From an uncultured virus (IMG/VR IMGVR_UViG_3300041405_000133) (lineage: Duplodnaviria > Heunggongvirae > Uroviricota > Caudoviricetes), in IMG/VR virus record IMGVR_UViG_3300041405_000133, positions 62,001 through 126,000 of that record: a DNA stretch of 64,000 bases; one strand, written 5' to 3'. Below are positions 1-64,000 of this stretch, one piece after another (positions within the stretch are counted from its first letter, which is position 1; each line of letters opens with the position of its first letter). Both the position numbers and the translations under genes were made by a program. Below the pieces are notes generated by a model. The model saw nothing but the letters and a program-made list of their open reading frames with translations, ran no database searches and had not been told where the DNA came from.

Positions 1-393
1 CGCATCTACGTTAAGTCCACATCTGTTGGCGAAGTTCGCTGGGAGTTGGATGAGAACTGGGAGAAGCAGACTGGCGATGAGTTCATGGCCGTTGAGTATC
101 CGAAGTTCGGCTTGACCACGTATCACGATTCTGAATCACCGCACCCAAGCCGTCTTAGCGGCCTCGGCGCTGACTTTGACGGTGACACCGGTTCGTCCAC
201 CAAAGTCATGATGAAAGAATCGCTCGAAGAAACTGAGCGGTATCTCGGAACACGCGCTGCATGGGTGAAGCCTTCTGGCGCTCCTCGTGCGTCTGTTGTT
301 TACGATACCTCCGAATTGGTCATTCGTAACCTGACCAGTCGATTCAATCATGTCGTTCAGAACGCTGACACTATTCGTAGGTCGGTTGACTGA
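1..393 (+). CDS. Virion RNA polymerase beta'-like catalytic subunit, 3' end (phiKZ gp180-like), truncated by window start
   Basis: Frame is open from base 1. Contains GADFDGD catalytic motif and lies directly upstream of the large beta-like subunit. Confidence 0.88.
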   Translation, partial: RIYVKSTSVGEVRWELDENWEKQTGDEFMAVEYPKFGLTTYHDSESPHPSRLSGLGADFDGDTGSSTKVMMKESLEETERYLGTRAAWVKPSGAPRASVVYDTSELVIRNLTSRFNHVVQNADTIRRSVD

Positions 394-413
394 TCCACGG
401 GGATATCTCAATC

Positions 414-3400
414 ATGTCTGAAATGTTAAATCTCGACGCATACGTCAGACAGTTCAGTTTGTGGCGGCAATCGGAGATCAATGCTCCTAAGTTGTATCCG
501 ATTGCCAAACTCTGTCTGCCAAAGTTGTCGATCCTGCATTACGCCAACGTTGACGGTGTGTCCGTAGGTCCTCAAGCGTCTGACCAGATCTTCTTGACTC
601 GTCAGGCGCTCCTGTACATCGATCACATGCGTCGCTATGTCGATCCAATTGGGAACCCTGTGAAGACCCTCAGCAACGTCGAGGGTATGATCACTGAGTA
701 CCGCCGCCGGAACCGAGCGTTTCGTCCCATGCGTAAGCTGGAGCGCTTAGAGACTGATAAACAGTCGCTGATCGTCTTCAACTATTCCATGCTGGCGCAC
801 ATCGTCAAGTATTCGGCATCGTTCCGCGCATCGTACTTCATGTGGTACAACATCTACCACGAAGTTATTCTGAACATGAACCATTTGGCGAAGGTTAGTA
901 ATCGCCAACAGTTCATCGAGGTTGACCTCCCTGATGTCATCCCTCCTCTCGCTGCATTGCGTGAGTATTCGAATAACCTTACCGCTCAGACGTTGGCTAA
1001 GTTCCGCACACCTGAAGCTAAGCTCTTGGCTGATCTCTTCATGTGGGCTGGTCCTGAACGCTCCAAGAGTCTGTTCGGTAAACTGGAGTACGACAACCTC
1101 AGCAAGATCAACCTGATCGTTCGTCGTTTGAACGGCTGGGTGGTGATCAACCTCGGATGGTTGGATTCATTCCGTTCTGAGAAGAACCTTCCTGCGGACA
1201 CAGATCCAAAGGAAAAGAAGCAGCGTGAGAAAGGTGAAGAACCAAAGACCTTTGCTCTGCGCTTCCTGAAGCTCATGACCACGATCCACCAAGGCACTAC
1301 TCCTATCGCCACCGAAACTGGCGACGCTGTATTGGAAGAGCCTCTGGTTGAAGTTAACCCAGATGACGCGAAGATCGACTCGCAAGACTTCGACCTCGAA
1401 GACGACCTGACCGCCCTGGGTGATTCCAATCAGCTGATGGACGACGACGTTGAACTCTCCAAGCTTGAGAAAGAACTGGAAGAGCTCGACAAGCTGAAGG
1501 ACATGTACGCCACTTCCGAACAAGTCGACGAAGAAGGTGACCTGATTGAACAGAAGGTTATCAACGTTGACCTCATGGCCCAGAAAGCAGGCGTCGCCAA
1601 AGAAGGCGAGGCAATGCTCAACAAGGCCGATGAGCTGTACGGCAAGGGGTTGCTTACCCAAGGTGAGTATCGTCGCTTAGAGCGCCTCTCAACCGTCTAC
1701 GAGACACTCCCTAACCCCTACGGTGGTGAAGGTAGCTTCGTTGACGCGATGAAGATCACTCGTGAAGACGTTTTGGTCGATCCTAAGGAGTTGACCAACG
1801 ATTCCGTGGTGACTGATAAGTCGCTGGCATTTAGCCGTGTGGATGCTGTTGATCAGAAGTACATCAAGTCTGTACTGAAGAAAGACATCATGCGTGCTGT
1901 GTCTTCGATGCAGAAAGGCGCCGTAGCGATTACGAGTTACGTGGTTGATCGTAAGATCGATGCCGTGAACGATCGTGAGATGCACATCGTCAAGTTTGCG
2001 CCGGCTGTGGGTATTCCTTCCACAGTTAAGTTCGAGCTTCCGACTATTCGTGAAGATGGCACGTTCCTGTATAACGGTACTGAGTACCGCATGCGGAAAC
2101 AACGTTCCGACTTGCCGATCCGTAAGGTAGGTCCTAACCGAGTGGCGCTCTCCAGCTACTACTCGAAGATCTTCGTTGAACGGTCGAACCGTAAGAAGTT
2201 CGATTATGGCAAATGGCTGTTGGGTCAACTGACTGTTAAATGTCTTGATCCAGATGATCCGCACATCAGCAACGCTGTACTGTCTGATGCAACCAACTTC
2301 AAAGCTGACGTACCGATGGTCTACTCGACTATCGCCGGTAGCATTGCTGGGTTCACGGTTGATAAGCTGGATCTGTACTTCGATTACAAACACCGGATCA
2401 AGAAGTTCAACTACACCAAGGAAGAACTGTCGCTCGAGAAAGGCGGCTACGTTCTCTGCGGTCGTTCCAAGATGGGTCCGCTGGTCATGGCTCCTAACGG
2501 CATGATCTACGTTCATTGGAAGAATGAGCTGCAAGACCTGGGTACGGTTGAGTCTCTGTGCGGTATCGAGATTGGTCCTGATTCGACGCCGATGTACATG
2601 GCTGAGATGAAGATCTACTCGAAGACCATTCCGGTAGGCTTTGCACTGGCGTACCTACTGGGTATCGACGAACTGCTGAAAGTGCTTAACGTCGTTCCAC
2701 GACGCGCATTGGTTGGCGAACGTCTGAACCTTCAGGCTGATGAGTACGCAATCCGCTTTAAGAACGAATCGCTGATCTTCAAGCGCAGCGACGTAATGGC
2801 GGGTATGCTGCTCAGTGGCTTTAACCTTTACCATTCCGTCATCCGGAACTACGACATTGAACTGTTTAACGACAGGGATGTGTACGCTGCTGTACTTGAG
2901 CGCAGTGGTGTAGGTTCGCGCTATGTTCGTGAGTTGGATGCGTTGAACACTTTGTTCATCGACCCGATTACTCAGGACCTGCTCGAATGGATGAAAGAAC
3001 CTACGACCTTCACTGGTCTTCTGGTTCGTGCTACCGAGATGCTCCAAACCAACATGGTGCGTGTGCGCCGTGAAGATAAGGATCGTCTGGTAGAAGGTCT
3101 GGAAAGGGTTCGTGGTTACGAACGTGTGGCGGGTGTGGTTTACGAGACACTCTCGAAGGCTATCCGTTCTTACACCACTCGTTCGGCTACTGGCCGGGCA
3201 TCTGTGGTGGTTAACCCGAACGACACCATCAACGCCCTGGTGCAAGATCCAACCACATCTCCAGTAAACAACATCAACCCGATCCACAGTCTGCGGGAAC
3301 GGGAAGTTATCACCTTTGGTGGTCGTGGTGGTCGTAGCCGTCGTGCGATGGTTGCAAACACCCGTCTGTTTACTGATGAAGACATGGGCTTTATCTCGGA

Positions 3401-4688
3401 AGGTACGGTTGACTCCGGTGACGTGGCAATCATCACCTATCTGTCTCCGAACTCCAACCTGACCTCTGTACGTGGTACGGTTCGGATGTACGACGCAGAA
3501 CGGGATGGTGCATCCGCATTGTTCTCTACCGCAGGCTTGCTCAGCTTCGGTGCGGACGGCGATGACCCTAAACGTCTGAACTTCATTCAAGTACAACACG
3601 GTCACGGTATCATGACTGTGGGGTCAGAAGTTCAAGGCGCTCGTACCGGCATGGAGCGAGTGATCGCTTCTCGGATGAGTCCTGAGTTTGCTGTTACCGC
3701 GAAGCAAGATGGCGAGGTTACTGAGATCGCCGCTGATGCAATCACCATTACCATGAAAGACGGTACTGTTGCTAAGTATCCGCTTGGATTGGTTCACACG
3801 ACTGCCGAAGGTTCTGTCTATCCGAACACCATCGCCACTACCCTTAAGGTTGGTGAGAAGGTCAAGGAGTTCGACGTCATTACCTACAACCAAGGCTTCT
3901 TCAAACCAAGCCTGTTGGACAAGCGTCGCGTTGACTACATGAACGGTTGCATTGGTCGCATCGCACTTCGTGAAGCCACGTATACCGTAGAAGACAGTAG
4001 CTCCATCTCTGTTGATTTCGCCAAACGTATGGGTACTTACGTTAGTAAGCTCAAGACGATTGTAGTCGACTTCCATGACGGCATTAGTGGGTTGGTTAAG
4101 GTGGGTGATAAGACTGACCTTGACACAATTCTATGCACGATTGAAGGCGCGGTTTCGTCTGCTGCCGGGCTTTATGACGACGCTACGCGGGAGACACTCC
4201 GTAACTGGGCAGCGATGACGCCTAAGGCTAAGGCCGTGGGTGAGGTTGCCAAGGTCGAGGTCTTTTACAACGGTGAGATCGACTCGATGTCCGACAGCCT
4301 GATGGAAATCGTGGCTGATTCGGAGAAAGAGCGCAAACGCTCTGCCAAACGTCTGGGTAAGGAATACGTTCCTGCTCGCGTAGGACGCAACGTTCGTATC
4401 GACGGACACACGCTTGAAGACCGTCAGGCAATCATCATGATTTACATCACCACCCCGGTGGGAATGGGTATCGGCGATAAGCTGGTAATTGCCAACCAGA
4501 TGAAGTCTACAGTCGGTGAAATCCTCATCGGTAGCAACCGGACACTTGAGGGTGAGTTCATCGACGCGATCTTCGGTGCCAAGTCGGTTATTGACCGGAT
4601 CGTAACAAGTCCGTTCGATATCGGAACGACCAATACCGTCCTGCGGTTTATCGGTGAAGAAGCATACGCCGATTACTTTGGCGAGTAA
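414..4688 (+). CDS. Virion RNA polymerase beta-like subunit (phiKZ gp178-like)
   Basis: 1424 aa. RpoB-type motifs: EDGTFLYNG, GGRGGRS, SEGTVDSGDV, DDPKRLNF, EDSS, GDKL..NQMKSTVGE. Confidence 0.92.
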   Translation: MSEMLNLDAYVRQFSLWRQSEINAPKLYPIAKLCLPKLSILHYANVDGVSVGPQASDQIFLTRQALLYIDHMRRYVDPIGNPVKTLSNVEGMITEYRRRNRAFRPMRKLERLETDKQSLIVFNYSMLAHIVKYSASFRASYFMWYNIYHEVILNMNHLAKVSNRQQFIEVDLPDVIPPLAALREYSNNLTAQTLAKFRTPEAKLLADLFMWAGPERSKSLFGKLEYDNLSKINLIVRRLNGWVVINLGWLDSFRSEKNLPADTDPKEKKQREKGEEPKTFALRFLKLMTTIHQGTTPIATETGDAVLEEPLVEVNPDDAKIDSQDFDLEDDLTALGDSNQLMDDDVELSKLEKELEELDKLKDMYATSEQVDEEGDLIEQKVINVDLMAQKAGVAKEGEAMLNKADELYGKGLLTQGEYRRLERLSTVYETLPNPYGGEGSFVDAMKITREDVLVDPKELTNDSVVTDKSLAFSRVDAVDQKYIKSVLKKDIMRAVSSMQKGAVAITSYVVDRKIDAVNDREMHIVKFAPAVGIPSTVKFELPTIREDGTFLYNGTEYRMRKQRSDLPIRKVGPNRVALSSYYSKIFVERSNRKKFDYGKWLLGQLTVKCLDPDDPHISNAVLSDATNFKADVPMVYSTIAGSIAGFTVDKLDLYFDYKHRIKKFNYTKEELSLEKGGYVLCGRSKMGPLVMAPNGMIYVHWKNELQDLGTVESLCGIEIGPDSTPMYMAEMKIYSKTIPVGFALAYLLGIDELLKVLNVVPRRALVGERLNLQADEYAIRFKNESLIFKRSDVMAGMLLSGFNLYHSVIRNYDIELFNDRDVYAAVLERSGVGSRYVRELDALNTLFIDPITQDLLEWMKEPTTFTGLLVRATEMLQTNMVRVRREDKDRLVEGLERVRGYERVAGVVYETLSKAIRSYTTRSATGRASVVVNPNDTINALVQDPTTSPVNNINPIHSLREREVITFGGRGGRSRRAMVANTRLFTDEDMGFISEGTVDSGDVAIITYLSPNSNLTSVRGTVRMYDAERDGASALFSTAGLLSFGADGDDPKRLNFIQVQHGHGIMTVGSEVQGARTGMERVIASRMSPEFAVTAKQDGEVTEIAADAITITMKDGTVAKYPLGLVHTTAEGSVYPNTIATTLKVGEKVKEFDVITYNQGFFKPSLLDKRRVDYMNGCIGRIALREATYTVEDSSSISVDFAKRMGTYVSKLKTIVVDFHDGISGLVKVGDKTDLDTILCTIEGAVSSAAGLYDDATRETLRNWAAMTPKAKAVGEVAKVEVFYNGEIDSMSDSLMEIVADSEKERKRSAKRLGKEYVPARVGRNVRIDGHTLEDRQAIIMIYITTPVGMGIGDKLVIANQMKSTVGEILIGSNRTLEGEFIDAIFGAKSVIDRIVTSPFDIGTTNTVLRFIGEEAYADYFGE

Positions 4689-4699
4689 ATAAAAACACA

Positions 4700-4723
4700 C
4701 CACTCCCGGAAGACCGGGAGTGG
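4700..4723. terminator. Stem-loop terminator
   Basis: CCACTCCCGG-AAGA-CCGGGAGTGG perfect 10-bp stem just after the stop codon. Confidence 0.7.
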
Positions 4724-4752
4724 CTGTATGTATATAGTCGAGGTATTTCCTG

Positions 4753-4944
4753 ATGTCTCCCAACGAAATTAAGAATTTGCCGATTCTGGCAACCGCCATC
4801 CAATTGATCGGCGATGTCGCGCTGAACGTTATCGGCAACGACGTTGCTGCTGAAGTTGACGGCGTGAAGATCACCCAGTCCTCGGTCAAAGTTCTGGCCG
4901 TTGCCTCCCTGAACAAAGTACTGAGCGAGAAATGCCATGCTTGA
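4753..4944 (+). CDS. Small hypothetical protein
   Basis: 63 aa with GAGG RBS. Overlaps the next start and has phage-typical codon usage. Confidence 0.55.
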   Translation: MSPNEIKNLPILATAIQLIGDVALNVIGNDVAAEVDGVKITQSSVKVLAVASLNKVLSEKCHA

Positions 4945-6328
4945 GCCTAGCGCTATTGCCGCAGCAATTCCCCTTTCCCAGATGTTGGCTGAGAAAGGCA
5001 TCTCGCTGGATGCCCACGCTGACACTCCTCTCGCCTGCATCGTCCGTGACGCTCCGCTGATTGGTTTCAATCCGGGTGAATCGAGCTACGATGCAATCAG
5101 TGCTGCATTGCTGAATGCAAGCCGTGGCGAAACCCACGCCGCTCTGCTGTCCGAGTGCATCGAGTTGGTGACCACTTCGGTTCGCCGTACTCTGGACTTC
5201 TCCCGTAACACCGTGATCCCTCACGTTCGCCGTGTACTGGAATCGTTCACTGCCCGTCTGGAAGGTCTGGACATCGTTCCTTTGCCGTTCACGCTGAAGT
5301 TCAACTACCTGCCTGAGATCTACAAGCTGGCTCCTGGCTTGCAGTTCGTTGAGCGTTGGGAAAACAACCCAATGGCCAGCATGCCGGGTGCGTTGACTCT
5401 GGGTACTTACTCCCCAGCTGAAATCGAAACCCTGGCGCAGCTGACCGACGAAGGTGGTTTCAACGAATCCCTCAAGGAACTGTTGAATGCCGAGGAAGGT
5501 CGTGGCCTGTCCGCAATCGCTGACGTCCTGAGCGGCCGCGTAGGTATCGCCAATATGCCGGTAGAGTTCTCTCTGCCGCTGGCTATTGTTCTGCGTAACA
5601 TCGAAACGCCGAAAGAAGGCGTGCAGTCTTCGCTGACTGCGTACAACGATGCTCGTTCGGTTCTGTCCAACGTCGCTGCCAAGCGTGCGCTGAGCCTGAT
5701 CGACCAGCTGAACATCCAGATCAAGAACAAGTCCCTGTATAAGGGTAACTTTGTAAAAGAGCTGGGCGTGATCGAACTAACCGGTGAGGTTTACAAGATC
5801 CTTCTGAACGAAGGTCTGACTTCTGAAGCCGTGATCGGTAACGAACTGATCGGCCGGAAGTACATCGGTGGGCAGATGCTCAACCCTGAGATCATTGCTG
5901 AACTGACTGACGTCTATGCTCGCGATTACGCTACACGCAAGCAGGCTGTCAGCATCAGCAAGCACGAACACACCCGTAAGGCTCTGCAAGCTGTTCTGCG
6001 TGAAGACGTGAACATGATCGCAGAGAAGGGCGAGTTCGTGATCGAAGGTGACAACGCCGAGAAGGCGTGGGGTCGTCTGCGTCAGTTCATCGACGCTCTG
6101 TACGAACACAACGGTCTGCAATTCGAACCGTCGGGTATCATCACTGCGGCTATCTGCGTGGTTTGGTACGCCCACACCGACGCGGCCCGTGTGATCGACA
6201 TCATGTTCAAGGTCGAGAAAGAGCAGCCTGGCCTGCCGGCGAAAGAAGTAGCTACCCTCGCCACCATTCAGTATCTGAGTGAGTGGGTTGGCAGCATGAT
6301 GCTTCCTACGAAGGCTGAAGCTGCTTAA
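4937..6328 (+). CDS. Conserved putative virion protein (phiKZ gp177-like position)
   Basis: 463 aa with strong codon bias. Syntenic between vRNAP and the protease. Confidence 0.65.
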   Translation: MLEPSAIAAAIPLSQMLAEKGISLDAHADTPLACIVRDAPLIGFNPGESSYDAISAALLNASRGETHAALLSECIELVTTSVRRTLDFSRNTVIPHVRRVLESFTARLEGLDIVPLPFTLKFNYLPEIYKLAPGLQFVERWENNPMASMPGALTLGTYSPAEIETLAQLTDEGGFNESLKELLNAEEGRGLSAIADVLSGRVGIANMPVEFSLPLAIVLRNIETPKEGVQSSLTAYNDARSVLSNVAAKRALSLIDQLNIQIKNKSLYKGNFVKELGVIELTGEVYKILLNEGLTSEAVIGNELIGRKYIGGQMLNPEIIAELTDVYARDYATRKQAVSISKHEHTRKALQAVLREDVNMIAEKGEFVIEGDNAEKAWGRLRQFIDALYEHNGLQFEPSGIITAAICVVWYAHTDAARVIDIMFKVEKEQPGLPAKEVATLATIQYLSEWVGSMMLPTKAEAA

Positions 6329-6347
6329 TCATCAAGGGGCGTGACGT

Positions 6348-7070
6348 ATGCTTTCATCGGTATATAAACGCTCGAAGGCCCGTGTGGATGCTTGTCTCAA
6401 GAAGGCAGGCACCACATTCATCGCGATGGAACCTTTGCGGATTCATATCCCTGAACGGTTTGCTGAACGTGGTCTGGCTGTGATCGAGGATGTCTCGTAC
6501 ATCCTCGGTTGTTTGGCCATTATCACCGAAGACAACTATTACGCTCCATCCACTGTTACGGCTATGTTGAAGACAGAGCCTGACCGTGTGGGTCGTATCG
6601 TGATCGATGACGTCGGGTATATCGAGCTCAGCTACAACAAAGGTTCAAAGGTCATCGCGTCTACGGAACCGGTCGTGGTGGATAACCTACCTCACCGCAT
6701 CTATACCGAGCTTCTAGGTAAAGGTCGTATTCCGTGGTATTACGATTACACCGACATTCCGTTCATCTTCCGCGAATCCCTTAAATACAATGGTGTGCGT
6801 TTAGGCGCGGATCTTGCTATTTGGGAATACATCGCAGCGCAACTGTGCCGTGACCCGGATAACCCGACCAGATACTGGCGGCAGGTTCCGAACGCCAAAG
6901 CTCTGCTGGCAACTAAGTCACCGTACTTTGTGGCTCTTCGTAACGTGAGTATTGGCTCAACCAACATGACGGCCCGTCTGGGCGGCTCTTATTTCGACCC
7001 AGGTATGACCAGTACGTTGGCGAATCCATCCGATCGTAATGAACGGTTCGAGACGGTATTGCGTCGATAA
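6348..7070 (+). CDS. Conserved hypothetical/virion protein (phiKZ gp176-like position)
   Basis: 240 aa with AAGGGG RBS. Syntenic position. Confidence 0.65.
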   Translation: MLSSVYKRSKARVDACLKKAGTTFIAMEPLRIHIPERFAERGLAVIEDVSYILGCLAIITEDNYYAPSTVTAMLKTEPDRVGRIVIDDVGYIELSYNKGSKVIASTEPVVVDNLPHRIYTELLGKGRIPWYYDYTDIPFIFRESLKYNGVRLGADLAIWEYIAAQLCRDPDNPTRYWRQVPNAKALLATKSPYFVALRNVSIGSTNMTARLGGSYFDPGMTSTLANPSDRNERFETVLRR

Positions 7071-7081
7071 GGAATAGAATC

Positions 7082-7888
7082 ATGGGCATGCCTTCCATTC
7101 AATTGCCGAACTCCAGTCAGGTCAGCTCCTACAGTAGCATCGCTTTGGCGAATAGCGGCAAGAAGGGCGTTCTGAAGGATGTAGGTAACGGCTATAAAGA
7201 AATCCTGCTGGGGGCATTCGGTGCCTTCGGTAACGGCGGCTGGCTTTATGACACCGCCTCTGCAATGCGTTATCTGGAGAACGACCAAGAGTTCCTGCGT
7301 ATGATGCAGGCTGGTCGTATCCGTGGCGAGTGGGGTCACCCAGTTCGTCCGCCAGGCATGAGCGACCAAGATTGGTTCGTTCGTATCTGTACGATCGTTG
7401 AAGCCAACATGTGCTGCCACATTCGCCGCGTTCGTCCTTCGTTGGATACCGTGGTTGACGAACGTGGCCGTAAGGTCATCGCCCTGATCGGCGAAGTCAA
7501 GCCTTCTGGTAAGGAAGCCAAGGCATTTGGCGACATGCTGGACAATCCGGATGAAGACGTAAACTTCTCCATCCGTTGCTTTGCGAAGAAGAACTTCGGC
7601 AACATGACCAAACACATGACCAAGATCATCACTTGGGACTTCGTGTTTGATCCGGGCATTGCCCTGACCACAAAGTACAACACTCCGAGCATGGAGTCGA
7701 AGAGCGTGACTCGTCAGCTTGACGAGGCTGAGTTCAACCTCGAGCGTCTGCGCAATGGTTTCGACCACACGCGTCAGAACAACTCCGAAGAGAGCTTCGA
7801 AAGCGTTGCTCCAGCGGTAGAGATCCTCGGTTCTCTCTATGAGAAGACCAAGTCTCAAATCTTCGTCCCTACCTCTCTCGGCTGGTAA
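7082..7888 (+). CDS. Prohead (head maturation) protease, phiKZ gp175-like
   Basis: GEWGHP (His), FSIR (Ser) and TWDFV (Asp) motifs of S-x-E-cleaving prohead proteases. C-terminal SMES/SFES candidate autocleavage sites. Confidence 0.88.
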   Translation: MGMPSIQLPNSSQVSSYSSIALANSGKKGVLKDVGNGYKEILLGAFGAFGNGGWLYDTASAMRYLENDQEFLRMMQAGRIRGEWGHPVRPPGMSDQDWFVRICTIVEANMCCHIRRVRPSLDTVVDERGRKVIALIGEVKPSGKEAKAFGDMLDNPDEDVNFSIRCFAKKNFGNMTKHMTKIITWDFVFDPGIALTTKYNTPSMESKSVTRQLDEAEFNLERLRNGFDHTRQNNSEESFESVAPAVEILGSLYEKTKSQIFVPTSLGW

Positions 7889-7915
7889 TTAGCCAACACA
7901 ACTAGGATTGCATCC

Positions 7916-9280
7916 ATGAGCAAAGATCTCCTGCTTCAATACGGCATCGAGTCTGGTGAAGTAGCGCCAGAACCTGAGCTGGCCACCCAGACCGCTGAAG
8001 AAGTTCTGACCGAAGTGTTGGTCGAAGAAGTAGCCGCTGGCGACGATACCCTGTCCAGTCACATGGAGCAGGTTGAAGAAACCAAGGACATCGCCGAACA
8101 GCTGGAAGAACTGGCTGAACGTACCGAAGCTCTGGCTGATGCTCAGGAAGAAAATCCTCCTGCCGCTGAAGTCGTAGCAGTGTCCACCGAATCCGCCAAT
8201 CGCGAATTCCGCACCATCATGCGTGCCAATCGTCTGCCTTTCGTAGCGTCCAGCTTCGAGGCCAACGAATCCGGCAACCGCCTGCGCGATCTGGCCTCCG
8301 ACGCCCGTCGCGTACAGCGTATCGCTGAAGGTCACCGCGCCAACCTGTTGGATCTGTCCAACGAAGGTGCCATCTCGCGTTTCCTGAACCGTGATGAAAG
8401 CAAGATCGCCAAAGGCATCAACGCACTGGGCGCTGCCGAAGCTTCCTTGTCGGGCAGCCTGCAATCCCTGAAAGACCACCCGGTCATCATCACTCATGAC
8501 GGGATTGCTGGGTTCCTGACCCAAGGCGATTCTCCTGTCATGAACTTGAAGCAGGGTGTCGAGAAAGATGCTGCGCATCTGTCCCATTGCCACGACGCTG
8601 TCACCAAGTCCCTGGCTACCATCGGTTCTCTGGCTAACGGCCTGAAGGCTAATGGCGCTACCAAGGGTTCGGCTGTATCGAAGATCCTGGGCGGTAACTT
8701 CCTGGGTGATCTCAGTGGCTGCGCTACCAAAGGTCCTGCTCTGATGGGCAACCACGCGTTCCTGGTTGACGGTGCTGCCGAACACGGCGTTCCTAAACTG
8801 AAACGCGTTCGCGACACCGCGAAGAAAGATGCCAAAGGTACTGGTCGTCACATCGCTATCGGTGTTGCTGTCGGCGTTATCGTCGGTCTCGCAGTCGGTG
8901 CAGTAGTAGGCGGCGTTGTCGGCCACCTGGCCGGTAAACAAGTCAACCGTGAGGGTAGTCAAGCCAAGTCCGCAGCTTCTGCTGCCGATCTGGTTAGCGC
9001 TATCAACACCGTGAAGGGCTTCAATAAGATCACCGACTACAAAGTCGATACCGACGCAATCGATAAGTCTCTCAAAGAAGCCAAAGCTTCGATGGGCGAA
9101 TTGTCGGCCGAAGACAAGGCTGCTACCAAGAAAGCGATCAGCGCTCTGGAAGACGCAATCTCCCGTCTGGTGATCATCGCCGACTGCGCTTACGAGCAGG
9201 CGTTCTACGACATCACCACCATGGCATCTGTTGTTACCGCAGTGGCCAAACAAGCTGGCAAACAAGCCGGCGACGAATAA
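7916..9280 (+). CDS. Processed internal head (ejection) protein, paralogue A
   Basis: Acidic propeptide with STE, SFE and SNE protease sites. Glycine-zipper hydrophobic segment. Clear paralogue of the next gene. Confidence 0.75.
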   Translation: MSKDLLLQYGIESGEVAPEPELATQTAEEVLTEVLVEEVAAGDDTLSSHMEQVEETKDIAEQLEELAERTEALADAQEENPPAAEVVAVSTESANREFRTIMRANRLPFVASSFEANESGNRLRDLASDARRVQRIAEGHRANLLDLSNEGAISRFLNRDESKIAKGINALGAAEASLSGSLQSLKDHPVIITHDGIAGFLTQGDSPVMNLKQGVEKDAAHLSHCHDAVTKSLATIGSLANGLKANGATKGSAVSKILGGNFLGDLSGCATKGPALMGNHAFLVDGAAEHGVPKLKRVRDTAKKDAKGTGRHIAIGVAVGVIVGLAVGAVVGGVVGHLAGKQVNREGSQAKSAASAADLVSAINTVKGFNKITDYKVDTDAIDKSLKEAKASMGELSAEDKAATKKAISALEDAISRLVIIADCAYEQAFYDITTMASVVTAVAKQAGKQAGDE

Positions 9281-9289
9281 GGGGCAGTC

Positions 9290-10699
9290 ATGCGTGAATT
9301 CAAGGATCTCATTTCAACTGAATCCAGCGTAGTAGTTGCTGAATCCAGCGATGGTCCTGAAGTCAGCGTATCTGGCGTATTGGTGGAAGACACCGCTGCG
9401 GCACCTAGCGTTACTGAGCACTTCGATGCGATCGAAGAAACTCAAGATCTGTCGTCCCAGCTCAATGAGTTGGCAGATCACGCTGATGCCGTGGCGCGTG
9501 CCGAAGAGAATGGCGAAATCAGTTCTGAAGCAGCCTTCCTCTCCACCGAATCGATGAATCGTGAGTTCAACTCTATCATGCGTTCGGCTAAGCTACCTTA
9601 TACTGCTTCGAGTTTCGAAGCGGCTGGTAGTGAGGCTGAGCGTCTGTCGGGTATTGCTCGTGATGCTCGTCGTGTCAGCTCTATCGCTATGGAGCATGTG
9701 GATTATCTCAGGGACTACACCGAAGAAGGTGCGCTCCTGAGTTTCCTGCGTCGGGATGAAAGTAAGCTTAACAAAGCTCACGATCAACTCGATCAAGCTG
9801 CCAAACGACTTCAGAAGAACATCGACAAGTTGTCCGATCGGCCAGTGAAGATTCGTAACCAAGGCTTTGCCCGGTTCATGACTCGGAACAACCGTCAGGT
9901 CACCGACCTGGCTGCGGCTATCGGCTCCGAAGCGAAGTACCTGTCCAATGCTCACGATCAGATCGAATCGGCTATTAAGGCAATGGGCGTAATGTCCAAC
10001 AACCTTCGTGGTTCTGGCGTTCTGGCTGCACTGAACGGTCTGTCCAATGCACGGCCATTCGCCGCTGCATCCAACTTGGGTACGGATGAAGGTTACCTCA
10101 TGGGTAACTGCACTATCGAATCCTCAGAGACCGAAGGTCCTTATCCGCACCTACTTATCCCTAAGTACACTCGTACTAGCGGTATTCGGGTTCAGGGCAA
10201 ATCCATCGGTTGGGCTGCATTGGGCGCTGTTGGTGGTGCCTGGGCTGGACTGGGCTGGACTACGATCATCGCTATCGGTGGATTGGCCGTAGGGCTTCCT
10301 ATAATCACCGGTGCGGCGTATGCAGCTCGTAAGGTTGTGATAGCCAGCATGGCTATCCGCGGGGCTGTAAACACCTATAACGAGACGCAGGACGAGAGTA
10401 ACACTCGTTCACAAGCATCTGCTGGCGATATGAAGAAAGTCGTTGAGATGGTGTTGGGCTACACCCGTTACACCAACTACAGCGTTGATGCTGATTTGAT
10501 CCGTGCAAACCTGAAGGCTGCTCGCAAGAACACCGACGGGATGAGTTCTGATCAGAAGAAGCAGTTGGTGGAAGTAACCTTGGCTCTTGAAACGAGTCTG
10601 GACCGTTTGGTGCGGCTGGCTAGCCAGACGTATGAGCAAGCGTACTACACGACCACACTGTCCGCTGCGATTATCACAGCGGCATGCAACAGGTCGTAA
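9290..10699 (+). CDS. Processed internal head (ejection) protein, paralogue B
   Basis: Shares STESxNREF..IMR..LP..ASSFEA..DARRV..EGA...FL.RDESK with the previous gene. Long hydrophobic hairpin. Confidence 0.75.
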   Translation: MREFKDLISTESSVVVAESSDGPEVSVSGVLVEDTAAAPSVTEHFDAIEETQDLSSQLNELADHADAVARAEENGEISSEAAFLSTESMNREFNSIMRSAKLPYTASSFEAAGSEAERLSGIARDARRVSSIAMEHVDYLRDYTEEGALLSFLRRDESKLNKAHDQLDQAAKRLQKNIDKLSDRPVKIRNQGFARFMTRNNRQVTDLAAAIGSEAKYLSNAHDQIESAIKAMGVMSNNLRGSGVLAALNGLSNARPFAAASNLGTDEGYLMGNCTIESSETEGPYPHLLIPKYTRTSGIRVQGKSIGWAALGAVGGAWAGLGWTTIIAIGGLAVGLPIITGAAYAARKVVIASMAIRGAVNTYNETQDESNTRSQASAGDMKKVVEMVLGYTRYTNYSVDADLIRANLKAARKNTDGMSSDQKKQLVEVTLALETSLDRLVRLASQTYEQAYYTTTLSAAIITAACNRS

Positions 10700-10702
10700 G
10701 CA

Positions 10703-10740
10703 GCATACATCGCCCGGCCTTCTTGGCCGGGCTTTGTGCC
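10703..10740 (+). terminator. GCATA-hairpin-TTTRTGCC terminator element
   Basis: GCCCGGCC/GGCCGGGC stem flanked by GCATA and TTTGTGCC. Confidence 0.7.
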
Positions 10741-10755
10741 GTATAAATCGTATTC

Positions 10756-10790
10756 AAAATAATTACAGTCACACATTGTTGGAGTAGATA
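10756..10790 (+). promoter_or_regulatory. Putative early (vRNAP) promoter
   Basis: AAAA-N-CACATTGT (10772-10779). Recurrent intergenic motif resembling the phiKZ early consensus TATATTAC. Confidence 0.65.
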
Positions 10791-10841
10791 AACACTACGA
10801 TAGCCATTCCGGTTATCTATCTAACGACCGTGGAGGTCACA

Positions 10842-11288
10842 ATGTCCAACGCAATCAAAACCCTGCAAGCTGCTTTCGATCGTATTGAAAACGTTGTTGA
10901 ATACAACGAAGAGTTCAACAACGGTACTGGCTACTTCGACCATCTGGTGAATCACGACACCGGCCTGGAAGTTGGTCAGCGCTTCAAGATGCAAACTCCA
11001 ATGCCGAACAACCGCAAGGTCATCGGCGTGGTTACTCCTGTCGGTAACGCAGTGTTCTTCGAACGCTACACCGGTGGCGAGCGCGGTATCGTTGCACGCA
11101 ACATCCCATCGTCCTTCAGCGGCATCTTCATTGAAGGCCAGGTTTCCGATGAGCTGCTTTCGATGGCAATCGGTTCCGCTGAAGGCTACAATCGCAACAT
11201 CGGCCACATGCTGAAAGCCGTAGTTATTAAAGCTACTGGCAATGGTTTCATGGAAGCTAAGGCTGAGAAGCCAGCAGACCTGAACTAA
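10842..11288 (+). CDS. Early hypothetical protein
   Basis: GGAGG RBS before ATG 10842. Directly downstream of an early promoter motif. Confidence 0.75.
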   Translation: MSNAIKTLQAAFDRIENVVEYNEEFNNGTGYFDHLVNHDTGLEVGQRFKMQTPMPNNRKVIGVVTPVGNAVFFERYTGGERGIVARNIPSSFSGIFIEGQVSDELLSMAIGSAEGYNRNIGHMLKAVVIKATGNGFMEAKAEKPADLN

Positions 11289-11315
11289 AAGATTTATAGC
11301 TACACATTGTAAACT
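11287..11315 (+). promoter_or_regulatory. Putative early promoter
   Basis: AAAA-N-CACATTGT at 11303-11310. Confidence 0.6.
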
Positions 11316-11363
11316 CGCAACACACCTAACCTTTCGAAACAATTTGTTATTTGGAGATACACC

Positions 11364-11612
11364 ATGTCTGCTGAAATCGCTCAAGTTGCTGCTCAATCCG
11401 TTTCTTACCTGCAACGTCTGAAAGACCTGGCTACCGCTCACCCAGTGGGCGCAGTTGTCGCTGGTACTGTCGTAGCCACTGTTGCAGTGGTCGGCGGTTA
11501 CAAGCTCGCCACCAAGATGTTCGGCGAAAAGAAGAAAGAGCCGCACGCTGACGTAACTGTCAACGTCGATGCTCGCCCTGCTGCGGATGCGACTGCCAAA
11601 CCGGCAGCGTAA
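11364..11612 (+). CDS. Small single-pass membrane protein
   Basis: 82 aa with GGAG RBS. TM-like VGAVVAGTVVATVAVVGGY followed by a KKK stretch. Confidence 0.75.
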   Translation: MSAEIAQVAAQSVSYLQRLKDLATAHPVGAVVAGTVVATVAVVGGYKLATKMFGEKKKEPHADVTVNVDARPAADATAKPAA

Positions 11613-11618
11613 CCTCAG

Positions 11619-11665
11619 TCATCAGATCGGTCGGCCAACGGCCGATCTGATGATTTCTTTTTTTT
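11619..11665 (+). terminator. Rho-independent terminator
   Basis: Roughly 15-bp stem TCATCAGATCGGTCG/CGGCCGATCTGATGA plus T tract. Confidence 0.8.
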
Positions 11666-11671
11666 GTATTT

Positions 11672-11705
11672 AAATCAAACACAACCACACATTACCAACT
11701 AGAGA
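11672..11705 (+). promoter_or_regulatory. Putative early promoter
   Basis: AAA-N-CACATTAC at 11688-11695. Confidence 0.6.
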
Positions 11706-11811
11706 ATCAGCTGCAATCACAGCCTCGGTTTCTGTAGATAGTTACATTCGTAGTAAACCCTGTGTTCGAAAGTCGAATACCCCTAACCCGTGTAATACAA
11801 GGAATCGCAAC

Positions 11812-12270
11812 ATGAGCAAAGAATTGAACCCAGCCGTACGCGCCCTGGCCGATGACCTGAAGCCGATCATCGTTCTGGACGAAACCACTGGCGTGGCCGA
11901 AGCTACTGGCGCCGAAGACGTATTCGCCAAGCATCTGCCTGAAGGCATCACCCTCGACACCGTGAAGTCCGTTCAGGACAGCCTGCTGACCTACGCTGCT
12001 GCTCACACCCTGGCCAACGGCGAAGTACAGCGCGATGCAATGGTCAAGAACAAAGACCTGGCGTCCGGCTCGCTGTCGACCAAGATCGGCTACAGCAAGA
12101 TCGAATCCAGCTACCACCGCAAGAAGTCCGGCACCGCCATGGGCAAGCCGTGGGAGAAGTTCGGCGTTTCCAATACCGACGTTACTCTCGGTGTCGGCCG
12201 CAAGGGCTCGGATCTGAAAGCTGTCGTGAACTACCTGAGCGAAGATGCGGCCTCCGTATTCGCCAACTGA
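11812..12270 (+). CDS. Hypothetical protein, probably highly expressed early
   Basis: 152 aa with AAGGA RBS. Very strong C/G-ending codon bias like chmA and phuZ. Confidence 0.8.
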   Translation: MSKELNPAVRALADDLKPIIVLDETTGVAEATGAEDVFAKHLPEGITLDTVKSVQDSLLTYAAAHTLANGEVQRDAMVKNKDLASGSLSTKIGYSKIESSYHRKKSGTAMGKPWEKFGVSNTDVTLGVGRKGSDLKAVVNYLSEDAASVFAN

Positions 12271-12331
12271 TTGCACTGCCTGGGCGCCGTGACTGGAGAA
12301 GGGGCCAACACTTCTCCAGTGGTAGCCGATC

Positions 12332-12364
12332 GTAAAGCCGGGGGTTCGCCTCCGGCTTTATGCC
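12332..12364. terminator. Hairpin-TTTATGCC terminator element
   Basis: TAAAGCCGGGGG-TTCG-CCTCCGGCTTTA-TGCC. Confidence 0.75.
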
Positions 12365-12420
12365 CCTTTATTTTTTCTTAGTATACATTTCACTTTCTCA
12401 CAACCCGTAAGGACTAAAGC

Positions 12421-12744
12421 ATGATCCTCCGCACTTCTGATTTCAAGAACCTTGGCACTCTGGCTGATGCTCTCTTCCGTGAGAGTAAGATCCGCATTGT
12501 GTTTCAGGCTGACGCAGATACACCTCTGCTCAAAGTTCCACACCGCGGGCGTTATGCCTTGCCTATTCTGACTGGCAACATGACTGTCGCTGCGTACGTC
12601 AGCATGATCCGCGGCCCTCTGCGTACTCGTGGTCTCAATGCTGGCGATGATCACATTCTCGCCAATGTAGGGATTACCGTGATCAGTAAGACGGGTAATA
12701 TCCCGGCTGGACAAACCCTCATCAAGAACATTGGTTTCGAATAA
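12421..12744 (+). CDS. Hypothetical protein
   Basis: 107 aa with AAGGA RBS. Confidence 0.65.
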   Translation: MILRTSDFKNLGTLADALFRESKIRIVFQADADTPLLKVPHRGRYALPILTGNMTVAAYVSMIRGPLRTRGLNAGDDHILANVGITVISKTGNIPAGQTLIKNIGFE

Positions 12745-12754
12745 GGATTCATCG

Positions 12755-13279
12755 ATGGATCGTGAACTTGTAGAACTCGTCAGCGAGCAAATGCCGAAGT
12801 ACGAGATTCCAAAGCAGCACTGCGGTCTCATGATCGTAGATACCCCTGAACGTGTTGATGAGCTGTACGAACAGTTCGGGTTCAATGGCACCAAGTTCAT
12901 TCAGATCGCTCACGGTACACTCTGGGATCGTGCCATGTACCGCAATGAACATTCTGAAGATATCCATGTGGTCGTCATGGACCTCATCGATATTAATGAA
13001 CTTCATCGTTTCGGTCCACCATCGCTGGCTTGGGTAGAGTCGTGTATCCGTAACATCTTCGCTCGGTATTACTGCCGGGATGAGAAGTACTTAGCTGCCG
13101 AAGGCGATGAGCGTATCTCTCTGATGCGTCGTCAGAACGGTGGGAAGAACATCGACACCGAGTTTGATATCGTTGCCATGGGTACTAAGGACTTCATCTA
13201 CAAACACAAGCATCGGGGTGTGGGCGGTCCTGCTCAGGTATTTGTAACGAAACCTTATCCAAACCAAACTACTGATTAA
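12755..13279 (+). CDS. Hypothetical protein
   Basis: AAGGA RBS before ATG 12755. Followed by a terminator. Confidence 0.7.
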   Translation: MDRELVELVSEQMPKYEIPKQHCGLMIVDTPERVDELYEQFGFNGTKFIQIAHGTLWDRAMYRNEHSEDIHVVVMDLIDINELHRFGPPSLAWVESCIRNIFARYYCRDEKYLAAEGDERISLMRRQNGGKNIDTEFDIVAMGTKDFIYKHKHRGVGGPAQVFVTKPYPNQTTD

Positions 13280-13281
13280 CA

Positions 13282-13332
13282 GCATAAAGGCCGGGGCGTA
13301 ATGCCCCGGTCTATGCCACTTCTTTTTTTTTT
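13282..13332. terminator. Bidirectional terminator between convergent genes
   Basis: GCATAAAG-GCCGGGGC-GTAAT-GCCCCGGT-CTATGCC plus T tract. Confidence 0.75.
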
Positions 13333-13333
13333 G

Positions 13334-13651
13334 TCACCGTTTGGAGGTTATCCGGTACTTGGTGCTCTTCGGCAGCACAAGCTTACCAACCATCGTCCCA
13401 ATCATGATCTCCCCAGTCATGCTTATGGACTCCAAACGATAGTCACTTCCTTCCAGAAAGCGGCTATCTACACAATTCTGACTGTAGTGGACTACGCCAC
13501 CCAGTTCCCGTAGGGCTTCCCCGACCCTACGAACCTCATCCCTGACGTTTTCTTTGTCCAGGTATACGATGCCACAGGTCCCCACACCTTGCAGCCTCAA
13601 ATCGCTCTCTAGCTCCTTGAGTGACTCAAGTAGTTTGTGTTGTGCTGGCAT
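13334..13651 (-). CDS. Hypothetical protein
   Basis: 105 aa with AAGAG RBS. Ends at the terminator. Confidence 0.55.
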   Translation of the reverse strand: MPAQHKLLESLKELESDLRLQGVGTCGIVYLDKENVRDEVRRVGEALRELGGVVHYSQNCVDSRFLEGSDYRLESISMTGEIMIGTMVGKLVLPKSTKYRITSKR

Positions 13652-13725
13652 AGTGCTATCTCTTTTAGTACTTCACGGTATAAAGCCTGGACTCAACCTT
13701 TCGGAAGAGTCCAGGAGTAACGGTG

Positions 13726-14586
13726 TTACGGAGTTACCAACGAGCCTTTGATCGCATTGATCTGCTCGGTGAAACCCGTTGCAACGGCCGATACGTTGGA
13801 ATCAACGCCGGTGACGAAGTTGGCCTGGTACTGTGGGTCCATACCGCTTACGCGGACGGCATCCATGAAGCCCTGAGCCAATTTGTCAACTGCGTAACCA
13901 ACCTTCTGCCAGCCAGTCCAGGACAGGTTGTAGGTGGCAAGCTCACCATCCTGCTGAAGCTGACGGTTACCGATGTTCTCACCAATTTCCTGATGGAGCC
14001 AGAAGTTGGTGATCAGCCAAGAGTTCTCGACGTAACGGAAAGTCTTGTCGGGCTCGAAGGCGATGATGGTGCCGCCGTACACGTCCGCCAGCTGGTCAGT
14101 GAATCGATCACTTACACCAGTGAGGAGTGGATGGCCGGTATCCGGGTCCATGAACAGGTAACGCACCATGTCTTCCATGAAGCGCATGATTGGACGACGA
14201 TCCTTGTCCACCACGGTGGAGGTGATCTGCGACCGCGCACGCGATACACGGGATGGGGTCTGGAAGACCTCACCGGCGTTACCCAGCTGAGTTTCCTGGG
14301 TGTTAACAGTCAGGGTACGGTTGAAGCCGTTCCAGGACTGCATCCAGTTTTCGATGAAGTTCTTGTAGGCAGCTACGTACAGCTGCCCATTAGGAAGCAT
14401 CATCAGACCGGCGGGCGCTTGCAGCACTTTGATGATCAACGGTTTACGGATGTAGTCCGTAGCCGATGGGTAGTACTGCATGTCGGTCAGGTAGCCTTGT
14501 TGGCCCTGTACCGCCATGTTCAGCACTGTCATCTGAGCGCGTTCGGCGTACGCCTTATTGGTCAGAGTATCTGCATACCGTCCCAT
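13726..14586 (-). CDS. Tail tube protein (phiKZ gp30-like)
   Basis: 286 aa directly after the sheath gene. Size and position match phiKZ-type tube. Confidence 0.8.
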   Translation of the reverse strand: MGRYADTLTNKAYAERAQMTVLNMAVQGQQGYLTDMQYYPSATDYIRKPLIIKVLQAPAGLMMLPNGQLYVAAYKNFIENWMQSWNGFNRTLTVNTQETQLGNAGEVFQTPSRVSRARSQITSTVVDKDRRPIMRFMEDMVRYLFMDPDTGHPLLTGVSDRFTDQLADVYGGTIIAFEPDKTFRYVENSWLITNFWLHQEIGENIGNRQLQQDGELATYNLSWTGWQKVGYAVDKLAQGFMDAVRVSGMDPQYQANFVTGVDSNVSAVATGFTEQINAIKGSLVTP

Positions 14587-14589
14587 TTA

Positions 14590-16656
14590 TTAAGTCTCCG
14601 AAGAACGACGGTTTTGCGCGATGATCGCCAGGTTCTCAACGGTGCGAGCGTTGTCACCAGCCATCTCGATATTCAGGTGCCACGAGAAGTTGCTCTGAGT
14701 ATCGAACGCATCGAAATAAGCGTCCGGAGTCACGTCGACGCGGCCGTCGTACTTACCAGCAGTACGAGCGGTAACCTTGTCGTTTACCATGTCCAGGAAC
14801 TGCTCATCGGTGAGCTGCGAATCACCGGACATTTCACGCCAGGTGATGTGCCCGATCCGCGTCAGGTTGCACGCGATGCACACGTTGATGTACGCATGCA
14901 GAATCGAGGTTTGCTCTTCGTAGATCGACTGGATGCCGGCCCAGAAGAGGCGGCCCATATCGAAGTACTCGGCGTAGTTCATCCCGTTGTCCCAGTCGAC
15001 CTGACGCACTTCAGGCTCTTGGGTCACGACGTTGTGGTCGCGATAACGAGTGATGGTGTTCTGCTCACCACGGCCGAACGATTTCTCGTTCTTCATCTCA
15101 CCGCCTTCAGCGCCCATGTACTCGGTGCCGAGGATCAAGATGTATTCCAGGAATGGAACGATGCCGTCGTACAGATCGTCGATCAGATAACCAGCCTGAC
15201 CGAATACGCAGAAGCGCAGCGCCTTGGTGCCGAACTCGGACGATTCTTGCTGCGCACGGAAGTGCGAACGCAGGGTGATAGCAATCGAGGAGTCTTGCGC
15301 CGGAGTGTTCAGCGGCTTCATCACGTCCTGGGTGCAGGTGTGAACGTAGACGTCTGGACGCGCGGTGTGGAATGCCGAGAACTTCAGCTTGGTGGCAACC
15401 GGGAAACCCGAATCCCAGACGGAGTCGTACGGCATGCGTGCGATGTCTTTGTATGGGACGCCATTGCTGCTGAGGTCGGTCAGGACGGTGTCCATCACGG
15501 CGTTGAAGCTGTCGTTACCCAGTTCACCGTCTGCGCCGCCAGTCATCCACAGGTTGGACAGTTCGCCCAAGAGGATGCCGCCGTCAGCAGGACCTTCAAT
15601 GACGAAGGTATGGTAAGGGTTGCCGTTGATGTCGGTGCCTGTCAGGAAGTTGAACAGGTTGACATCTTTGAACTCTTCAGTGGTGTAATCCGACTCGGCC
15701 GTAGCCAGAGTGGTCAACAGCGCCTGGATGTTCGCATCGTAGAACGCGAACTTCTCGCAAGGACCCCAACCGGTGAAGGCTTGTGGATTGCTTGCTTCGT
15801 AGTTCTTCTTGATAACCTTTCCACCGTAGTACTCGGTGGAGGTCGCCAAGTCGATCGTGCCTTTCTTGAACGAGAAGTCCAGGAATGGCTGGCTACGCAG
15901 CGTGCGCTGCAAAGTAGCGGTCGAAGACTTGTTGGCGCGGTTCACGAACTGAACGCGATAGAGTCGAGCGCCCAGAGTGTCGGCCAGATCTTCGTCAGCA
16001 GGCTGCTGCGACTTGGTAGTCGGAGCGATCAGACGCAGACCGATGTTGTTACCCTTCTCGCCTTCGAAGCGAGCCAGGCCGTCCCAGATTGGGATCTCTT
16101 TCGAGACCGCACCGTCGACGGTGGAAACCAGCAGGCCTTCTGCTTCAGCAGCAGCGCCGAAGGTCGATTCGCCTTGAGCGGTTTTGCTAACAGGCTTCCA
16201 GCGCCATTGAGCGCGGTGACCGGTTGCAGTTTCGCCAGTAGGAATCTTGGCGCCTTGGGCATCGAGCTTCAGGCTACCGTCGGTGTTCCGCTCGTAGAGA
16301 GGAATCAGGTCTTCGACGACATCGAGAGCCAGGCGGAAGGACGCTTGTGCAGCACCCGGCGCAGGCAGACGAACGAAGATCGCTTTACCGGAAGCTTCGA
16401 AATGGCTACGGATGAACTGCGATTGGTGAGTGAAGAACGGAGACAATGGGTCCGTTACACCCGAACCGAACAGCAGGCTCAAGCCCGAGTCGTTTACGTA
16501 GCGACCGTTACCGTACTCACCCCAAGGTGCGAACGATTGGAACAAAGGAAGACGAATCGGAAGGTTCTCGACCGGAAGGGTCAAGTTCGTTACCGTCTCG
16601 TCCTTAACGCCCCGGAACTCAGTCCGTGGCACGGAACTCAAACGACTTACAGACAT
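14590..16656 (-). CDS. Tail sheath protein (phiKZ gp29-like)
   Basis: 688 aa. Sheath-type motifs WMTGGADG, WDSGFP..TK and C-terminal FSWHLNIEM. Divergent from the gp28-gp25 block. Confidence 0.88.
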   Translation of the reverse strand: MSVSRLSSVPRTEFRGVKDETVTNLTLPVENLPIRLPLFQSFAPWGEYGNGRYVNDSGLSLLFGSGVTDPLSPFFTHQSQFIRSHFEASGKAIFVRLPAPGAAQASFRLALDVVEDLIPLYERNTDGSLKLDAQGAKIPTGETATGHRAQWRWKPVSKTAQGESTFGAAAEAEGLLVSTVDGAVSKEIPIWDGLARFEGEKGNNIGLRLIAPTTKSQQPADEDLADTLGARLYRVQFVNRANKSSTATLQRTLRSQPFLDFSFKKGTIDLATSTEYYGGKVIKKNYEASNPQAFTGWGPCEKFAFYDANIQALLTTLATAESDYTTEEFKDVNLFNFLTGTDINGNPYHTFVIEGPADGGILLGELSNLWMTGGADGELGNDSFNAVMDTVLTDLSSNGVPYKDIARMPYDSVWDSGFPVATKLKFSAFHTARPDVYVHTCTQDVMKPLNTPAQDSSIAITLRSHFRAQQESSEFGTKALRFCVFGQAGYLIDDLYDGIVPFLEYILILGTEYMGAEGGEMKNEKSFGRGEQNTITRYRDHNVVTQEPEVRQVDWDNGMNYAEYFDMGRLFWAGIQSIYEEQTSILHAYINVCIACNLTRIGHITWREMSGDSQLTDEQFLDMVNDKVTARTAGKYDGRVDVTPDAYFDAFDTQSNFSWHLNIEMAGDNARTVENLAIIAQNRRSSET

Positions 16657-16809
16657 GTTGTACTCCCAGGAGCTAGTTCTGCGCAGAACTTCGAGGAATG
16701 GTATGGTCAGCGAACTTCAGCCGAAACGCCGAAGTAAGCATACTATTTTTATTCCCGCTTTATGCAAACGAATGTAACTTTTAACTCACATAAGTAGGAG
16801 ACGCGAACA

Positions 16810-17709
16810 ATGTTCGAGACCCCATACCAGACCACTCCATGTTCGCGGTTCTCTTTGGACGAAACCGCTGCTGCGATTCGGAAGCTGGAAATCAATGAAG
16901 AACTGGTTGGAACGGACTTCAGCACCCAAGGTGTGTTGCTTATTCCACCGGGTGTTATTGACATCAAACCATTCCAACAAGTGTTCACTCGCGTCCAGAT
17001 TCCATCCTTGCAAGCACCGGCTGTCATTGATGGCCGCTCGTTGATGCGCGCAGACGGTCGCTTCATTAAAGATGATGCTGCTAAGCACGCTATCTTGGTT
17101 GCTGACTTGGTTGTGATGTGGTACACCCAAGAAACTTCCTTCAAGCGTGACATGTTGAACGTCGGTGATTTCCCAGCCAAGGTTTTCATCTCCTGGCTCA
17201 ACGGGGCAATCAGTCAACGGATTGGTCTCGACCTTGGTCAAAGCACTTTGGTTCGAGCGATGATCGCAATCTACTACGTTCAGCTCTTTGGCCCACTGCC
17301 GGAGAATGCATCTGAGAACGACGTTGATCGTTTGATGGTTCGTGCATCCCGTCTGCTGCCGGCGATGGACCCTACAACTCTCCGCGGCGCACTGGGTGAG
17401 ATTCCTTCACTCAATACGTTTAAAGATCTGATTTCATGGATCGTAAGAGTGTTGGATTCTCCACGAACTCACGACTTGACAGTGGCCTACGTCTACACTG
17501 CATTAGGAGCAAGCTTCGGCCCACTCCATCGTGAAGCCGTCGCCGTCGCCGTCGAATACCCGCCAATGTTCTTGGCGATGCTGTATTCCACCTGCAAAGA
17601 ACGCAGCTATACCCGCACAGGACTTGGCCGGGTTATCGAAGCGGTAATCCGTCAGGGTTCCGATAAAGAATTCGTCAAGAGCATGAACCACCTTATCGGT
17701 CAGAGGTAA
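16810..17709 (+). CDS. Virion structural protein (phiKZ gp28-like)
   Basis: 299 aa with AGGAG RBS. MFETPYQTT start and syntenic position. Confidence 0.7.
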   Translation: MFETPYQTTPCSRFSLDETAAAIRKLEINEELVGTDFSTQGVLLIPPGVIDIKPFQQVFTRVQIPSLQAPAVIDGRSLMRADGRFIKDDAAKHAILVADLVVMWYTQETSFKRDMLNVGDFPAKVFISWLNGAISQRIGLDLGQSTLVRAMIAIYYVQLFGPLPENASENDVDRLMVRASRLLPAMDPTTLRGALGEIPSLNTFKDLISWIVRVLDSPRTHDLTVAYVYTALGASFGPLHREAVAVAVEYPPMFLAMLYSTCKERSYTRTGLGRVIEAVIRQGSDKEFVKSMNHLIGQR

Positions 17710-17713
17710 GCAC

Positions 17714-20332
17714 ATGGTTAGTTCAACCGACTTTCTGGTTGATCACGCCTACCGGAATGCTTGGTGCAGTCCACGGCAAGATCGCCAGCACATCGTAGCA
17801 CCGACGCGGGTAACTAAACGCCAAGGTGCTATCGGTAACGTCAAGCTCGGGATGAAGACTTACAACCTTCCTTCGCTGGGCCAGTGGTATCACGTTTTCA
17901 ACATCGGCGACCTCCCACCTATCTTGGTGGGGATGAACACAATCGTCGATAAATGGGTATCGGTAATGGGGCAGTGTAATGCCACTTCATTACTGGTAGA
18001 TCTGTATACCGAACTCGGTTTACACATCCCGGCCCACAGAGCATATTGGCTGTACACTCATACCGGGCAGTTGGTCATCGCTATTTTGGATACCAAGAAG
18101 ATCGCAAACCTCGGTATTGAGCAGCCGTATATCCGTTGGAGAAGCAACGCTTACTTCGACGAGGGTATCACGTTTCAGAATGACGGCATCGAGATCGCAG
18201 GCCTTACGCCGACCACTCAGGCTCAGTATTCGCTATTCCAAGCGAAATGGCGCGATGCCAAACTGAAGCCTGGTTATGCGTGGGCTTTCGTCAACGGTGT
18301 GCGCGTTAAGGACATCAACCTGACTACCGCGCAGGTCGGGGATATCCTTGAGTACACCTACGACGCTTCGGTTAAGGTTGTTACTGAACTGAAGATCAAG
18401 GACCTCAAGTCGTTCTTGAGTATCCTCGATACCAAGGGTAAGTATCTGGTTCCGCGTGCTGGTGTTTCTGACATCATCGATTATTGCGATGACATCGACA
18501 TCTACATGCTGCGCTACCAATTGGCGCAAGCCTACACTGGTCACTATTACCACCAGAACCAACCGGACTCTGTTCGGATGGTGACTCATCGGGATTACTC
18601 GATTCCGCAGACCTATCTCCAACACTTCATCGATAACATCGCCGGGTGGATCTGGAACGATGATCTGCGTCTGGAAGTGATTGTCCGGAATAGCGGCTGG
18701 ACGAATCGCCCTCTGGTTAACGAGGCGCATCGGATCAAGGAACTGTTCAAGCTTTCTGAGACTAACCGTCTGAAGGCAATGATCGGTGAGCAGTCTCTCG
18801 ATATCTGGCATGCAGCCGAACTCGAGAACAGCTTCTATCCGAAGATCATGCGCGCTGAGTTTGGTGGCATTGATCGTCCGATGGTCGAGAAGGCTTATGG
18901 GTACAACGCGATCGCTAAACTGATCTGCGATGTGCCTTACAAGATTGCTGTGAATTCGCCGTGGGTGGATCTTCCATTCGCAGTGACGCAGTTCTCGACT
19001 GTGTTTGAATACGACGCTTCCGGTCTGTTGCTCGGATGGTACGTTCACGATAACTCGATTCAGTATCCGGTCCACAATGCTGGAACGATGTACATCGAGA
19101 GCTACGTTGGTCGTGGCGGCACCAAGTTGTCGACGGTTTACGATACCGACATGGTTAAGCTGGACTACGGCGTTGACTACCGGTTCTACGTTTGTGACAT
19201 CTGGAACGGCGTTTCCAAGAACAACTGGAAGGACGTAACGGGTGACGATGAGTACTACACCATCTCTAACCGGGTGGTTAGTTGGCACATCGATCAGACG
19301 AAACACCACACGGCAATCCGTGACAGTAGAGACTTCCTGTGTCACACCCTCCAGTTGAACTATCGGGATGACCTGCTGACTCTCACCGTGAATATCGATG
19401 AAGTGTTGAGTGGACGTGTTCCGGTTACCGACGTGATGCGTGTTCCGCCTGGTCAGTTCGACGTGATCCTCAACAAGTACACTCTGGTGCCTGATATCGA
19501 CTACTACGTCGAATGGCCTGAGGTCTGCATCGTCAACAAGATGTATCTGAAACCGGGTATCATGCAGGACGTGACCATTCGTGGTCGTGGCTTCTGTAAC
19601 CCTGACATGACTTTGGAACCGGTCGGTGATTCTGGCTTTGTTGCTTACGAGCAGCTCAGTCATAACGCTCGGTTTAACGTGCGTGACGATAAGGTCTGCC
19701 GTATCTCCATTGCAGGTCAGTTGTATACCCGTGAAGAAGTTGCTTTCAGTGAAGACGGGACAGTGCTTGCCACTGGTGTGAAGAACGGCACGCCGTACCT
19801 GATCACTCACCCGGTGATTCCGATGATGGGCGTAACGGATACCGACACCTACACATTGAAGGCTGTTTCTGATGCCATCGATGAGAAAGTGGAAGGGTAT
19901 CTCACTCAGTACAGACCAGAACCGGTGCAACCTTTGCCGTCTGGAATGCCTGCTTGGTATTCGGTCTTCAGTCCTTTCTGCGCTAAGCTTATCTACGACA
20001 TGCTTAATGGCATTCTGTTGATGGATGAGTTCATGGGTACTTATACCTTGCAGCAGGTGAAGGAGAAGTTGGTTGGTTACGAATGGATTCTCAAGTACGA
20101 CCCAGCTGTACGGGGCGTGAATGATGAATACGTCAAGATCGATCCGCATCCTGAAGCCGATGTCCTTGAGCTCAACATCTACCAGTATCGGTTCTTGGAT
20201 CGGGCGGTCGAAGCTTTCCTCGACGGTAAGGTTCCTCTCAACCACCACTTGGTGATTGTAGAGCCTGGCTACGAGCATGAGCAGGACGATCACCCTCACC
20301 CGCATCGTTCTTGGGACGAAGTGTCGGCATAA
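17714..20332 (+). CDS. Virion structural/baseplate protein (phiKZ gp27-like)
   Basis: 872 aa beginning FLVDHAYRNAWCSP.QDRQ. Aromatic and beta-rich. Syntenic position. Confidence 0.75.
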   Translation: MVSSTDFLVDHAYRNAWCSPRQDRQHIVAPTRVTKRQGAIGNVKLGMKTYNLPSLGQWYHVFNIGDLPPILVGMNTIVDKWVSVMGQCNATSLLVDLYTELGLHIPAHRAYWLYTHTGQLVIAILDTKKIANLGIEQPYIRWRSNAYFDEGITFQNDGIEIAGLTPTTQAQYSLFQAKWRDAKLKPGYAWAFVNGVRVKDINLTTAQVGDILEYTYDASVKVVTELKIKDLKSFLSILDTKGKYLVPRAGVSDIIDYCDDIDIYMLRYQLAQAYTGHYYHQNQPDSVRMVTHRDYSIPQTYLQHFIDNIAGWIWNDDLRLEVIVRNSGWTNRPLVNEAHRIKELFKLSETNRLKAMIGEQSLDIWHAAELENSFYPKIMRAEFGGIDRPMVEKAYGYNAIAKLICDVPYKIAVNSPWVDLPFAVTQFSTVFEYDASGLLLGWYVHDNSIQYPVHNAGTMYIESYVGRGGTKLSTVYDTDMVKLDYGVDYRFYVCDIWNGVSKNNWKDVTGDDEYYTISNRVVSWHIDQTKHHTAIRDSRDFLCHTLQLNYRDDLLTLTVNIDEVLSGRVPVTDVMRVPPGQFDVILNKYTLVPDIDYYVEWPEVCIVNKMYLKPGIMQDVTIRGRGFCNPDMTLEPVGDSGFVAYEQLSHNARFNVRDDKVCRISIAGQLYTREEVAFSEDGTVLATGVKNGTPYLITHPVIPMMGVTDTDTYTLKAVSDAIDEKVEGYLTQYRPEPVQPLPSGMPAWYSVFSPFCAKLIYDMLNGILLMDEFMGTYTLQQVKEKLVGYEWILKYDPAVRGVNDEYVKIDPHPEADVLELNIYQYRFLDRAVEAFLDGKVPLNHHLVIVEPGYEHEQDDHPHPHRSWDEVSA

Positions 20333-20376
20333 ACCCATAGGGGGCGGGCAACCGCTCCCTCTACTGAGTCGAAATT

Positions 20377-22095
20377 ATGGCTGAGAATATCATCCCGTTA
20401 CCGAACGGTTATACGGTGATCACTGACCAAGATCGCGAAAAGGCGTCGGTGTTCAAACTCGCTGACCTCTACTCCTACAGACTCGTGGACGATGGCAGCG
20501 ATGTTATTAAAGGCGAAGGCAAGTACGTACCGAACGTCGATGACCTGGTCATCATTTATGACCTCGGCATGTTTCGTGTTAGTCGGGTGGATTACACCAG
20601 TTACGTCGCTGACCTAGAACTCTGGGAACTTCCCAAGTCTGGTGGTGATGTTGGCGTGGTCGATGTTCTGCTCGGTGTTGGCACGGGCTACACCAGCGAA
20701 ACTTGGCGGGCAATGCTGGACACCCGCAAGCTGCCGTACACTCTGGACGTTGATGGTCGACTCCACATGTACAGCGATCTGGCGAAAGAATTCCGTGTCT
20801 TCAAAGGCATTGACATCACCCAGACTGGCGAAGTCATCAGTGCGTATTACAACGCATCGAACGAATACGTCAATGACGCTATCCCGCTGAAGACAGTTGG
20901 TACTGACGTTGTTACTAACCTCAATATCAAAGCTCCTACAGCGGGCTACAGCACCGTTGAGCTCGAAGATGGTGCATTGGTGACTGCTGTGTTCTACAGC
21001 TTCACTGGCGCGATCCTGAGCATCGCTAAGCTGTTGATCCACAACACCAACGTGGTCCGTCATCCGGATGATTCTGTCAAACGAATCAAATCGATCGAGA
21101 TCATCAGTCCGTATCTGTCGACGACTGAGCCGAACGTCCTGAACATCTCCATCTCTGCAACTGTGGCCACTCTGGCACTGCGCGGTAAGGTGACGTACAT
21201 CGACGGCTCGACTTCTATCCAAGACGTTGTGGATGAAGACTCGAACGGCAAGATGAAGTTGCTGGGCCTGAAGTACTGGTCCCCAACCATCACCGGCCGT
21301 TACGCCGACGTTACTCTGAGCTATGCTCCGAGTGAAGGTGAGGAATTCTCTTACAGTCAAGGCACCACATATGCCGGTACTGTGACTGTTCCTTATCAGA
21401 TCCGTGGCCTGCCAGCCGATCCATCCTACAGCCTCAAGCTGTTCGTGTTCCCATCGTGGATCTCGAACCTGCAAGGCTACACGTTGGAATACTGGCTGTA
21501 CGATCTGAACCGTCAAGTCGCTCGTCGTGTGCCGAAAGCTGCGGTGGAATTGCACGAAGAGTCCATGCCGTTCGACGGACTGGAATACACTTCGGTGCAG
21601 ACTCTGAAGTTCGGTGTGAACCTCAGCGTTGTCGATACCAGTTACGGCAGCAACCGTCATGTACAAACCGTGCAGATTGCGTTGCAGCGTGATGGTGGTC
21701 TTCGGGCTACCAACTGGAAAGTCAAGTTTGCGAGCAACCAACCGGGTTACTACGGTACTGGTGTCGAAGCAATCATCCGTGCTGGCAGCAGCGGCCTGAG
21801 TACTGTCAACTTGAAGTGCGGTGCTGTTGATAAGGATGCATGGCTGAAGTTGGTCTTCGAACCATTGCAAGCTCTGTACGATCCGCAAACTGAAGTGTCG
21901 GCTCCAGCTCCTACTCACTTCATCGTGACTACGAAGACTCGCGTCTACGAATTCCCGATCAGTCAGTGGGCGAACGACCTCACATTCATCAACGATCTGC
22001 TGGAAGGCGAGACTCTGTACGTTAAGTTCCTCAAACGTAACGTCTCTGGCGATCTGCAATTGGCTGTGGCTGGTTTCCCTACGCACTCGGTCTAA
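20377..22095 (+). CDS. Virion structural/baseplate protein (phiKZ gp26-like)
   Basis: 572 aa, beta-rich. Directly upstream of terminase. Confidence 0.7.
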   Translation: MAENIIPLPNGYTVITDQDREKASVFKLADLYSYRLVDDGSDVIKGEGKYVPNVDDLVIIYDLGMFRVSRVDYTSYVADLELWELPKSGGDVGVVDVLLGVGTGYTSETWRAMLDTRKLPYTLDVDGRLHMYSDLAKEFRVFKGIDITQTGEVISAYYNASNEYVNDAIPLKTVGTDVVTNLNIKAPTAGYSTVELEDGALVTAVFYSFTGAILSIAKLLIHNTNVVRHPDDSVKRIKSIEIISPYLSTTEPNVLNISISATVATLALRGKVTYIDGSTSIQDVVDEDSNGKMKLLGLKYWSPTITGRYADVTLSYAPSEGEEFSYSQGTTYAGTVTVPYQIRGLPADPSYSLKLFVFPSWISNLQGYTLEYWLYDLNRQVARRVPKAAVELHEESMPFDGLEYTSVQTLKFGVNLSVVDTSYGSNRHVQTVQIALQRDGGLRATNWKVKFASNQPGYYGTGVEAIIRAGSSGLSTVNLKCGAVDKDAWLKLVFEPLQALYDPQTEVSAPAPTHFIVTTKTRVYEFPISQWANDLTFINDLLEGETLYVKFLKRNVSGDLQLAVAGFPTHSV

Positions 22096-22102
22096 GGGAT
22101 AC

Positions 22103-22138
22103 GATCTAGGGAGGGCGACCTCCCTAGGTCACTATGCC
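22103..22138 (+). terminator. Hairpin-TATGCC element
   Basis: GATCTAGGGAGG-GCGA-CCTCCCTAGGTC-ACTATGCC. Confidence 0.7.
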
Positions 22139-22154
22139 GCATTGAGGACCAATC

Positions 22155-24341
22155 ATGACTCTTTTGTATTTAGACGACTGGGATAACAAATATCCCAACG
22201 CGATTGCCGATACCCTAACGCGCCGTAAGACGTGGGTTCAGTTGGCAGCAAAGTACCAGAAGATGGGGGTGAGTAACTATTACTTCCACTTGGCTTTGCA
22301 TAACCCTCTCTTGCAGGGGGTCGATCCATATTCGGATGACTTGACTCCTGCGCAACAGCAGATGATCTTGCTCGAGTGTTCCGAGAACTTCTGGTACGCT
22401 TTACGTGAGGTGATTCGTTTCCCGGATGCTGGTGGTGATCAGTATTTCCACTTGGATGCGAACCGTGGCAACATCGCCATGTTCTGGTGTATCTTCAACG
22501 CCTTTGTTACTTACGTACAGCAGATTCGTCAGACTGGTAAATCGCTGAACAGTCGGGCAATCATCATCCTGTTGCACATGTTTGCAGCTCAAGGTTCTGA
22601 CTCCATCCTCTTCACCAAGGGTGACTTGCGTAAAGGCGAGATCAAGAACTACAAGGCTTATCGGGACGCTCTTCCGAAATGGATGTGGTACAAGGCGGAC
22701 AAGGACACGGATAACCAGTACGAATTCACCACGATGATGAATAAAAACATCACGTACTCGTACGTTCCACAAGGTTCTCCTGAGGAAGCGAACAACGTGG
22801 GTCGCGGTAAGACCCCTCGCTTCATCTACGGCGATGAGATTCCATTCTTGCCGTACGCTGCAATCTCTCTTCCTGCATTGATCGCATCCACCACGGACTC
22901 CTTCGATAAGGCGAGAGCTCAAGGTCTGTTCCACGGTGTTCTCTACACGACTACGGCCGGTGACTTGTCCACCGATTCTGGTAAGTACGTTTACGAGAAG
23001 ATCAAGAAGAAGGCCATGTTCTTCAGTGAGGCTCTGTACGACGCTCGTAATCGTGCAGAAGCTATCGACATGATCATGGCGAACAGTAAGTGTGAATCCC
23101 GCGATGCACCGTTCGTGGATATCTCGTTTAACCACTTGCAGCTCGGTAAGACGAACGAATGGCTCCGCGGTAAGATCGCGATGGTTTCTGCATCTCGTGA
23201 CCAGATCGAACGAGACTTCCTTGGACGTTGGACTTTCGGTTCTGAGAGTAACCCGATTCCTGAGAAGATCCTCAACAAGATCCGTGACCACGCAACGCAA
23301 GCACCACATGTTCAGGTTGAAGAGAAGTACAAGTATCACATCAAGTTCCAACTTCCTCCTGAGGAAGTAAGGGCTCGTAAAGCTGTGATGGGTCTCGATA
23401 CCTCTAACGCGGTTAACCGAGATGCCATTACTGGCGTGATGATCGATGTGGAGACCGGTGAGACGTTGATGACGTTCATGGTGAGTGAGATCAGTCTGTC
23501 TTACTTCGCTTATTGGTTGGCTCAATTCATGGCCGACTTCCCGAACTTCACCCTGATTCCTGAGAACAAGTCCTCGTGGCTTGGTATGTTCGACATCCTT
23601 AACAGCCGTCTCCCGATGTTGGGTGTGGATGTGGGTCGTCGTATCTACTCGGATATCGTGGACAACGCTTACGGCTCTGATGCTGAGAAGCGCACCTACC
23701 GCGACTACACGTCTGGTGGTAGTTCTGAGCGTAAGTACTTCCCGTTCCGTAACGACTTTGGTTTCATGACTACGGCCGGTAGTCGGGGCGATCTGTACAT
23801 CGACATCTTGAAGTTGGCTACTGTTCAACAGGCTGAACTGATCCGTGAGCCTGCGCTTATCGATGAGCTGTCCAGTCTGGTGGAACGTCGCGGGCGAGTT
23901 GACCACAAAGCCTCCGGGCACGATGACCATGTAATCTCATGGCTCATGGCTAACTGGTTCCTTCGTTTCGCCCGTAACTTGGATCACTACGGAATCGATC
24001 CGCGTAAAGTCTTGTCCCGTGTACGTTCTGTTACTGCCGGTAATGATCCTAAGGTCGTCGCCAAGAATCGTAAACGTGAGAAGCATGCGATTGATGTAGA
24101 GATCCTTGAAGCACGCATCGAAGGCGCGGCTACTCTGATCGAACGTCGTTACTTGGAAGCCAAACTCAAGTCTCTGATGTCTGAGGCTATGGGTGAGGAA
24201 GAGTCTGATGTAGTTTCGGTTGACCGGGTTGCTGTTAGTGAGAAGAACATTCAAACAACTGCTGCTCGTGGGATGAACCGAGATGGTCTGTTCGCAGCCG
24301 CTCGCAACATGCCTTTCCGTCCAGGCTTCAATCGTCGTTAA
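22155..24341 (+). CDS. terL: Terminase large subunit (phiKZ gp25-like)
   Basis: Walker A RQTGKS, Walker B YGDE, coupling motif TTT, nuclease GLDTS and HDDHVISWL. Confidence 0.93.
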   Translation: MTLLYLDDWDNKYPNAIADTLTRRKTWVQLAAKYQKMGVSNYYFHLALHNPLLQGVDPYSDDLTPAQQQMILLECSENFWYALREVIRFPDAGGDQYFHLDANRGNIAMFWCIFNAFVTYVQQIRQTGKSLNSRAIIILLHMFAAQGSDSILFTKGDLRKGEIKNYKAYRDALPKWMWYKADKDTDNQYEFTTMMNKNITYSYVPQGSPEEANNVGRGKTPRFIYGDEIPFLPYAAISLPALIASTTDSFDKARAQGLFHGVLYTTTAGDLSTDSGKYVYEKIKKKAMFFSEALYDARNRAEAIDMIMANSKCESRDAPFVDISFNHLQLGKTNEWLRGKIAMVSASRDQIERDFLGRWTFGSESNPIPEKILNKIRDHATQAPHVQVEEKYKYHIKFQLPPEEVRARKAVMGLDTSNAVNRDAITGVMIDVETGETLMTFMVSEISLSYFAYWLAQFMADFPNFTLIPENKSSWLGMFDILNSRLPMLGVDVGRRIYSDIVDNAYGSDAEKRTYRDYTSGGSSERKYFPFRNDFGFMTTAGSRGDLYIDILKLATVQQAELIREPALIDELSSLVERRGRVDHKASGHDDHVISWLMANWFLRFARNLDHYGIDPRKVLSRVRSVTAGNDPKVVAKNRKREKHAIDVEILEARIEGAATLIERRYLEAKLKSLMSEAMGEEESDVVSVDRVAVSEKNIQTTAARGMNRDGLFAAARNMPFRPGFNRR

Positions 24342-24343
24342 CA

Positions 24344-24375
24344 GCATAAAGCCCGGCTCACGCCGGGCCTTATGT
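24344..24375. terminator. Bidirectional terminator
   Basis: GCATAAAGCCCGGC-TCAC-GCCGGGCCTTATGT between convergent genes. Confidence 0.75.
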
Positions 24376-24379
24376 TCGC

Positions 24380-25648
24380 TTACTTCTCGTTGTGGTGCTT
24401 TGTGAAGGCACGCAGAAGAATGTAAAGAAGTACGGCGTTACGTACTGATGAGATCAAAACCTTGTTCTTGGACTTGATCGCAATAGTCGTAATCTCTTCA
24501 GTCAGCTCCCGCATCTCCAGAATCATCGGGTTGTTCGTACGAGACGCTTGATACAACGAGCGCATCTTACGCAGCAGTCCTGGGATGTCAGAACTGGAGA
24601 CCATGGTCGATGGATTCTTGTTCAAGTAGTCGAACGCATGTTGCAGCGTAATCTCACAGATCCGCTGTACGCGCTTGTCAGCTCGAGGAGAGGCATTGTT
24701 GGACATGTACGACAGTGTGTTCACCAACGCGCTCTTAGGCATCGTAGGGACTGTCTTAACGATAACCTCGACCAACTCCGGGATGATGAAGTTGTTCTTA
24801 TCGCTAATGATCTCCAACAGGTAACGGATGTAGCTCGAATACAACCGAGTCTTGTCACGGATCTTGAGCTCACCATCGAGTTCGATCTGCGCATCCGAGT
24901 TACGGATCTGAAGAGTTGGATCATGCAGCACGGTTTCGAAGACATCCCGGATGTTCTTCAAGATATCCTTGATACGGCCTTGAGTATCGTTGGCGATCTT
25001 GTCGATGTCCTTATCGAACTTGACCAGGTGGTTGTACCACAGCGTCCCCGGACTCACGATATCCGCAGCACGTTGCTTAAGCAACTCACCCCAACTACCC
25101 GCTACCTTAAGACCAAACCGTTTTGATAGCTGAGCGTAGGTCGCTTGGGCGACGATGGGATCGGCGTCCCAGGTAAACCAATTAGCGAGAATAGATGTGA
25201 TATACTTGTACTGGAGAACGAGAGCGCAAGCCATAGCGCCAGAGTGCCGATCGCCTTCATTGAGTTTATCTGCCGTCAGAAATTTATGGATCATCCAGAG
25301 GCATGCCAAATTCATAACGTCGCTGGATACGTGCCGGTGAGTTACCACTTCTGGAAGAGCGTGTAGATCATCCTCGAGGGAATCCTCATCCACGTCCATC
25401 ACTTCATCGAACCACTTGTTCCGGTCTTCATCTTTGAATCGAACCGGATCAACGCCCATCAGGTTCCCACCGAAGAATCTGATGTGTACGTCATTCTTGT
25501 TTACGAACCGCTGTTCGTAATCCATCACCTTCCGGAGAAGCTTCTGATCAAAGACAAGGTGGGAGCAATGTTGCTCAAACACTTCTTTGATATTGCGACC
25601 CGGCGCTGTGGATGGTCTGAGAGAATCTTGAATCATCGAAGTCCCCAC
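24380..25648 (-). CDS. Conserved protein (phiKZ gp32-like putative virion protein)
   Basis: 422 aa with FFGGNLMGV and C-terminal RNAVLLYILLRA. Recalled as a chimallivirus core family. Confidence 0.65.
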   Translation of the reverse strand: MGTSMIQDSLRPSTAPGRNIKEVFEQHCSHLVFDQKLLRKVMDYEQRFVNKNDVHIRFFGGNLMGVDPVRFKDEDRNKWFDEVMDVDEDSLEDDLHALPEVVTHRHVSSDVMNLACLWMIHKFLTADKLNEGDRHSGAMACALVLQYKYITSILANWFTWDADPIVAQATYAQLSKRFGLKVAGSWGELLKQRAADIVSPGTLWYNHLVKFDKDIDKIANDTQGRIKDILKNIRDVFETVLHDPTLQIRNSDAQIELDGELKIRDKTRLYSSYIRYLLEIISDKNNFIIPELVEVIVKTVPTMPKSALVNTLSYMSNNASPRADKRVQRICEITLQHAFDYLNKNPSTMVSSSDIPGLLRKMRSLYQASRTNNPMILEMRELTEEITTIAIKSKNKVLISSVRNAVLLYILLRAFTKHHNEK

Positions 25649-25684
25649 CCTGTTAGGGTTCTTTAGTCACAGGATACCTAACGC

Positions 25685-25720
25685 AAATTATTATAGTCCT
25701 ACATTGTGAACTAGATATAA
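25685..25720 (+). promoter_or_regulatory. Putative early promoter
   Basis: AAA-N-TACATTGT at 25700-25707. Leader is shared with the 10772 copy. Confidence 0.65.
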
Positions 25721-25751
25721 CAACACTAACCGACCGTAGGAGGTCAACGCA

Positions 25752-25931
25752 ATGAGTAATCAAGCAACTAATAAGCCGATCTTTCTGCGTTCCGGTGATG
25801 ATCTTGACTGCGATTGCGGTCGACGGGGAAGCGTAAAGATTCCGTATCAAACAGCTCCAGGCAAAACCTCGTACCACGTTTTCTGTGATGATCATTACGA
25901 TGATTGGAAGGAAGACAACAAAGGGTCTTAA
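25752..25931 (+). CDS. Small Zn-finger-like protein (59 aa; absent from the ORF track)
   Basis: AGGAGG RBS. MSNQATNKPIFLRSGDDLDCDCGRRG...FCDDHYDDW. TAATG coupling to the next gene. Confidence 0.7.
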   Translation: MSNQATNKPIFLRSGDDLDCDCGRRGSVKIPYQTAPGKTSYHVFCDDHYDDWKEDNKGS

Positions 25932-26122
25932 TGATGTCTCAGCAAGAACCTACAAAGCTTCAACCGGTTTGCTCTCAATGTGGGAAGCAAGTCGATACGT
26001 TGTTCACCACAACGTTAAACACAGGTGGATACAGTTCGATTGTTGCGAACGTGTGTCCTGCTTGTATTTCTTCTAAGGGTGACGTTAGCAAGCATCTTGC
26101 CGACTACTCACCAGAAGCATAA
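25931..26122 (+). CDS. Small Zn-ribbon protein
   Basis: CSQC...CPAC. Translationally coupled start. Confidence 0.65.
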   Translation: MMSQQEPTKLQPVCSQCGKQVDTLFTTTLNTGGYSSIVANVCPACISSKGDVSKHLADYSPEA

Positions 26123-26190
26123 GGACTTGCCGGGGCGTTCCCGGCGCTTATGCCGCTAAGCACGATTTCTAACTTCTTAAGGATTCCAAG

Positions 26191-26982
26191 ATGATCACCA
26201 CTGACACTACTCCAGTATCCGCTCTGCAAGCTGCTTTCGCTCACGTTCAACAGGAACATCTGGTAACTGCCGCTGACTTCCCAGTCGTTTGGTGTAATGC
26301 GCCAGAGTCCGAAGTTCTGAAAGCATACACCGTAGACAACGGCAAGATGTTCCTCACCGAGGCTGAGTTCCAGGAGATCATGGCCAACTCCGCTAACAAC
26401 AAGAACGTGGTCAATATCTTCAGTACTCCGGTCAGGCAAGACCTCACCGTCGATCTATACCGCAACAAAGGCGTTAACAAGGTCGACCTGTCTAACAGCA
26501 AGTACATGGTCCGAGGTGACCTCGACTCTATTCCAGTTGATGAAGTGGTTGACAAAGACGCCAAGCTGCGTTACGTCCTGTCTGCCGCCGATATCTGGCC
26601 TGAATCCGAAATCCCTGTCGAAGTTGCTCCAACTCCAATCGAAACCGAAATGGGGCTCAGCACCCCACGTACGTACATGCAGTCGATCGCTGAAATCAAA
26701 CCTCTGGATGAACCTATCATCTGGAACCAAACCGACGGCATCATCGAATACCTGCACATCTTCAAGAACATCCCGACCAAAGAGCTCGACAAGGAATGTG
26801 CCTCGCCGTGCTTCCGTAGCATGATGGTTGCATTGAAACGCAATCTCTGGTTCAACGAAGGTATCAACGTAGAACTGGCACGCCGTCTCCGCAAGGAAGG
26901 CTTCATCGTGAACTACGTGACGTACCGTAATGAACTGACCGTCATCGTACACCCTGATGGACCTTTCGTCTGGAAGGTTTAA
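26191..26982 (+). CDS. Hypothetical protein
   Basis: 263 aa with AAGGA RBS. Bounded by hairpins on both sides. Confidence 0.75.
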   Translation: MITTDTTPVSALQAAFAHVQQEHLVTAADFPVVWCNAPESEVLKAYTVDNGKMFLTEAEFQEIMANSANNKNVVNIFSTPVRQDLTVDLYRNKGVNKVDLSNSKYMVRGDLDSIPVDEVVDKDAKLRYVLSAADIWPESEIPVEVAPTPIETEMGLSTPRTYMQSIAEIKPLDEPIIWNQTDGIIEYLHIFKNIPTKELDKECASPCFRSMMVALKRNLWFNEGINVELARRLRKEGFIVNYVTYRNELTVIVHPDGPFVWKV

Positions 26983-27065
26983 ACTGAGTCCCCTTTAGTC
27001 CGGCGTCTTTACTGTTCCCTTGGGATGCCGGGCTCTTTTTTCTTTGTCCAACGTTGGAGTTTCTC

Positions 27066-27617
27066 ATGCCCTTAAGATCTGAACGCGATAAACTGCTACT
27101 CCTCTACATCTCTTCTGATGTTCCGATCATCACTCTCGAGAACTACGAGAAGTGGTACAACATCTACGTCGTTTTCCCAGGTGACGTAATAGAGACAGTT
27201 CCAGGTGATCTCGTGATGGAAGCTTCTGGAAATGATGGTTTGTGGATTGATCACGACTACCATCCTGAGCTTCTGCATCGCCTGGCCAAGATCTACTGCG
27301 GTCAAGTCGATCATCTGGCTCTAGAAGTGGCCGCTGGTCGCTGGGTTCTTTCTGGTCATGGTAGTATCGGCGATACAGGCTACATCGTCGATCAGGAAGT
27401 TGAAGACACGATGTTCGAAGCCGCCGATGATACTTCGTTCGAGATGGAACGTAACGTTCGTTGCCATTGCTGCGTCAAAGTAGCACGGGAGCAGTTCAAG
27501 GTTTCCCGTCGGATCGATCCGGTAGGTGAGCACAAGCTGTTTCGCTTCTGCGGTGAACACCTCAAGGAGTTCAACGAACACCGCTTCAACTGGATCTCTA
27601 AACATTACAACGGCTGA
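27066..27617 (+). CDS. Hypothetical protein with C-terminal Cys/His metal-binding motif
   Basis: GGAG RBS. CHCC...FCGEH. Confidence 0.7.
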   Translation: MPLRSERDKLLLLYISSDVPIITLENYEKWYNIYVVFPGDVIETVPGDLVMEASGNDGLWIDHDYHPELLHRLAKIYCGQVDHLALEVAAGRWVLSGHGSIGDTGYIVDQEVEDTMFEAADDTSFEMERNVRCHCCVKVAREQFKVSRRIDPVGEHKLFRFCGEHLKEFNEHRFNWISKHYNG

Positions 27618-27627
27618 GGAAGTCACG

Positions 27628-28359
27628 ATGTTCACTATTACAGCGCTGCACGTTATCGAAGAATTGGGCCCTAAGTTCAGTGAGTTCCTGAAGAAGAACC
27701 AACTGATTGAGTTTGTCACCGACCCTACTGGCTATCTGGATGAGAAGACCGTTATCGGTACTATCTTCACTTTGGCTTATGGTAACGGTGTTCACTCGGC
27801 GCAGTTCGAGGAATGTAGTAAGCGCCTTGTTTCATTGTTGGGTGGTCATGTGCCTGAAGAACTGGTCGATGAGATCCTTTCGCAGGCACTGGGTTATCGG
27901 GATAGAGCTCAACTTCGTTCTAAGGCTGTAAAGCTGAAGTTCAAGTCGAGAACGTATTACTACCCGAGCGTTTGGCGTCACGGGATGACTGGCCGGAAAC
28001 AAATCTTCGAGCCGGACTCCATTGCTCCAATCGACGTAAAGGTTAAGGTCATCGATTACTGGTCTCTGTTCCTAGAGCGAGGCTACGACATTCAACCAGC
28101 GACTTACTACACTCCGGTCGACTACATGGTGAAGGTGGCATTCCACTATAACCAATGCCGTAAGACCTTGAAAGAGTGTGCGCGGGATATGCAGATCCTG
28201 TCGTCTGGTCAATTGACCCTCGGTGACTCTTACAGACTCCTAGCTAAGGCGATGGGGTATGAGTCTTGGTATCACGCTAAGGTGTCGTCTGCTCCTGACG
28301 AACACATCGAAAACCTGAGAAACCCACGTCCCTCTATCGGCGATTACGCCCAACTTTAA
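27628..28359 (+). CDS. Hypothetical protein with C-terminal small helical domain (glyoxalase-superfamily-associated type)
   Basis: GAGGA RBS. LKECAR...LTLGDSYRLLAKAMGYESW pattern. Confidence 0.6.
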   Translation: MFTITALHVIEELGPKFSEFLKKNQLIEFVTDPTGYLDEKTVIGTIFTLAYGNGVHSAQFEECSKRLVSLLGGHVPEELVDEILSQALGYRDRAQLRSKAVKLKFKSRTYYYPSVWRHGMTGRKQIFEPDSIAPIDVKVKVIDYWSLFLERGYDIQPATYYTPVDYMVKVAFHYNQCRKTLKECARDMQILSSGQLTLGDSYRLLAKAMGYESWYHAKVSSAPDEHIENLRNPRPSIGDYAQL

Positions 28360-28371
28360 GGAATACCTATC

Positions 28372-28737
28372 ATGGGTGAATTGATTATTTGGTGGATTAC
28401 TGGCGAGCAAGTAAAAGAGATCTTTGCTCGTTACGCTAAACATGAGAAAGGTGAGTTTGACCGAGTAACTTTACCCGATGGTCTTCCGAATTACCTGAAG
28501 GAGGAGCTCGGTTCTCGTAATGGCCGTCCTGGACGTTGCCGTCTGTGGATCAATCATAAGTTTGAATTCCAGGGCTGTAACTGGGATCAGGCTAAAGCTG
28601 ACGAGTTGTTCGAGGGTATTGATCAGGCAGACATTGGCGGTATCGTCATGTGGCGTCACGATATCCAGCGTCTGTTGGATTTCGATTTCCCTAATCTCTT
28701 CACAGACAAAGATCTGAATAAGATCGAAGAAATCTAA
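28372..28737 (+). CDS. Hypothetical protein
   Basis: 121 aa with AAGGA RBS. Confidence 0.7.
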   Translation: MGELIIWWITGEQVKEIFARYAKHEKGEFDRVTLPDGLPNYLKEELGSRNGRPGRCRLWINHKFEFQGCNWDQAKADELFEGIDQADIGGIVMWRHDIQRLLDFDFPNLFTDKDLNKIEEI

Positions 28738-28779
28738 ACTATACGGCGTTTATGCCGTAACCGATAAGAGTTAAGTCCC

Positions 28780-30258
28780 ATGACTATCCGCGAAGAAGTT
28801 ATCGCTTTGAAACCAACAACAACCGAACGTGAAGTTCCTACCCGTATCTTCGGCGAAGCTGAAGTGCGTCAGACGTACATCGACAAGGCTAAGTACGAGA
28901 GTGTTGGTCGAGGTTCTTTCAATCCGTTATTGTCGCTGATTGGACCTAATGCTGACTTCGATGGTAATGCCTTGAATATAAAACCGGGGCAACTAGAGCA
29001 AGTGCTCTTTACACGAGGTTACGCTACAGATATAAATTCCGACATCTCTCTCACTCCAGATGCGTTCGCTGATTATCAGCGGTTTATGGCTGAGTCACAA
29101 ACAGCGATGGTTCTCGAGACAGGTGACGCGACTAAAGCCCTGATCATGGAGAACAAACCGCTGGACGAGAGCGAATACTTCAACCGTAAAATGTTGGCTA
29201 AGGCTGAAGCGGTTGAGCAACGTATCTTGAAGTTGATGGAAGAAGGGATGACTCGTGTTGAGGCTACTCAAGTAGTTGCTTATAACGCAGATCAGCTCAA
29301 CAAAATGCGCCAGAAAGAATGGCGCGCGCACGTCAACGGTTATGAACTCTTTGGTCCTGATGATCCTAATCGCCGGCCTATTAAGGACCCGACATCTTAC
29401 GATGACGATCTGATCGCTCGTCAATACCGTGATCCACTCTTTAAGGTCCGAGCTATTGAGGATCACATCGAGAGCATCATGATGTTCAAAGATCCTGGTT
29501 GGGAAGCTCGGATTATCCGTCTGCGTAAAGAACAAGCGATGTTGATGGCGCCTATTGAAGAACCGGTAGTCGTTGAACCGGAAGAGCCACCACCTCCACC
29601 GCCTATTCTGGACTTCACCACCGGTGATCTGGAAATGCCTGAGCGATTCATCATCAAGGATCTCAAAGGCTTCGAGTTCAATCCAGATACCAAGTTCGAT
29701 GGTCTGCGCCTGCCTTACGATTCCTGCCTGTTTGTATTGGGTGATGAACTGAAGGCTGTTGTTCTGGCTACTCAGGAAGACGAGGACGTAATCACTCTGA
29801 AGCTTCTATCTGAGACCAAGAAGGATATCCCTTGGCACGCCACTGCAACGCTGTACGCGCGTCTTCAAGGCGATAAGGTTAAGGTTCGTTGGGGTAACAC
29901 TAAACGCAGTCTGGATAAGCGTTTGGGTATGGTGTCTTCTGTTCTTGCCTTCATCGCTGGTGAGCAGCTTAGTGAAGTTGAGATCGAAACTGTTATCACC
30001 GCCCCTGAGCAAGACGTTCCTCCACCTAAGCCGGGCAACTGCTACAACGTGGTTAGTCTGGTGCAAGGTCGTCGTGGTAAACGTACTGATTGGAAAGGTG
30101 GTACTCACGCCTCTCCTCGTGAACACAAACGTAAAGGCCACTGGTGGCCTGGCAAACACGGTCCTATCTGGATCAAGGCTACTATCGTGAACAAAGGTGT
30201 TCTCGGTAAAGTCGATAAAGAATATCACGTCACTAAACTTGAAGGAACAAACGCATGA
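28780..30258 (+). CDS. Mosaic hypothetical protein with RNAP-like NADFDGN segment and basic C-terminal SPREHxRxGHW domain
   Basis: 492 aa. A poly-Pro linker separates the modules. Confidence 0.75.
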   Translation: MTIREEVIALKPTTTEREVPTRIFGEAEVRQTYIDKAKYESVGRGSFNPLLSLIGPNADFDGNALNIKPGQLEQVLFTRGYATDINSDISLTPDAFADYQRFMAESQTAMVLETGDATKALIMENKPLDESEYFNRKMLAKAEAVEQRILKLMEEGMTRVEATQVVAYNADQLNKMRQKEWRAHVNGYELFGPDDPNRRPIKDPTSYDDDLIARQYRDPLFKVRAIEDHIESIMMFKDPGWEARIIRLRKEQAMLMAPIEEPVVVEPEEPPPPPPILDFTTGDLEMPERFIIKDLKGFEFNPDTKFDGLRLPYDSCLFVLGDELKAVVLATQEDEDVITLKLLSETKKDIPWHATATLYARLQGDKVKVRWGNTKRSLDKRLGMVSSVLAFIAGEQLSEVEIETVITAPEQDVPPPKPGNCYNVVSLVQGRRGKRTDWKGGTHASPREHKRKGHWWPGKHGPIWIKATIVNKGVLGKVDKEYHVTKLEGTNA

Positions 30259-30953
30259 AACTGATTACCCGTCGTGCATTCAAACTGTTGGAAGGTGAAG
30301 TACTGTTCTCGAAGTTTAGCCCGATGATATTCGAAGGGTTTGAAATCAAACTCGAGAACTGTGGCAATAACGACTGGGTTACCGATCCGATCCGCCCTGA
30401 CAACATCATGAACAATGGTTCTGATGAATGGGTCGATATGCTGGATCAGGCAATGCGGCTGAAGGATGATCCTAACGCCCCACACCTGCCAATGGATTTC
30501 GACTATTCTGGCCGCGACGGTCTTTACGAAGATGACGATTCTCTGATCGCTATCTACGACGAGGCCGACATTCTCAAACTGGCTGAACGTCTTGTACGTC
30601 TGCTGCCAAACCACGAATTGGTACTTAAAGCTCCTGAATCGGAAATCACGCGCATGCGTAAGATTCATAGCGACGCAGTCATCGATCCTGATGCTGCACC
30701 AAAGACGATGGAGCAGTACGTCGAGGGTGTCGAGAAGTTCCTGACGAAGGAGGTCGCTCCAGATCCAGCCCGTTGTGCCGATGACGTTTACAAACACGGC
30801 GTTAGCCTTGGTTTCCACGACATGACCAAAGACGAGGCGGAAGCTTGGTGTATCGAACAAACCAAGGTAACCGGTCGTAAGCACGACTGGCACTACGTTG
30901 GTGGTCGTGTTCACATCAAGGCTATGCCGGAAGTTAAGGAAGGGGAACAGTAA
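30255..30953 (+). CDS. Hypothetical protein
   Basis: 232 aa. ATGA overlap with the upstream stop. Confidence 0.75.
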   Translation: MKLITRRAFKLLEGEVLFSKFSPMIFEGFEIKLENCGNNDWVTDPIRPDNIMNNGSDEWVDMLDQAMRLKDDPNAPHLPMDFDYSGRDGLYEDDDSLIAIYDEADILKLAERLVRLLPNHELVLKAPESEITRMRKIHSDAVIDPDAAPKTMEQYVEGVEKFLTKEVAPDPARCADDVYKHGVSLGFHDMTKDEAEAWCIEQTKVTGRKHDWHYVGGRVHIKAMPEVKEGEQ

Positions 30954-31468
30954 TGGGTGCGGATTGGCATGGTGCTTCCGTAAAACTGAAGCCTCGGACG
31001 ATGCTTAGCGATGCTCCGAATATTTTCCTTACGGGGATGTTCGGGCGAGATGTATCTATCACCGACATCGAAATCGCCATGGTTCCTAAAGAGGTGGATC
31101 TAGGCCGAAACTATCGGCTGTTCTCTTGGTTAGCTGGCGTCTGCGGCGAAACACCACCTCTCCATGAGAATCTCGAAGAACGGGGTGAAAAGGTTCTGGA
31201 GTTACTCGACTGGTTGGGGATCGATAACGACTACAACAAGACTGGTGATTTCTGGATCGGCGATTCCAACTGGAACTACGTCAGCGTAAAGGAGTTGGTT
31301 GAGTTCAATTACGATGCCGTGCCTACGCCGGGCGGTGATACTTACCATGAGTTATTCATGGTGCGTGGTGTTCCTGAAGAGCAGCGTGATGAGTTCTTCA
31401 AGTTCATCCAATGGTGTTCTGAAACCGGGCAGGATTGGATTGTGTTCGGCTTCTACGACGCGTTCTAA
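30953..31468 (+). CDS. Hypothetical phage protein (RNYxLFxxLAGV type)
   Basis: 171 aa. TAATG coupling and followed by a terminator. Confidence 0.75.
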   Translation: MGADWHGASVKLKPRTMLSDAPNIFLTGMFGRDVSITDIEIAMVPKEVDLGRNYRLFSWLAGVCGETPPLHENLEERGEKVLELLDWLGIDNDYNKTGDFWIGDSNWNYVSVKELVEFNYDAVPTPGGDTYHELFMVRGVPEEQRDEFFKFIQWCSETGQDWIVFGFYDAF

Positions 31469-31470
31469 GA

Positions 31471-31509
31471 GTAGCCTCCCTTCGGGGAGGTTGCTTCATT
31501 CTTTTTTTT
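31471..31509 (+). terminator. Rho-independent terminator
   Basis: GTAGCCTCCC-TTCG-GGGAGGTTGC plus T8. Confidence 0.8.
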
Positions 31510-31854
31510 GTAAGAAATGACTTCGGTGGATATGTCTATGCACTACTCGACTTCATCTTGGGAAAGAGGAGGAAGGGTGGTGTTTACGAAGTAAACACCG
31601 GGTTGGTGGTGAATGGGATAGACTAGACTCCGTAGCGAAATGAGTGAAACGATATTGAGTAGGAGTATCTTTATAGCGAGGAACTCGCTAAGAGGAATTA
31701 AAAATTAACGAAATGTCCTAATGATATTTATAGGGCGTGTAAACAGGATAGGCCTATTGCCTATCCGAGTGAAAATCCTTTTATGCTCTTTACTTAAAAA
31801 AGCCCTAATGAAATGTAAGCAACTGCTCTTAATTGTTTTTCGAGGATTTCACCG

Positions 31855-32361
31855 ATGACTGAAGCTGAAGAGAAAGAAAAAGCCAAGAAGCTGGTAGAGG
31901 AAACTCAACCGGGCATGCACCTGCGATCTATGCCTGACGCTCGCGAGTCCGGTGAAGTCATGATCGAACTCCCAATTACCATGCCATTTGATGATGGCGT
32001 GAATGGGATTATCGAAAGTCTTGAAGCCAAGGGTTTTAAGGTTAGCTGGCGCCGCGAAGGCGACGCTTCTTTTGAAGACGCGTCTGAAGGTATCGACACA
32101 GGTCGTCCTGTGGCGGGTACTGCGTCTGGGGATAACAACATCATCAATGGCGTAAGCTTACCGAAGGTAGACGACCACTCCGTCTACAAGGTGGTAAAGC
32201 TGGTGCGTCCTGAAGATACCGTCAAGGATGGCGAGAGCGGATTGCTCTACCTGATGAATGGTAATGGTGATGTAAAGGAATACCTTCAGAATGAAGGATT
32301 CCTCGTGGTGGATGAAGAAGAGCAGTTGCACACTGCGATTCTGGAGAATGGTGAAGCTTGA
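31855..32361 (+). CDS. Acidic hypothetical protein
   Basis: 168 aa with GAGGA RBS. Confidence 0.7.
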   Translation: MTEAEEKEKAKKLVEETQPGMHLRSMPDARESGEVMIELPITMPFDDGVNGIIESLEAKGFKVSWRREGDASFEDASEGIDTGRPVAGTASGDNNIINGVSLPKVDDHSVYKVVKLVRPEDTVKDGESGLLYLMNGNGDVKEYLQNEGFLVVDEEEQLHTAILENGEA

Positions 32362-32403
32362 TCATGCGGCATAAAGACGGGGTGGGATTACCCACCCTAT
32401 CCT

Positions 32404-32436
32404 AAACCTCTATGATCATACATTACCGACGTGTAA
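32404..32436 (+). promoter_or_regulatory. Putative early promoter, antisense to the adjacent gene and pointing to phuZ
   Basis: AAA-N-TACATTAC at 32419-32426. Confidence 0.55.
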
Positions 32437-33276
32437 TCAGTATCGAGGTCTTGCACCGAGAGACAGCTTAAGGATTTTACGCTTAAGCTCTTGGTCCGCA
32501 AGCATCCCGACTTTCTTCCAATCCACGTTGAGGTAGTCCATGTACATTTGGTCAGCATCAGCGTAGCTGTCGATAATCTCCCGGATACGTCCGAGACTTG
32601 CGCCAGCTCGAATCTGACCTTCATCCAGATCAATGATCAGGTTGTTGTAGATGTACGCCTTGACTGCACGGAAGACGAGTTCCGCAAACTCTGAGTAGTA
32701 CATCGGGTCGAGGTTGTTAAAGTTCGCCTCGTGGGACACACGGCACCGTACCGCACCGTCACCGACCAATTGGTTGATGTCGTTGACTAGGATGGTGTTA
32801 ATTCCTACGAGTTGAACGTATGCTGTACCCATTACGGTACTGCCGCTAACGGCCCGCATGATGTCACGACCAACCATGAGCATATCGCCAGCACGACGAT
32901 CGAAACCTGAGTTAGTACTGCTACTCAGGCCTTGAGTCAAACCGTAGATAAGTTCATGGACAGTTGTGATGTTCCGACCACCCAATGCTTCACGGGGGAA
33001 TCGGTACACTACGTTGTAAGCATCGATGAAATCAACTTCCGCAAAACACAACGGAAGGAACATTTCAGTACCAGAGTTCAGGTTGACATCGATTGCGACA
33101 CGAGCCTCAATAACGAGTTCGCGGATACGCTGATCAATAGACAGCCCATTGACGTTATCGAAATAACGCTCTTGGCGTGTTGGGTCGTAACGCTTTGGCA
33201 TGAATGCTTGCTTCAAGATATCCGGTGGAATACCGTTCTTGACACGCATGATCGCCACTGTAACCGGATCTGACAT
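32437..33276 (-). CDS. Conserved chimallivirus core protein (putative virion)
   Basis: GGAGG RBS before ATG 33276. About 279 aa, divergent from phuZ. Confidence 0.7.
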   Translation of the reverse strand: MSDPVTVAIMRVKNGIPPDILKQAFMPKRYDPTRQERYFDNVNGLSIDQRIRELVIEARVAIDVNLNSGTEMFLPLCFAEVDFIDAYNVVYRFPREALGGRNITTVHELIYGLTQGLSSSTNSGFDRRAGDMLMVGRDIMRAVSGSTVMGTAYVQLVGINTILVNDINQLVGDGAVRCRVSHEANFNNLDPMYYSEFAELVFRAVKAYIYNNLIIDLDEGQIRAGASLGRIREIIDSYADADQMYMDYLNVDWKKVGMLADQELKRKILKLSLGARPRY

Positions 33277-33359
33277 AACGAATCCCTCCAATAGGACTCA
33301 AGTGATTTCGCTTGAAGCCTCTTACCATTGTTGCACCAACCATCCATTAGGAGCTGTAC

Positions 33360-34367
33360 ATGTCTGAAGTAATCAACACTGGCCTGATCAACGTTCGTCC
33401 TCGCACTATCCGTTTCTACGCCTGTGGTGGTACTGCAATCAACCAACTGCGAGCATACCGCGATAACCATCCTGGTGAACCGCGTCTGCATGGCGACGAG
33501 AAATACAGCTACATCGATACCAGCTTCGCCAACCTCGATGGCGCGCTGATGTCCGAAACCTTCACCCTGAAAGAAGCCGATGGTTCGGGTTCCGACCGGA
33601 AGAAGAACGCTGCGCGTATCGTGGGGGTACTTCCTGAAATCATGTTGGCTCACCAGCCTGCTGACTTCAACGTCGTTATCTTCTCCCTGTCTGGCGGCAC
33701 TGGCTCCGTGGCCGGCCCGATCATCCTGAAAGAACTGCTGGCCAAAGGTCACAAAGCTGTCGGCGTTACTTCCGCAGCATTCACCTCCGGCAAGAAATCC
33801 TCCAACGCCATCGATACCCTGACTGGCCTGGAGTTGGCTGTTGCGTCCGTCGGCCGTCCGGTTGTTCTGAGCTACACCCCGAACGATCCGAACAAAACCG
33901 ATTCCGACAACAACATCAAACCACTGTTCGTTCTGCAAACCCTGGCCAAACTGGCGAGCGGCAAGAACGGCCATCTGGATTCGTCCGACGTGGCGAACCT
34001 GTTCGACTTCCACACCGTAACCAACTACAAGCCATCGCTGGCTCTGCTGGATGTGTACGCTGGTGAAGAACAGTTGAAGTCTGACGTTACCAGCGCCATC
34101 GGCATTGCCGGTCTGCTGAAAGATCGCACCAGCGTCATGCCGGCTATCAATGCCGCTTATGACACTGTCGGCTACCTGCCTGAAGACAATCGTGAATTCG
34201 CCAACTCCTTCTACTTCGTCGTGTCCATCGAGAAGCTGAACGGCGTTGTCAAAGACATGAACGATCGTAAAGCTCAGGCTGAACTGAAAGAACGCGTCAC
34301 CAACACCGTTTCGACCCTTGCTACCGCTGGCGTTGTGGTAGATGAAGCAACCGGCCTGGTCTTGTAA
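33360..34367 (+). CDS. phuZ: Phage tubulin PhuZ (spindle)
   Basis: Tubulin/FtsZ signatures YACGGTAIN, IDTS, DGSGSDR, SLSGGTGS and D.SD. Acidic/hydrophobic tail. Confidence 0.93.
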   Translation: MSEVINTGLINVRPRTIRFYACGGTAINQLRAYRDNHPGEPRLHGDEKYSYIDTSFANLDGALMSETFTLKEADGSGSDRKKNAARIVGVLPEIMLAHQPADFNVVIFSLSGGTGSVAGPIILKELLAKGHKAVGVTSAAFTSGKKSSNAIDTLTGLELAVASVGRPVVLSYTPNDPNKTDSDNNIKPLFVLQTLAKLASGKNGHLDSSDVANLFDFHTVTNYKPSLALLDVYAGEEQLKSDVTSAIGIAGLLKDRTSVMPAINAAYDTVGYLPEDNREFANSFYFVVSIEKLNGVVKDMNDRKAQAELKERVTNTVSTLATAGVVVDEATGLVL

Positions 34368-34381
34368 GACCTGAGCCGTTA

Positions 34382-34417
34382 ATAAACTGCGGGGCACTTG
34401 GCCCCGCAGTTTATGCC
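34382..34417 (+). terminator. Hairpin-TTTATGCC element
   Basis: ATAAACTGCGGGGC-ACTTG-GCCCCGCAGTTTATGCC. Confidence 0.8.
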
Positions 34418-34441
34418 CTATTCGTAAAGAGGTTCACCATC

Positions 34442-34663
34442 ATGGCTGTAAATCTGAACATGCGTTTTGTCTGTGACCATTGCGGTAACGTAGACGACCT
34501 GCATTACACTCATCAATCTGGCGGTAATGGTTTCGAATGCCATCGTTGCAAGTTTGGTACATGGCACGGCTATTTCAGCGAAGATAAATACGATGAAGTC
34601 CACCACGTCTGCACCAACCGCGTCAATCCATATTTCAATGAAGACGGCTCCCCTAAATTCTGA
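34442..34663 (+). CDS. Small Zn-ribbon protein
   Basis: CDHC...CHRC...WHGYF. GAGG RBS. Confidence 0.7.
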   Translation: MAVNLNMRFVCDHCGNVDDLHYTHQSGGNGFECHRCKFGTWHGYFSEDKYDEVHHVCTNRVNPYFNEDGSPKF

Positions 34664-34834
34664 TAGGGGTCACGAACGCTAGGAGATCCGTAAAACGATC
34701 TCCTAGTGGCGTTCTTTCTTTTTTGTTATCACGGTATTCATTTGTATTCGAAACGGCTTCTATGCAGCTCGTAGAGCCTTGTAGATGTATTTATCTACAA
34801 AACGACCTAATCATGTAGGCTATAGGGGACACGT

Positions 34835-35227
34835 ATGTTTGAGAATCTACGACTGCCGGACAAAATCTTAGATGAGCGAAACTTCACTGTCGTTGATATC
34901 AGTGAACAAGTGGAGTTGCTCAAGCGTCATGGTAATTTCCATCCAGATGTGATGGAAGCATGGATGGCCCGTGGATACGCCAAGAATCATGGTGTCGCCA
35001 CTGTAAGCGCCAGCCTGTTCGAAAGACCTGGACAACAAACCGCGTTCGAAAGAATGCAATTGAGCGTAACGGCGACAGAGATCGGCCTGCGTCCAGTTGA
35101 CTTCCTTCCAGAGCCGGAAGACGATTGGCTAGATGAGTGCGGTGTTTGGTTTTACGTTCGTGGATCGTACTTAGCAATGGGGAATAGCCGTGCTATTGAA
35201 AAATGTTGGCGACGACTGCGTAATTGA
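34835..35227 (+). CDS. Small acidic protein, array member 1
   Basis: AGGGG RBS. FTVVDISE N-terminal strand. Confidence 0.7.
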   Translation: MFENLRLPDKILDERNFTVVDISEQVELLKRHGNFHPDVMEAWMARGYAKNHGVATVSASLFERPGQQTAFERMQLSVTATEIGLRPVDFLPEPEDDWLDECGVWFYVRGSYLAMGNSRAIEKCWRRLRN

Positions 35228-35642
35228 TTTCTCAGAGATCAGCGACAATTTCTTCGGCGAGGCTACAAGGTTCACAAAGGAGCCGACGTCTCGAGATAGA
35301 CGGAATGTCGAACGTGTAGTGGGTGAGATGTTCGATGACTACATGACGAAGAGCATGACTTGGACCAAGGCGTTCCACGACTTCAATGAAAGTTACTTCA
35401 TCAACCGGCTGCCTAAGTGCTGCCGCGATCATCCAAATATCCGCACGGTCATCATCGATGTTTACGATGAGATCTCTGAAGTGTTGGCTGAGGTGATGGC
35501 GTTACCTACATGGTACGACGTATCAATGCGCGTATCAGGAACTGCTATCCATCTGTCAGTGGGAGAAGACCAACGTATAGTCCAGTGGACAAAAGAGCAC
35601 GCCCATGAGTATTCGACTAACTACAACGGCAAGGGATGGTGA
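35190..35642 (+). CDS. Array member 2
   Basis: CVIDFSE. Ends NGKGW. Confidence 0.7.
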   Translation: MLLKNVGDDCVIDFSEISDNFFGEATRFTKEPTSRDRRNVERVVGEMFDDYMTKSMTWTKAFHDFNESYFINRLPKCCRDHPNIRTVIIDVYDEISEVLAEVMALPTWYDVSMRVSGTAIHLSVGEDQRIVQWTKEHAHEYSTNYNGKGW

Positions 35643-36096
35643 TGTAATCGTCCATGCTGTGGACGAATGGTACTCACGGTTCAAAGATACCCTTGACCTT
35701 GATAATACAGAGCTGCGGGGGATGGATACAAAAGTTAGGACGTTGATCGTGAATGTCGTCGACACAATCATCAACCCTACCGAGTCCTCCATTTATCAGC
35801 TAGCGGTCAGAGCAACCAATTCTCGAAAGGCGTACACCACGCTTCTAGAACAGTTGGTTGAGTTTGACCACGAAATGCGTGAGTTGGTTAAGATGTGTCA
35901 CGATCGTAAATGCGACGTGACGGGTGTAACCATCCCACATGACAAACTTATACTTGTCTTCCATATGGAAGATACTCGGAGGCCAGATGAAACTGGATTT
36001 GAAACTTATATCGAATCTTGTCGAAGAAGCGGTGAATACGTCCACCCAGAACTCGACAAGCAACTCAGGCTCTGGAGAAGTATCCGCGGCGCCTAA
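35605..36096 (+). CDS. Array member 3
   Basis: VIVHAVDE. Part of the overlapping operon. Confidence 0.7.
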   Translation: MSIRLTTTARDGDVIVHAVDEWYSRFKDTLDLDNTELRGMDTKVRTLIVNVVDTIINPTESSIYQLAVRATNSRKAYTTLLEQLVEFDHEMRELVKMCHDRKCDVTGVTIPHDKLILVFHMEDTRRPDETGFETYIESCRRSGEYVHPELDKQLRLWRSIRGA

Positions 36097-36526
36097 CTAT
36101 TCGTATAAGTACGTGATCGTTGACGTCGGTGACTTCAACATGACTGACATATCCGAAAGTACGCTGATCGATCCGGGTGCTCTGCTGAAAGCTGTATTGA
36201 AGTACGAGTTCTGGGACGATGACTTCGACTTCAAGCATCTGTCTCAGGACATCCCAGATCCGTCTGAAGGCAACGTATCGCTGGCACTCGACACTTGGTA
36301 CGCCGAGAACGTAGAACGCCTGCATGACACGTTTGAGTTCCTGCGTGATGTTCGCCCGGCTGTCGTTAGCGACTGCTTGATTGTACACGGCCAATGCCTG
36401 ATCGAAATCTGTAAGGCATTGTCTCCTGAGGCCCAACTCGAATTGGACGACCCAGATCTCCACCTCGAGCCAGCCACTGATCTGGACGAAGAAGATCTTG
36501 ACGTTCCGGAAGATGGTGATGAATGA
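36032..36526 (+). CDS. Array member 4 (start uncertain; frame open from 35939)
   Basis: YVIVDVGD. Acidic tail. Confidence 0.65.
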   Translation: MNTSTQNSTSNSGSGEVSAAPNYSYKYVIVDVGDFNMTDISESTLIDPGALLKAVLKYEFWDDDFDFKHLSQDIPDPSEGNVSLALDTWYAENVERLHDTFEFLRDVRPAVVSDCLIVHGQCLIEICKALSPEAQLELDDPDLHLEPATDLDEEDLDVPEDGDE

Positions 36527-36930
36527 AGCTAGGCAAGGGGACAAGACGTACCCTTATCGTGGATATCGACAATGAGTTCCACGAAGCGCTGATACGTCTT
36601 GGTGACCATGTCCCCAACTATGAGCGCAACCAGTTCATCCAGTACACCGCAAGCATTCTGTTAATGTCGTTGTTGATGTGCGATAGAGATGGTGCCGTTG
36701 ATGCATTTGAACGCATCACCTCTCTCGCCCACATCTCTGACATGAAGAAGCATGCGACTATCTGGGGTGAGTTCTTAGCCCTGGCCAACTACTTCCACAA
36801 CCACTACTATCACCATGACGAATTGATCAGAGATCTTGAAGACATGATGCCGAAGCATCCCAAGGAATTCCCTGAGTTGATCTTCGAAGTAGAGGTTGCG
36901 GACAAAGGTGGCTATCTGAAGGTGAGTTAA
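36523..36930 (+). CDS. Array member 5
   Basis: TLIVDIDN. ATGA overlap. Confidence 0.7.
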   Translation: MKLGKGTRRTLIVDIDNEFHEALIRLGDHVPNYERNQFIQYTASILLMSLLMCDRDGAVDAFERITSLAHISDMKKHATIWGEFLALANYFHNHYYHHDELIRDLEDMMPKHPKEFPELIFEVEVADKGGYLKVS

Positions 36931-37368
36931 ATGACTACCGAAAATGATTCAATCAGGATTATTGCTGAGATTGATTCACACGGCAGCCATTACTTATTCA
37001 AGATCGCTGATGACTTGCAGAAGATGCCAGACTTTGAGGGCGAATGCTCTGATTATCTGGCATCGCTGGTTCTCAGCTCGATCATTGATTATTGGTGCTT
37101 AGCGGATATGGACGAACTGTCCTACATCCTAGGCGCTTGCGATGAGTACGACGATCAGGAAATAGGTCGCCGAACTAAGCGCAATATAATGGATCTGTCG
37201 AAAGCCGATCTGGATGACTTCCCAGATTTCTACAACACCAAGTTAACTCTCATCGACATTGCACAGGAACAAGAAAGGAAGGGTTGGAAGAAGTATCGGT
37301 TCACTGAACCAGAAGTTAACCCCAACCGGAAGTTCTTTGTAGTCTGGATGGAAAAGATCTTAGATTAG
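36931..37368 (+). CDS. Array member 6
   Basis: IRIIAEID. Abuts the previous stop. Confidence 0.7.
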   Translation: MTTENDSIRIIAEIDSHGSHYLFKIADDLQKMPDFEGECSDYLASLVLSSIIDYWCLADMDELSYILGACDEYDDQEIGRRTKRNIMDLSKADLDDFPDFYNTKLTLIDIAQEQERKGWKKYRFTEPEVNPNRKFFVVWMEKILD

Positions 37369-37377
37369 GGAGGTCAG

Positions 37378-37695
37378 ATGTTGGAAGCGGAACAGTTTGT
37401 TATTGAGATTACACATACCCACGGCGTATCTGACTCCGCCGTGGGTTTTATGCTGTCTAATTGGGTATTGGACTCAGCTTCTCGTAAAGAATGGTTGAGT
37501 GCTGACACGCTCATTACCCTTACCCATGACTACAATCTCAGTATTAAAACCATTGAGAAGATGTCAGGTGACGTACTCGACGCACTGGAGGAGTGCGGGT
37601 TATATGCGCAACTGATGACCGACGATCGCAGACTCAGCTCAGTATCATGCAGGGTTAAGCGCGATGTGGCGTTAATTGATCTGGAGTGGACATGA
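37378..37695 (+). CDS. Array member 7
   Basis: GGAGG RBS. FVIEIT. Confidence 0.7.
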   Translation: MLEAEQFVIEITHTHGVSDSAVGFMLSNWVLDSASRKEWLSADTLITLTHDYNLSIKTIEKMSGDVLDALEECGLYAQLMTDDRRLSSVSCRVKRDVALIDLEWT

Positions 37696-38063
37696 AAGCA
37701 AATACGTTACCAGCAATCGCTACAAAGAGCTTGATTGCCGTTCATAACGACTCCCTCAACAGTTTCATTAACACCGAGGATCTGTCGGAACACATCAAGG
37801 TTCTGTCTGGAATCGCGTTTGATTTCGTGCAGGCTATGCCAATCTGTCAATATGTTTATAACTGGCCGCCTGCTGAGATCATTCTTGATCGCTGCACCGG
37901 GAAGTCAAAGCTTTCCACGCTGTACAACGCTTTGTTCGATGAACTGTCTGAGAACGGATACCCTGTATCTGTCCTTATGACCATGCAGGTTGTCCAACAT
38001 GTCCCAAAACGATATACCGTGCTTTCCGTCCCACTTGCGGCGAGACTCGGGAGGCTCCACTGA
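37692..38063 (+). CDS. Array member 8
   Basis: GGAG RBS and ATGA overlap. SLIAVHND. Confidence 0.65.
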   Translation: MKANTLPAIATKSLIAVHNDSLNSFINTEDLSEHIKVLSGIAFDFVQAMPICQYVYNWPPAEIILDRCTGKSKLSTLYNALFDELSENGYPVSVLMTMQVVQHVPKRYTVLSVPLAARLGRLH

Positions 38064-38430
38064 TAAGGAGTTCATCGTTGTAGATATATCCGATACGGTA
38101 CGGGCATTCTGCAATGAAGTTGACCGAGAAGTGGAAAGTCTTTCGTACGACATCGATGCCATCATCAGGCAGTATTCAGCTTATCGCCATGTAGGACGGT
38201 ATGATGAGATCGTCACGGGTCTGTCAAACAAGTTCCTAGAACACGGTTGTGTAAAAGTTGACGACGACGGACCAATAATAGCAAGAGCTGCCCTTGGTAC
38301 GCTTTACCGTGGAATCACCGAACATATCCGTGACTTAGGGTACATGATCGGAGCAGTCCACGATGTGAAGCTGAAGTTAAATAGTATCAACCGGCAGATA
38401 AGATGTAATGCAATCATGATGGTTATCTAA
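37999..38430 (+). CDS. Array member 9
   Basis: FIVVDISD, near-identical to the member 1 motif. Confidence 0.7.
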   Translation: MSQNDIPCFPSHLRRDSGGSTDKEFIVVDISDTVRAFCNEVDREVESLSYDIDAIIRQYSAYRHVGRYDEIVTGLSNKFLEHGCVKVDDDGPIIARAALGTLYRGITEHIRDLGYMIGAVHDVKLKLNSINRQIRCNAIMMVI

Positions 38431-38448
38431 CCAGTACGGAGCTGCTTC

Positions 38449-38814
38449 ATGAAAAACCACTGTATCGTAGGCTACAGTCCGGGATTCTACGATTACCTGC
38501 AATCAGTGGGGTATCGTGAAGTCCCGGAACAGGTGTCCGCTGATGAACCAGACTCCCCACTGGCTTCAATTGACACGCAGTTCGTAAACTGGGAACGCAT
38601 TGAGTTTCTGGATTACCTGACCAATTGCATGATCGGTATCGAATCTATTGATCCGGATTATCTGGCTACTGTCGAAAGTCTCTATGAGGCTATTGATGAC
38701 GATGATTTGAGACAACTGGTCGAAGAAGGTTCGATCGAAGATTTGATATTTAATGACCGAGGCTATTACTTGGCTCGGCTGGAGAGTGTAAATGCCCCTC
38801 AACGAATCTTTTAA
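38449..38814 (+). CDS. Array member 10
   Basis: GGAG RBS. HCIVGYS, acidic. Confidence 0.7.
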   Translation: MKNHCIVGYSPGFYDYLQSVGYREVPEQVSADEPDSPLASIDTQFVNWERIEFLDYLTNCMIGIESIDPDYLATVESLYEAIDDDDLRQLVEEGSIEDLIFNDRGYYLARLESVNAPQRIF

Positions 38815-39187
38815 AGGGAAGACGCTCAGTTTCGAGCTGAGCTCTGGTATCCGGTACACGAACTACAAGCTGCTGGCCCTGCTCGATGTGGGGACCGTTG
38901 TAGCAGTGGGGTTCCAAGCGGCTGGTGAACACCATCAGAACTACCCGTACATGCCATCCGATTCTCCAGACGACTTCACGGCGTATGCGTATGCCAAGTT
39001 CGTCGATCCGGAGAATAAGATCCTGTATGTTGGCGTACCGTGGATCAAGGAAGGTTCCATCACCGTCCTCGACAACGTCAACTACAACTGCCTTCTCCTG
39101 AACCCAACCTCCGCCGAGCTGGAAACATTCCGCTCGATCCTGGTGGCCTCTGGGTTCGAAGGACGATTCAAGCTCACCGTAGCCTGA
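38792..39187 (+). CDS. Conserved small beta-rich protein upstream of DNA polymerase (phiKZ gp49-like)
   Basis: 131 aa. HHQNYPYMP...VGVPWIKEGSI. Syntenic position. Confidence 0.65.
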   Translation: MPLNESFKGKTLSFELSSGIRYTNYKLLALLDVGTVVAVGFQAAGEHHQNYPYMPSDSPDDFTAYAYAKFVDPENKILYVGVPWIKEGSITVLDNVNYNCLLLNPTSAELETFRSILVASGFEGRFKLTVA

Positions 39188-39192
39188 TCACG

Positions 39193-39242
39193 CACTCCTG
39201 CCAGCCGTAAAAGGTTGGCAGGAGTGTAGCGTCTTTTTTTTT
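39193..39242 (+). terminator. Rho-independent terminator
   Basis: CACTCCTGCCAGCC/GGTTGGCAGGAGTG stem plus T tract. Confidence 0.8.
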
Positions 39243-39302
39243 GTTTTGTTGAAAGATACAAACCGTACTAACAATACGTAGAGTACCTCAGAGGTTTGAT
39301 TG

Positions 39303-41432
39303 ATGGCTAACGATAACCCGTTCCTCTTACCAATAGAGGAATACAAACGTGACATCGATGTCAAGAAAGGCTATATCCAACAAGTAGCCAAGTATCTTTC
39401 ACTTCAGCTCAAACTCCCTTACGAGAACACGCTGAAGTACGTCCTTAAGAAAGTAGCTAAGGGCGGCATGTTTGCATTCAAAGATCCTGCAATGCAGCAG
39501 TTGATCAAGAAAGCACGCGGTCACCGGGTTGAGGATGAAACTACCTTCCTCGGTTACATCGAAGAGATTCGTGAATCTGGTCGTATCGTTTCCCCATCGC
39601 TGGTGGTTTACGAGCGTCCAGAAGTAGAACGTTCCGTTACAGCTGAATGGCTGGACGACAACATCGCGGCTCGTAAGAAGTCGAAGAAAGCGATGTTTGA
39701 ATTGAAACAGATCGGTGAACTGATGAAGTCTGCGCTCGCGGACTATGACCAGAACGCCCGTAAGATCCGTATCAACTCCGTATCCGGTATGCGTGGCTTT
39801 GAAGGTAACCCAATCTTCTTGGCAACCGGTCACTCCAGTCTGACATCCATGTGCCGGGCAGCAGCGGGGTACGGTAACGCCACTGTTGAAAGATTCATGG
39901 CGGGGTCGAAGCATTACCATACGCCAGAGATAGCCAAAGCCAACTTGACGGCCATCACGACTATCGAACAGATGAGTCGGGTTCAGTTGGTGATTGACGA
40001 ATACAACCTCGTGTATCCAACTGTGGATGACGTGGTAGCCATGGTTGAGCGTTCTACCAGCCTGTACTGGGATATCCCTCACGAGATGGCTTTGATCCGT
40101 CAGATGGCAGAAGGGATGACTCCACTTGAGCGTGCCACCGTTTGCTACTCGGGTGACATGTACCACTTGGCTAAGTTCAACCCTGAAGTTGTTAAGAACC
40201 TGATGGGCGAAATGATTGCCATCAATATCGAAGACATGGAAGACGTTGATACTGACGCCATCCTGATGACTGTCGATACCACGGCCATCGCTTACATCAA
40301 CGCCCTGTGTGCAAACATCCTGAAAGGTAGTACGCACAAGCTGGTTAAAGAGAACAACCCGGCAGGTTGGCAGGTTATCGGTCGTACAGCACAACGCTTT
40401 AAAGAAGCCTCTGCGAAGTACGCAACCCTGATCACTAACCTATTTGCGCCTAAGCATCTTCCGCCGACTGTAGCCGCTCTCAAGGGCATTCAGCGCCGTG
40501 TATGTCTGGCAGCAGATACCGACTCCTCCATCTTCAGTACCGAATACTGGGTTGAGTGGTATACCGGCAGCATGAAGCGTGGGGAAGTAGAGGACCGTAT
40601 CTGGTATCTCGCCACCTACATGTCTTGCCAGTGCATTGCGCACAGTCTGGCAATGTTGTCGGCAAACGTCGGTGTGGAACGTTCGCAACTCTTCCGTCTG
40701 GCAATGAAGAATGAGTACGCCTTCCCGGTGTTTGCTCTGACCAACCTTGCTAAGCACTACTTCTCCTTCATGTCCATGCGGGAAGGTAACGTTTACGAAG
40801 AGAACGAGCTGGAGATCAAGGGTGTAGAGCTGCGCGGTTCTACTGCACCTAAGCACATCTTGAAAGCGGCTGAGGAGATGATGGAGAACATCGCTACTCA
40901 CGTCAATGAAGGTCGGAAGATGAATGCGGGTAAACTCCTGCGGTTCGTTGCCGATCACGAGATTGAAACGATCCAGTCCATTAAGCGTGGGGAATACAAA
41001 TACCTGCGTTCCGCTCAGATCAAGCCGGACAGTAACAAGATGCTTCACCACGAACTGTGGCAAGAAGTGTTTGCTCCTAAGTACGGTGAATCGGTTAATC
41101 CTCCGTATCCATGCGTTAAGATCACTTCTGAGCTGTCTAACAAGACGAAGACTCAGGAATGGTTGGCGGGTATGGAAGATCAGGAGCTGGCCAAGCGAAT
41201 GGCTGCGTGGATGGTCAAGTGGAACCGTAAAGAGATCACTACCTTCTATCTACCAACCATGGTGATCAAGAACGGTGGTCTTCCTATCGAACTACAGGAA
41301 GCTGCAAACGTCCGGAAGTTGGCCTATCAGATCAACTCAGGCTTCTACCGGATCTTGGAGTCTACTGGTCTTCATCTGGTGGATCGGAATAACTACCGTC
41401 TAATCTACGACTTCTTGGGACTTACTGCATGA
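39303..41432 (+). CDS. Family B DNA polymerase, polymerase-domain subunit (phiKZ gp50-like split polymerase)
   Basis: Q...K...NSVSG (motif B), ADTDS (motif C), KHY and EIKGVELR. Confidence 0.88.
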   Translation: MANDNPFLLPIEEYKRDIDVKKGYIQQVAKYLSLQLKLPYENTLKYVLKKVAKGGMFAFKDPAMQQLIKKARGHRVEDETTFLGYIEEIRESGRIVSPSLVVYERPEVERSVTAEWLDDNIAARKKSKKAMFELKQIGELMKSALADYDQNARKIRINSVSGMRGFEGNPIFLATGHSSLTSMCRAAAGYGNATVERFMAGSKHYHTPEIAKANLTAITTIEQMSRVQLVIDEYNLVYPTVDDVVAMVERSTSLYWDIPHEMALIRQMAEGMTPLERATVCYSGDMYHLAKFNPEVVKNLMGEMIAINIEDMEDVDTDAILMTVDTTAIAYINALCANILKGSTHKLVKENNPAGWQVIGRTAQRFKEASAKYATLITNLFAPKHLPPTVAALKGIQRRVCLAADTDSSIFSTEYWVEWYTGSMKRGEVEDRIWYLATYMSCQCIAHSLAMLSANVGVERSQLFRLAMKNEYAFPVFALTNLAKHYFSFMSMREGNVYEENELEIKGVELRGSTAPKHILKAAEEMMENIATHVNEGRKMNAGKLLRFVADHEIETIQSIKRGEYKYLRSAQIKPDSNKMLHHELWQEVFAPKYGESVNPPYPCVKITSELSNKTKTQEWLAGMEDQELAKRMAAWMVKWNRKEITTFYLPTMVIKNGGLPIELQEAANVRKLAYQINSGFYRILESTGLHLVDRNNYRLIYDFLGLTA

Positions 41433-41632
41433 GACAGAAAGCTGCTGCATTTATCACAGGTATCACAATCAAACGCGGTAAGTTTGGTCATGGTGAATGC
41501 GGCAGCATTTCGTTCCATGTCTTTGACGAACCGATGACTATGGCAATGGCGTCTTGTCTCGTGTTCATTCGCGAGAAGATGATCCAAAGCGTTTACGGCA
41601 GTCTGGTGTCGGGTGAATACAATGGCAATTAA
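41429..41632 (+). CDS. Small hypothetical protein
   Basis: 67 aa. ATGA overlap with the polymerase stop. Confidence 0.5.
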   Translation: MRQKAAAFITGITIKRGKFGHGECGSISFHVFDEPMTMAMASCLVFIREKMIQSVYGSLVSGEYNGN

Positions 41633-42059
41633 AACAATGGTTGGCTTTGATTTCCCAGTCGGTGGGTTCAAACCAAATGAAGGTGGGTTACAGTTCAATT
41701 CTACCCCTCCAGCAAATATACACTGGGGGCAGCAAACTGTATACGGTCCGATGTTCTCAGGTAAGAAACTGTTCGAGCTGAAAGCAACGCACGGCTTACC
41801 TCTGGATGTGGCTATCAGCAAGATCTTTGATGACAGCCTGCAAACTCGCATCGATTGGGCTGAATTCATCGAGACTGCCCGATCTAACGGCTGGTGGGAT
41901 TATCAGACAATCGAGGTTATGGAAATAGCCTTGACCGATGCCGATGTCCGTCGTGAATATCGCGACGAGGTATTGCAAAGGGTCAAGATGTATATGCTGG
42001 CCAATCCAATCGACATAGCCACCGCTTTGGTGGCCAAGGGTGATAGCAATGATCGGTAA
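41622..42059 (+). CDS. Small protein with alanyl-tRNA-synthetase-like helical segment
   Basis: SGKKLFELKATHGLPLDV...IDWAEF resembles AlaRS G..AF.LYDTYGFP.D...VD..GF. Confidence 0.6.
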   Translation: MAIKTMVGFDFPVGGFKPNEGGLQFNSTPPANIHWGQQTVYGPMFSGKKLFELKATHGLPLDVAISKIFDDSLQTRIDWAEFIETARSNGWWDYQTIEVMEIALTDADVRREYRDEVLQRVKMYMLANPIDIATALVAKGDSNDR

Positions 42060-42180
42060 TATCCTTATCGGTACTAATAGTCTTCCATTGGGCGCTCCTG
42101 TGCCCGGCGTTACTGAAGCTATCCCAGAACCGGAAGTAGCTGAAGAACCTACCGAAGAAGTTGAACCGGTAGACGAGTAA
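42049..42180 (+). CDS. Acidic micro-protein (43 aa; absent from the ORF track)
   Basis: AAGGG RBS. MIGNILIGTNSLPLGAPVPGVTEAIPEPEVAEEPTEEVEPVDE. Ends at a terminator. Confidence 0.5.
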   Translation: MIGNILIGTNSLPLGAPVPGVTEAIPEPEVAEEPTEEVEPVDE

Positions 42181-42182
42181 AC

Positions 42183-42221
42183 GGCATACAGAGCGGGGCA
42201 GTGCCCCGCTCTGTTTTATGC
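42183..42221. terminator. Bidirectional terminator
   Basis: GGCATACAGAGCGGGGC-AGT-GCCCCGCTCTG-TTTTATGC. Confidence 0.8.
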
Positions 42222-43301
42222 TGCTGGCAGTCTTTCCACAACCATCCTTACAAGGCGCTCAGACAAGTAACCCGAGGCAGCCCCAGTAAGGCCATTGTCA
42301 AATGTCTTCTCTTCTTTGATCTGGATGAGAGTGCGTCTGAGAATGGTTGTTTCCTTGAGGATGCGGTCGTAACCACTCTTCTCAGCAAATGCCAGCATTA
42401 CAGCTACAGCATCCATCTTCTGCGCCATCAGTGCCCACTCTACCTGATAGGTAGGAGTCATGGATGGAAGACAAACGGTGTCGAGGTAGTTGCTACCGAA
42501 GATAGCTGGAATAGAAGCCATCATCTGCCCACCAGTCATGGCCTTAGCCGAGACCTTACTGTAGACATCAACCACAATAGCTTGAGCTGGGTCATTCACA
42601 GAGGTTTGACCGAATGGCAGGTTGGTCTTGACATCGCAGCTTTCACGAATACCCAAGTGAACCATCAACTTATTGAACAGAGCCACGTTAAGGTGACTCT
42701 TAATCAGGTTGAGCAGAACAACCTGGGTCAGGAAGGCTTCGATCAACTTACCCGGATTAGCCGCCTGCCACATCTTCCATTGAGCAGCCAACAGAGGGAT
42801 GTCGATGTTGATGACCGCTAAGTCTGGCTTCTCGATGTCGATGGAGTTCATCACACCGAGTTCGACCATCGTCATGTCGCTGATTGGGTGATTGACTACA
42901 GTGACCGGCTCAAGGTCCTGCCATCCACGCCAAAGGTCCATGATCGTGTACGACTCATCGCGAGAGTACATAATGATCTCAGGGCAGCCCGGATAGAAGA
43001 CGCCTTCTGTGAATAGGGTCCCTTTGCTGAAGCTGGCCGCAATGCCCAGTCCAGAACACATCCGTCTGGCCGCTATCTCGCAGTCAGCCATGTACTTGAC
43101 CAGATCCCCTGTGAACTCGACATTGAGGTTCAGAAGGATCTTAGCTAATAGATGAGAGCTGTCGACACGACCTGGATAACTACCGCGTTCGGTTACGTAC
43201 TTCTTGTAGTTCTCGCTAACCCTCCCACGCAGATAGTCCATCCGGGGGAATTGGAAAGGCGAATTCTCAAACCGGGTTGTCCGATTAAGTAACTGATACA
43301 T
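42216..43301 (-). CDS. Conserved protein divergent from chimallin (phiKZ gp52/53-like position)
   Basis: 361 aa. Syntenic position. Confidence 0.65.
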   Translation of the reverse strand: MYQLLNRTTRFENSPFQFPRMDYLRGRVSENYKKYVTERGSYPGRVDSSHLLAKILLNLNVEFTGDLVKYMADCEIAARRMCSGLGIAASFSKGTLFTEGVFYPGCPEIIMYSRDESYTIMDLWRGWQDLEPVTVVNHPISDMTMVELGVMNSIDIEKPDLAVINIDIPLLAAQWKMWQAANPGKLIEAFLTQVVLLNLIKSHLNVALFNKLMVHLGIRESCDVKTNLPFGQTSVNDPAQAIVVDVYSKVSAKAMTGGQMMASIPAIFGSNYLDTVCLPSMTPTYQVEWALMAQKMDAVAVMLAFAEKSGYDRILKETTILRRTLIQIKEEKTFDNGLTGAASGYLSERLVRMVVERLPAA

Positions 43302-43453
43302 TTTAATGTCCCGGATAGATGGTTGCGTAAAAAGTTACACATGTTCACTATTATATAGTAGATCCCTCGAAGACATTCGTAACCCGAATGTCTCGACAGC
43401 GTCTGCTACCCCAGTACGCTGTTTAGAGTCATTTCATTTGGACCGCGACCAAC

Positions 43454-43550
43454 AAATTTCTGGTGATACATTATCATCGTGCATATAGAAACACGCTGAT
43501 GGAAATGAATCTAAAAACATTACAGGTATACATTACCGTAGTGAATATAA
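43454..43550 (+). promoter_or_regulatory. Tandem putative early promoters of chmA
   Basis: TACATTAT at 43467-43474 and TACATTAC at 43529-43536, each with an upstream AAA. Confidence 0.65.
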
Positions 43551-43777
43551 CCAGTAGATAAGGAAAGTCGAAGTGATCTAAGTAAAAAGTCACACAGCAA
43601 CAGAATCTTAAGACCCGTAGCGTAAAGCCGGTTTAGTGCAACCGGTTCAAGCCCGTGCTATTCACGACGGTGGGTATTGCCGGGAATCCCTGATAGCGAT
43701 AAGGGTAATAGTACCGTAATTGCCAGTTAGGCACCATCGCAATAAATGTGTACACAAAATCTTTAGGAGTAGCACCA

Positions 43778-45796
43778 GTGAGCAAAGAAAACGGTAACGA
43801 CGGCTTCGAAATGAAAGATGACGCCCCAGCCCCACGCGCCGAAGCTCCAGCATCTGAGCGCCGTGAAGAACGTCGCGAAGAGCCACGTCGTGAAGAACGC
43901 AATACCCGCCGCGATCGCGATGAGCGTGAAGAAGGCGAAGAACGTGCGTTCACGATTGCGGACATCGGCCGTACCCTGAACGTCCGTCCATCCAGCGGTG
44001 GCCTGAGCGATGCTGCTCTGTCCGCACTCATGGCTGCGTTCGAGAAGAACAAGGCGTTCGACAAACCGAACCTGCCTGATGCAATCAAGCGCGACCGCTT
44101 CAAAGTGATTCCGCTGGACGGCTCCCTGGCCAAGTCCTCGCTGAACTCGCTGCTGGTAACTTTGCCAATCGTCATCGGCGCTGGCAAGGCAACTCTGGTT
44201 TACGTTCTGACCATCGAACCGGCCGGTGGCCACGGTACTCGCAGTCAGGTCGATCGCGGCACCACTTACGATGCGATCGTTCTGCCTGAAGACCAACTGG
44301 CTACCAAGCCGTACAAACGCGCCATCGAAGATCAGGTCTCCGGCCTGAACAAAGATGCCAAGGTTGTGGTGATCGGTTCGCAGGTTCTGCTGTCGTCGGT
44401 TGTAGCGAAGCTGAACAAAGAAGAAAACAGCGCCGTCGTCGATCGTATCTTCGACAACGCCCTGGACGCACTGTGCGGCTACCGCGAAAACCTGGTCGAC
44501 AAGGCCGGTGGTTCCCGCAACAGCGCCTTCCGTATCAGCCCGAAAATGATCGGCCGCACTGGCCGTCTGGAAACCACCTGGAACTACAGCGGTCAACCGG
44601 GCGAAGATAGCTCGGGTCAGCCGATCCGTTCCGACTGCACCGGTAACCTGTTCTACAGCGAAGCCAGCAACGAAGACGACAACCAGTACGATCGTACCCC
44701 AATGGGCGAAATCCGTGCCGGTATCGACCTCTTCCTGGCCGACAACCGTGAACAATCCAGCGGTCCATCCTTCTCGCGCCGTCGCAAGTCGCAAGAAGAA
44801 GGCGAACCGTTCATCCAGGCCGTTCTGAACATCACCTCGATCGCTCCGGCGCCGAACTTCCCGTTCTCTCTGGAACTGGCACTGCTGCTGTTGGCTCAGG
44901 CCAACCTGCAATCGAACGACTACCGCTGGGCTTCCCAGCTGCGTCCTCGCACTGCAATCAGCAATCCAGATGGCACCGGCGTGATGAAGCCTACCAGCAA
45001 CATCAACTGCCTGCACCTGCTGAACCCGAACCGCGACTTCGCCAAGATCTTCGACGACGTGTCTCCGAACATGGACGACAACGATCTGAGTGATTACCTC
45101 GCGTTCACGGTCTTCCCGAAACTGGCCATCGGCATGATGATCCCAAGCTCGGGCGAGAAGTCCTCGGTTCTGTCGATCTTCGAAAGCATCGCGACCACTC
45201 GCGATACCGACGTTGCTCGTCGCCACACCAAGACGCTGTTCGAAGCTGCCGACGTTCTGTCGGGCAACCGCTTCAGCCGCGCCTACAAGGACCTGGCTGG
45301 TTCCACCGACGTAGCTCCAGTGCGTTCGATGGGTACTCGTCAGCTGATCGGCACCTGGGTTGATAACCAAGGCAACGTGCGCGACCTGCGCGAATGGAAC
45401 GTTCAGTCTCTCCTCACCGAAGTTGGCGAGAAGAACATCGATCTGGTTACTGACTTCCAGTACACCTACGAGAACGATCGCAACACCGTGGACTTCTGCC
45501 TGGCAGAACGTCTGGGCTACCTCCAGAAGGTTGTTCCGGGCATCCGCGTTACCACCACCGCTCCGCTGCTGGGCTTCGAGCCTGACTTCCTCGAGGCGCT
45601 GTCGCGCTCCCTGGACGCAGCTGACATGTCGAGCTACATGACTGCCGAAGGTGGTCTGAACACTCGTCGTCACGTTGGTGGCAGCAACTGGTCGCAGCTG
45701 GCAACTTCCGACATCGGCATCAGCCGTCGTCGTGGTTCCGACCGCACCACCGCTGATCGTGGCCGTGGTGGTCTGTTCGACACCATCGACTACTAA
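43778..45796 (+). CDS. chmA: Chimallin, major nuclear shell protein (phiKZ gp54-like)
   Basis: About 672 aa from GTG 43778 (AGGAG RBS). Extreme codon bias and G.PIRSD motif. Immediately upstream of nvRNAP beta' as in all chimalliviruses. Confidence 0.88.
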   Translation: MSKENGNDGFEMKDDAPAPRAEAPASERREERREEPRREERNTRRDRDEREEGEERAFTIADIGRTLNVRPSSGGLSDAALSALMAAFEKNKAFDKPNLPDAIKRDRFKVIPLDGSLAKSSLNSLLVTLPIVIGAGKATLVYVLTIEPAGGHGTRSQVDRGTTYDAIVLPEDQLATKPYKRAIEDQVSGLNKDAKVVVIGSQVLLSSVVAKLNKEENSAVVDRIFDNALDALCGYRENLVDKAGGSRNSAFRISPKMIGRTGRLETTWNYSGQPGEDSSGQPIRSDCTGNLFYSEASNEDDNQYDRTPMGEIRAGIDLFLADNREQSSGPSFSRRRKSQEEGEPFIQAVLNITSIAPAPNFPFSLELALLLLAQANLQSNDYRWASQLRPRTAISNPDGTGVMKPTSNINCLHLLNPNRDFAKIFDDVSPNMDDNDLSDYLAFTVFPKLAIGMMIPSSGEKSSVLSIFESIATTRDTDVARRHTKTLFEAADVLSGNRFSRAYKDLAGSTDVAPVRSMGTRQLIGTWVDNQGNVRDLREWNVQSLLTEVGEKNIDLVTDFQYTYENDRNTVDFCLAERLGYLQKVVPGIRVTTTAPLLGFEPDFLEALSRSLDAADMSSYMTAEGGLNTRRHVGGSNWSQLATSDIGISRRRGSDRTTADRGRGGLFDTIDY

Positions 45797-45818
45797 GTCG
45801 GCAGATGCGGTAAACTGA

Positions 45819-45859
45819 CACGGGAGGAGGGGCAACCCTCCTCCTGTTTCTTTTTTCTT
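45819..45859 (+). terminator. Rho-independent terminator
   Basis: GGAGGAGGG-GCAA-CCCTCCTCC plus T tract. Confidence 0.8.
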
Positions 45860-45876
45860 TATCTGCGAGAAGCGCC

Positions 45877-47367
45877 ATGGATTTGATTAATTACGATATC
45901 TACGAGCCACGTCAGCGTTATCCGGGGCGTAAGGGTATCTATCCAGTCATTGAAGACTTCGACCTGATGTTCAAGAACTTGAGCATTAAGCCGATGTTGG
46001 CAAACGACCTGGATCTCGAAACAGATGAAGGTAAACAGCGGTTCAACGATCTGGTCTACACCAAGTACGATGGTGACGTGTTCTCCAACGTGCCGGCGTG
46101 TCCATGCCGTAAGACTTCTGGTGGTAGCCGTATTCATGACAACTGTATTCACTGCGGTTATGAAGTACTGCCAATTACAGAGCAAACTATCGAACCTATC
46201 GTCTGGGTAAGGGCACCTGACGAAGTTCCTGGGTTCATCAACTTGACAATCTACCGGTTGCTCAAGGCCCGATTCACCAAGTCCTCATTCAGCGTCTTCG
46301 ACTACATCCTTGATCCAAAGTACCGACCTCCTAAGCTTAACAGCAAAGAAGAGCGTCTTATTGAAGCGATCGTACCTACTCGTGGGTTGGTCTACTTCCA
46401 TAAGCACTTCGATGAGATCATGTCCAAGTTGTGCGCAATCAGGCACTTCGTAACAGCGGCCAAAGCTGCTAGCACGATGCGTTTCATTGATATCCACAAA
46501 CACCTGATCTTCTGCCGCTACATGCCGTTCCCATCCAAGATTGGTTTCATCGTCGAAGATGTGGGCGACCGTACGTACGTCGATCCAAAGATGGCGCCCG
46601 CACTGGATGCGCTCATCTGTCTTGGCAAAGTAGCATCGGCCAAGCGCATTTCTCTGTACGATCTTGAATCCCGGATCGCACGGTCAAGCAATAAGCTCTG
46701 CACCTATTACTCTGGTAACGAGCACCTCAAAATCTTTGACAAGAAAGGAGTATTGCGAAAACTGGTTTACGGTGTATCGCCGCACTTTACGTTCCGTACG
46801 GTAATCACCTCGAACCACAAACCTCACGATCACGAGTCTCTCGAGATTCCATGGGGTTCAGCAGTTCTGACGTTTAAGCTCCACATCGCGAACAAGCTAC
46901 GGAAGGAGAAGTATACTCCTAACGAAATCTTGACGCTGGTCTACGATAACGTTCTTCGGACGCACCACCGCATTGAGAAGATCTTCGACGAGCTGATCGC
47001 CGAATCTCCAGGCGGTCGAGGGATGATGGCAGGCTTTACGCGGTTCCCATCGCTTAAGCGTGGTTCTACGCAAGGCTTCTACATCGATACGATCAAACGC
47101 GATCCTACCCAATTGAGTACATCCATCTCTGTATTGACGCTGGTAGCGCCCAACGCCGACTTCGATGGTGACTACATGTCTGGACAATTGGCACTGGATA
47201 ACGTGACAGCAAGGGCTTTCGAGCGCCTGAAACCAAGTACTGGGTTCATGGATCTCAAGAAGGTCTTCGGAGTGAGTAACCACGCAAACATACCTGCGCC
47301 GGTTATCTCTACAATCAACGCACGTATTGAGGAAGGAAACGACCTATCAGTACCCATGGGAGATTGA
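45877..47367 (+). CDS. Non-virion RNA polymerase beta'-like catalytic subunit (phiKZ gp55/56.1-like), uninterrupted
   Basis: Zn site CPC...CIHC, KKGVLRK, R.VIT, RFPSL and NADFDGD. Confidence 0.92.
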   Translation: MDLINYDIYEPRQRYPGRKGIYPVIEDFDLMFKNLSIKPMLANDLDLETDEGKQRFNDLVYTKYDGDVFSNVPACPCRKTSGGSRIHDNCIHCGYEVLPITEQTIEPIVWVRAPDEVPGFINLTIYRLLKARFTKSSFSVFDYILDPKYRPPKLNSKEERLIEAIVPTRGLVYFHKHFDEIMSKLCAIRHFVTAAKAASTMRFIDIHKHLIFCRYMPFPSKIGFIVEDVGDRTYVDPKMAPALDALICLGKVASAKRISLYDLESRIARSSNKLCTYYSGNEHLKIFDKKGVLRKLVYGVSPHFTFRTVITSNHKPHDHESLEIPWGSAVLTFKLHIANKLRKEKYTPNEILTLVYDNVLRTHHRIEKIFDELIAESPGGRGMMAGFTRFPSLKRGSTQGFYIDTIKRDPTQLSTSISVLTLVAPNADFDGDYMSGQLALDNVTARAFERLKPSTGFMDLKKVFGVSNHANIPAPVISTINARIEEGNDLSVPMGD

Positions 47368-47368
47368 C

Positions 47369-47995
47369 ATGGCTTACATCGTAAGTGCTGATGATGACGT
47401 AATCCATGCTGCCACTCACGGTATCATGGACAGGGATGACTTGAGCTTCCTGCGAGATCGCATGGACAGCGCAATGACATCTGCTGGCGGATATGCATCC
47501 AGCTTCTTAAAGGCGGCTAGCGACAGGCTGGCTAACTTCGATCTCGGCCGTCTGCGGGATCGCGTGAGTGGCCTACGCGACAGGTTTGGTAAACGGTGGG
47601 ACGAGGATCGTATCGTTCTTCTGACAACTCGTGAAGGGTTGCGTAATGCCAAGCCGAAGATGCGTCGAGCAGCAATGGCCGAACCAAGAACCCGACTTCT
47701 CTGGCAACAGGGACGCTTGGAAGGCTATGGCGAGCTTTACGAAGACGAAGAACCAGGCATGATTGGTCGAGACCATACGCCGTACCGTGAAATCATGAAC
47801 GGTGCGTACGTTAGTCAAGACATTCCAGATGAAGATCACTACGTGACCTACCTTCTGGTACAGGACGAACATGGTGATGAACCATTTACGTTCAATGAGA
47901 AAGACATGACCCGTCATGGGACATGGGCAGCTCAGCGTGGCTTCATCGACGAAGGCAAGCAAGATCCACTCAGCCCGATTGGTAACACACTGTAA
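47369..47995 (+). CDS. Conserved hypothetical protein of the chmA block
   Basis: GGAG RBS before ATG 47369. About 208 aa, C-terminal DPLSP. Confidence 0.7.
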   Translation: MAYIVSADDDVIHAATHGIMDRDDLSFLRDRMDSAMTSAGGYASSFLKAASDRLANFDLGRLRDRVSGLRDRFGKRWDEDRIVLLTTREGLRNAKPKMRRAAMAEPRTRLLWQQGRLEGYGELYEDEEPGMIGRDHTPYREIMNGAYVSQDIPDEDHYVTYLLVQDEHGDEPFTFNEKDMTRHGTWAAQRGFIDEGKQDPLSPIGNTL

Positions 47996-48056
47996 AACGT
48001 AGAGCCCGGTGAAAGCCGGGCTTTATGCCCTTTATTTTTGCCAGGAGTAACGATAC

Positions 48057-48593
48057 ATGTTTCTAGTTAAAGGGATACTCCCTACGGCGCGTGATAAGAA
48101 CAGCGCATTCACGGAGATACTTCTCGAAGGTTCAAACTTCGATACGCGTGAGGATATCCTTCCAGAGCTCGGCATTGCCCTCAGTACAACTGATGCACCG
48201 ATTACTTGGGAAGATGCCCACGGGTACGTAAGTGTCTTACGTGGATACGGTAAAGAACTCATCGTGTACTACGTCACCTTTAAGTTCGATACCCATGAAT
48301 TCGGTGCAGAAGAGTTTGCGTTACTCGATGGACATCGGGTAGCCGAAAGGATTGGAATGATAGTTGCAGGGCAGGTAGAGGACGACGACCGGCCAGCAGC
48401 TATTTACTTCATGGAGGGGGTGATTCAAGAACTAAACTTTAAACCGCATATTGAAGGGGTATGGCGTGACCGATGCTTCGGTGCAGCTTTCTTCATACCC
48501 GGTGCAAGACGTGGAAGACCTTTGAAACAACCACCTAATGATCCAGGAGCTGAACATGTCGAAACACGTAGGGGAATACACGACCCGCTGTGA
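48057..48593 (+). CDS. Hypothetical protein
   Basis: 178 aa with AGGAG RBS. More AT-rich codon usage. Confidence 0.65.
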   Translation: MFLVKGILPTARDKNSAFTEILLEGSNFDTREDILPELGIALSTTDAPITWEDAHGYVSVLRGYGKELIVYYVTFKFDTHEFGAEEFALLDGHRVAERIGMIVAGQVEDDDRPAAIYFMEGVIQELNFKPHIEGVWRDRCFGAAFFIPGARRGRPLKQPPNDPGAEHVETRRGIHDPL

Positions 48594-48774
48594 AATCGCT
48601 TTAGCTATCCTTAGCATGGAAGAGGATAACGCTCTAACCCATGAGCAAGGGGATGTCCTCGTTGTAGCCACAATGGAAGCCCCAGATGACGCCGTGCTGA
48701 ATATCTCGTTAGCCGATACAGGTTACCTAGTCACATTCAAGTCCGGTAAGACAACAATAACCGTAGAGCCGTAA
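48556..48774 (+). CDS. Small hypothetical protein
   Basis: AGGAG RBS before ATG 48556. Ends at a terminator. Confidence 0.6.
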   Translation: MSKHVGEYTTRCEIALAILSMEEDNALTHEQGDVLVVATMEAPDDAVLNISLADTGYLVTFKSGKTTITVEP

Positions 48775-48866
48775 GCAGCATAAACACGGGGAGCTTCGGC
48801 TCCCTGCTGTCCTACTTCTTTTTTTTTGTCCAAATAGGATGTCCGATTCTATTAGGCAGATCCGCT

Positions 48867-49292
48867 ATGGCCATTAAAGTAGCAACTCTAGGTAAGGCTG
48901 GTTGTGTCGAAGATATTGATCTCAAGATCGATTACATGATGTGCTGTTACTTCTTTTCGAAATACAGCCAGACAACCTACTTCAAAGACAACGTACACTC
49001 GCTTACAAAGGTCATACAGCAATACGGCAACGATCCCTTCGCCATTGCCGAGAAGTTGAAGTCAGACCTCTACAGCTTCCTCTCAGAAGGTTTCAGCAGC
49101 GTTACTCTGGAAGTTACTTTGGACACCACAACGGTGGGTCCAGGTATTTCTTTACTAATCGAGGGAATAGTAAGCGACGGAGACAGCATCGATGTAGAAT
49201 CACGAAGCATCGGATACGCTCTCACCGCCAAAGATTCCATGTTGAAAACAATCCTCAACACCAACAGTGGTACAACACTGTACTCCTCCTAA
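48867..49292 (+). CDS. Conserved hypothetical protein (chmA block)
   Basis: 141 aa. ATLG..G.V...K.DY.M...F.S.YSQT pattern. Confidence 0.65.
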   Translation: MAIKVATLGKAGCVEDIDLKIDYMMCCYFFSKYSQTTYFKDNVHSLTKVIQQYGNDPFAIAEKLKSDLYSFLSEGFSSVTLEVTLDTTTVGPGISLLIEGIVSDGDSIDVESRSIGYALTAKDSMLKTILNTNSGTTLYSS

Positions 49293-49301
49293 GGAAGACC
49301 C

Positions 49302-49841
49302 ATGTCGTCTGAAATCTCGAAACAAAACGAAGCCACCGAAGCCGCAGCTCCTGAAGCAGCAGCTCCACAACCAGTCTTCATGCCAGAAACCCCTGAGCAA
49401 CTGAAAGCGTTCGTCGCGGCCAGCGTTACCGACCTGCTGAACATCCCGGAAAACGCTACCCACTTCGCTCGCGTTGTTCTGTCCGGCGCTCTGAGCGCTC
49501 TGAACAACCAGGCTCAACTGGCATCCCAACTGGCACTGCGTCCGGTCCTGACCCGCACTCCATACGCTGGTTGCCTGCGTGCCGTCATCAGCGCCAACAC
49601 CGAAGCTGGCGACGAGCCTCTGACCGTCGACATCACCACCCGCGCTGCTGGCAGCGAAGAGTGGATCGACTCCGGCATGCCGAACGAAGCTCTGCAAAAG
49701 ATCGCCAAGCTGGTTCTGTCGCAATCCACCGCGCCGGGCGATGTCTGGTACATCACCAGCAACCGCGCTGTTGACGCGCAACTGGACGCCGCTGCTGAAG
49801 CCCTGCTGAACCAGGCTCAGAACGACGCCGCTCCGGTTTAA
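49302..49841 (+). CDS. Conserved hypothetical protein, highly biased codons
   Basis: 179 aa with AAGGA RBS. Followed by a UUCG hairpin. Confidence 0.75.
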   Translation: MSSEISKQNEATEAAAPEAAAPQPVFMPETPEQLKAFVAASVTDLLNIPENATHFARVVLSGALSALNNQAQLASQLALRPVLTRTPYAGCLRAVISANTEAGDEPLTVDITTRAAGSEEWIDSGMPNEALQKIAKLVLSQSTAPGDVWYITSNRAVDAQLDAAAEALLNQAQNDAAPV

Positions 49842-49890
49842 TTGCCGGCCTGACAGGGAGCTTCGGCTCCCTTGTCTCTAGGAGTTTTTT

Positions 49891-50589
49891 ATGTCCCGTA
49901 CTGGTCCTCGTGAAAGAAAGCCTGTAATCCGCAACAAGCCCCGTGAGGATCTTGAGGATAAAGGCTCTGAAGCTTACCGGGCTTATGTTCAGGAAGGTCT
50001 TGAGCGAATGGCTAAAGCAGCCACAGAGATCAATGACTCCACGGCTGAGCGTAAGCGTAAGGTCCCTGAGCAATACTTCGTCAACATCCTTCTGCCGGTT
50101 CTGCGTAAGTGGATTCGTCGGGAAGAAGTTGAAATCGGCCACTACCTGAACGTAGCCGATGGTCTCAACAATGAGATCGAGGTTGTCGATCAGGAAGGCG
50201 TGAAACTGTACGATGTACCACCATTGTTTGTAGACGTACCCACTCGAGTGGCGCGCCATGAACCTGGTGTCAATATCCCAACTATCCACAAGTTGGTTCA
50301 GATTCAGGGGATGCACGTTGATAACAACGACATGCGTCAAGTCTTCACGATCGAGAACGATCTGGTTGACATCTTGGCTCCGCGTGCAGAAGACGCATCC
50401 AAGACCCGGTGTCTGGTGATGTTGTGCTACATCTACGATCGCTACGAGCTGCCTCTTGAGGAACTCGTGGGTGAGAAACTCGCTCCCGTTATTGCAGCGG
50501 CCTTGAGGGCTGCTAAAAAGCCCGGTACTAACGCCATTGCAGAGAGCGGTAATAATGCAAGATCCGACGACGACTTTATCATCGACTAA
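49891..50589 (+). CDS. Conserved hypothetical protein
   Basis: 232 aa with AGGAG RBS. PE.YFV..LLP and LYDVPPL motifs. Acidic end DDDFIID. Confidence 0.75.
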   Translation: MSRTGPRERKPVIRNKPREDLEDKGSEAYRAYVQEGLERMAKAATEINDSTAERKRKVPEQYFVNILLPVLRKWIRREEVEIGHYLNVADGLNNEIEVVDQEGVKLYDVPPLFVDVPTRVARHEPGVNIPTIHKLVQIQGMHVDNNDMRQVFTIENDLVDILAPRAEDASKTRCLVMLCYIYDRYELPLEELVGEKLAPVIAAALRAAKKPGTNAIAESGNNARSDDDFIID

Positions 50590-51742
50590 AGGCACCGTCA
50601 TCAAGGTGGGGCTTAGCCGCCTCACCTACGCTGTCAGACAAGCGGGTGACCTGCTGATCGCTGTTATCAGCGACGTACACCTCGGACATAACCGGGTTAA
50701 GTCTGGAAAGATTGTAGATGTACTGGAGAAGACCTTCCATGAAGAGCGGATGAAAGTTCTGGATGTGATCATTATCTCCGGTGATCTGTTTGACAAACGT
50801 CTCGCTTATGACAGCGATGACGCGTTCGTGATTACACGGTGGATGGAACGTTTCCTGAAACTGGCTGCAAAGCACAACGTAGCTATCCGAATCCTTGAAG
50901 GTACGCCTAGCCACGATAACAGACAGTCCCGCTGGATGATTCAGTACAACGAAATGATTGAGGCCAATGCCGACATCAAGTACTACGAGAACATCGTCAT
51001 CGATGAACTCATCCCCGGTGGTCCGACTGTCCTGTATATTCAGGATGAAGTGAACCACGACGCTAACAAGACCTGGAAGATGGTTCAGGACTTGATGCGG
51101 GAGCAAGGCATAGACAAGGTAGACTTTGCCGTTATGCACGGCATGTTCACCTATCAGGAGCCTGTACGCAGTATCTCGAGTCATCTTGAGGAACGGTACG
51201 AATCAATCGTAGTTCATTTGATCATCATTGGTCACAATCACCACCACACGACCAGTGGTAAGATTCGTGTGCCGTCCTCTACTGAAAGACTTAGGTTTAA
51301 TGAAGAGGATGACAAAGGACATCTACAATTCTGCTTCTCCCCAACGGAAGGCGTCTACGATGAGTTCTTTGTGGTCAATGAAGAAGCGACCATCTTCACG
51401 ACTATCGAGGTAGTGGGCAAGACACTGAACCAAGTGATTGCTACCCTCAAGAAATACAACGGCAGTCCAGACGGTAGTTACTTCCGTTTGAAGCTAAGCC
51501 GAAACGATGAGGCTTACACAGCCTTAACCCGAATAACCGTAGAATTCCCGCAGTTTAACATCTCTACCAAAGTAGTGGATGGCGCTGGTGACCTTGACAC
51601 CGAAGATACTGGACTGATAGTTGAGACCGTGACCCTGACATCAATCAGGCCAGACACGCTCATGCAGCTACTCCTTCCACGTCTAGAGGGTACGCCTGAT
51701 GACATCATGAAGGAGATCGTGAAGGTGCTGGAGAAAGGCTAA
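50555..51742 (+). CDS. SbcD/Mre11-like metallophosphoesterase nuclease
   Basis: SDVHLGH, SGDLFD, GTPSHD, MHG and GHNH motifs. Confidence 0.88.
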   Translation: MQDPTTTLSSTKGTVIKVGLSRLTYAVRQAGDLLIAVISDVHLGHNRVKSGKIVDVLEKTFHEERMKVLDVIIISGDLFDKRLAYDSDDAFVITRWMERFLKLAAKHNVAIRILEGTPSHDNRQSRWMIQYNEMIEANADIKYYENIVIDELIPGGPTVLYIQDEVNHDANKTWKMVQDLMREQGIDKVDFAVMHGMFTYQEPVRSISSHLEERYESIVVHLIIIGHNHHHTTSGKIRVPSSTERLRFNEEDDKGHLQFCFSPTEGVYDEFFVVNEEATIFTTIEVVGKTLNQVIATLKKYNGSPDGSYFRLKLSRNDEAYTALTRITVEFPQFNISTKVVDGAGDLDTEDTGLIVETVTLTSIRPDTLMQLLLPRLEGTPDDIMKEIVKVLEKG

Positions 51743-51755
51743 CAGGAATAGATAC

Positions 51756-52613
51756 ATGACCGTTGAGAATATTTCACGAGAGAAGCTGTCCGAAAGAGCC
51801 ATGGGTCAGTTTCCAATCTCCATTGCTACAAGTCTGGCAATCGAGTCTCTGGTCGGTATCCTTCCTGAGGCTCCTACGGACTCGCCTGAGATCTTCAAGC
51901 GGGACCTGCTACTGATCAACATCCGCACGTTGATTCGTAACCTGTTGGGCTCTGTAGATAAGGAGGCGCGCGCTTTACTCGAAGAGTACACGATGGCTGA
52001 AGCCGTCAGTAACGAGATGCGCGTTATTGAGGAGATCATCTCAGAGACGTCAGATGGTCGATGTGAAGTAAAGTTCTATCACTGCACGTATGGCGATGTT
52101 CCGCGCAAGTACAAGCAAGCTCTGTTGAAAGCTCCGACCACAACAGCACAACACATGTACTGGGCTCAGAAGAATCTGGTGATCAAGAATCTCCTGACTC
52201 AATTTGAGAGCGGTTCTCCTATCGAGCAGTACACAACCGACTTCCCTGACTTCAATTACAAGACAGTGCTTCTGACGCATTATCCGATCGACCTGCTACA
52301 AAGGTATCGGTTTACCTCGTTAGCGCTCTTAGAATCGCACACAGGGGCTATAAAGACACCTCTTATGTGGAACACGAAGTTACTTGGCGGGAAGGAGAAT
52401 CCGAACCTGCCTTTTGACAAGATGACCTTGCAGATGTTTGGTGATGGGATTCTATTCAGCCCGATGCCTATCAAGATCCGCAAACGTGTTCTGGAGCTAG
52501 CTGAGACCTACAAATGGACTCCGGCTACCACTAAGGCTTTGATCATTGACTCTGCGGCGGCTCGTAAAGATCCAGCCTTGGAGATGCTGATCAAGGATCT
52601 CTATAGTGCGTAA
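51756..52613 (+). CDS. Conserved hypothetical protein (possible PIN/5'-nuclease-like fold)
   Basis: 285 aa. LLINIRTLIRN, LTHYPIDLL and LLESHTG. Confidence 0.65.
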   Translation: MTVENISREKLSERAMGQFPISIATSLAIESLVGILPEAPTDSPEIFKRDLLLINIRTLIRNLLGSVDKEARALLEEYTMAEAVSNEMRVIEEIISETSDGRCEVKFYHCTYGDVPRKYKQALLKAPTTTAQHMYWAQKNLVIKNLLTQFESGSPIEQYTTDFPDFNYKTVLLTHYPIDLLQRYRFTSLALLESHTGAIKTPLMWNTKLLGGKENPNLPFDKMTLQMFGDGILFSPMPIKIRKRVLELAETYKWTPATTKALIIDSAAARKDPALEMLIKDLYSA

Positions 52614-52677
52614 ATAGTTATGAATAGGGACAATGGAATGTCCAGAAACCACATTCATCCTCACTCAGGTGATTTAC

Positions 52678-53475
52678 ATGTCGCAACAACCCGAAAAGAA
52701 ACGCCGCGAACCGGAAGCCATCGACGACGGTAAACTCCGTCTGTACGGCGCTCCTCAGAAGGAAGGCGCCCGTCAGACAATGATCCGGGTGAAGCTGGAT
52801 TCGAACAACAACAACCCGATCATCGAGGTCGACTTCGGTTACAAGACCGAACCGAAAGCCGGCAAGTCTGAAGGCTTCCCGGTCAAGATCGATACGCCGA
52901 TGGCGCCGATCCCTTTCCGTACCCTGATGAACCTGATCATCCGTGTTGCGAACTACAACGGCGAAGTGTCGTTCGAAGTCGACAATTGGGGCTTCCCATT
53001 CATGTGGGATGCGGATCAGCGTAAGAGTGTTCGTGCCAAAGAGAAGATGATCATCTCTCGCTTCCAAGTGGCCAAACGTGAAGACGGTGTTGTAACCTTC
53101 GGCATCACTGCCAAAGGCAAGCCAGACATGGTTCACGAGTTCAAATCTGACGAATACCACATGATCATGCAAAATGGTCAGCCGGTTGACGTGAAGATCT
53201 CTAGCCGTGAAGCAGCGATTGCAACTGCTGAAGCCTGGCTGGAAGTGTACTACGAGCGCTTCACCAACAAGTGGGAAGAACCTGAGTACCAGAAGAAGCG
53301 TCGTCTGGAAAACATGCAGAAAGCCCAAAATGGCGGCGGCGGTTACCAGCAACGTAACAACAATGGTGGCGGCGGTGGTAACAACTACCAGCAACGTCCT
53401 CCTCAGCAACAGCAACAGCAGCCATCAGCGCCTCTTGGCGACGGTAACGGCTTCGACGACGATATCCCTTTCTAG
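52678..53475 (+). CDS. chmC: Nucleus-associated nucleic-acid-binding protein, ChmC-like (phiKZ gp67 position)
   Basis: Directly upstream of the sigma-like subunit. Folded domain plus G/N/Q-rich disordered tail ending DDDIPF. Confidence 0.65.
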   Translation: MSQQPEKKRREPEAIDDGKLRLYGAPQKEGARQTMIRVKLDSNNNNPIIEVDFGYKTEPKAGKSEGFPVKIDTPMAPIPFRTLMNLIIRVANYNGEVSFEVDNWGFPFMWDADQRKSVRAKEKMIISRFQVAKREDGVVTFGITAKGKPDMVHEFKSDEYHMIMQNGQPVDVKISSREAAIATAEAWLEVYYERFTNKWEEPEYQKKRRLENMQKAQNGGGGYQQRNNNGGGGGNNYQQRPPQQQQQQPSAPLGDGNGFDDDIPF

Positions 53476-53548
53476 GGTCTGAGAGCATTTAGCGTTTGTG
53501 ATACAGGGTCTAAAGCCTTGTATCACGGGCTTTATGCCGCCTTAACGT

Positions 53549-53580
53549 AAAAATACACAGCCATACATTACAGTATAGAG
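53549..53580 (+). promoter_or_regulatory. Putative early promoter
   Basis: AAAAA-N-TACATTAC at 53564-53571. Confidence 0.65.
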
Positions 53581-53614
53581 TAAGCACCATATAGTGACCA
53601 AGCGGAGTGTATTG

Positions 53615-55204
53615 ATGGAATTCAGCATCACTGGATTTACCAAACGAAGTTTCTCAGCTGTCGCTGTGTCCCACCCTGGTGAAAACGATATCATCATTAA
53701 TGCTGCGGGTTACGCTAACGCTAAACCGGGTGCAGTAAAGAACGATGACGAGTTCGGGATGCGCGTCGAGCTGTTCAGCGAGATCAATGATCTCATCAGC
53801 CGTTACAGTAAGGGGGATCAACAAAAGCTGTACGATTGCTACGCCCGCCTTGACACGGTGCTGGACTCGTACGGTACAGATGTAAAAGCCAGTGAATTCA
53901 TGGAGTTGCTGCAAGATATCGTTAAAGGTATCTTCGACATCGTGAAGTTCGAAGATCTGCGTGATTACCTGACCAGTAATAAGAACATCAAGTTCCCCGC
54001 AGAACTGGCCGACACTTACGTTACAGCGGATAAGATCACTCCGATCTACATGGAGCGTACTTATCTGAAACGGGAATACATCGATCTGGCAGCAGTGGCA
54101 TTGGGCCTGCGGTGCATGATTCCTGTTTGGGGAGCCTTCCTTCCAATCGCTATAAAGGAAGAAGGTCCGAAGAAGAAGGAGTACGTTGCGTACAAACTTC
54201 TGGAAACCTGCCTGCTCAAAGAGTGTCCTGCATTCGATCGTCTGGAAACTTACGTTCGGGCAAACACTACAGAGATGGAACACGAGATGGCTATCATCTT
54301 CGAGTTCCTGTCATCCGAGGAGATCCCTGTCTTCCTGATGGCACTGGCATTGATCCGTAAGGTTTCGATCGCCCCGTTGTCCGCAGAGACGGATAAGGAT
54401 CACTTGATGAAGGTGGTCTTCAACTACGTCTGCGGTAACAACAACAGACTTCCGGCGGCATTCGGCGGTAACATCCGGTCGAAGATCGATGTGGAAGCAG
54501 CAACAGACGACAACAGTTCGGTCTGGTGCTATTACAAAATGAAGGAGCAGATCAGTACTGGCGACCTCTGCATCTTCCAGCTGTACATCACCGATTACCT
54601 CGAGGCAGCTCGGGCAATCGATCAAGAGATCACTGACGAACAAACCGAGATGTGCGTAGCCCGCGCGCAGAAGTTGGCACGGTTTGATCCGAACGATGCA
54701 CAAGTAGCTCTCTGCATCTGGGTTATGTCTACAGTGGTAGCAGGTTGTGCGATCGAGATGTTCGACCGTAACACTCTGTTCACGGCAATGGGTATTTCCC
54801 AGACCGTCCTGTGGAAGTGGGGTTTCCATCAATTGGCAATCCTACAAACAGCAGCTCCCGTCCAGATGGCAGACGACGAGATGATGACCCCGGTTCCTAG
54901 AACCAAGATCAGCGACGAGAACATGAAACAGCTGGAATACATCTATCCTTACACAATGCCGGAGAGCAAGAAGGATAGTGGTCAATCACCAAACGTTGGG
55001 GTACGTGGGGTGGAAGACGCGGCAAATGTATTCTTTAAGAACGAGTGGGAACCTCAGTGCCCGCGCCAATTGGCAGCGAAGTACGAGCGGACAGACGTTA
55101 CCCGGCGTCTGCAAGTTTCCAGTGACTTCCGTGATGAGCTGGCTGAGTTGTTTATCAAGCTGGACGGTTACGTACGTCACATCCCTATCCCGGTAATGGA
55201 CTGA
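53615..55204 (+). CDS. Non-virion RNAP promoter-specificity (sigma-like) subunit, phiKZ gp68-like
   Basis: About 529 aa. TY...EY.DL...L.LR.MIPVWG motif. Canonical position. Confidence 0.75.
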   Translation: MEFSITGFTKRSFSAVAVSHPGENDIIINAAGYANAKPGAVKNDDEFGMRVELFSEINDLISRYSKGDQQKLYDCYARLDTVLDSYGTDVKASEFMELLQDIVKGIFDIVKFEDLRDYLTSNKNIKFPAELADTYVTADKITPIYMERTYLKREYIDLAAVALGLRCMIPVWGAFLPIAIKEEGPKKKEYVAYKLLETCLLKECPAFDRLETYVRANTTEMEHEMAIIFEFLSSEEIPVFLMALALIRKVSIAPLSAETDKDHLMKVVFNYVCGNNNRLPAAFGGNIRSKIDVEAATDDNSSVWCYYKMKEQISTGDLCIFQLYITDYLEAARAIDQEITDEQTEMCVARAQKLARFDPNDAQVALCIWVMSTVVAGCAIEMFDRNTLFTAMGISQTVLWKWGFHQLAILQTAAPVQMADDEMMTPVPRTKISDENMKQLEYIYPYTMPESKKDSGQSPNVGVRGVEDAANVFFKNEWEPQCPRQLAAKYERTDVTRRLQVSSDFRDELAELFIKLDGYVRHIPIPVMD

Positions 55205-55244
55205 AAAGTTCAATCCCCTAGAGTATTAAGCACAGGAGTAATTC

Positions 55245-56837
55245 ATGGAACTTGTTAAACTTATCTTCGTGGAAACTGAAGGCAGCGACACTCCAGTCAT
55301 TCGTCCTTACGAAACCACGCTGAAGAAAGACGACCTCGATCTCTTCGCCAAGGCTACCGATGACGGCTCGAACCTGAGCACCATTCGTCTGGCCAAGGTA
55401 GTTGCGCCACTCCTCGGTCCATCGAACCGTCGTCAACACAAGTCCCACATCAGCAATGGTTGGGATACCACTCGGATCATGTTCGGGATGGTTGTTAAGG
55501 TGATGAACCGTGACAACGCCAGCACCTACGAATATATCGTGGGTTATACCGATCACAGCGAACACGCCCGTCGTGGCGATAACGCGAAGTTCGATGCTGG
55601 CATGAAGATGTACTTCAACAACATCACGCGGGTCCACATGCAGGAATCCCGTCACCGCGATAGCAATATCTGGGTGCCGAAGATCCAAGCGCATGACCAG
55701 ATCCTGCTTCGCTCCAGCCTGACTGGTTCTGATCGTGGCACTACCCGTGGCGGCGATCGTCCAGTTACTCTGCGCCCTACCGACTTGTTCAAACGTGGTG
55801 GTGCAGATGCGGCATTCGGTTCGTTCATGCGTGATAACGACAGCAATGTCAACAACACCGTTGGTTCGTTCAGCTCGGCAATCCGTGCATCGAACGTTGT
55901 CAACAATAGCCAGACCGCTTACGCGGCCCGTAACCTGAATGCGTGGATGCAGGCGAGCAACTCGCCTAACGATGCGTACGTCGGTGACGGTAATGATGAA
56001 GACACCATCCAGGCAACTTCTGATCGGTTGGCAGAGAACTCTCTGGAACTCGATCCGTATCTGGAGCGTATCAAGCGCGACACCAACATTCTCCGTGAAG
56101 GTTGCATTACTTTCGGCGAACTGATGGACATGAACGAAGACTTCGATGAAGATCGTCAGTTGATGTTCGTTCCGTTGGACAAACGTAAGCGCGGTGGTTT
56201 CATCAACAACTCCGCTTGGGGTGAAGATACCAACGAGGCGATTGCAGCGACCATCATCGCAAACTCCCTGCCTGGCATTCTGATCAACTCGATGTATTCG
56301 TCGGTGTCTGGTCTGGTGCTGAACAGTCGTGCCCGCTTCGGCGAGTACAAAGTGGTTTGCTCTGAGCCAACTCCGTTTGCTCCAGGCATGTCGGTTAAGG
56401 CGAACTGGCCGTACTTCGAAAGTCAGATCGAACACGTTCTGATGGAAGAAGTTGGTTGCGGTGGTGCGTTTGAGTTCGAAGCGTACATCGACGCGAACAT
56501 CGACCAGTTCATCAAGATCCGTATCCGGATGGACGGCGGTGAAGAAGCATCGTTCAACTTCCCAGCGTATGCGTCCAGCCTTCTGGCGCCTACTCAGGAT
56601 AAAGACTTCAAGTCGCTCGATCGGATGTCGAAAGGCGTTATCGATCTGGCCTCTGGTCTGTCGAACATGCGGATGTCGCGCTCTGGCGTTGGGGCTCGTG
56701 AAGACGGCCTGAACACTGGCAGTGAAAGTCGCATCAATCTGGCTCCAAGCAGTAAAGAGTCGCGTCCTCGGGATAACGATTACAGAGCCGCTCCAGCAGC
56801 AGCATCTGGCGAACGTAAAGGTGGTAAGGGCTGGTAA
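55245..56837 (+). CDS. picA: Nuclear-shell protein import factor PicA/Imp1 (phiKZ gp69-like)
   Basis: 530 aa. RPYET, I.NGWDT.R..F, YIVGYTDH and LRPTDLF. Follows the gp68-like gene. Confidence 0.75.
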   Translation: MELVKLIFVETEGSDTPVIRPYETTLKKDDLDLFAKATDDGSNLSTIRLAKVVAPLLGPSNRRQHKSHISNGWDTTRIMFGMVVKVMNRDNASTYEYIVGYTDHSEHARRGDNAKFDAGMKMYFNNITRVHMQESRHRDSNIWVPKIQAHDQILLRSSLTGSDRGTTRGGDRPVTLRPTDLFKRGGADAAFGSFMRDNDSNVNNTVGSFSSAIRASNVVNNSQTAYAARNLNAWMQASNSPNDAYVGDGNDEDTIQATSDRLAENSLELDPYLERIKRDTNILREGCITFGELMDMNEDFDEDRQLMFVPLDKRKRGGFINNSAWGEDTNEAIAATIIANSLPGILINSMYSSVSGLVLNSRARFGEYKVVCSEPTPFAPGMSVKANWPYFESQIEHVLMEEVGCGGAFEFEAYIDANIDQFIKIRIRMDGGEEASFNFPAYASSLLAPTQDKDFKSLDRMSKGVIDLASGLSNMRMSRSGVGAREDGLNTGSESRINLAPSSKESRPRDNDYRAAPAAASGERKGGKGW

Positions 56838-56880
56838 AGCCCTTTTCACAAACCCCTATTAATGACCACGGGAATTAGTG

Positions 56881-58143
56881 ATGAGTGGAAGTAAGCTCGA
56901 TCGAATGAATGACTTCAACCGAAAGGTCCTACTTGACGTAGGGGTTTTCGAAGAAGAAGTAGATGACGGCCATCTGTCCTACCTTAAGGACGGTAAGCCA
57001 TCTCCAGTGACCCTGAACAAGACCCGTCTGTGCATCACTGTACAGAAGATCTTGAAAGAAGGCCTGGGCGAAGAACGTACTGGGTTCCATCCCCTTGCTG
57101 AACAGATCACCGAAGGTCCAAGTCCTGTACTGAATGCCTTCAAGAACTACGTCGGTGAGCGCATCAAGGCAACGGTTCGCCATATCGGCCTGTCGTTGAT
57201 GGAACTGGCATCCGACTCCAAGCGCCACAAAGGCATGTCTGCCAAGGCTTCCAAGTATCTGACCGCTCTGGCAGGTATTGGTGAAGTCGATGAAAAGACT
57301 GTCGATACCATGCGCAAGGTGTTCGATGCTGTCAGTCAGGTTCCTGAGAAGCACCTGATTACCATTATCCTGAAAGCCAAGACCGACGACGGCAGTCTGC
57401 GTCAATCGGTTGTAACCTTCCCGATCATGGATGAAGCCGATAGCGAAGAAACCGAAACCTTCTTTGGCGTGAAGATGCCACGGAAGACCAAGGACAAAGC
57501 GCTGATTGTATCGGTTCTCGAATACATCCTTGGCGACGAGCCAGCTCGCAAGATGTACACCTCCGGCAGTAAGAACGGCAACTCGCCGTACTTCCACAGC
57601 CTGTTGCTGTCCTTCCACAAGCTGGCGACTCGATTGAACGACATCCTCACCGTACATGCGCCTAAGTGCCCATCGTTCGAAGAGCTGAAGTTCAATCTGG
57701 ACTGGAGCGATGAACTCGATAACTTCGACGACTTCGCCAAGGTTTGCAGCCGAGCAGTTCCTGCTCTGCCGGGTAACACCGGTAAGGAAATCGAAGAAGA
57801 ACGTTCTGCGTTCGAAGCAAGTGCGAGTGATGTTGGTGCCGATGATGATCTGCCGTGGAATGAACCTAAAGCCAAACTCACCATCGGTAGCGATGACGAG
57901 AAGCGTCCGGCTGCTGGTTCGAGTTTCCGCGACACTGTCAGCAGCTCTCGTTCGAGCCGTGATCGTGATGATGATCGCTCGGATAGCCGTTCGAATCATG
58001 GAAGCTTCCGTGACTTGATGGGCGGTAAGGGTCGTGACCGCGATCGTGACGATCGTGATAGCCGTCGTGAAAGCCCAAGCTGGCGTTCAGGGCGTGATCG
58101 TGATGATCGTGACCGTGGTGGTCGCGGTGGCCGCGGCTGGTAA
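56881..58143 (+). CDS. Conserved nucleus-block protein (phiKZ gp70-like) with RD/RS-rich tail
   Basis: FHPLAE....GPSPV and PYFHSLL motifs. Low-complexity C terminus. Confidence 0.7.
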   Translation: MSGSKLDRMNDFNRKVLLDVGVFEEEVDDGHLSYLKDGKPSPVTLNKTRLCITVQKILKEGLGEERTGFHPLAEQITEGPSPVLNAFKNYVGERIKATVRHIGLSLMELASDSKRHKGMSAKASKYLTALAGIGEVDEKTVDTMRKVFDAVSQVPEKHLITIILKAKTDDGSLRQSVVTFPIMDEADSEETETFFGVKMPRKTKDKALIVSVLEYILGDEPARKMYTSGSKNGNSPYFHSLLLSFHKLATRLNDILTVHAPKCPSFEELKFNLDWSDELDNFDDFAKVCSRAVPALPGNTGKEIEEERSAFEASASDVGADDDLPWNEPKAKLTIGSDDEKRPAAGSSFRDTVSSSRSSRDRDDDRSDSRSNHGSFRDLMGGKGRDRDRDDRDSRRESPSWRSGRDRDDRDRGGRGGRGW

Positions 58144-58199
58144 TTAGCGGCATAGAGAGGCGGGGACTTCCCCGCCTATTCTACTTTTCTTTTTGTTCC

Positions 58200-58541
58200 C
58201 TAGCTGACATTTAAGCTAGTTCTGTAGATTTGTTTAAACCGCGCAACCAAGGCCATGTCAGGCACAAGCACATGGTTGATCGTTTCATCAATCTGGTGAA
58301 TAGAGGAAAACCCGTTAACTCGCATCACCAGATAATGATCCTCAAGTGGTACGCCGTTCGCTAAAAGGAACTGTGTTAGGTCAAACCTGTAGAGATATCC
58401 AGTCTCAGGAGATACCATCACTTGACGAGTGGTCTCAGATTCCCTGAAGTAGATGATCAGGGAGTCCACGTACGTCTTATATTCTTGAGTGAGTGTGAAG
58501 CTTGAGGGAGACGCTACGATCCACTTGGAAATGCCAGTCAT
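58200..58541 (-). CDS. Conserved small protein
   Basis: 113 aa. YRFDL..FL...GVP...HY.VMRVNG. Divergent from the beta subunit. Confidence 0.65.
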   Translation of the reverse strand: MTGISKWIVASPSSFTLTQEYKTYVDSLIIYFRESETTRQVMVSPETGYLYRFDLTQFLLANGVPLEDHYLVMRVNGFSSIHQIDETINHVLVPDMALVARFKQIYRTSLNVS

Positions 58542-58553
58542 GTGTTTACCTAT

Positions 58554-58586
58554 AAAAGTCTTGAGTTATACATTACCGAAATAGAA
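58554..58586 (+). promoter_or_regulatory. Putative early promoter
   Basis: AAAA-N-TACATTAC at 58569-58576. Confidence 0.65.
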
Positions 58587-58618
58587 TCTCAGCCCAAAGT
58601 AATAAGGAGACCGATTGA

Positions 58619-60799
58619 ATGAATCCATTTGATCCAACCGATCATTTACCTCAAGAGCGCTACACCATTCCACCGGAGATGGTTCCGATCAGTGGTTTAA
58701 ACTCTCAGTTCAAATGTGTCTCTGGTGCCCGTCAAGCAATGTTCACCGGTAACCTGTCCCAAGTATTGATCGTGGATGGACGTACCCGTAAACGCCAGCA
58801 GACTGGGTTGGAACGCGAGATTGCCAAAGCTACATTTAACCATCAGTTTCCTCGTGAAGCTGTGGTGTTGGCGATCATCCCACGATTTACATCCCGTAAC
58901 TTCGGCGATAAGTTCCAGATCAACCCGTTCGATCTGGTGATCTACGAGGATTGGGAAACGAAAGAGCTGGACGTGGTCGAGTTGAGCAAGTTTCACGTAA
59001 TGCACCAGCATTACGGATTCGAGTTCGAATACGATCAGGACGTCTACGACGCCATCGTTAAAGGTAAACGTTTCAAGGCAGGTACGGTTATTGCTCGTTC
59101 TCCGGCTGTTACGGATGATGGCGACTACATGTACGGCCTGGAAACCAACGTCTGCATGATCTCTGATCCGGCAGGTACTGAAGACGGTGTAAAGATCAGT
59201 CAGAGTTATGCCAAGCGTATTCGCTCGACAGGCTTTGAAAGTCGGATTGCTCGCTTCGGCGGTAGTCATTACCCAATTAACTGGAACGGTAACCTGGAAG
59301 AGTACAAACCTATTCCAGACATCGGTGATTTCATCCAGTCAAACGGTCTGATCTGCGCATCACGGCCTTTCGATCCAAAGTATGATCCAGTCTACATGAC
59401 TCGGACCAAGCTGCTTAAACCGCAGTATGGGTTGGACACACCGCTGTACGGCGTACCGAACGCTCAAGTCGTAGACATCCGAGTCCTTCATAACGATAGG
59501 CTGTCTTCCCCGAAACTACCAAAGGAAATGACCAAACAGTTCCTGAAGTACTACGAGGCCGACCAAGAGTTCTACACCAAGATCGTTAAGACGTGCCTCT
59601 GCCGGAAAGGTAACTTCCTGGCTGACGACGTTGCAATGTCTCCACGTCTGCGCATTCTCCTGTACGAAGCAATCGCACGTAGCGGTGAGCGTCTGCTGGA
59701 AGAAGGCATCTGGCCGAAGAGCAAAGCCGACCAACTGCGTGTTCGCACGAAGTATCGCGGCGAGATCTTGGATGAGTTCCGTGTGGAAATCATCTACCAG
59801 TACAAGACGTCGGTTGGTGAAGGTCCTAAGGTTACTGACCAATCTGGCGGTAAAGGTGTTACTTCGGCGGTTGCTCCAGACGAAGACATGCCTACAGACG
59901 AGAACGGTATTCGAGCCGACGTGGTGATCTTCTCGAACTCCACGGTAAACCGTCTGAACAACGGTCGTCAACATACCCAGGTAATCGGTGCTGCTGGCCG
60001 GGATATCATCAAACGTGTTCGTAAGTCTTACGGCTTGCCAGCCTTCGGTCCGATTGATCGGGAAGAAGTCAAACGTGCGGTGACGTCTCAGAACAACATG
60101 GCTGTAACCATGAAGAACTTTGCGTACATCATCGGCTTCTATAAGCTGGTGGCGCCTGCAATGTACGAACGTCTGACGCGTAACGATGTCATTCCGCAAG
60201 GGATTCACTTGCAGCATGTAATCGAATGCATCATGGACGGCGAAGATCCTCACGGTCTGTTCCTGCAACTCGCATCCTCTGACGAAGTCTACATGGACAA
60301 AGTCATCAAGGAGATCGAATCAGGTCCGTACATGCCAGATCTGACGCCAGTGACCTACCGGAACCTGGCTGGCGATATGGTAACCACCAAGACCAGCATC
60401 TTGATCGGTCCTGACTACTACCTGCCTTTGGAGAAGACGGCTACCGACGGTTCCGGTGTATCGTCCTCCAAGACCAACCACTTCGGCGTTACTGCCCGTC
60501 TGACGAATGCTGACAAATATGCCAGCCCTGGCCGTGAAACCGTAACCAAATCTACCGGTGAGTCCGAAGCGCGTAACCACGCTCACGCTTATGGTGCTGA
60601 GCCCCTTGCTCACATCATGGACTTGAACTACAACCCGGTGGTCCACAAAGAAGCCTGCATGACGATCCTCACCCACGAGACACCGACCAACATCGAATGT
60701 CTTGTTGACCGTGAGAAGTTTAAGCTTGGTGGACATCGTCCGCTGGCTTACGTTCGCCACATGATGGCCGTATCTGGTAAGAATATCTCCAGGGAGTAA
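58619..60799 (+). CDS. Non-virion RNAP beta-like subunit (phiKZ gp71-73-like), uninterrupted
   Basis: S.ARQAMF, EDG, G.KVTD..GGKGV, RAD, NRLNNG, LEK and GESEAR motifs. Confidence 0.9.
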   Translation: MNPFDPTDHLPQERYTIPPEMVPISGLNSQFKCVSGARQAMFTGNLSQVLIVDGRTRKRQQTGLEREIAKATFNHQFPREAVVLAIIPRFTSRNFGDKFQINPFDLVIYEDWETKELDVVELSKFHVMHQHYGFEFEYDQDVYDAIVKGKRFKAGTVIARSPAVTDDGDYMYGLETNVCMISDPAGTEDGVKISQSYAKRIRSTGFESRIARFGGSHYPINWNGNLEEYKPIPDIGDFIQSNGLICASRPFDPKYDPVYMTRTKLLKPQYGLDTPLYGVPNAQVVDIRVLHNDRLSSPKLPKEMTKQFLKYYEADQEFYTKIVKTCLCRKGNFLADDVAMSPRLRILLYEAIARSGERLLEEGIWPKSKADQLRVRTKYRGEILDEFRVEIIYQYKTSVGEGPKVTDQSGGKGVTSAVAPDEDMPTDENGIRADVVIFSNSTVNRLNNGRQHTQVIGAAGRDIIKRVRKSYGLPAFGPIDREEVKRAVTSQNNMAVTMKNFAYIIGFYKLVAPAMYERLTRNDVIPQGIHLQHVIECIMDGEDPHGLFLQLASSDEVYMDKVIKEIESGPYMPDLTPVTYRNLAGDMVTTKTSILIGPDYYLPLEKTATDGSGVSSSKTNHFGVTARLTNADKYASPGRETVTKSTGESEARNHAHAYGAEPLAHIMDLNYNPVVHKEACMTILTHETPTNIECLVDREKFKLGGHRPLAYVRHMMAVSGKNISRE

Positions 60800-60833
60800 T
60801 CCCTGGCGGTACAACGTAGGAGCGTGTTAATTA

Positions 60834-62813
60834 ATGGCAAGACATCGTCGGTTCAGAGCCCGTGACCTGTTCGATACGATGGTACATCTTTGGCCTTGCG
60901 CTGAGTACGAGGAATTCATCCTCGAGTTCGACGACGGCGACACGATGACCACAACAACAATCAATACCCAGATCTCCCGCAAGCTCTGGTTGCCACACGA
61001 GGTATACGACAAACTCGGTATCTTCAAGCGCCACCACATCGGTAATGGTTCGCTGTCCAATGAACGCATCCATGAAGTACAGGGTGCGATCACTGAAGAC
61101 ATGTACAACACGTACGGTGAGTTGGGCTTTAACCGTGAAGAGTTGTGGCGACACAACTATTACGGCACCAACCGTCTGTACAACGAATCCATCGTCGAAT
61201 ATGCGGCGTATGTTCGCGGCAGTAACTCGTTTGACTTCAGTCATCTGTACGAGTATCCGCCAATCGCTAAGATCCGTACCGAATGCCAGCCTAACAAGCT
61301 GTCTATCGAGAAGGCTTACGATGCGGCGAAGTTGGTTCTGGAACGTGATCCTGCGATTGCTCGTAACGTGATCATCTCCGACCTTCGGGCTGGTCTGTTG
61401 AAGATGGAGCAGTTGCTTCAGATCCTCATCGTGCGGGGCTACAACACCGACATCGATGGGCACGTATATAGCAAACCTATCATGGGCAACTACTTCGCAG
61501 GTATTCACGATCCTGCGGAAGCCATGATGGAATCCACACTGGCCGCTAAGGCTATCATCTTTACCGGAGCGCCGCTCGAACAAACCGAGTATGCGAACCG
61601 GAAGATGCAGTTCACTACCCAGCAGGTTGACTTGCTGGTAATGGCTGACTGTGGATCGACTGAGTACGGGGAGATTGAGATCACCAAGTTCAGGTTCAAA
61701 GCCATGGACGGTCTCAACTATCTCGATCCTGATACCAACCGGTTGAAACCATTGCGGATGACTGACACTCACCTGATTGGTGAGACACGCAAGTTCCGTC
61801 TGGCATTCAACTGTAAGTACCGGCATCACAACAACGTCTGCAAGATGTGCTACGGCTTGCTGGCGTATAACGTGCCGTTCGGTGCGAACATCGGTCACAT
61901 CGCATCTACAATGACCCAATCGGAAGTATCTCAGGCAGTGTTGAAGGTTAAGCACTCTGAGGCGTCTGCTTCTTCTGATCCGATCATCATTCAAGATGAA
62001 GAGCGGCCGTACATCCTCCCAGCATCTGAAGGTCACCAGATTCGTCTGAACCCAAGACTGGGCGTTAAGGGTATCCCGCTGATGCTTCGCGGTGGTTACT
62101 CTCAGGGTGTTCACAACGCATCGAAGCTTCCTGTACTGAAACGTACCGATCTGCGCGCTGGCGTTAACATCGCCAAGTTCAGTCAGTTCCGTGAAGTCAG
62201 CTTTGAGCTGCCTAGCGAGAACAAGCAGTCGAACCGGGTACACGTCACGGTATCCCGTGGCGCGCGCATGTCGAACCTGACTCGTGAGTTCCTGGACTAC
62301 TTCCTGAAGAAAGGCTTCCGAATCGATGATGATGGTTATTATCGGATTGATCTGAAGGATTGGAACTTCGACCTGCCAGCCTTTGAAATGCCAAACCGCC
62401 ACGGTAGCATGAAGGACCACGCAGCAGTAGTGGAAGTAATGATCCGCTCTACTCGTGACTCCAACCAGCGCCACTTGGGTCGGTTGAAGCAATTGAAGGA
62501 CTATGCAAACCCAACTGAAGCAATGTTGGATACGCATGAGCTGATCGCACTGAAGGTTCCTGTTCACTTCACCCACGTCGCTATTGTGTTGCTGTCTATG
62601 ATGGTATCCAGTACGAAGTCAGGCGATTACAGGATTCCACCTCTGGGCGAACCTACTCGGTTTGCTAAATACGATCACGTAATCAGTGGTCGCTCGATGG
62701 GCGCGTTCTTCGCCTATCAGGGTGGTCGTAACCTGCTCGATACACTTGAGCAGTACATGATCACTGAACGGGAACAACATCTGCTCGATCCGTTGCTGAT
62801 GCCCGGCTGGTAA
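60834..62813 (+). CDS. Non-virion RNAP beta'-like C-terminal subunit (phiKZ gp74-like)
   Basis: RGY.TDIDG, EYANRK, DCGS, C...VC..CYG, NIGH and SQAVLKVKH motifs. Confidence 0.9.
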   Translation: MARHRRFRARDLFDTMVHLWPCAEYEEFILEFDDGDTMTTTTINTQISRKLWLPHEVYDKLGIFKRHHIGNGSLSNERIHEVQGAITEDMYNTYGELGFNREELWRHNYYGTNRLYNESIVEYAAYVRGSNSFDFSHLYEYPPIAKIRTECQPNKLSIEKAYDAAKLVLERDPAIARNVIISDLRAGLLKMEQLLQILIVRGYNTDIDGHVYSKPIMGNYFAGIHDPAEAMMESTLAAKAIIFTGAPLEQTEYANRKMQFTTQQVDLLVMADCGSTEYGEIEITKFRFKAMDGLNYLDPDTNRLKPLRMTDTHLIGETRKFRLAFNCKYRHHNNVCKMCYGLLAYNVPFGANIGHIASTMTQSEVSQAVLKVKHSEASASSDPIIIQDEERPYILPASEGHQIRLNPRLGVKGIPLMLRGGYSQGVHNASKLPVLKRTDLRAGVNIAKFSQFREVSFELPSENKQSNRVHVTVSRGARMSNLTREFLDYFLKKGFRIDDDGYYRIDLKDWNFDLPAFEMPNRHGSMKDHAAVVEVMIRSTRDSNQRHLGRLKQLKDYANPTEAMLDTHELIALKVPVHFTHVAIVLLSMMVSSTKSGDYRIPPLGEPTRFAKYDHVISGRSMGAFFAYQGGRNLLDTLEQYMITEREQHLLDPLLMPGW

Positions 62814-62827
62814 CTGACAAACATACT

Positions 62828-62845
62828 GGCGGAGGAAACTCCGCC
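62828..62845 (+). repeat. 18-bp hairpin direct repeat, copy 1
   Basis: GGCGGAGGAAACTCCGCC followed by TTTATGCC. Confidence 0.85.
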
Positions 62846-62877
62846 TTTATGCCCCACTTTATAACAAGGAGGCCATA

Positions 62878-63297
62878 ATGGCTAAGCCACAATTTGTATC
62901 TATACGGTTTGAAGGGGATAGTGCCTCGACTCTCTTCACCCACGTCGTCTATAAGAAACTACCTGTGAAAGACGATGCGTTACGTTTCTTACATATCGAA
63001 CGTAAAGGTAACACTAACTTCCTCTTCGATGCCACGCGCTTCGTAGACGAGCTTCCAGACTCTCTGGCTATCACTTGGGATCGTGCAGGCGATAGCGCGA
63101 CATTCACCATTGCTGAGCGTAAGTACGCTATCAGTATCTACACGGTAATTGACGTTGAACGTGACAGTCCGTTCTACTTCCTCGATGAACTTCCTGACGG
63201 TACATGGCGACTCTGCCACAGCCTTCACTTTATCCCATGGCACCACGAACACTTGGATACAATCACTATCGAGAAGGTGTCCGTAGAAGTCCAGTAA
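62878..63297 (+). CDS. Inserted hypothetical protein
   Basis: 139 aa with AAGGAGG RBS. Lies between two identical hairpins. Confidence 0.75.
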   Translation: MAKPQFVSIRFEGDSASTLFTHVVYKKLPVKDDALRFLHIERKGNTNFLFDATRFVDELPDSLAITWDRAGDSATFTIAERKYAISIYTVIDVERDSPFYFLDELPDGTWRLCHSLHFIPWHHEHLDTITIEKVSVEVQ

Positions 63298-63304
63298 CAT
63301 CCGA

Positions 63305-63322
63305 GGCGGAGGAAACTCCGCC
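63305..63322 (+). repeat. 18-bp hairpin direct repeat, copy 2
   Basis: Identical GGCGGAGGAAACTCCGCC. Confidence 0.85.
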
Positions 63323-63426
63323 CTAACTCTTACCTTTCTTTTGTAGTAAGAACTAACTATAGACGTATATCTATTATAGGCGAAGTGTGCCGTAAACGCA
63401 CTAGGTAGATATTTGGGGAGAACGTC

Positions 63427-64000
63427 TTGAAGATCGACGTCTATAGCCATTCGTTCATGGTCAGTGATTTGAACGAGCGACAGAAGAAAGCCGTCGAACA
63501 GTTCTGCAAAACACTCATCCAGCATGAGATGGTTATTGAAGACGGCCGTAAGGAGATGGTGGCTGCAAGGGTGTTCGCATCCTCTACCGCTGCCAGACAG
63601 TACTACCGTTTCCACATCAACATGAAGGTGGAATTCTTCCAGACCCTGAACTACAACTTCATTAAGTCTGATGAATACACAGTCGTTAAACACGATAACA
63701 CTCCAACGGATCGCTTCAAGGTTGAACATGAAGTAATCCACTTGTGGCCACCTCGCCATCCACAGCCGGCTATCATTAACCACGTTGTGAATGAGGAAGG
63801 TAGCAACAAGGTCGTAACCCTCCAGACGGGTAAGGGTAAGACGGAGCTGACGAAGCATTGCATGCACCAGCTGGGGCTGCGTACGGCTATCTTCATGAAG
63901 GGTGGTTATCTAGACCGTTGGGTGCCTGACCTTGAGTCATCATTCAAACTGAAGCGTGGTCAACTCCTTGTTGTCCGAGGAAGTCCGGCGCTGAAGGGTC
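63427..64000 (+). CDS. SF2 helicase (phiKZ gp75-like), truncated by window end; absent from the ORF track
   Basis: GGGGAG RBS and TTG start (MKIDVYSHSF...). Q-motif PRHPQ and Walker A LQTGKGKT. Confidence 0.85.
   Translation, partial: MKIDVYSHSFMVSDLNERQKKAVEQFCKTLIQHEMVIEDGRKEMVAARVFASSTAARQYYRFHINMKVEFFQTLNYNFIKSDEYTVVKHDNTPTDRFKVEHEVIHLWPPRHPQPAIINHVVNEEGSNKVVTLQTGKGKTELTKHCMHQLGLRTAIFMKGGYLDRWVPDLESSFKLKRGQLLVVRGSPALKG

Follow-up and report, generated by a model that had tools for sequence, protein, structure and literature searches.

Ten small proteins encoded upstream of the DNA polymerase gene of a divergent chimallivirus share a common layout and possibly represent the local form of the phiKZ gp43-gp48 block

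Background

The locus described here may bear on the question of how cargo is selected for the phage nucleus. In phiKZ, the small proteins gp47 (Imp2) and gp48 (Imp4) were recovered in import selections according to the available text of 10.1101/2024.03.27.586873, which assigns Imp5 to orf287; of two assignments made in an earlier reading of this DNA, gp47 as Imp2 thus stands, and gp48 as Imp5 gives way to Imp4. In the same text and in the available part of 10.64898/2026.09.21.753271, Imp2, Imp4 and Imp5 are termed cargo-specific adaptors. As far as the accessible portions of the reports go, an import role for Imp2 has been demonstrated only for phiKZ and PhiPA3, Imp2 is itself imported, and all three factors are described as conserved only among Pseudomonas phiKZ-like phages. 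The 64,000-nucleotide stretch analyzed here (the window) comes from a divergent chimallivirus, whose genes include those for PhuZ, chimallin and a homologue of Imp1/PicA, and it carries a run of ten small genes, A1-A10, ahead of the DNA polymerase gene. What are these ten proteins, and might any of them take part in import? The reading that we prefer, to which we assign a probability of roughly 0.4 as a whole, is that they are old paralogues with one alpha/beta fold, that their block is what corresponds here to the gp43-gp48 block of phiKZ, and that some of them act as import co-factors comparable to Imp2 and Imp4.

Results and discussion

The array and its genomic setting

The relevant features, with the number of loci for each protein family where determined, are as follows.

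34677..34722, + strand: terminator-like hairpin (12-bp stem, loop with GTAAAA, T-run) that ends the upstream PhuZ/Zn-ribbon unit
34780..34818, + strand: conserved motif GTATnTAnnTAC ... CTAATCATGTAG, candidate promoter or 5' leader element
34835-35227, + strand: A1, 130 aa; 14 loci
35190-35642, + strand: A2, 150 aa; 43 loci; homologous to the N-terminal ~157 aa of phiKZ gp43
35605-36096, + strand: A3, 163 aa; 14 loci; changes faster than the other nine (identity to L004, 61%)
35987-36526, + strand: A4, 179 aa; 36 loci, including the DT01 clade
36523-36930, + strand: A5, 135 aa; 15 loci
36931-37368, + strand: A6, 145 aa; 12 loci
37378-37695, + strand: A7, 105 aa; 16 loci; GGGAGG upstream of the start
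37692-38063, + strand: A8, 123 aa; 13 loci; alternative start GTG 37686
37999-38430, + strand: A9, 143 aa; 41 loci; alternative start TTG 37990
38449-38814, + strand: A10, 121 aa; 18 loci
38792..39187, + strand: SH3DP gene, last in the unit (PF20287, E 3.8e-18); 73 loci
39192..39243, + strand: terminator-like hairpin (15-bp stem, loop GTAAAA, T-run)
39303..41432, + strand: divergent family B DNA polymerase, PolB (PF20286, E 1.2e-214)
55245..56837, + strand: Imp1/PicA homologue (tblastn with PHIKZ069: E 3e-11, 25% identity, 55% of the query), in agreement with its earlier identification as PicA

All ten plus-strand ORFs were recovered where a prior sequence-only reading of this DNA had placed them, overlapping or abutting their neighbors as it had described. 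Their predicted lengths span 105-179 aa, and its upper figure of 165 aa is superseded by A4, whose start we took as the ATG at 35987 with GGAGG 5 nt upstream, the mechanical ORF beginning at 35939. The same reading called the members mostly acidic, as is borne out for nine of the ten (pI 4.1-5.7), the exception being A8 with a pI of 6.9.

One syntenic orthologue of each A gene is present in locus L004 at 61-98% identity and in L007 at 32-42%, the A6 copy of the latter being detected by profile only. The complete set of ten, with order kept, occurs in 11 of the 14 loci covering the block from end to end; A6 is missing from L016, L019 and L039, and related sub-clades lacking A6 and A8, or A3, retain the rest. 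Relative to L004, dN/dS is 0.03-0.15 for nine members (A1 0.09) and 0.41 for A3, so that divergence is uneven across the ten. Based on these syntenic one-to-one orthologues and the purifying selection on them, the ORFs are genuine genes and not chance ORFs. Furthermore, profiles and HMMs detect counterparts of A1, A2, A4, A9 and A10 in the clade of phage pPa_SNUABM_DT01. The block is hence old, with each member representing its own ancient orthologous line. The proposal of an expanded paralogue family with a conserved scaffold accordingly survives for the scaffold and not for a lineage-specific expansion.

A1-A10 and the SH3DP gene are predicted to constitute a single eleven-gene unit between the two terminator-like hairpins, directly upstream of PolB. 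A hairpin with a T-run is found at the place equivalent to 34677..34722 in most relatives, and the motif at 34780..34818 has 11 invariant columns across all nine relatives aligned; a 12-mer from this motif shows no repeats beyond chance elsewhere in the window. The SH3DP gene product, equivalent to phiKZ gp49, has a fold different from that of A1-A10.

A common layout with little sequence similarity

At the level of sequence the ten have little in common. The all-versus-all profile comparison, in which matches had been anticipated, yielded no significant pair among the 45 (best E 0.0018, hhalign probability at most 8.8%), and HMM searches gave no match crossing between A families; A5 and A6 show a weak full-length profile alignment (E 0.002, 125 columns). 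None of the ten reaches the cut-off in Pfam-A, the best PHROGs match (E 0.0018, on a 52-residue stretch) is not usable, and an ESM Atlas feature search with A1 returned unnamed clusters at 0.91-0.92, which are uninformative. The A9 family comprises 55 clusters among 1.84 billion representatives, its members being named "hypothetical protein" or not at all. The sole invariant residue is W104 in the A4 family and Y50 in the A9 family. As no residue pattern typical of enzymes is conserved in the ten, their sequences suggest that they are most likely binding modules.

AlphaFold2 models of two of the ten members reveal an identical order of one strand, four helices and a hairpin, with a three-stranded sheet that has free edges. 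In A4 (pLDDT 74 overall), a disordered N-terminus precedes a folded core at residues 38-145, which is mostly above 90 (75-95 by 10-residue block), and a long acidic tail follows; its elements are E38-46, H52-59, H63-76, H80-87, H97-122, E126-133 and E136-144. The corresponding elements of A9 (pLDDT 85) are E24-29, H31-44, H52-61, H68-81, H88-112, E118-128 and E133-142. An independent hhalign alignment of A9 24-111 with A4 41-113 (E 0.0077) pairs strand 1 of one model with strand 1 of the other and each of helices 1-4 with its counterpart. Foldseek searches of BFVD with the two models share 24 of their 50 top targets, nearly all from one virus group, with TM-scores to the common targets of 0.41-0.60 when normalized by target; neither list holds a match at E <= 0.001. 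Our own crude secondary-structure predictor recovers the strand-helices-hairpin layout in all ten; for eight of them the call comes from this predictor alone, whose Q3 against the A4 and A9 models is 0.64 and 0.75.

In the best local profile-profile alignments, 26 of the 45 pairs are in register, with equivalent relative positions facing one another; the expectation from permutations is 8.6 +/- 2.6, and reversed profiles give 7 of 45. These two controls were used because the flanks furnished only about three credible families, the others being shadow ORFs. Forward scores average 14.4 and reversed scores 11.7 (Wilcoxon p 0.001), with 14 of the 45 pairs above the reversed maximum. A10 is the poorest fit to the layout, being discordant in five of its nine pairs with two more above the 0.1 cut. 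A 7-residue N-strand pattern, picked post hoc, occurs six times in the 1,252 aa of the array, as compared to four times in 18,670 aa from the rest of the window, and A8 and A9 have a TLY-x10-GY stretch in common. Given the agreement of the A4 and A9 models, the overlap of their Foldseek targets and the alignments in register, we conclude that the common layout, which the sequence-only reading had described together with the low identity, is real and exceeds chance, with A10 the least clear case. This collinearity test demonstrates a common layout and not descent; a layout of such simplicity could arise repeatedly by convergence. No solved structure resembles the fold: a Foldseek search of the PDB with A9 gave a best probability of 0.38 and a best E of 0.2, and sequence profiles found nothing in the PDB below E 0.09. 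It would be a fold worth solving.

Relationship to the phiKZ gp43-gp48 block and to phage DT01

The sequence-only reading had tied the array to the phiKZ genes that precede gp49/gp50, a connection supported by the homology of A2 to gp43, by gene order and by Foldseek matches to Imp2. With an HMM seeded from gp43, A2 (locus L002, the copy in the window itself) is recovered at E 9.7e-36, and the separately built families F3 and F10 match across 131 columns at E 3e-8. The gp43 family, itself uncharacterized and 305-357 aa long, has a similar place near the start of its block; the homology of A2 covers its N-terminal ~157 residues, and its C-terminal ~200 have no equivalent in A2. We dropped the idea that gp43 is A2 plus a second A-type domain, as its C-terminal half gave one short match, to A5 (23 columns, E 9e-4).

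At the other end of the block, the order A9-A10-SH3DP corresponds to phiKZ gp47-gp48-gp49 and to Noxifer gp041-gp042-gp043. Like A9, Imp2 is small and non-enzymatic, and its gene sits two places ahead of that for SH3DP, with PolB following; the crude predictor gives it a disordered N-terminus followed by the strand, helices and C-terminal hairpin of the A members. Imp4 has the gene place of A10, directly before SH3DP, and a similar predicted layout. Orthologues of the gp47 family, recognized from their length and from HMM matches among the ORFs of their loci, rank 1, 2, 16 and 21 in the Foldseek list of A9 and 5, 15, 22 and 27 in that of A4; length-matched targets in both lists are those of Noxifer (167 aa), Psa21 (183 aa), SL2 (178 aa) and PhiPA3 gp044. 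These matches have E-values of 1.9e-3 to 3e-2, probabilities of 0.35-0.98 and TM-scores of 0.23-0.40 with a large rmsd.

In profile comparisons, by contrast, Imp2 displays no sequence or profile similarity to the A families (hhalign E >= 0.05 for each), and its HMM matches 19 loci, none of them in the window's clade. The gp48 HMM likewise finds nothing in that clade, with best profile E-values against A families of 0.03-0.04 and of 0.25 for gp48-A10; a further comparison of the gp47 and gp48 profiles with the A families gave no E-value under 0.02. The suggested comparison with gp43-48 yields a match of A2 with gp43 and no direct profile match for gp47 or gp48. The gp45-48 profiles align collinearly with those of A1-A10 in 16 of the 40 pairs, where 8.3 would be expected (P 0.003). 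A resemblance of the gp47 N-strand motif to A9 and A1 was discounted, since the gp47 family as a whole does not conserve this motif.

In pPa_SNUABM_DT01, whose PolB is 43% identical, PA10_00134-PA10_00140 form a block in like order, with the Zn-ribbon gene on one side and SH3DP on the other, of about seven genes compared to the ten here, all annotated "hypothetical protein". Profiles link A1 to the PA10_00134 family (E 3.3e-6 over 106 columns), A2 and A9 to the PA10_00135 and PA10_00139 families respectively, and A10, weakly and over its full length, to the PA10_00140 family (E 0.0025, 97 columns); the A4 and A9 HMMs also reach this clade.

Proposed function and alternatives

In light of these relationships, we posit that the ten would be ancient, separately conserved paralogues with one small alpha/beta fold, in which the C-terminal hairpin should pair with the N-terminal strand. 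By analogy with Imp2 and Imp4, an import-adaptor role for A members is plausible: some of them, A9 first, may act as co-factors, each specific to its partners, that deliver particular proteins to import through Imp1/PicA, with their variable surfaces setting the specificity, and co-transcription with SH3DP might tie them to the replication machinery. As several genes per phage match the fold, it need not mean a single function. A complex prediction that paired A9, with 30 alignment rows, and the Imp1 homologue, with 7, scored 0.00, which is neither support nor counter-evidence.

A different, rather unlikely possibility is that the proteins do belong to one fold family and are nuclear residents serving as non-enzymatic replication accessories, which would make them import cargo and not adaptors. 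The inclusion in the unit of SH3DP, whose domain name reflects an association with phage DNA polymerases, the position directly upstream of PolB and the acidic tail of A4 would fit such a role, as would the import of Imp2 itself; a fixed order and near-constant set are also easier to reconcile with a machine of fixed parts than with a changeable repertoire. Against this, no replication factor was matched in Pfam, PHROGs or the PDB by sequence or fold, and the positional counterparts gp47 and gp48 came from import selections, as the available text of 10.1101/2024.03.27.586873 has it.

That the ten are unrelated orphans with assorted early or host-takeover functions, their simple layout having arisen by convergence, we hold to be improbable. 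The lack of a Pfam or PHROG family and of cross-family HMM matches, the low hhalign probabilities, Foldseek E-values all above 0.001 and the crude basis of eight layout calls count in its favor; the excess of alignments in register over a reversed control at chance, the concordance of the A4-A9 profile alignment with the model elements, the fold matches common to both models and the motif of A8 and A9 speak against it. Most improbable of all is a single hetero-oligomer of ten subunits joined by strand pairing at exposed sheet edges and translationally coupled through gene overlaps, for which the overlapping or abutting frames in one unit, the free edges in the models and the near-constant gene set might be cited, but sub-clades lose A6 and A8, or A3, yet keep the others, and the members diverge unevenly.

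Returning to the reading of the block as Imp2/Imp4-like co-factors, a broader version would be that all chimalliviruses carry an ancient collinear block of small proteins of unsolved fold between phuZ and the polymerase operon, serving as the Imp1/PicA adaptor set, with Imp2 and Imp4 its sole characterized members. These two, which sequence searches had placed in Pseudomonas phages only, would on that view have counterparts at the level of fold in all clades; this broader version we consider unlikely. If the block is the fold-level equivalent of the Imp proteins, it would put names to candidate cargo selectors in distant clades, ten of them here and about seven in the cultivable pPa_SNUABM_DT01, and the failure of sequence searches to detect counterparts of Imp2, Imp4 and Imp5 would be explained. 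Should the Imp link fail, the block would still be a conserved, co-transcribed family of small proteins of unknown function adjoining replication genes.

As to the provenance of the DNA, a near-identity search of the phage collection gave no match. The sequencing runs listed with it, which are DNA runs with no RNA run among them, derive from rhizosphere, root and soil metagenomes.

Genomic setting of the small-gene block

The window derives from a divergent nucleus-forming jumbo phage whose nearest named relative by its family B polymerase is pPa_SNUABM_DT01 (DT01; 43% identity), and the IMG/VR contigs include the same virus or near-identical ones. The relevant features are:

33360-34367, PhuZ-type tubulin (Pfam scores slightly below cut-offs; 34% identity to a DT01 protein annotated with a PhuZ note; phiKZ gp39 falls inside its iterated profile)
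34677-34722, + strand, terminator-like hairpin with T-run, loop including GTAAAA
34780-34818, motif GTATnTAnnTAC, spacer, then CTAATCATGTAG, 20-55 nt upstream of A1
34835-38814, + strand, ten small genes, A1-A10
38792-39187, SH3DP protein (PF20287, E 3.8e-18)
39192-39243, + strand, terminator-like hairpin with T-run, loop including GTAAAA
39303-41432, divergent family B polymerase, PolB (PF20286, E 1.2e-214)
43748-45796, chimallin (PF25677, E 6e-10)
55245-56837, Imp1/PicA homologue (tblastn against PHIKZ069, E 3e-11, 25% identity, 55% query coverage), bearing out the sequence-only reading of this ORF as PicA

Long antisense ORFs (394-690 aa) at 33213-34397, 55218-56849 and 43763-45835, all on the - strand, lie opposite the PhuZ, Imp1-homologue and chimallin genes respectively and in all likelihood merely shadow the coding strand. 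Between PhuZ and A1-A10 lies a 73-aa four-cysteine/histidine Zn-ribbon-like protein (34442-34663), which recurs in 38 loci from several clades; its Pfam zinc-ribbon hits all stay below threshold.

Conservation and organization of the block

A1-A10 are ten small genes that share one orientation, lie between two terminator-like hairpins and are conserved as a block; dN/dS against the related contig L004 (0.03-0.15 in nine genes and 0.41 in A3; PolB, 0.05) shows them to be under purifying selection. All ten ORFs were found where the sequence-only reading had placed them, a Shine-Dalgarno-like purine run precedes most of their starts, and nine of the ten products are acidic, as it had described. 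The true start of A4 is most likely 35987, which is preceded by GGAGG and results in a 110-nt overlap with A3. Each gene has exactly one counterpart, with order kept, in related contigs, at identities of 61-98% in L004 (PolB 98%) and 32-42% in a further relative, L007 (PolB 75%), where A6 was detected by profile only. The complete set of ten families occurs in 11 of the 14 loci spanning the whole block, with A6 and A8 absent from L016 and L039 and A3 from L022.

A sub-clade comprising L016, L019 and L039 is without A6 and A8, and blocks across the clade as a whole therefore number 8 to 10 genes. Divergence from the near-identical L004 is very uneven across the block: A3 (35605-36096) has 61% identity along with its elevated dN/dS of 0.41, and dS is 1.5 in A1 (34835-35227) against 0.26 in PolB, a pattern suggestive of mosaic exchange, or of relaxed constraint, within the block.

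The two terminator-like hairpins proper, at 34677-34708 and 39192-39227, are strong; both carry GTAAAA in the loop and end in a GCGT...T-run tail. They enclose A1-A10 together with the SH3DP gene, which we predict from this arrangement to be one transcription unit. The motif upstream of A1 occurs once in the window and is kept in all nine aligned relatives (11 invariant columns) amid diverged flanking intergenic DNA, and could serve as a phage promoter or leader element. Another strong hairpin, the third, is at 42188-42214.

A shared strand-helices-hairpin layout

Members A4 and A9, chosen for modeling as having the deepest alignments and lacking detectable mutual similarity, are confidently predicted to have one common fold, and the other eight fit the same layout. 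Both AlphaFold2 models display the N-terminal strand, helical middle and C-terminal hairpin that the sequence-only reading had described:

A4 (28 alignment rows; pLDDT 74; 10-residue blocks of the core at 75-95, most of the core >90): E38-46, H52-59, H63-76, H80-87, H97-122, E126-133, E136-144
A9 (31 alignment rows; pLDDT 85): E24-29, H31-44, H52-61, H68-81, H88-112, E118-128, E133-142

In an independent hhalign comparison of their own-clade families (72 columns, E 0.0077) strand 1 and helices 1-4 are in register, and 24 targets from the BFVD structure database are common to the best-50 Foldseek lists of both models. For the remaining eight the layout comes from a crude secondary-structure predictor only, based on propensity tables (Q3 of 0.64 and 0.75 when checked on the two models); it too calls as strands the motifs that the sequence-only reading had singled out in them.

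Single pairs carry little sequence signal: no single one of the 45 hhalign comparisons among A1-A10 was convincing (best E 0.0018, probability at most 8.8%). The combined evidence for a shared architecture, the models and fold matches included, is clear. Forward profile scores average 14.4 against 11.7 in a reversed-profile null (Wilcoxon p 0.001), and 14 of the 45 exceed the reversed maximum of 14.9. Positions were also compared relative to two landmarks, the first strand and the hairpin, which the models supplied in A4 and A9 and the earlier motifs in the others: in 26 of the 45 pairs the best local alignment joins relative positions that agree to within 0.1, as opposed to 8.6 +/- 2.6 in permutations; reversed profiles place 7 of 45 in register, as by chance. 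A10 is discordant in five of its nine pairs, and two further pairs lie above the 0.1 cut. Such collinearity is proof of a common layout but not of shared ancestry. An A9-family protein is also a weak match to the A8 HMM, through a TLY-x10-GY stretch that the two have in common at the junction of helix 4 and strand 2.

Foldseek against PDB gave no solved relative for the models (best probability 0.38, for A9), and profile searches against PDB sequences no matches. Against BFVD neither model had a match at E 0.001 (best 1.2e-3 and 1.9e-3), although match probabilities reach 1.0. Among the best 50, 22 of 26 organism-named entries for A4 and 21 of 25 for A9 belong to what we take to be phiKZ-like jumbo phages, often with several proteins per phage.

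Family membership and age

None of A1-A10 reached a Pfam cut-off or had a convincing PHROGs match. When the ORFs of 81 loci were searched with iterated HMMs, the ten genes resolved into ten distinct families, and no ORF fell into more than one: A1, A3, A5, A6, A7, A8 and A10 are found in the window's own clade only (12-18 loci), and A4 (36 loci) and A9 (41 loci) extend to the DT01 clade. An all-against-all hhalign of 903 pairs, drawn from 43 families of the block across all clades, linked the following to families of DT01 genes:

A1 and PA10_00134, E 3.3e-6, 106 columns
A2 and PA10_00135, E 1e-4, 130 columns
A9 and PA10_00139, E 4.5e-6, 84 columns
A10 and PA10_00140, E 0.0025, 97 columns (a weak link, full length and at the same position)

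The sequence-only reading had posited an expanded paralogue family; overall, the block is instead ancient and collinear, with no recent tandem expansion behind it.

The A4-like ORF of DT01 (6312-6875 of its locus) is unannotated, and the annotated CDS 6568-7113 (PA10_00138) overlaps it in another frame and also defines a conserved family; one or other of these ORFs could be a shadow.

A possible link to nuclear import

The order A9, A10, SH3DP, PolB in the window parallels gp47, gp48, gp49 (SH3DP), gp50 (PolB) in phiKZ, and Noxifer gp041, gp042 and gp043 are gp47-, gp48- and SH3DP-family genes. The available text of the import study identifies imp2 as orf47, imp4 as orf48 and imp5 as orf287 (10.1101/2024.03.27.586873); hence the earlier naming of gp47 as Imp2 is right and that of gp48 as Imp5 wrong, gp48 being Imp4. 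According to the same text, Nlp1 import requires Imp2, which is itself imported through Imp1, PhiPA3 gp044 is an Imp2 homologue, and conservation of Imp2, Imp4 and Imp5 appears limited to Pseudomonas phiKZ-like phages (10.1101/2024.03.27.586873). The accessible portion of another report terms these three cargo-specific adaptors (10.64898/2026.09.21.753271), and that of a third reports imp2 and imp4 to be free of disruptive transposon insertions (PMC12676376). A fold family joining Imp2/Imp4 with their neighbours or other clades is undescribed in the available text of the literature naming both; the journal version or supplements of the import paper may contain a structural comparison.

BFVD entries assigned to the gp47 family by organism and length, not by sequence, recur in both Foldseek lists:

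Noxifer, 167 aa, rank 1 (A9) and 5 (A4)
Psa21, 183 aa, rank 2 (A9) and 27 (A4)
SL2, 178 aa, rank 16 (A9) and 22 (A4)
PhiPA3 gp044, 170 aa, rank 21 (A9) and 15 (A4)

The matches also include a 201phi2-1 protein with the length of the gp46 family and two more Noxifer proteins with the lengths of gp038 and gp039, genes of the same Noxifer block. By the crude predictor gp45, gp46, gp47 and gp48 have the strand-helices-hairpin layout too, and 16 of 40 pairs between their profiles and those of A1-A10 are in register (8.3 +/- 2.5 expected, P 0.003). Against Imp2 orthologues, however, the A4 and A9 models reach TM-scores of no more than 0.23-0.40 and the rmsd is large, and no profile comparison of the gp47 or gp48 families with any A family was significant.

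As hardly any residue is invariant (only W104 in the A4 family and Y50 in the A9 family), with nothing like a catalytic set, we propose that the ten proteins are binding modules. On position and fold likeness alone, A9, and possibly A10, would be counterparts of Imp2 and Imp4, and the block members might assist the Imp1/PicA route as co-factors, each for particular partners. We give this whole explanation, an old shared-fold block with an import co-factor role, a probability of about 0.4; its structural and evolutionary part is likely to be correct, and the import role is tentative and somewhat unlikely. The main alternative keeps the fold family but casts the proteins as accessories to the replication machinery inside the nucleus, expressed together with SH3DP and PolB; the adjacency of both genes agrees with it, the gp47-gp48 parallel favors import, and we hold it to be possible if somewhat unlikely. 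That the ten are convergent, unrelated orphan genes accords with their separation into ten families, but hardly with the pooled profile signal, and is improbable. A hetero-oligomer of the ten proteins, compatible with the near-constant gene set and less so with loci lacking A3 or both A6 and A8, is very unlikely.

A further likeness to phiKZ concerns gp43 (12342-13415 of the phiKZ locus), whose N-terminal ~157 residues correspond to A2 (43 loci). The C-terminal half of gp43 matches no block family except in a 23-column stretch near the C-terminus, which matches residues 13-37 of A5 (E 9e-4).
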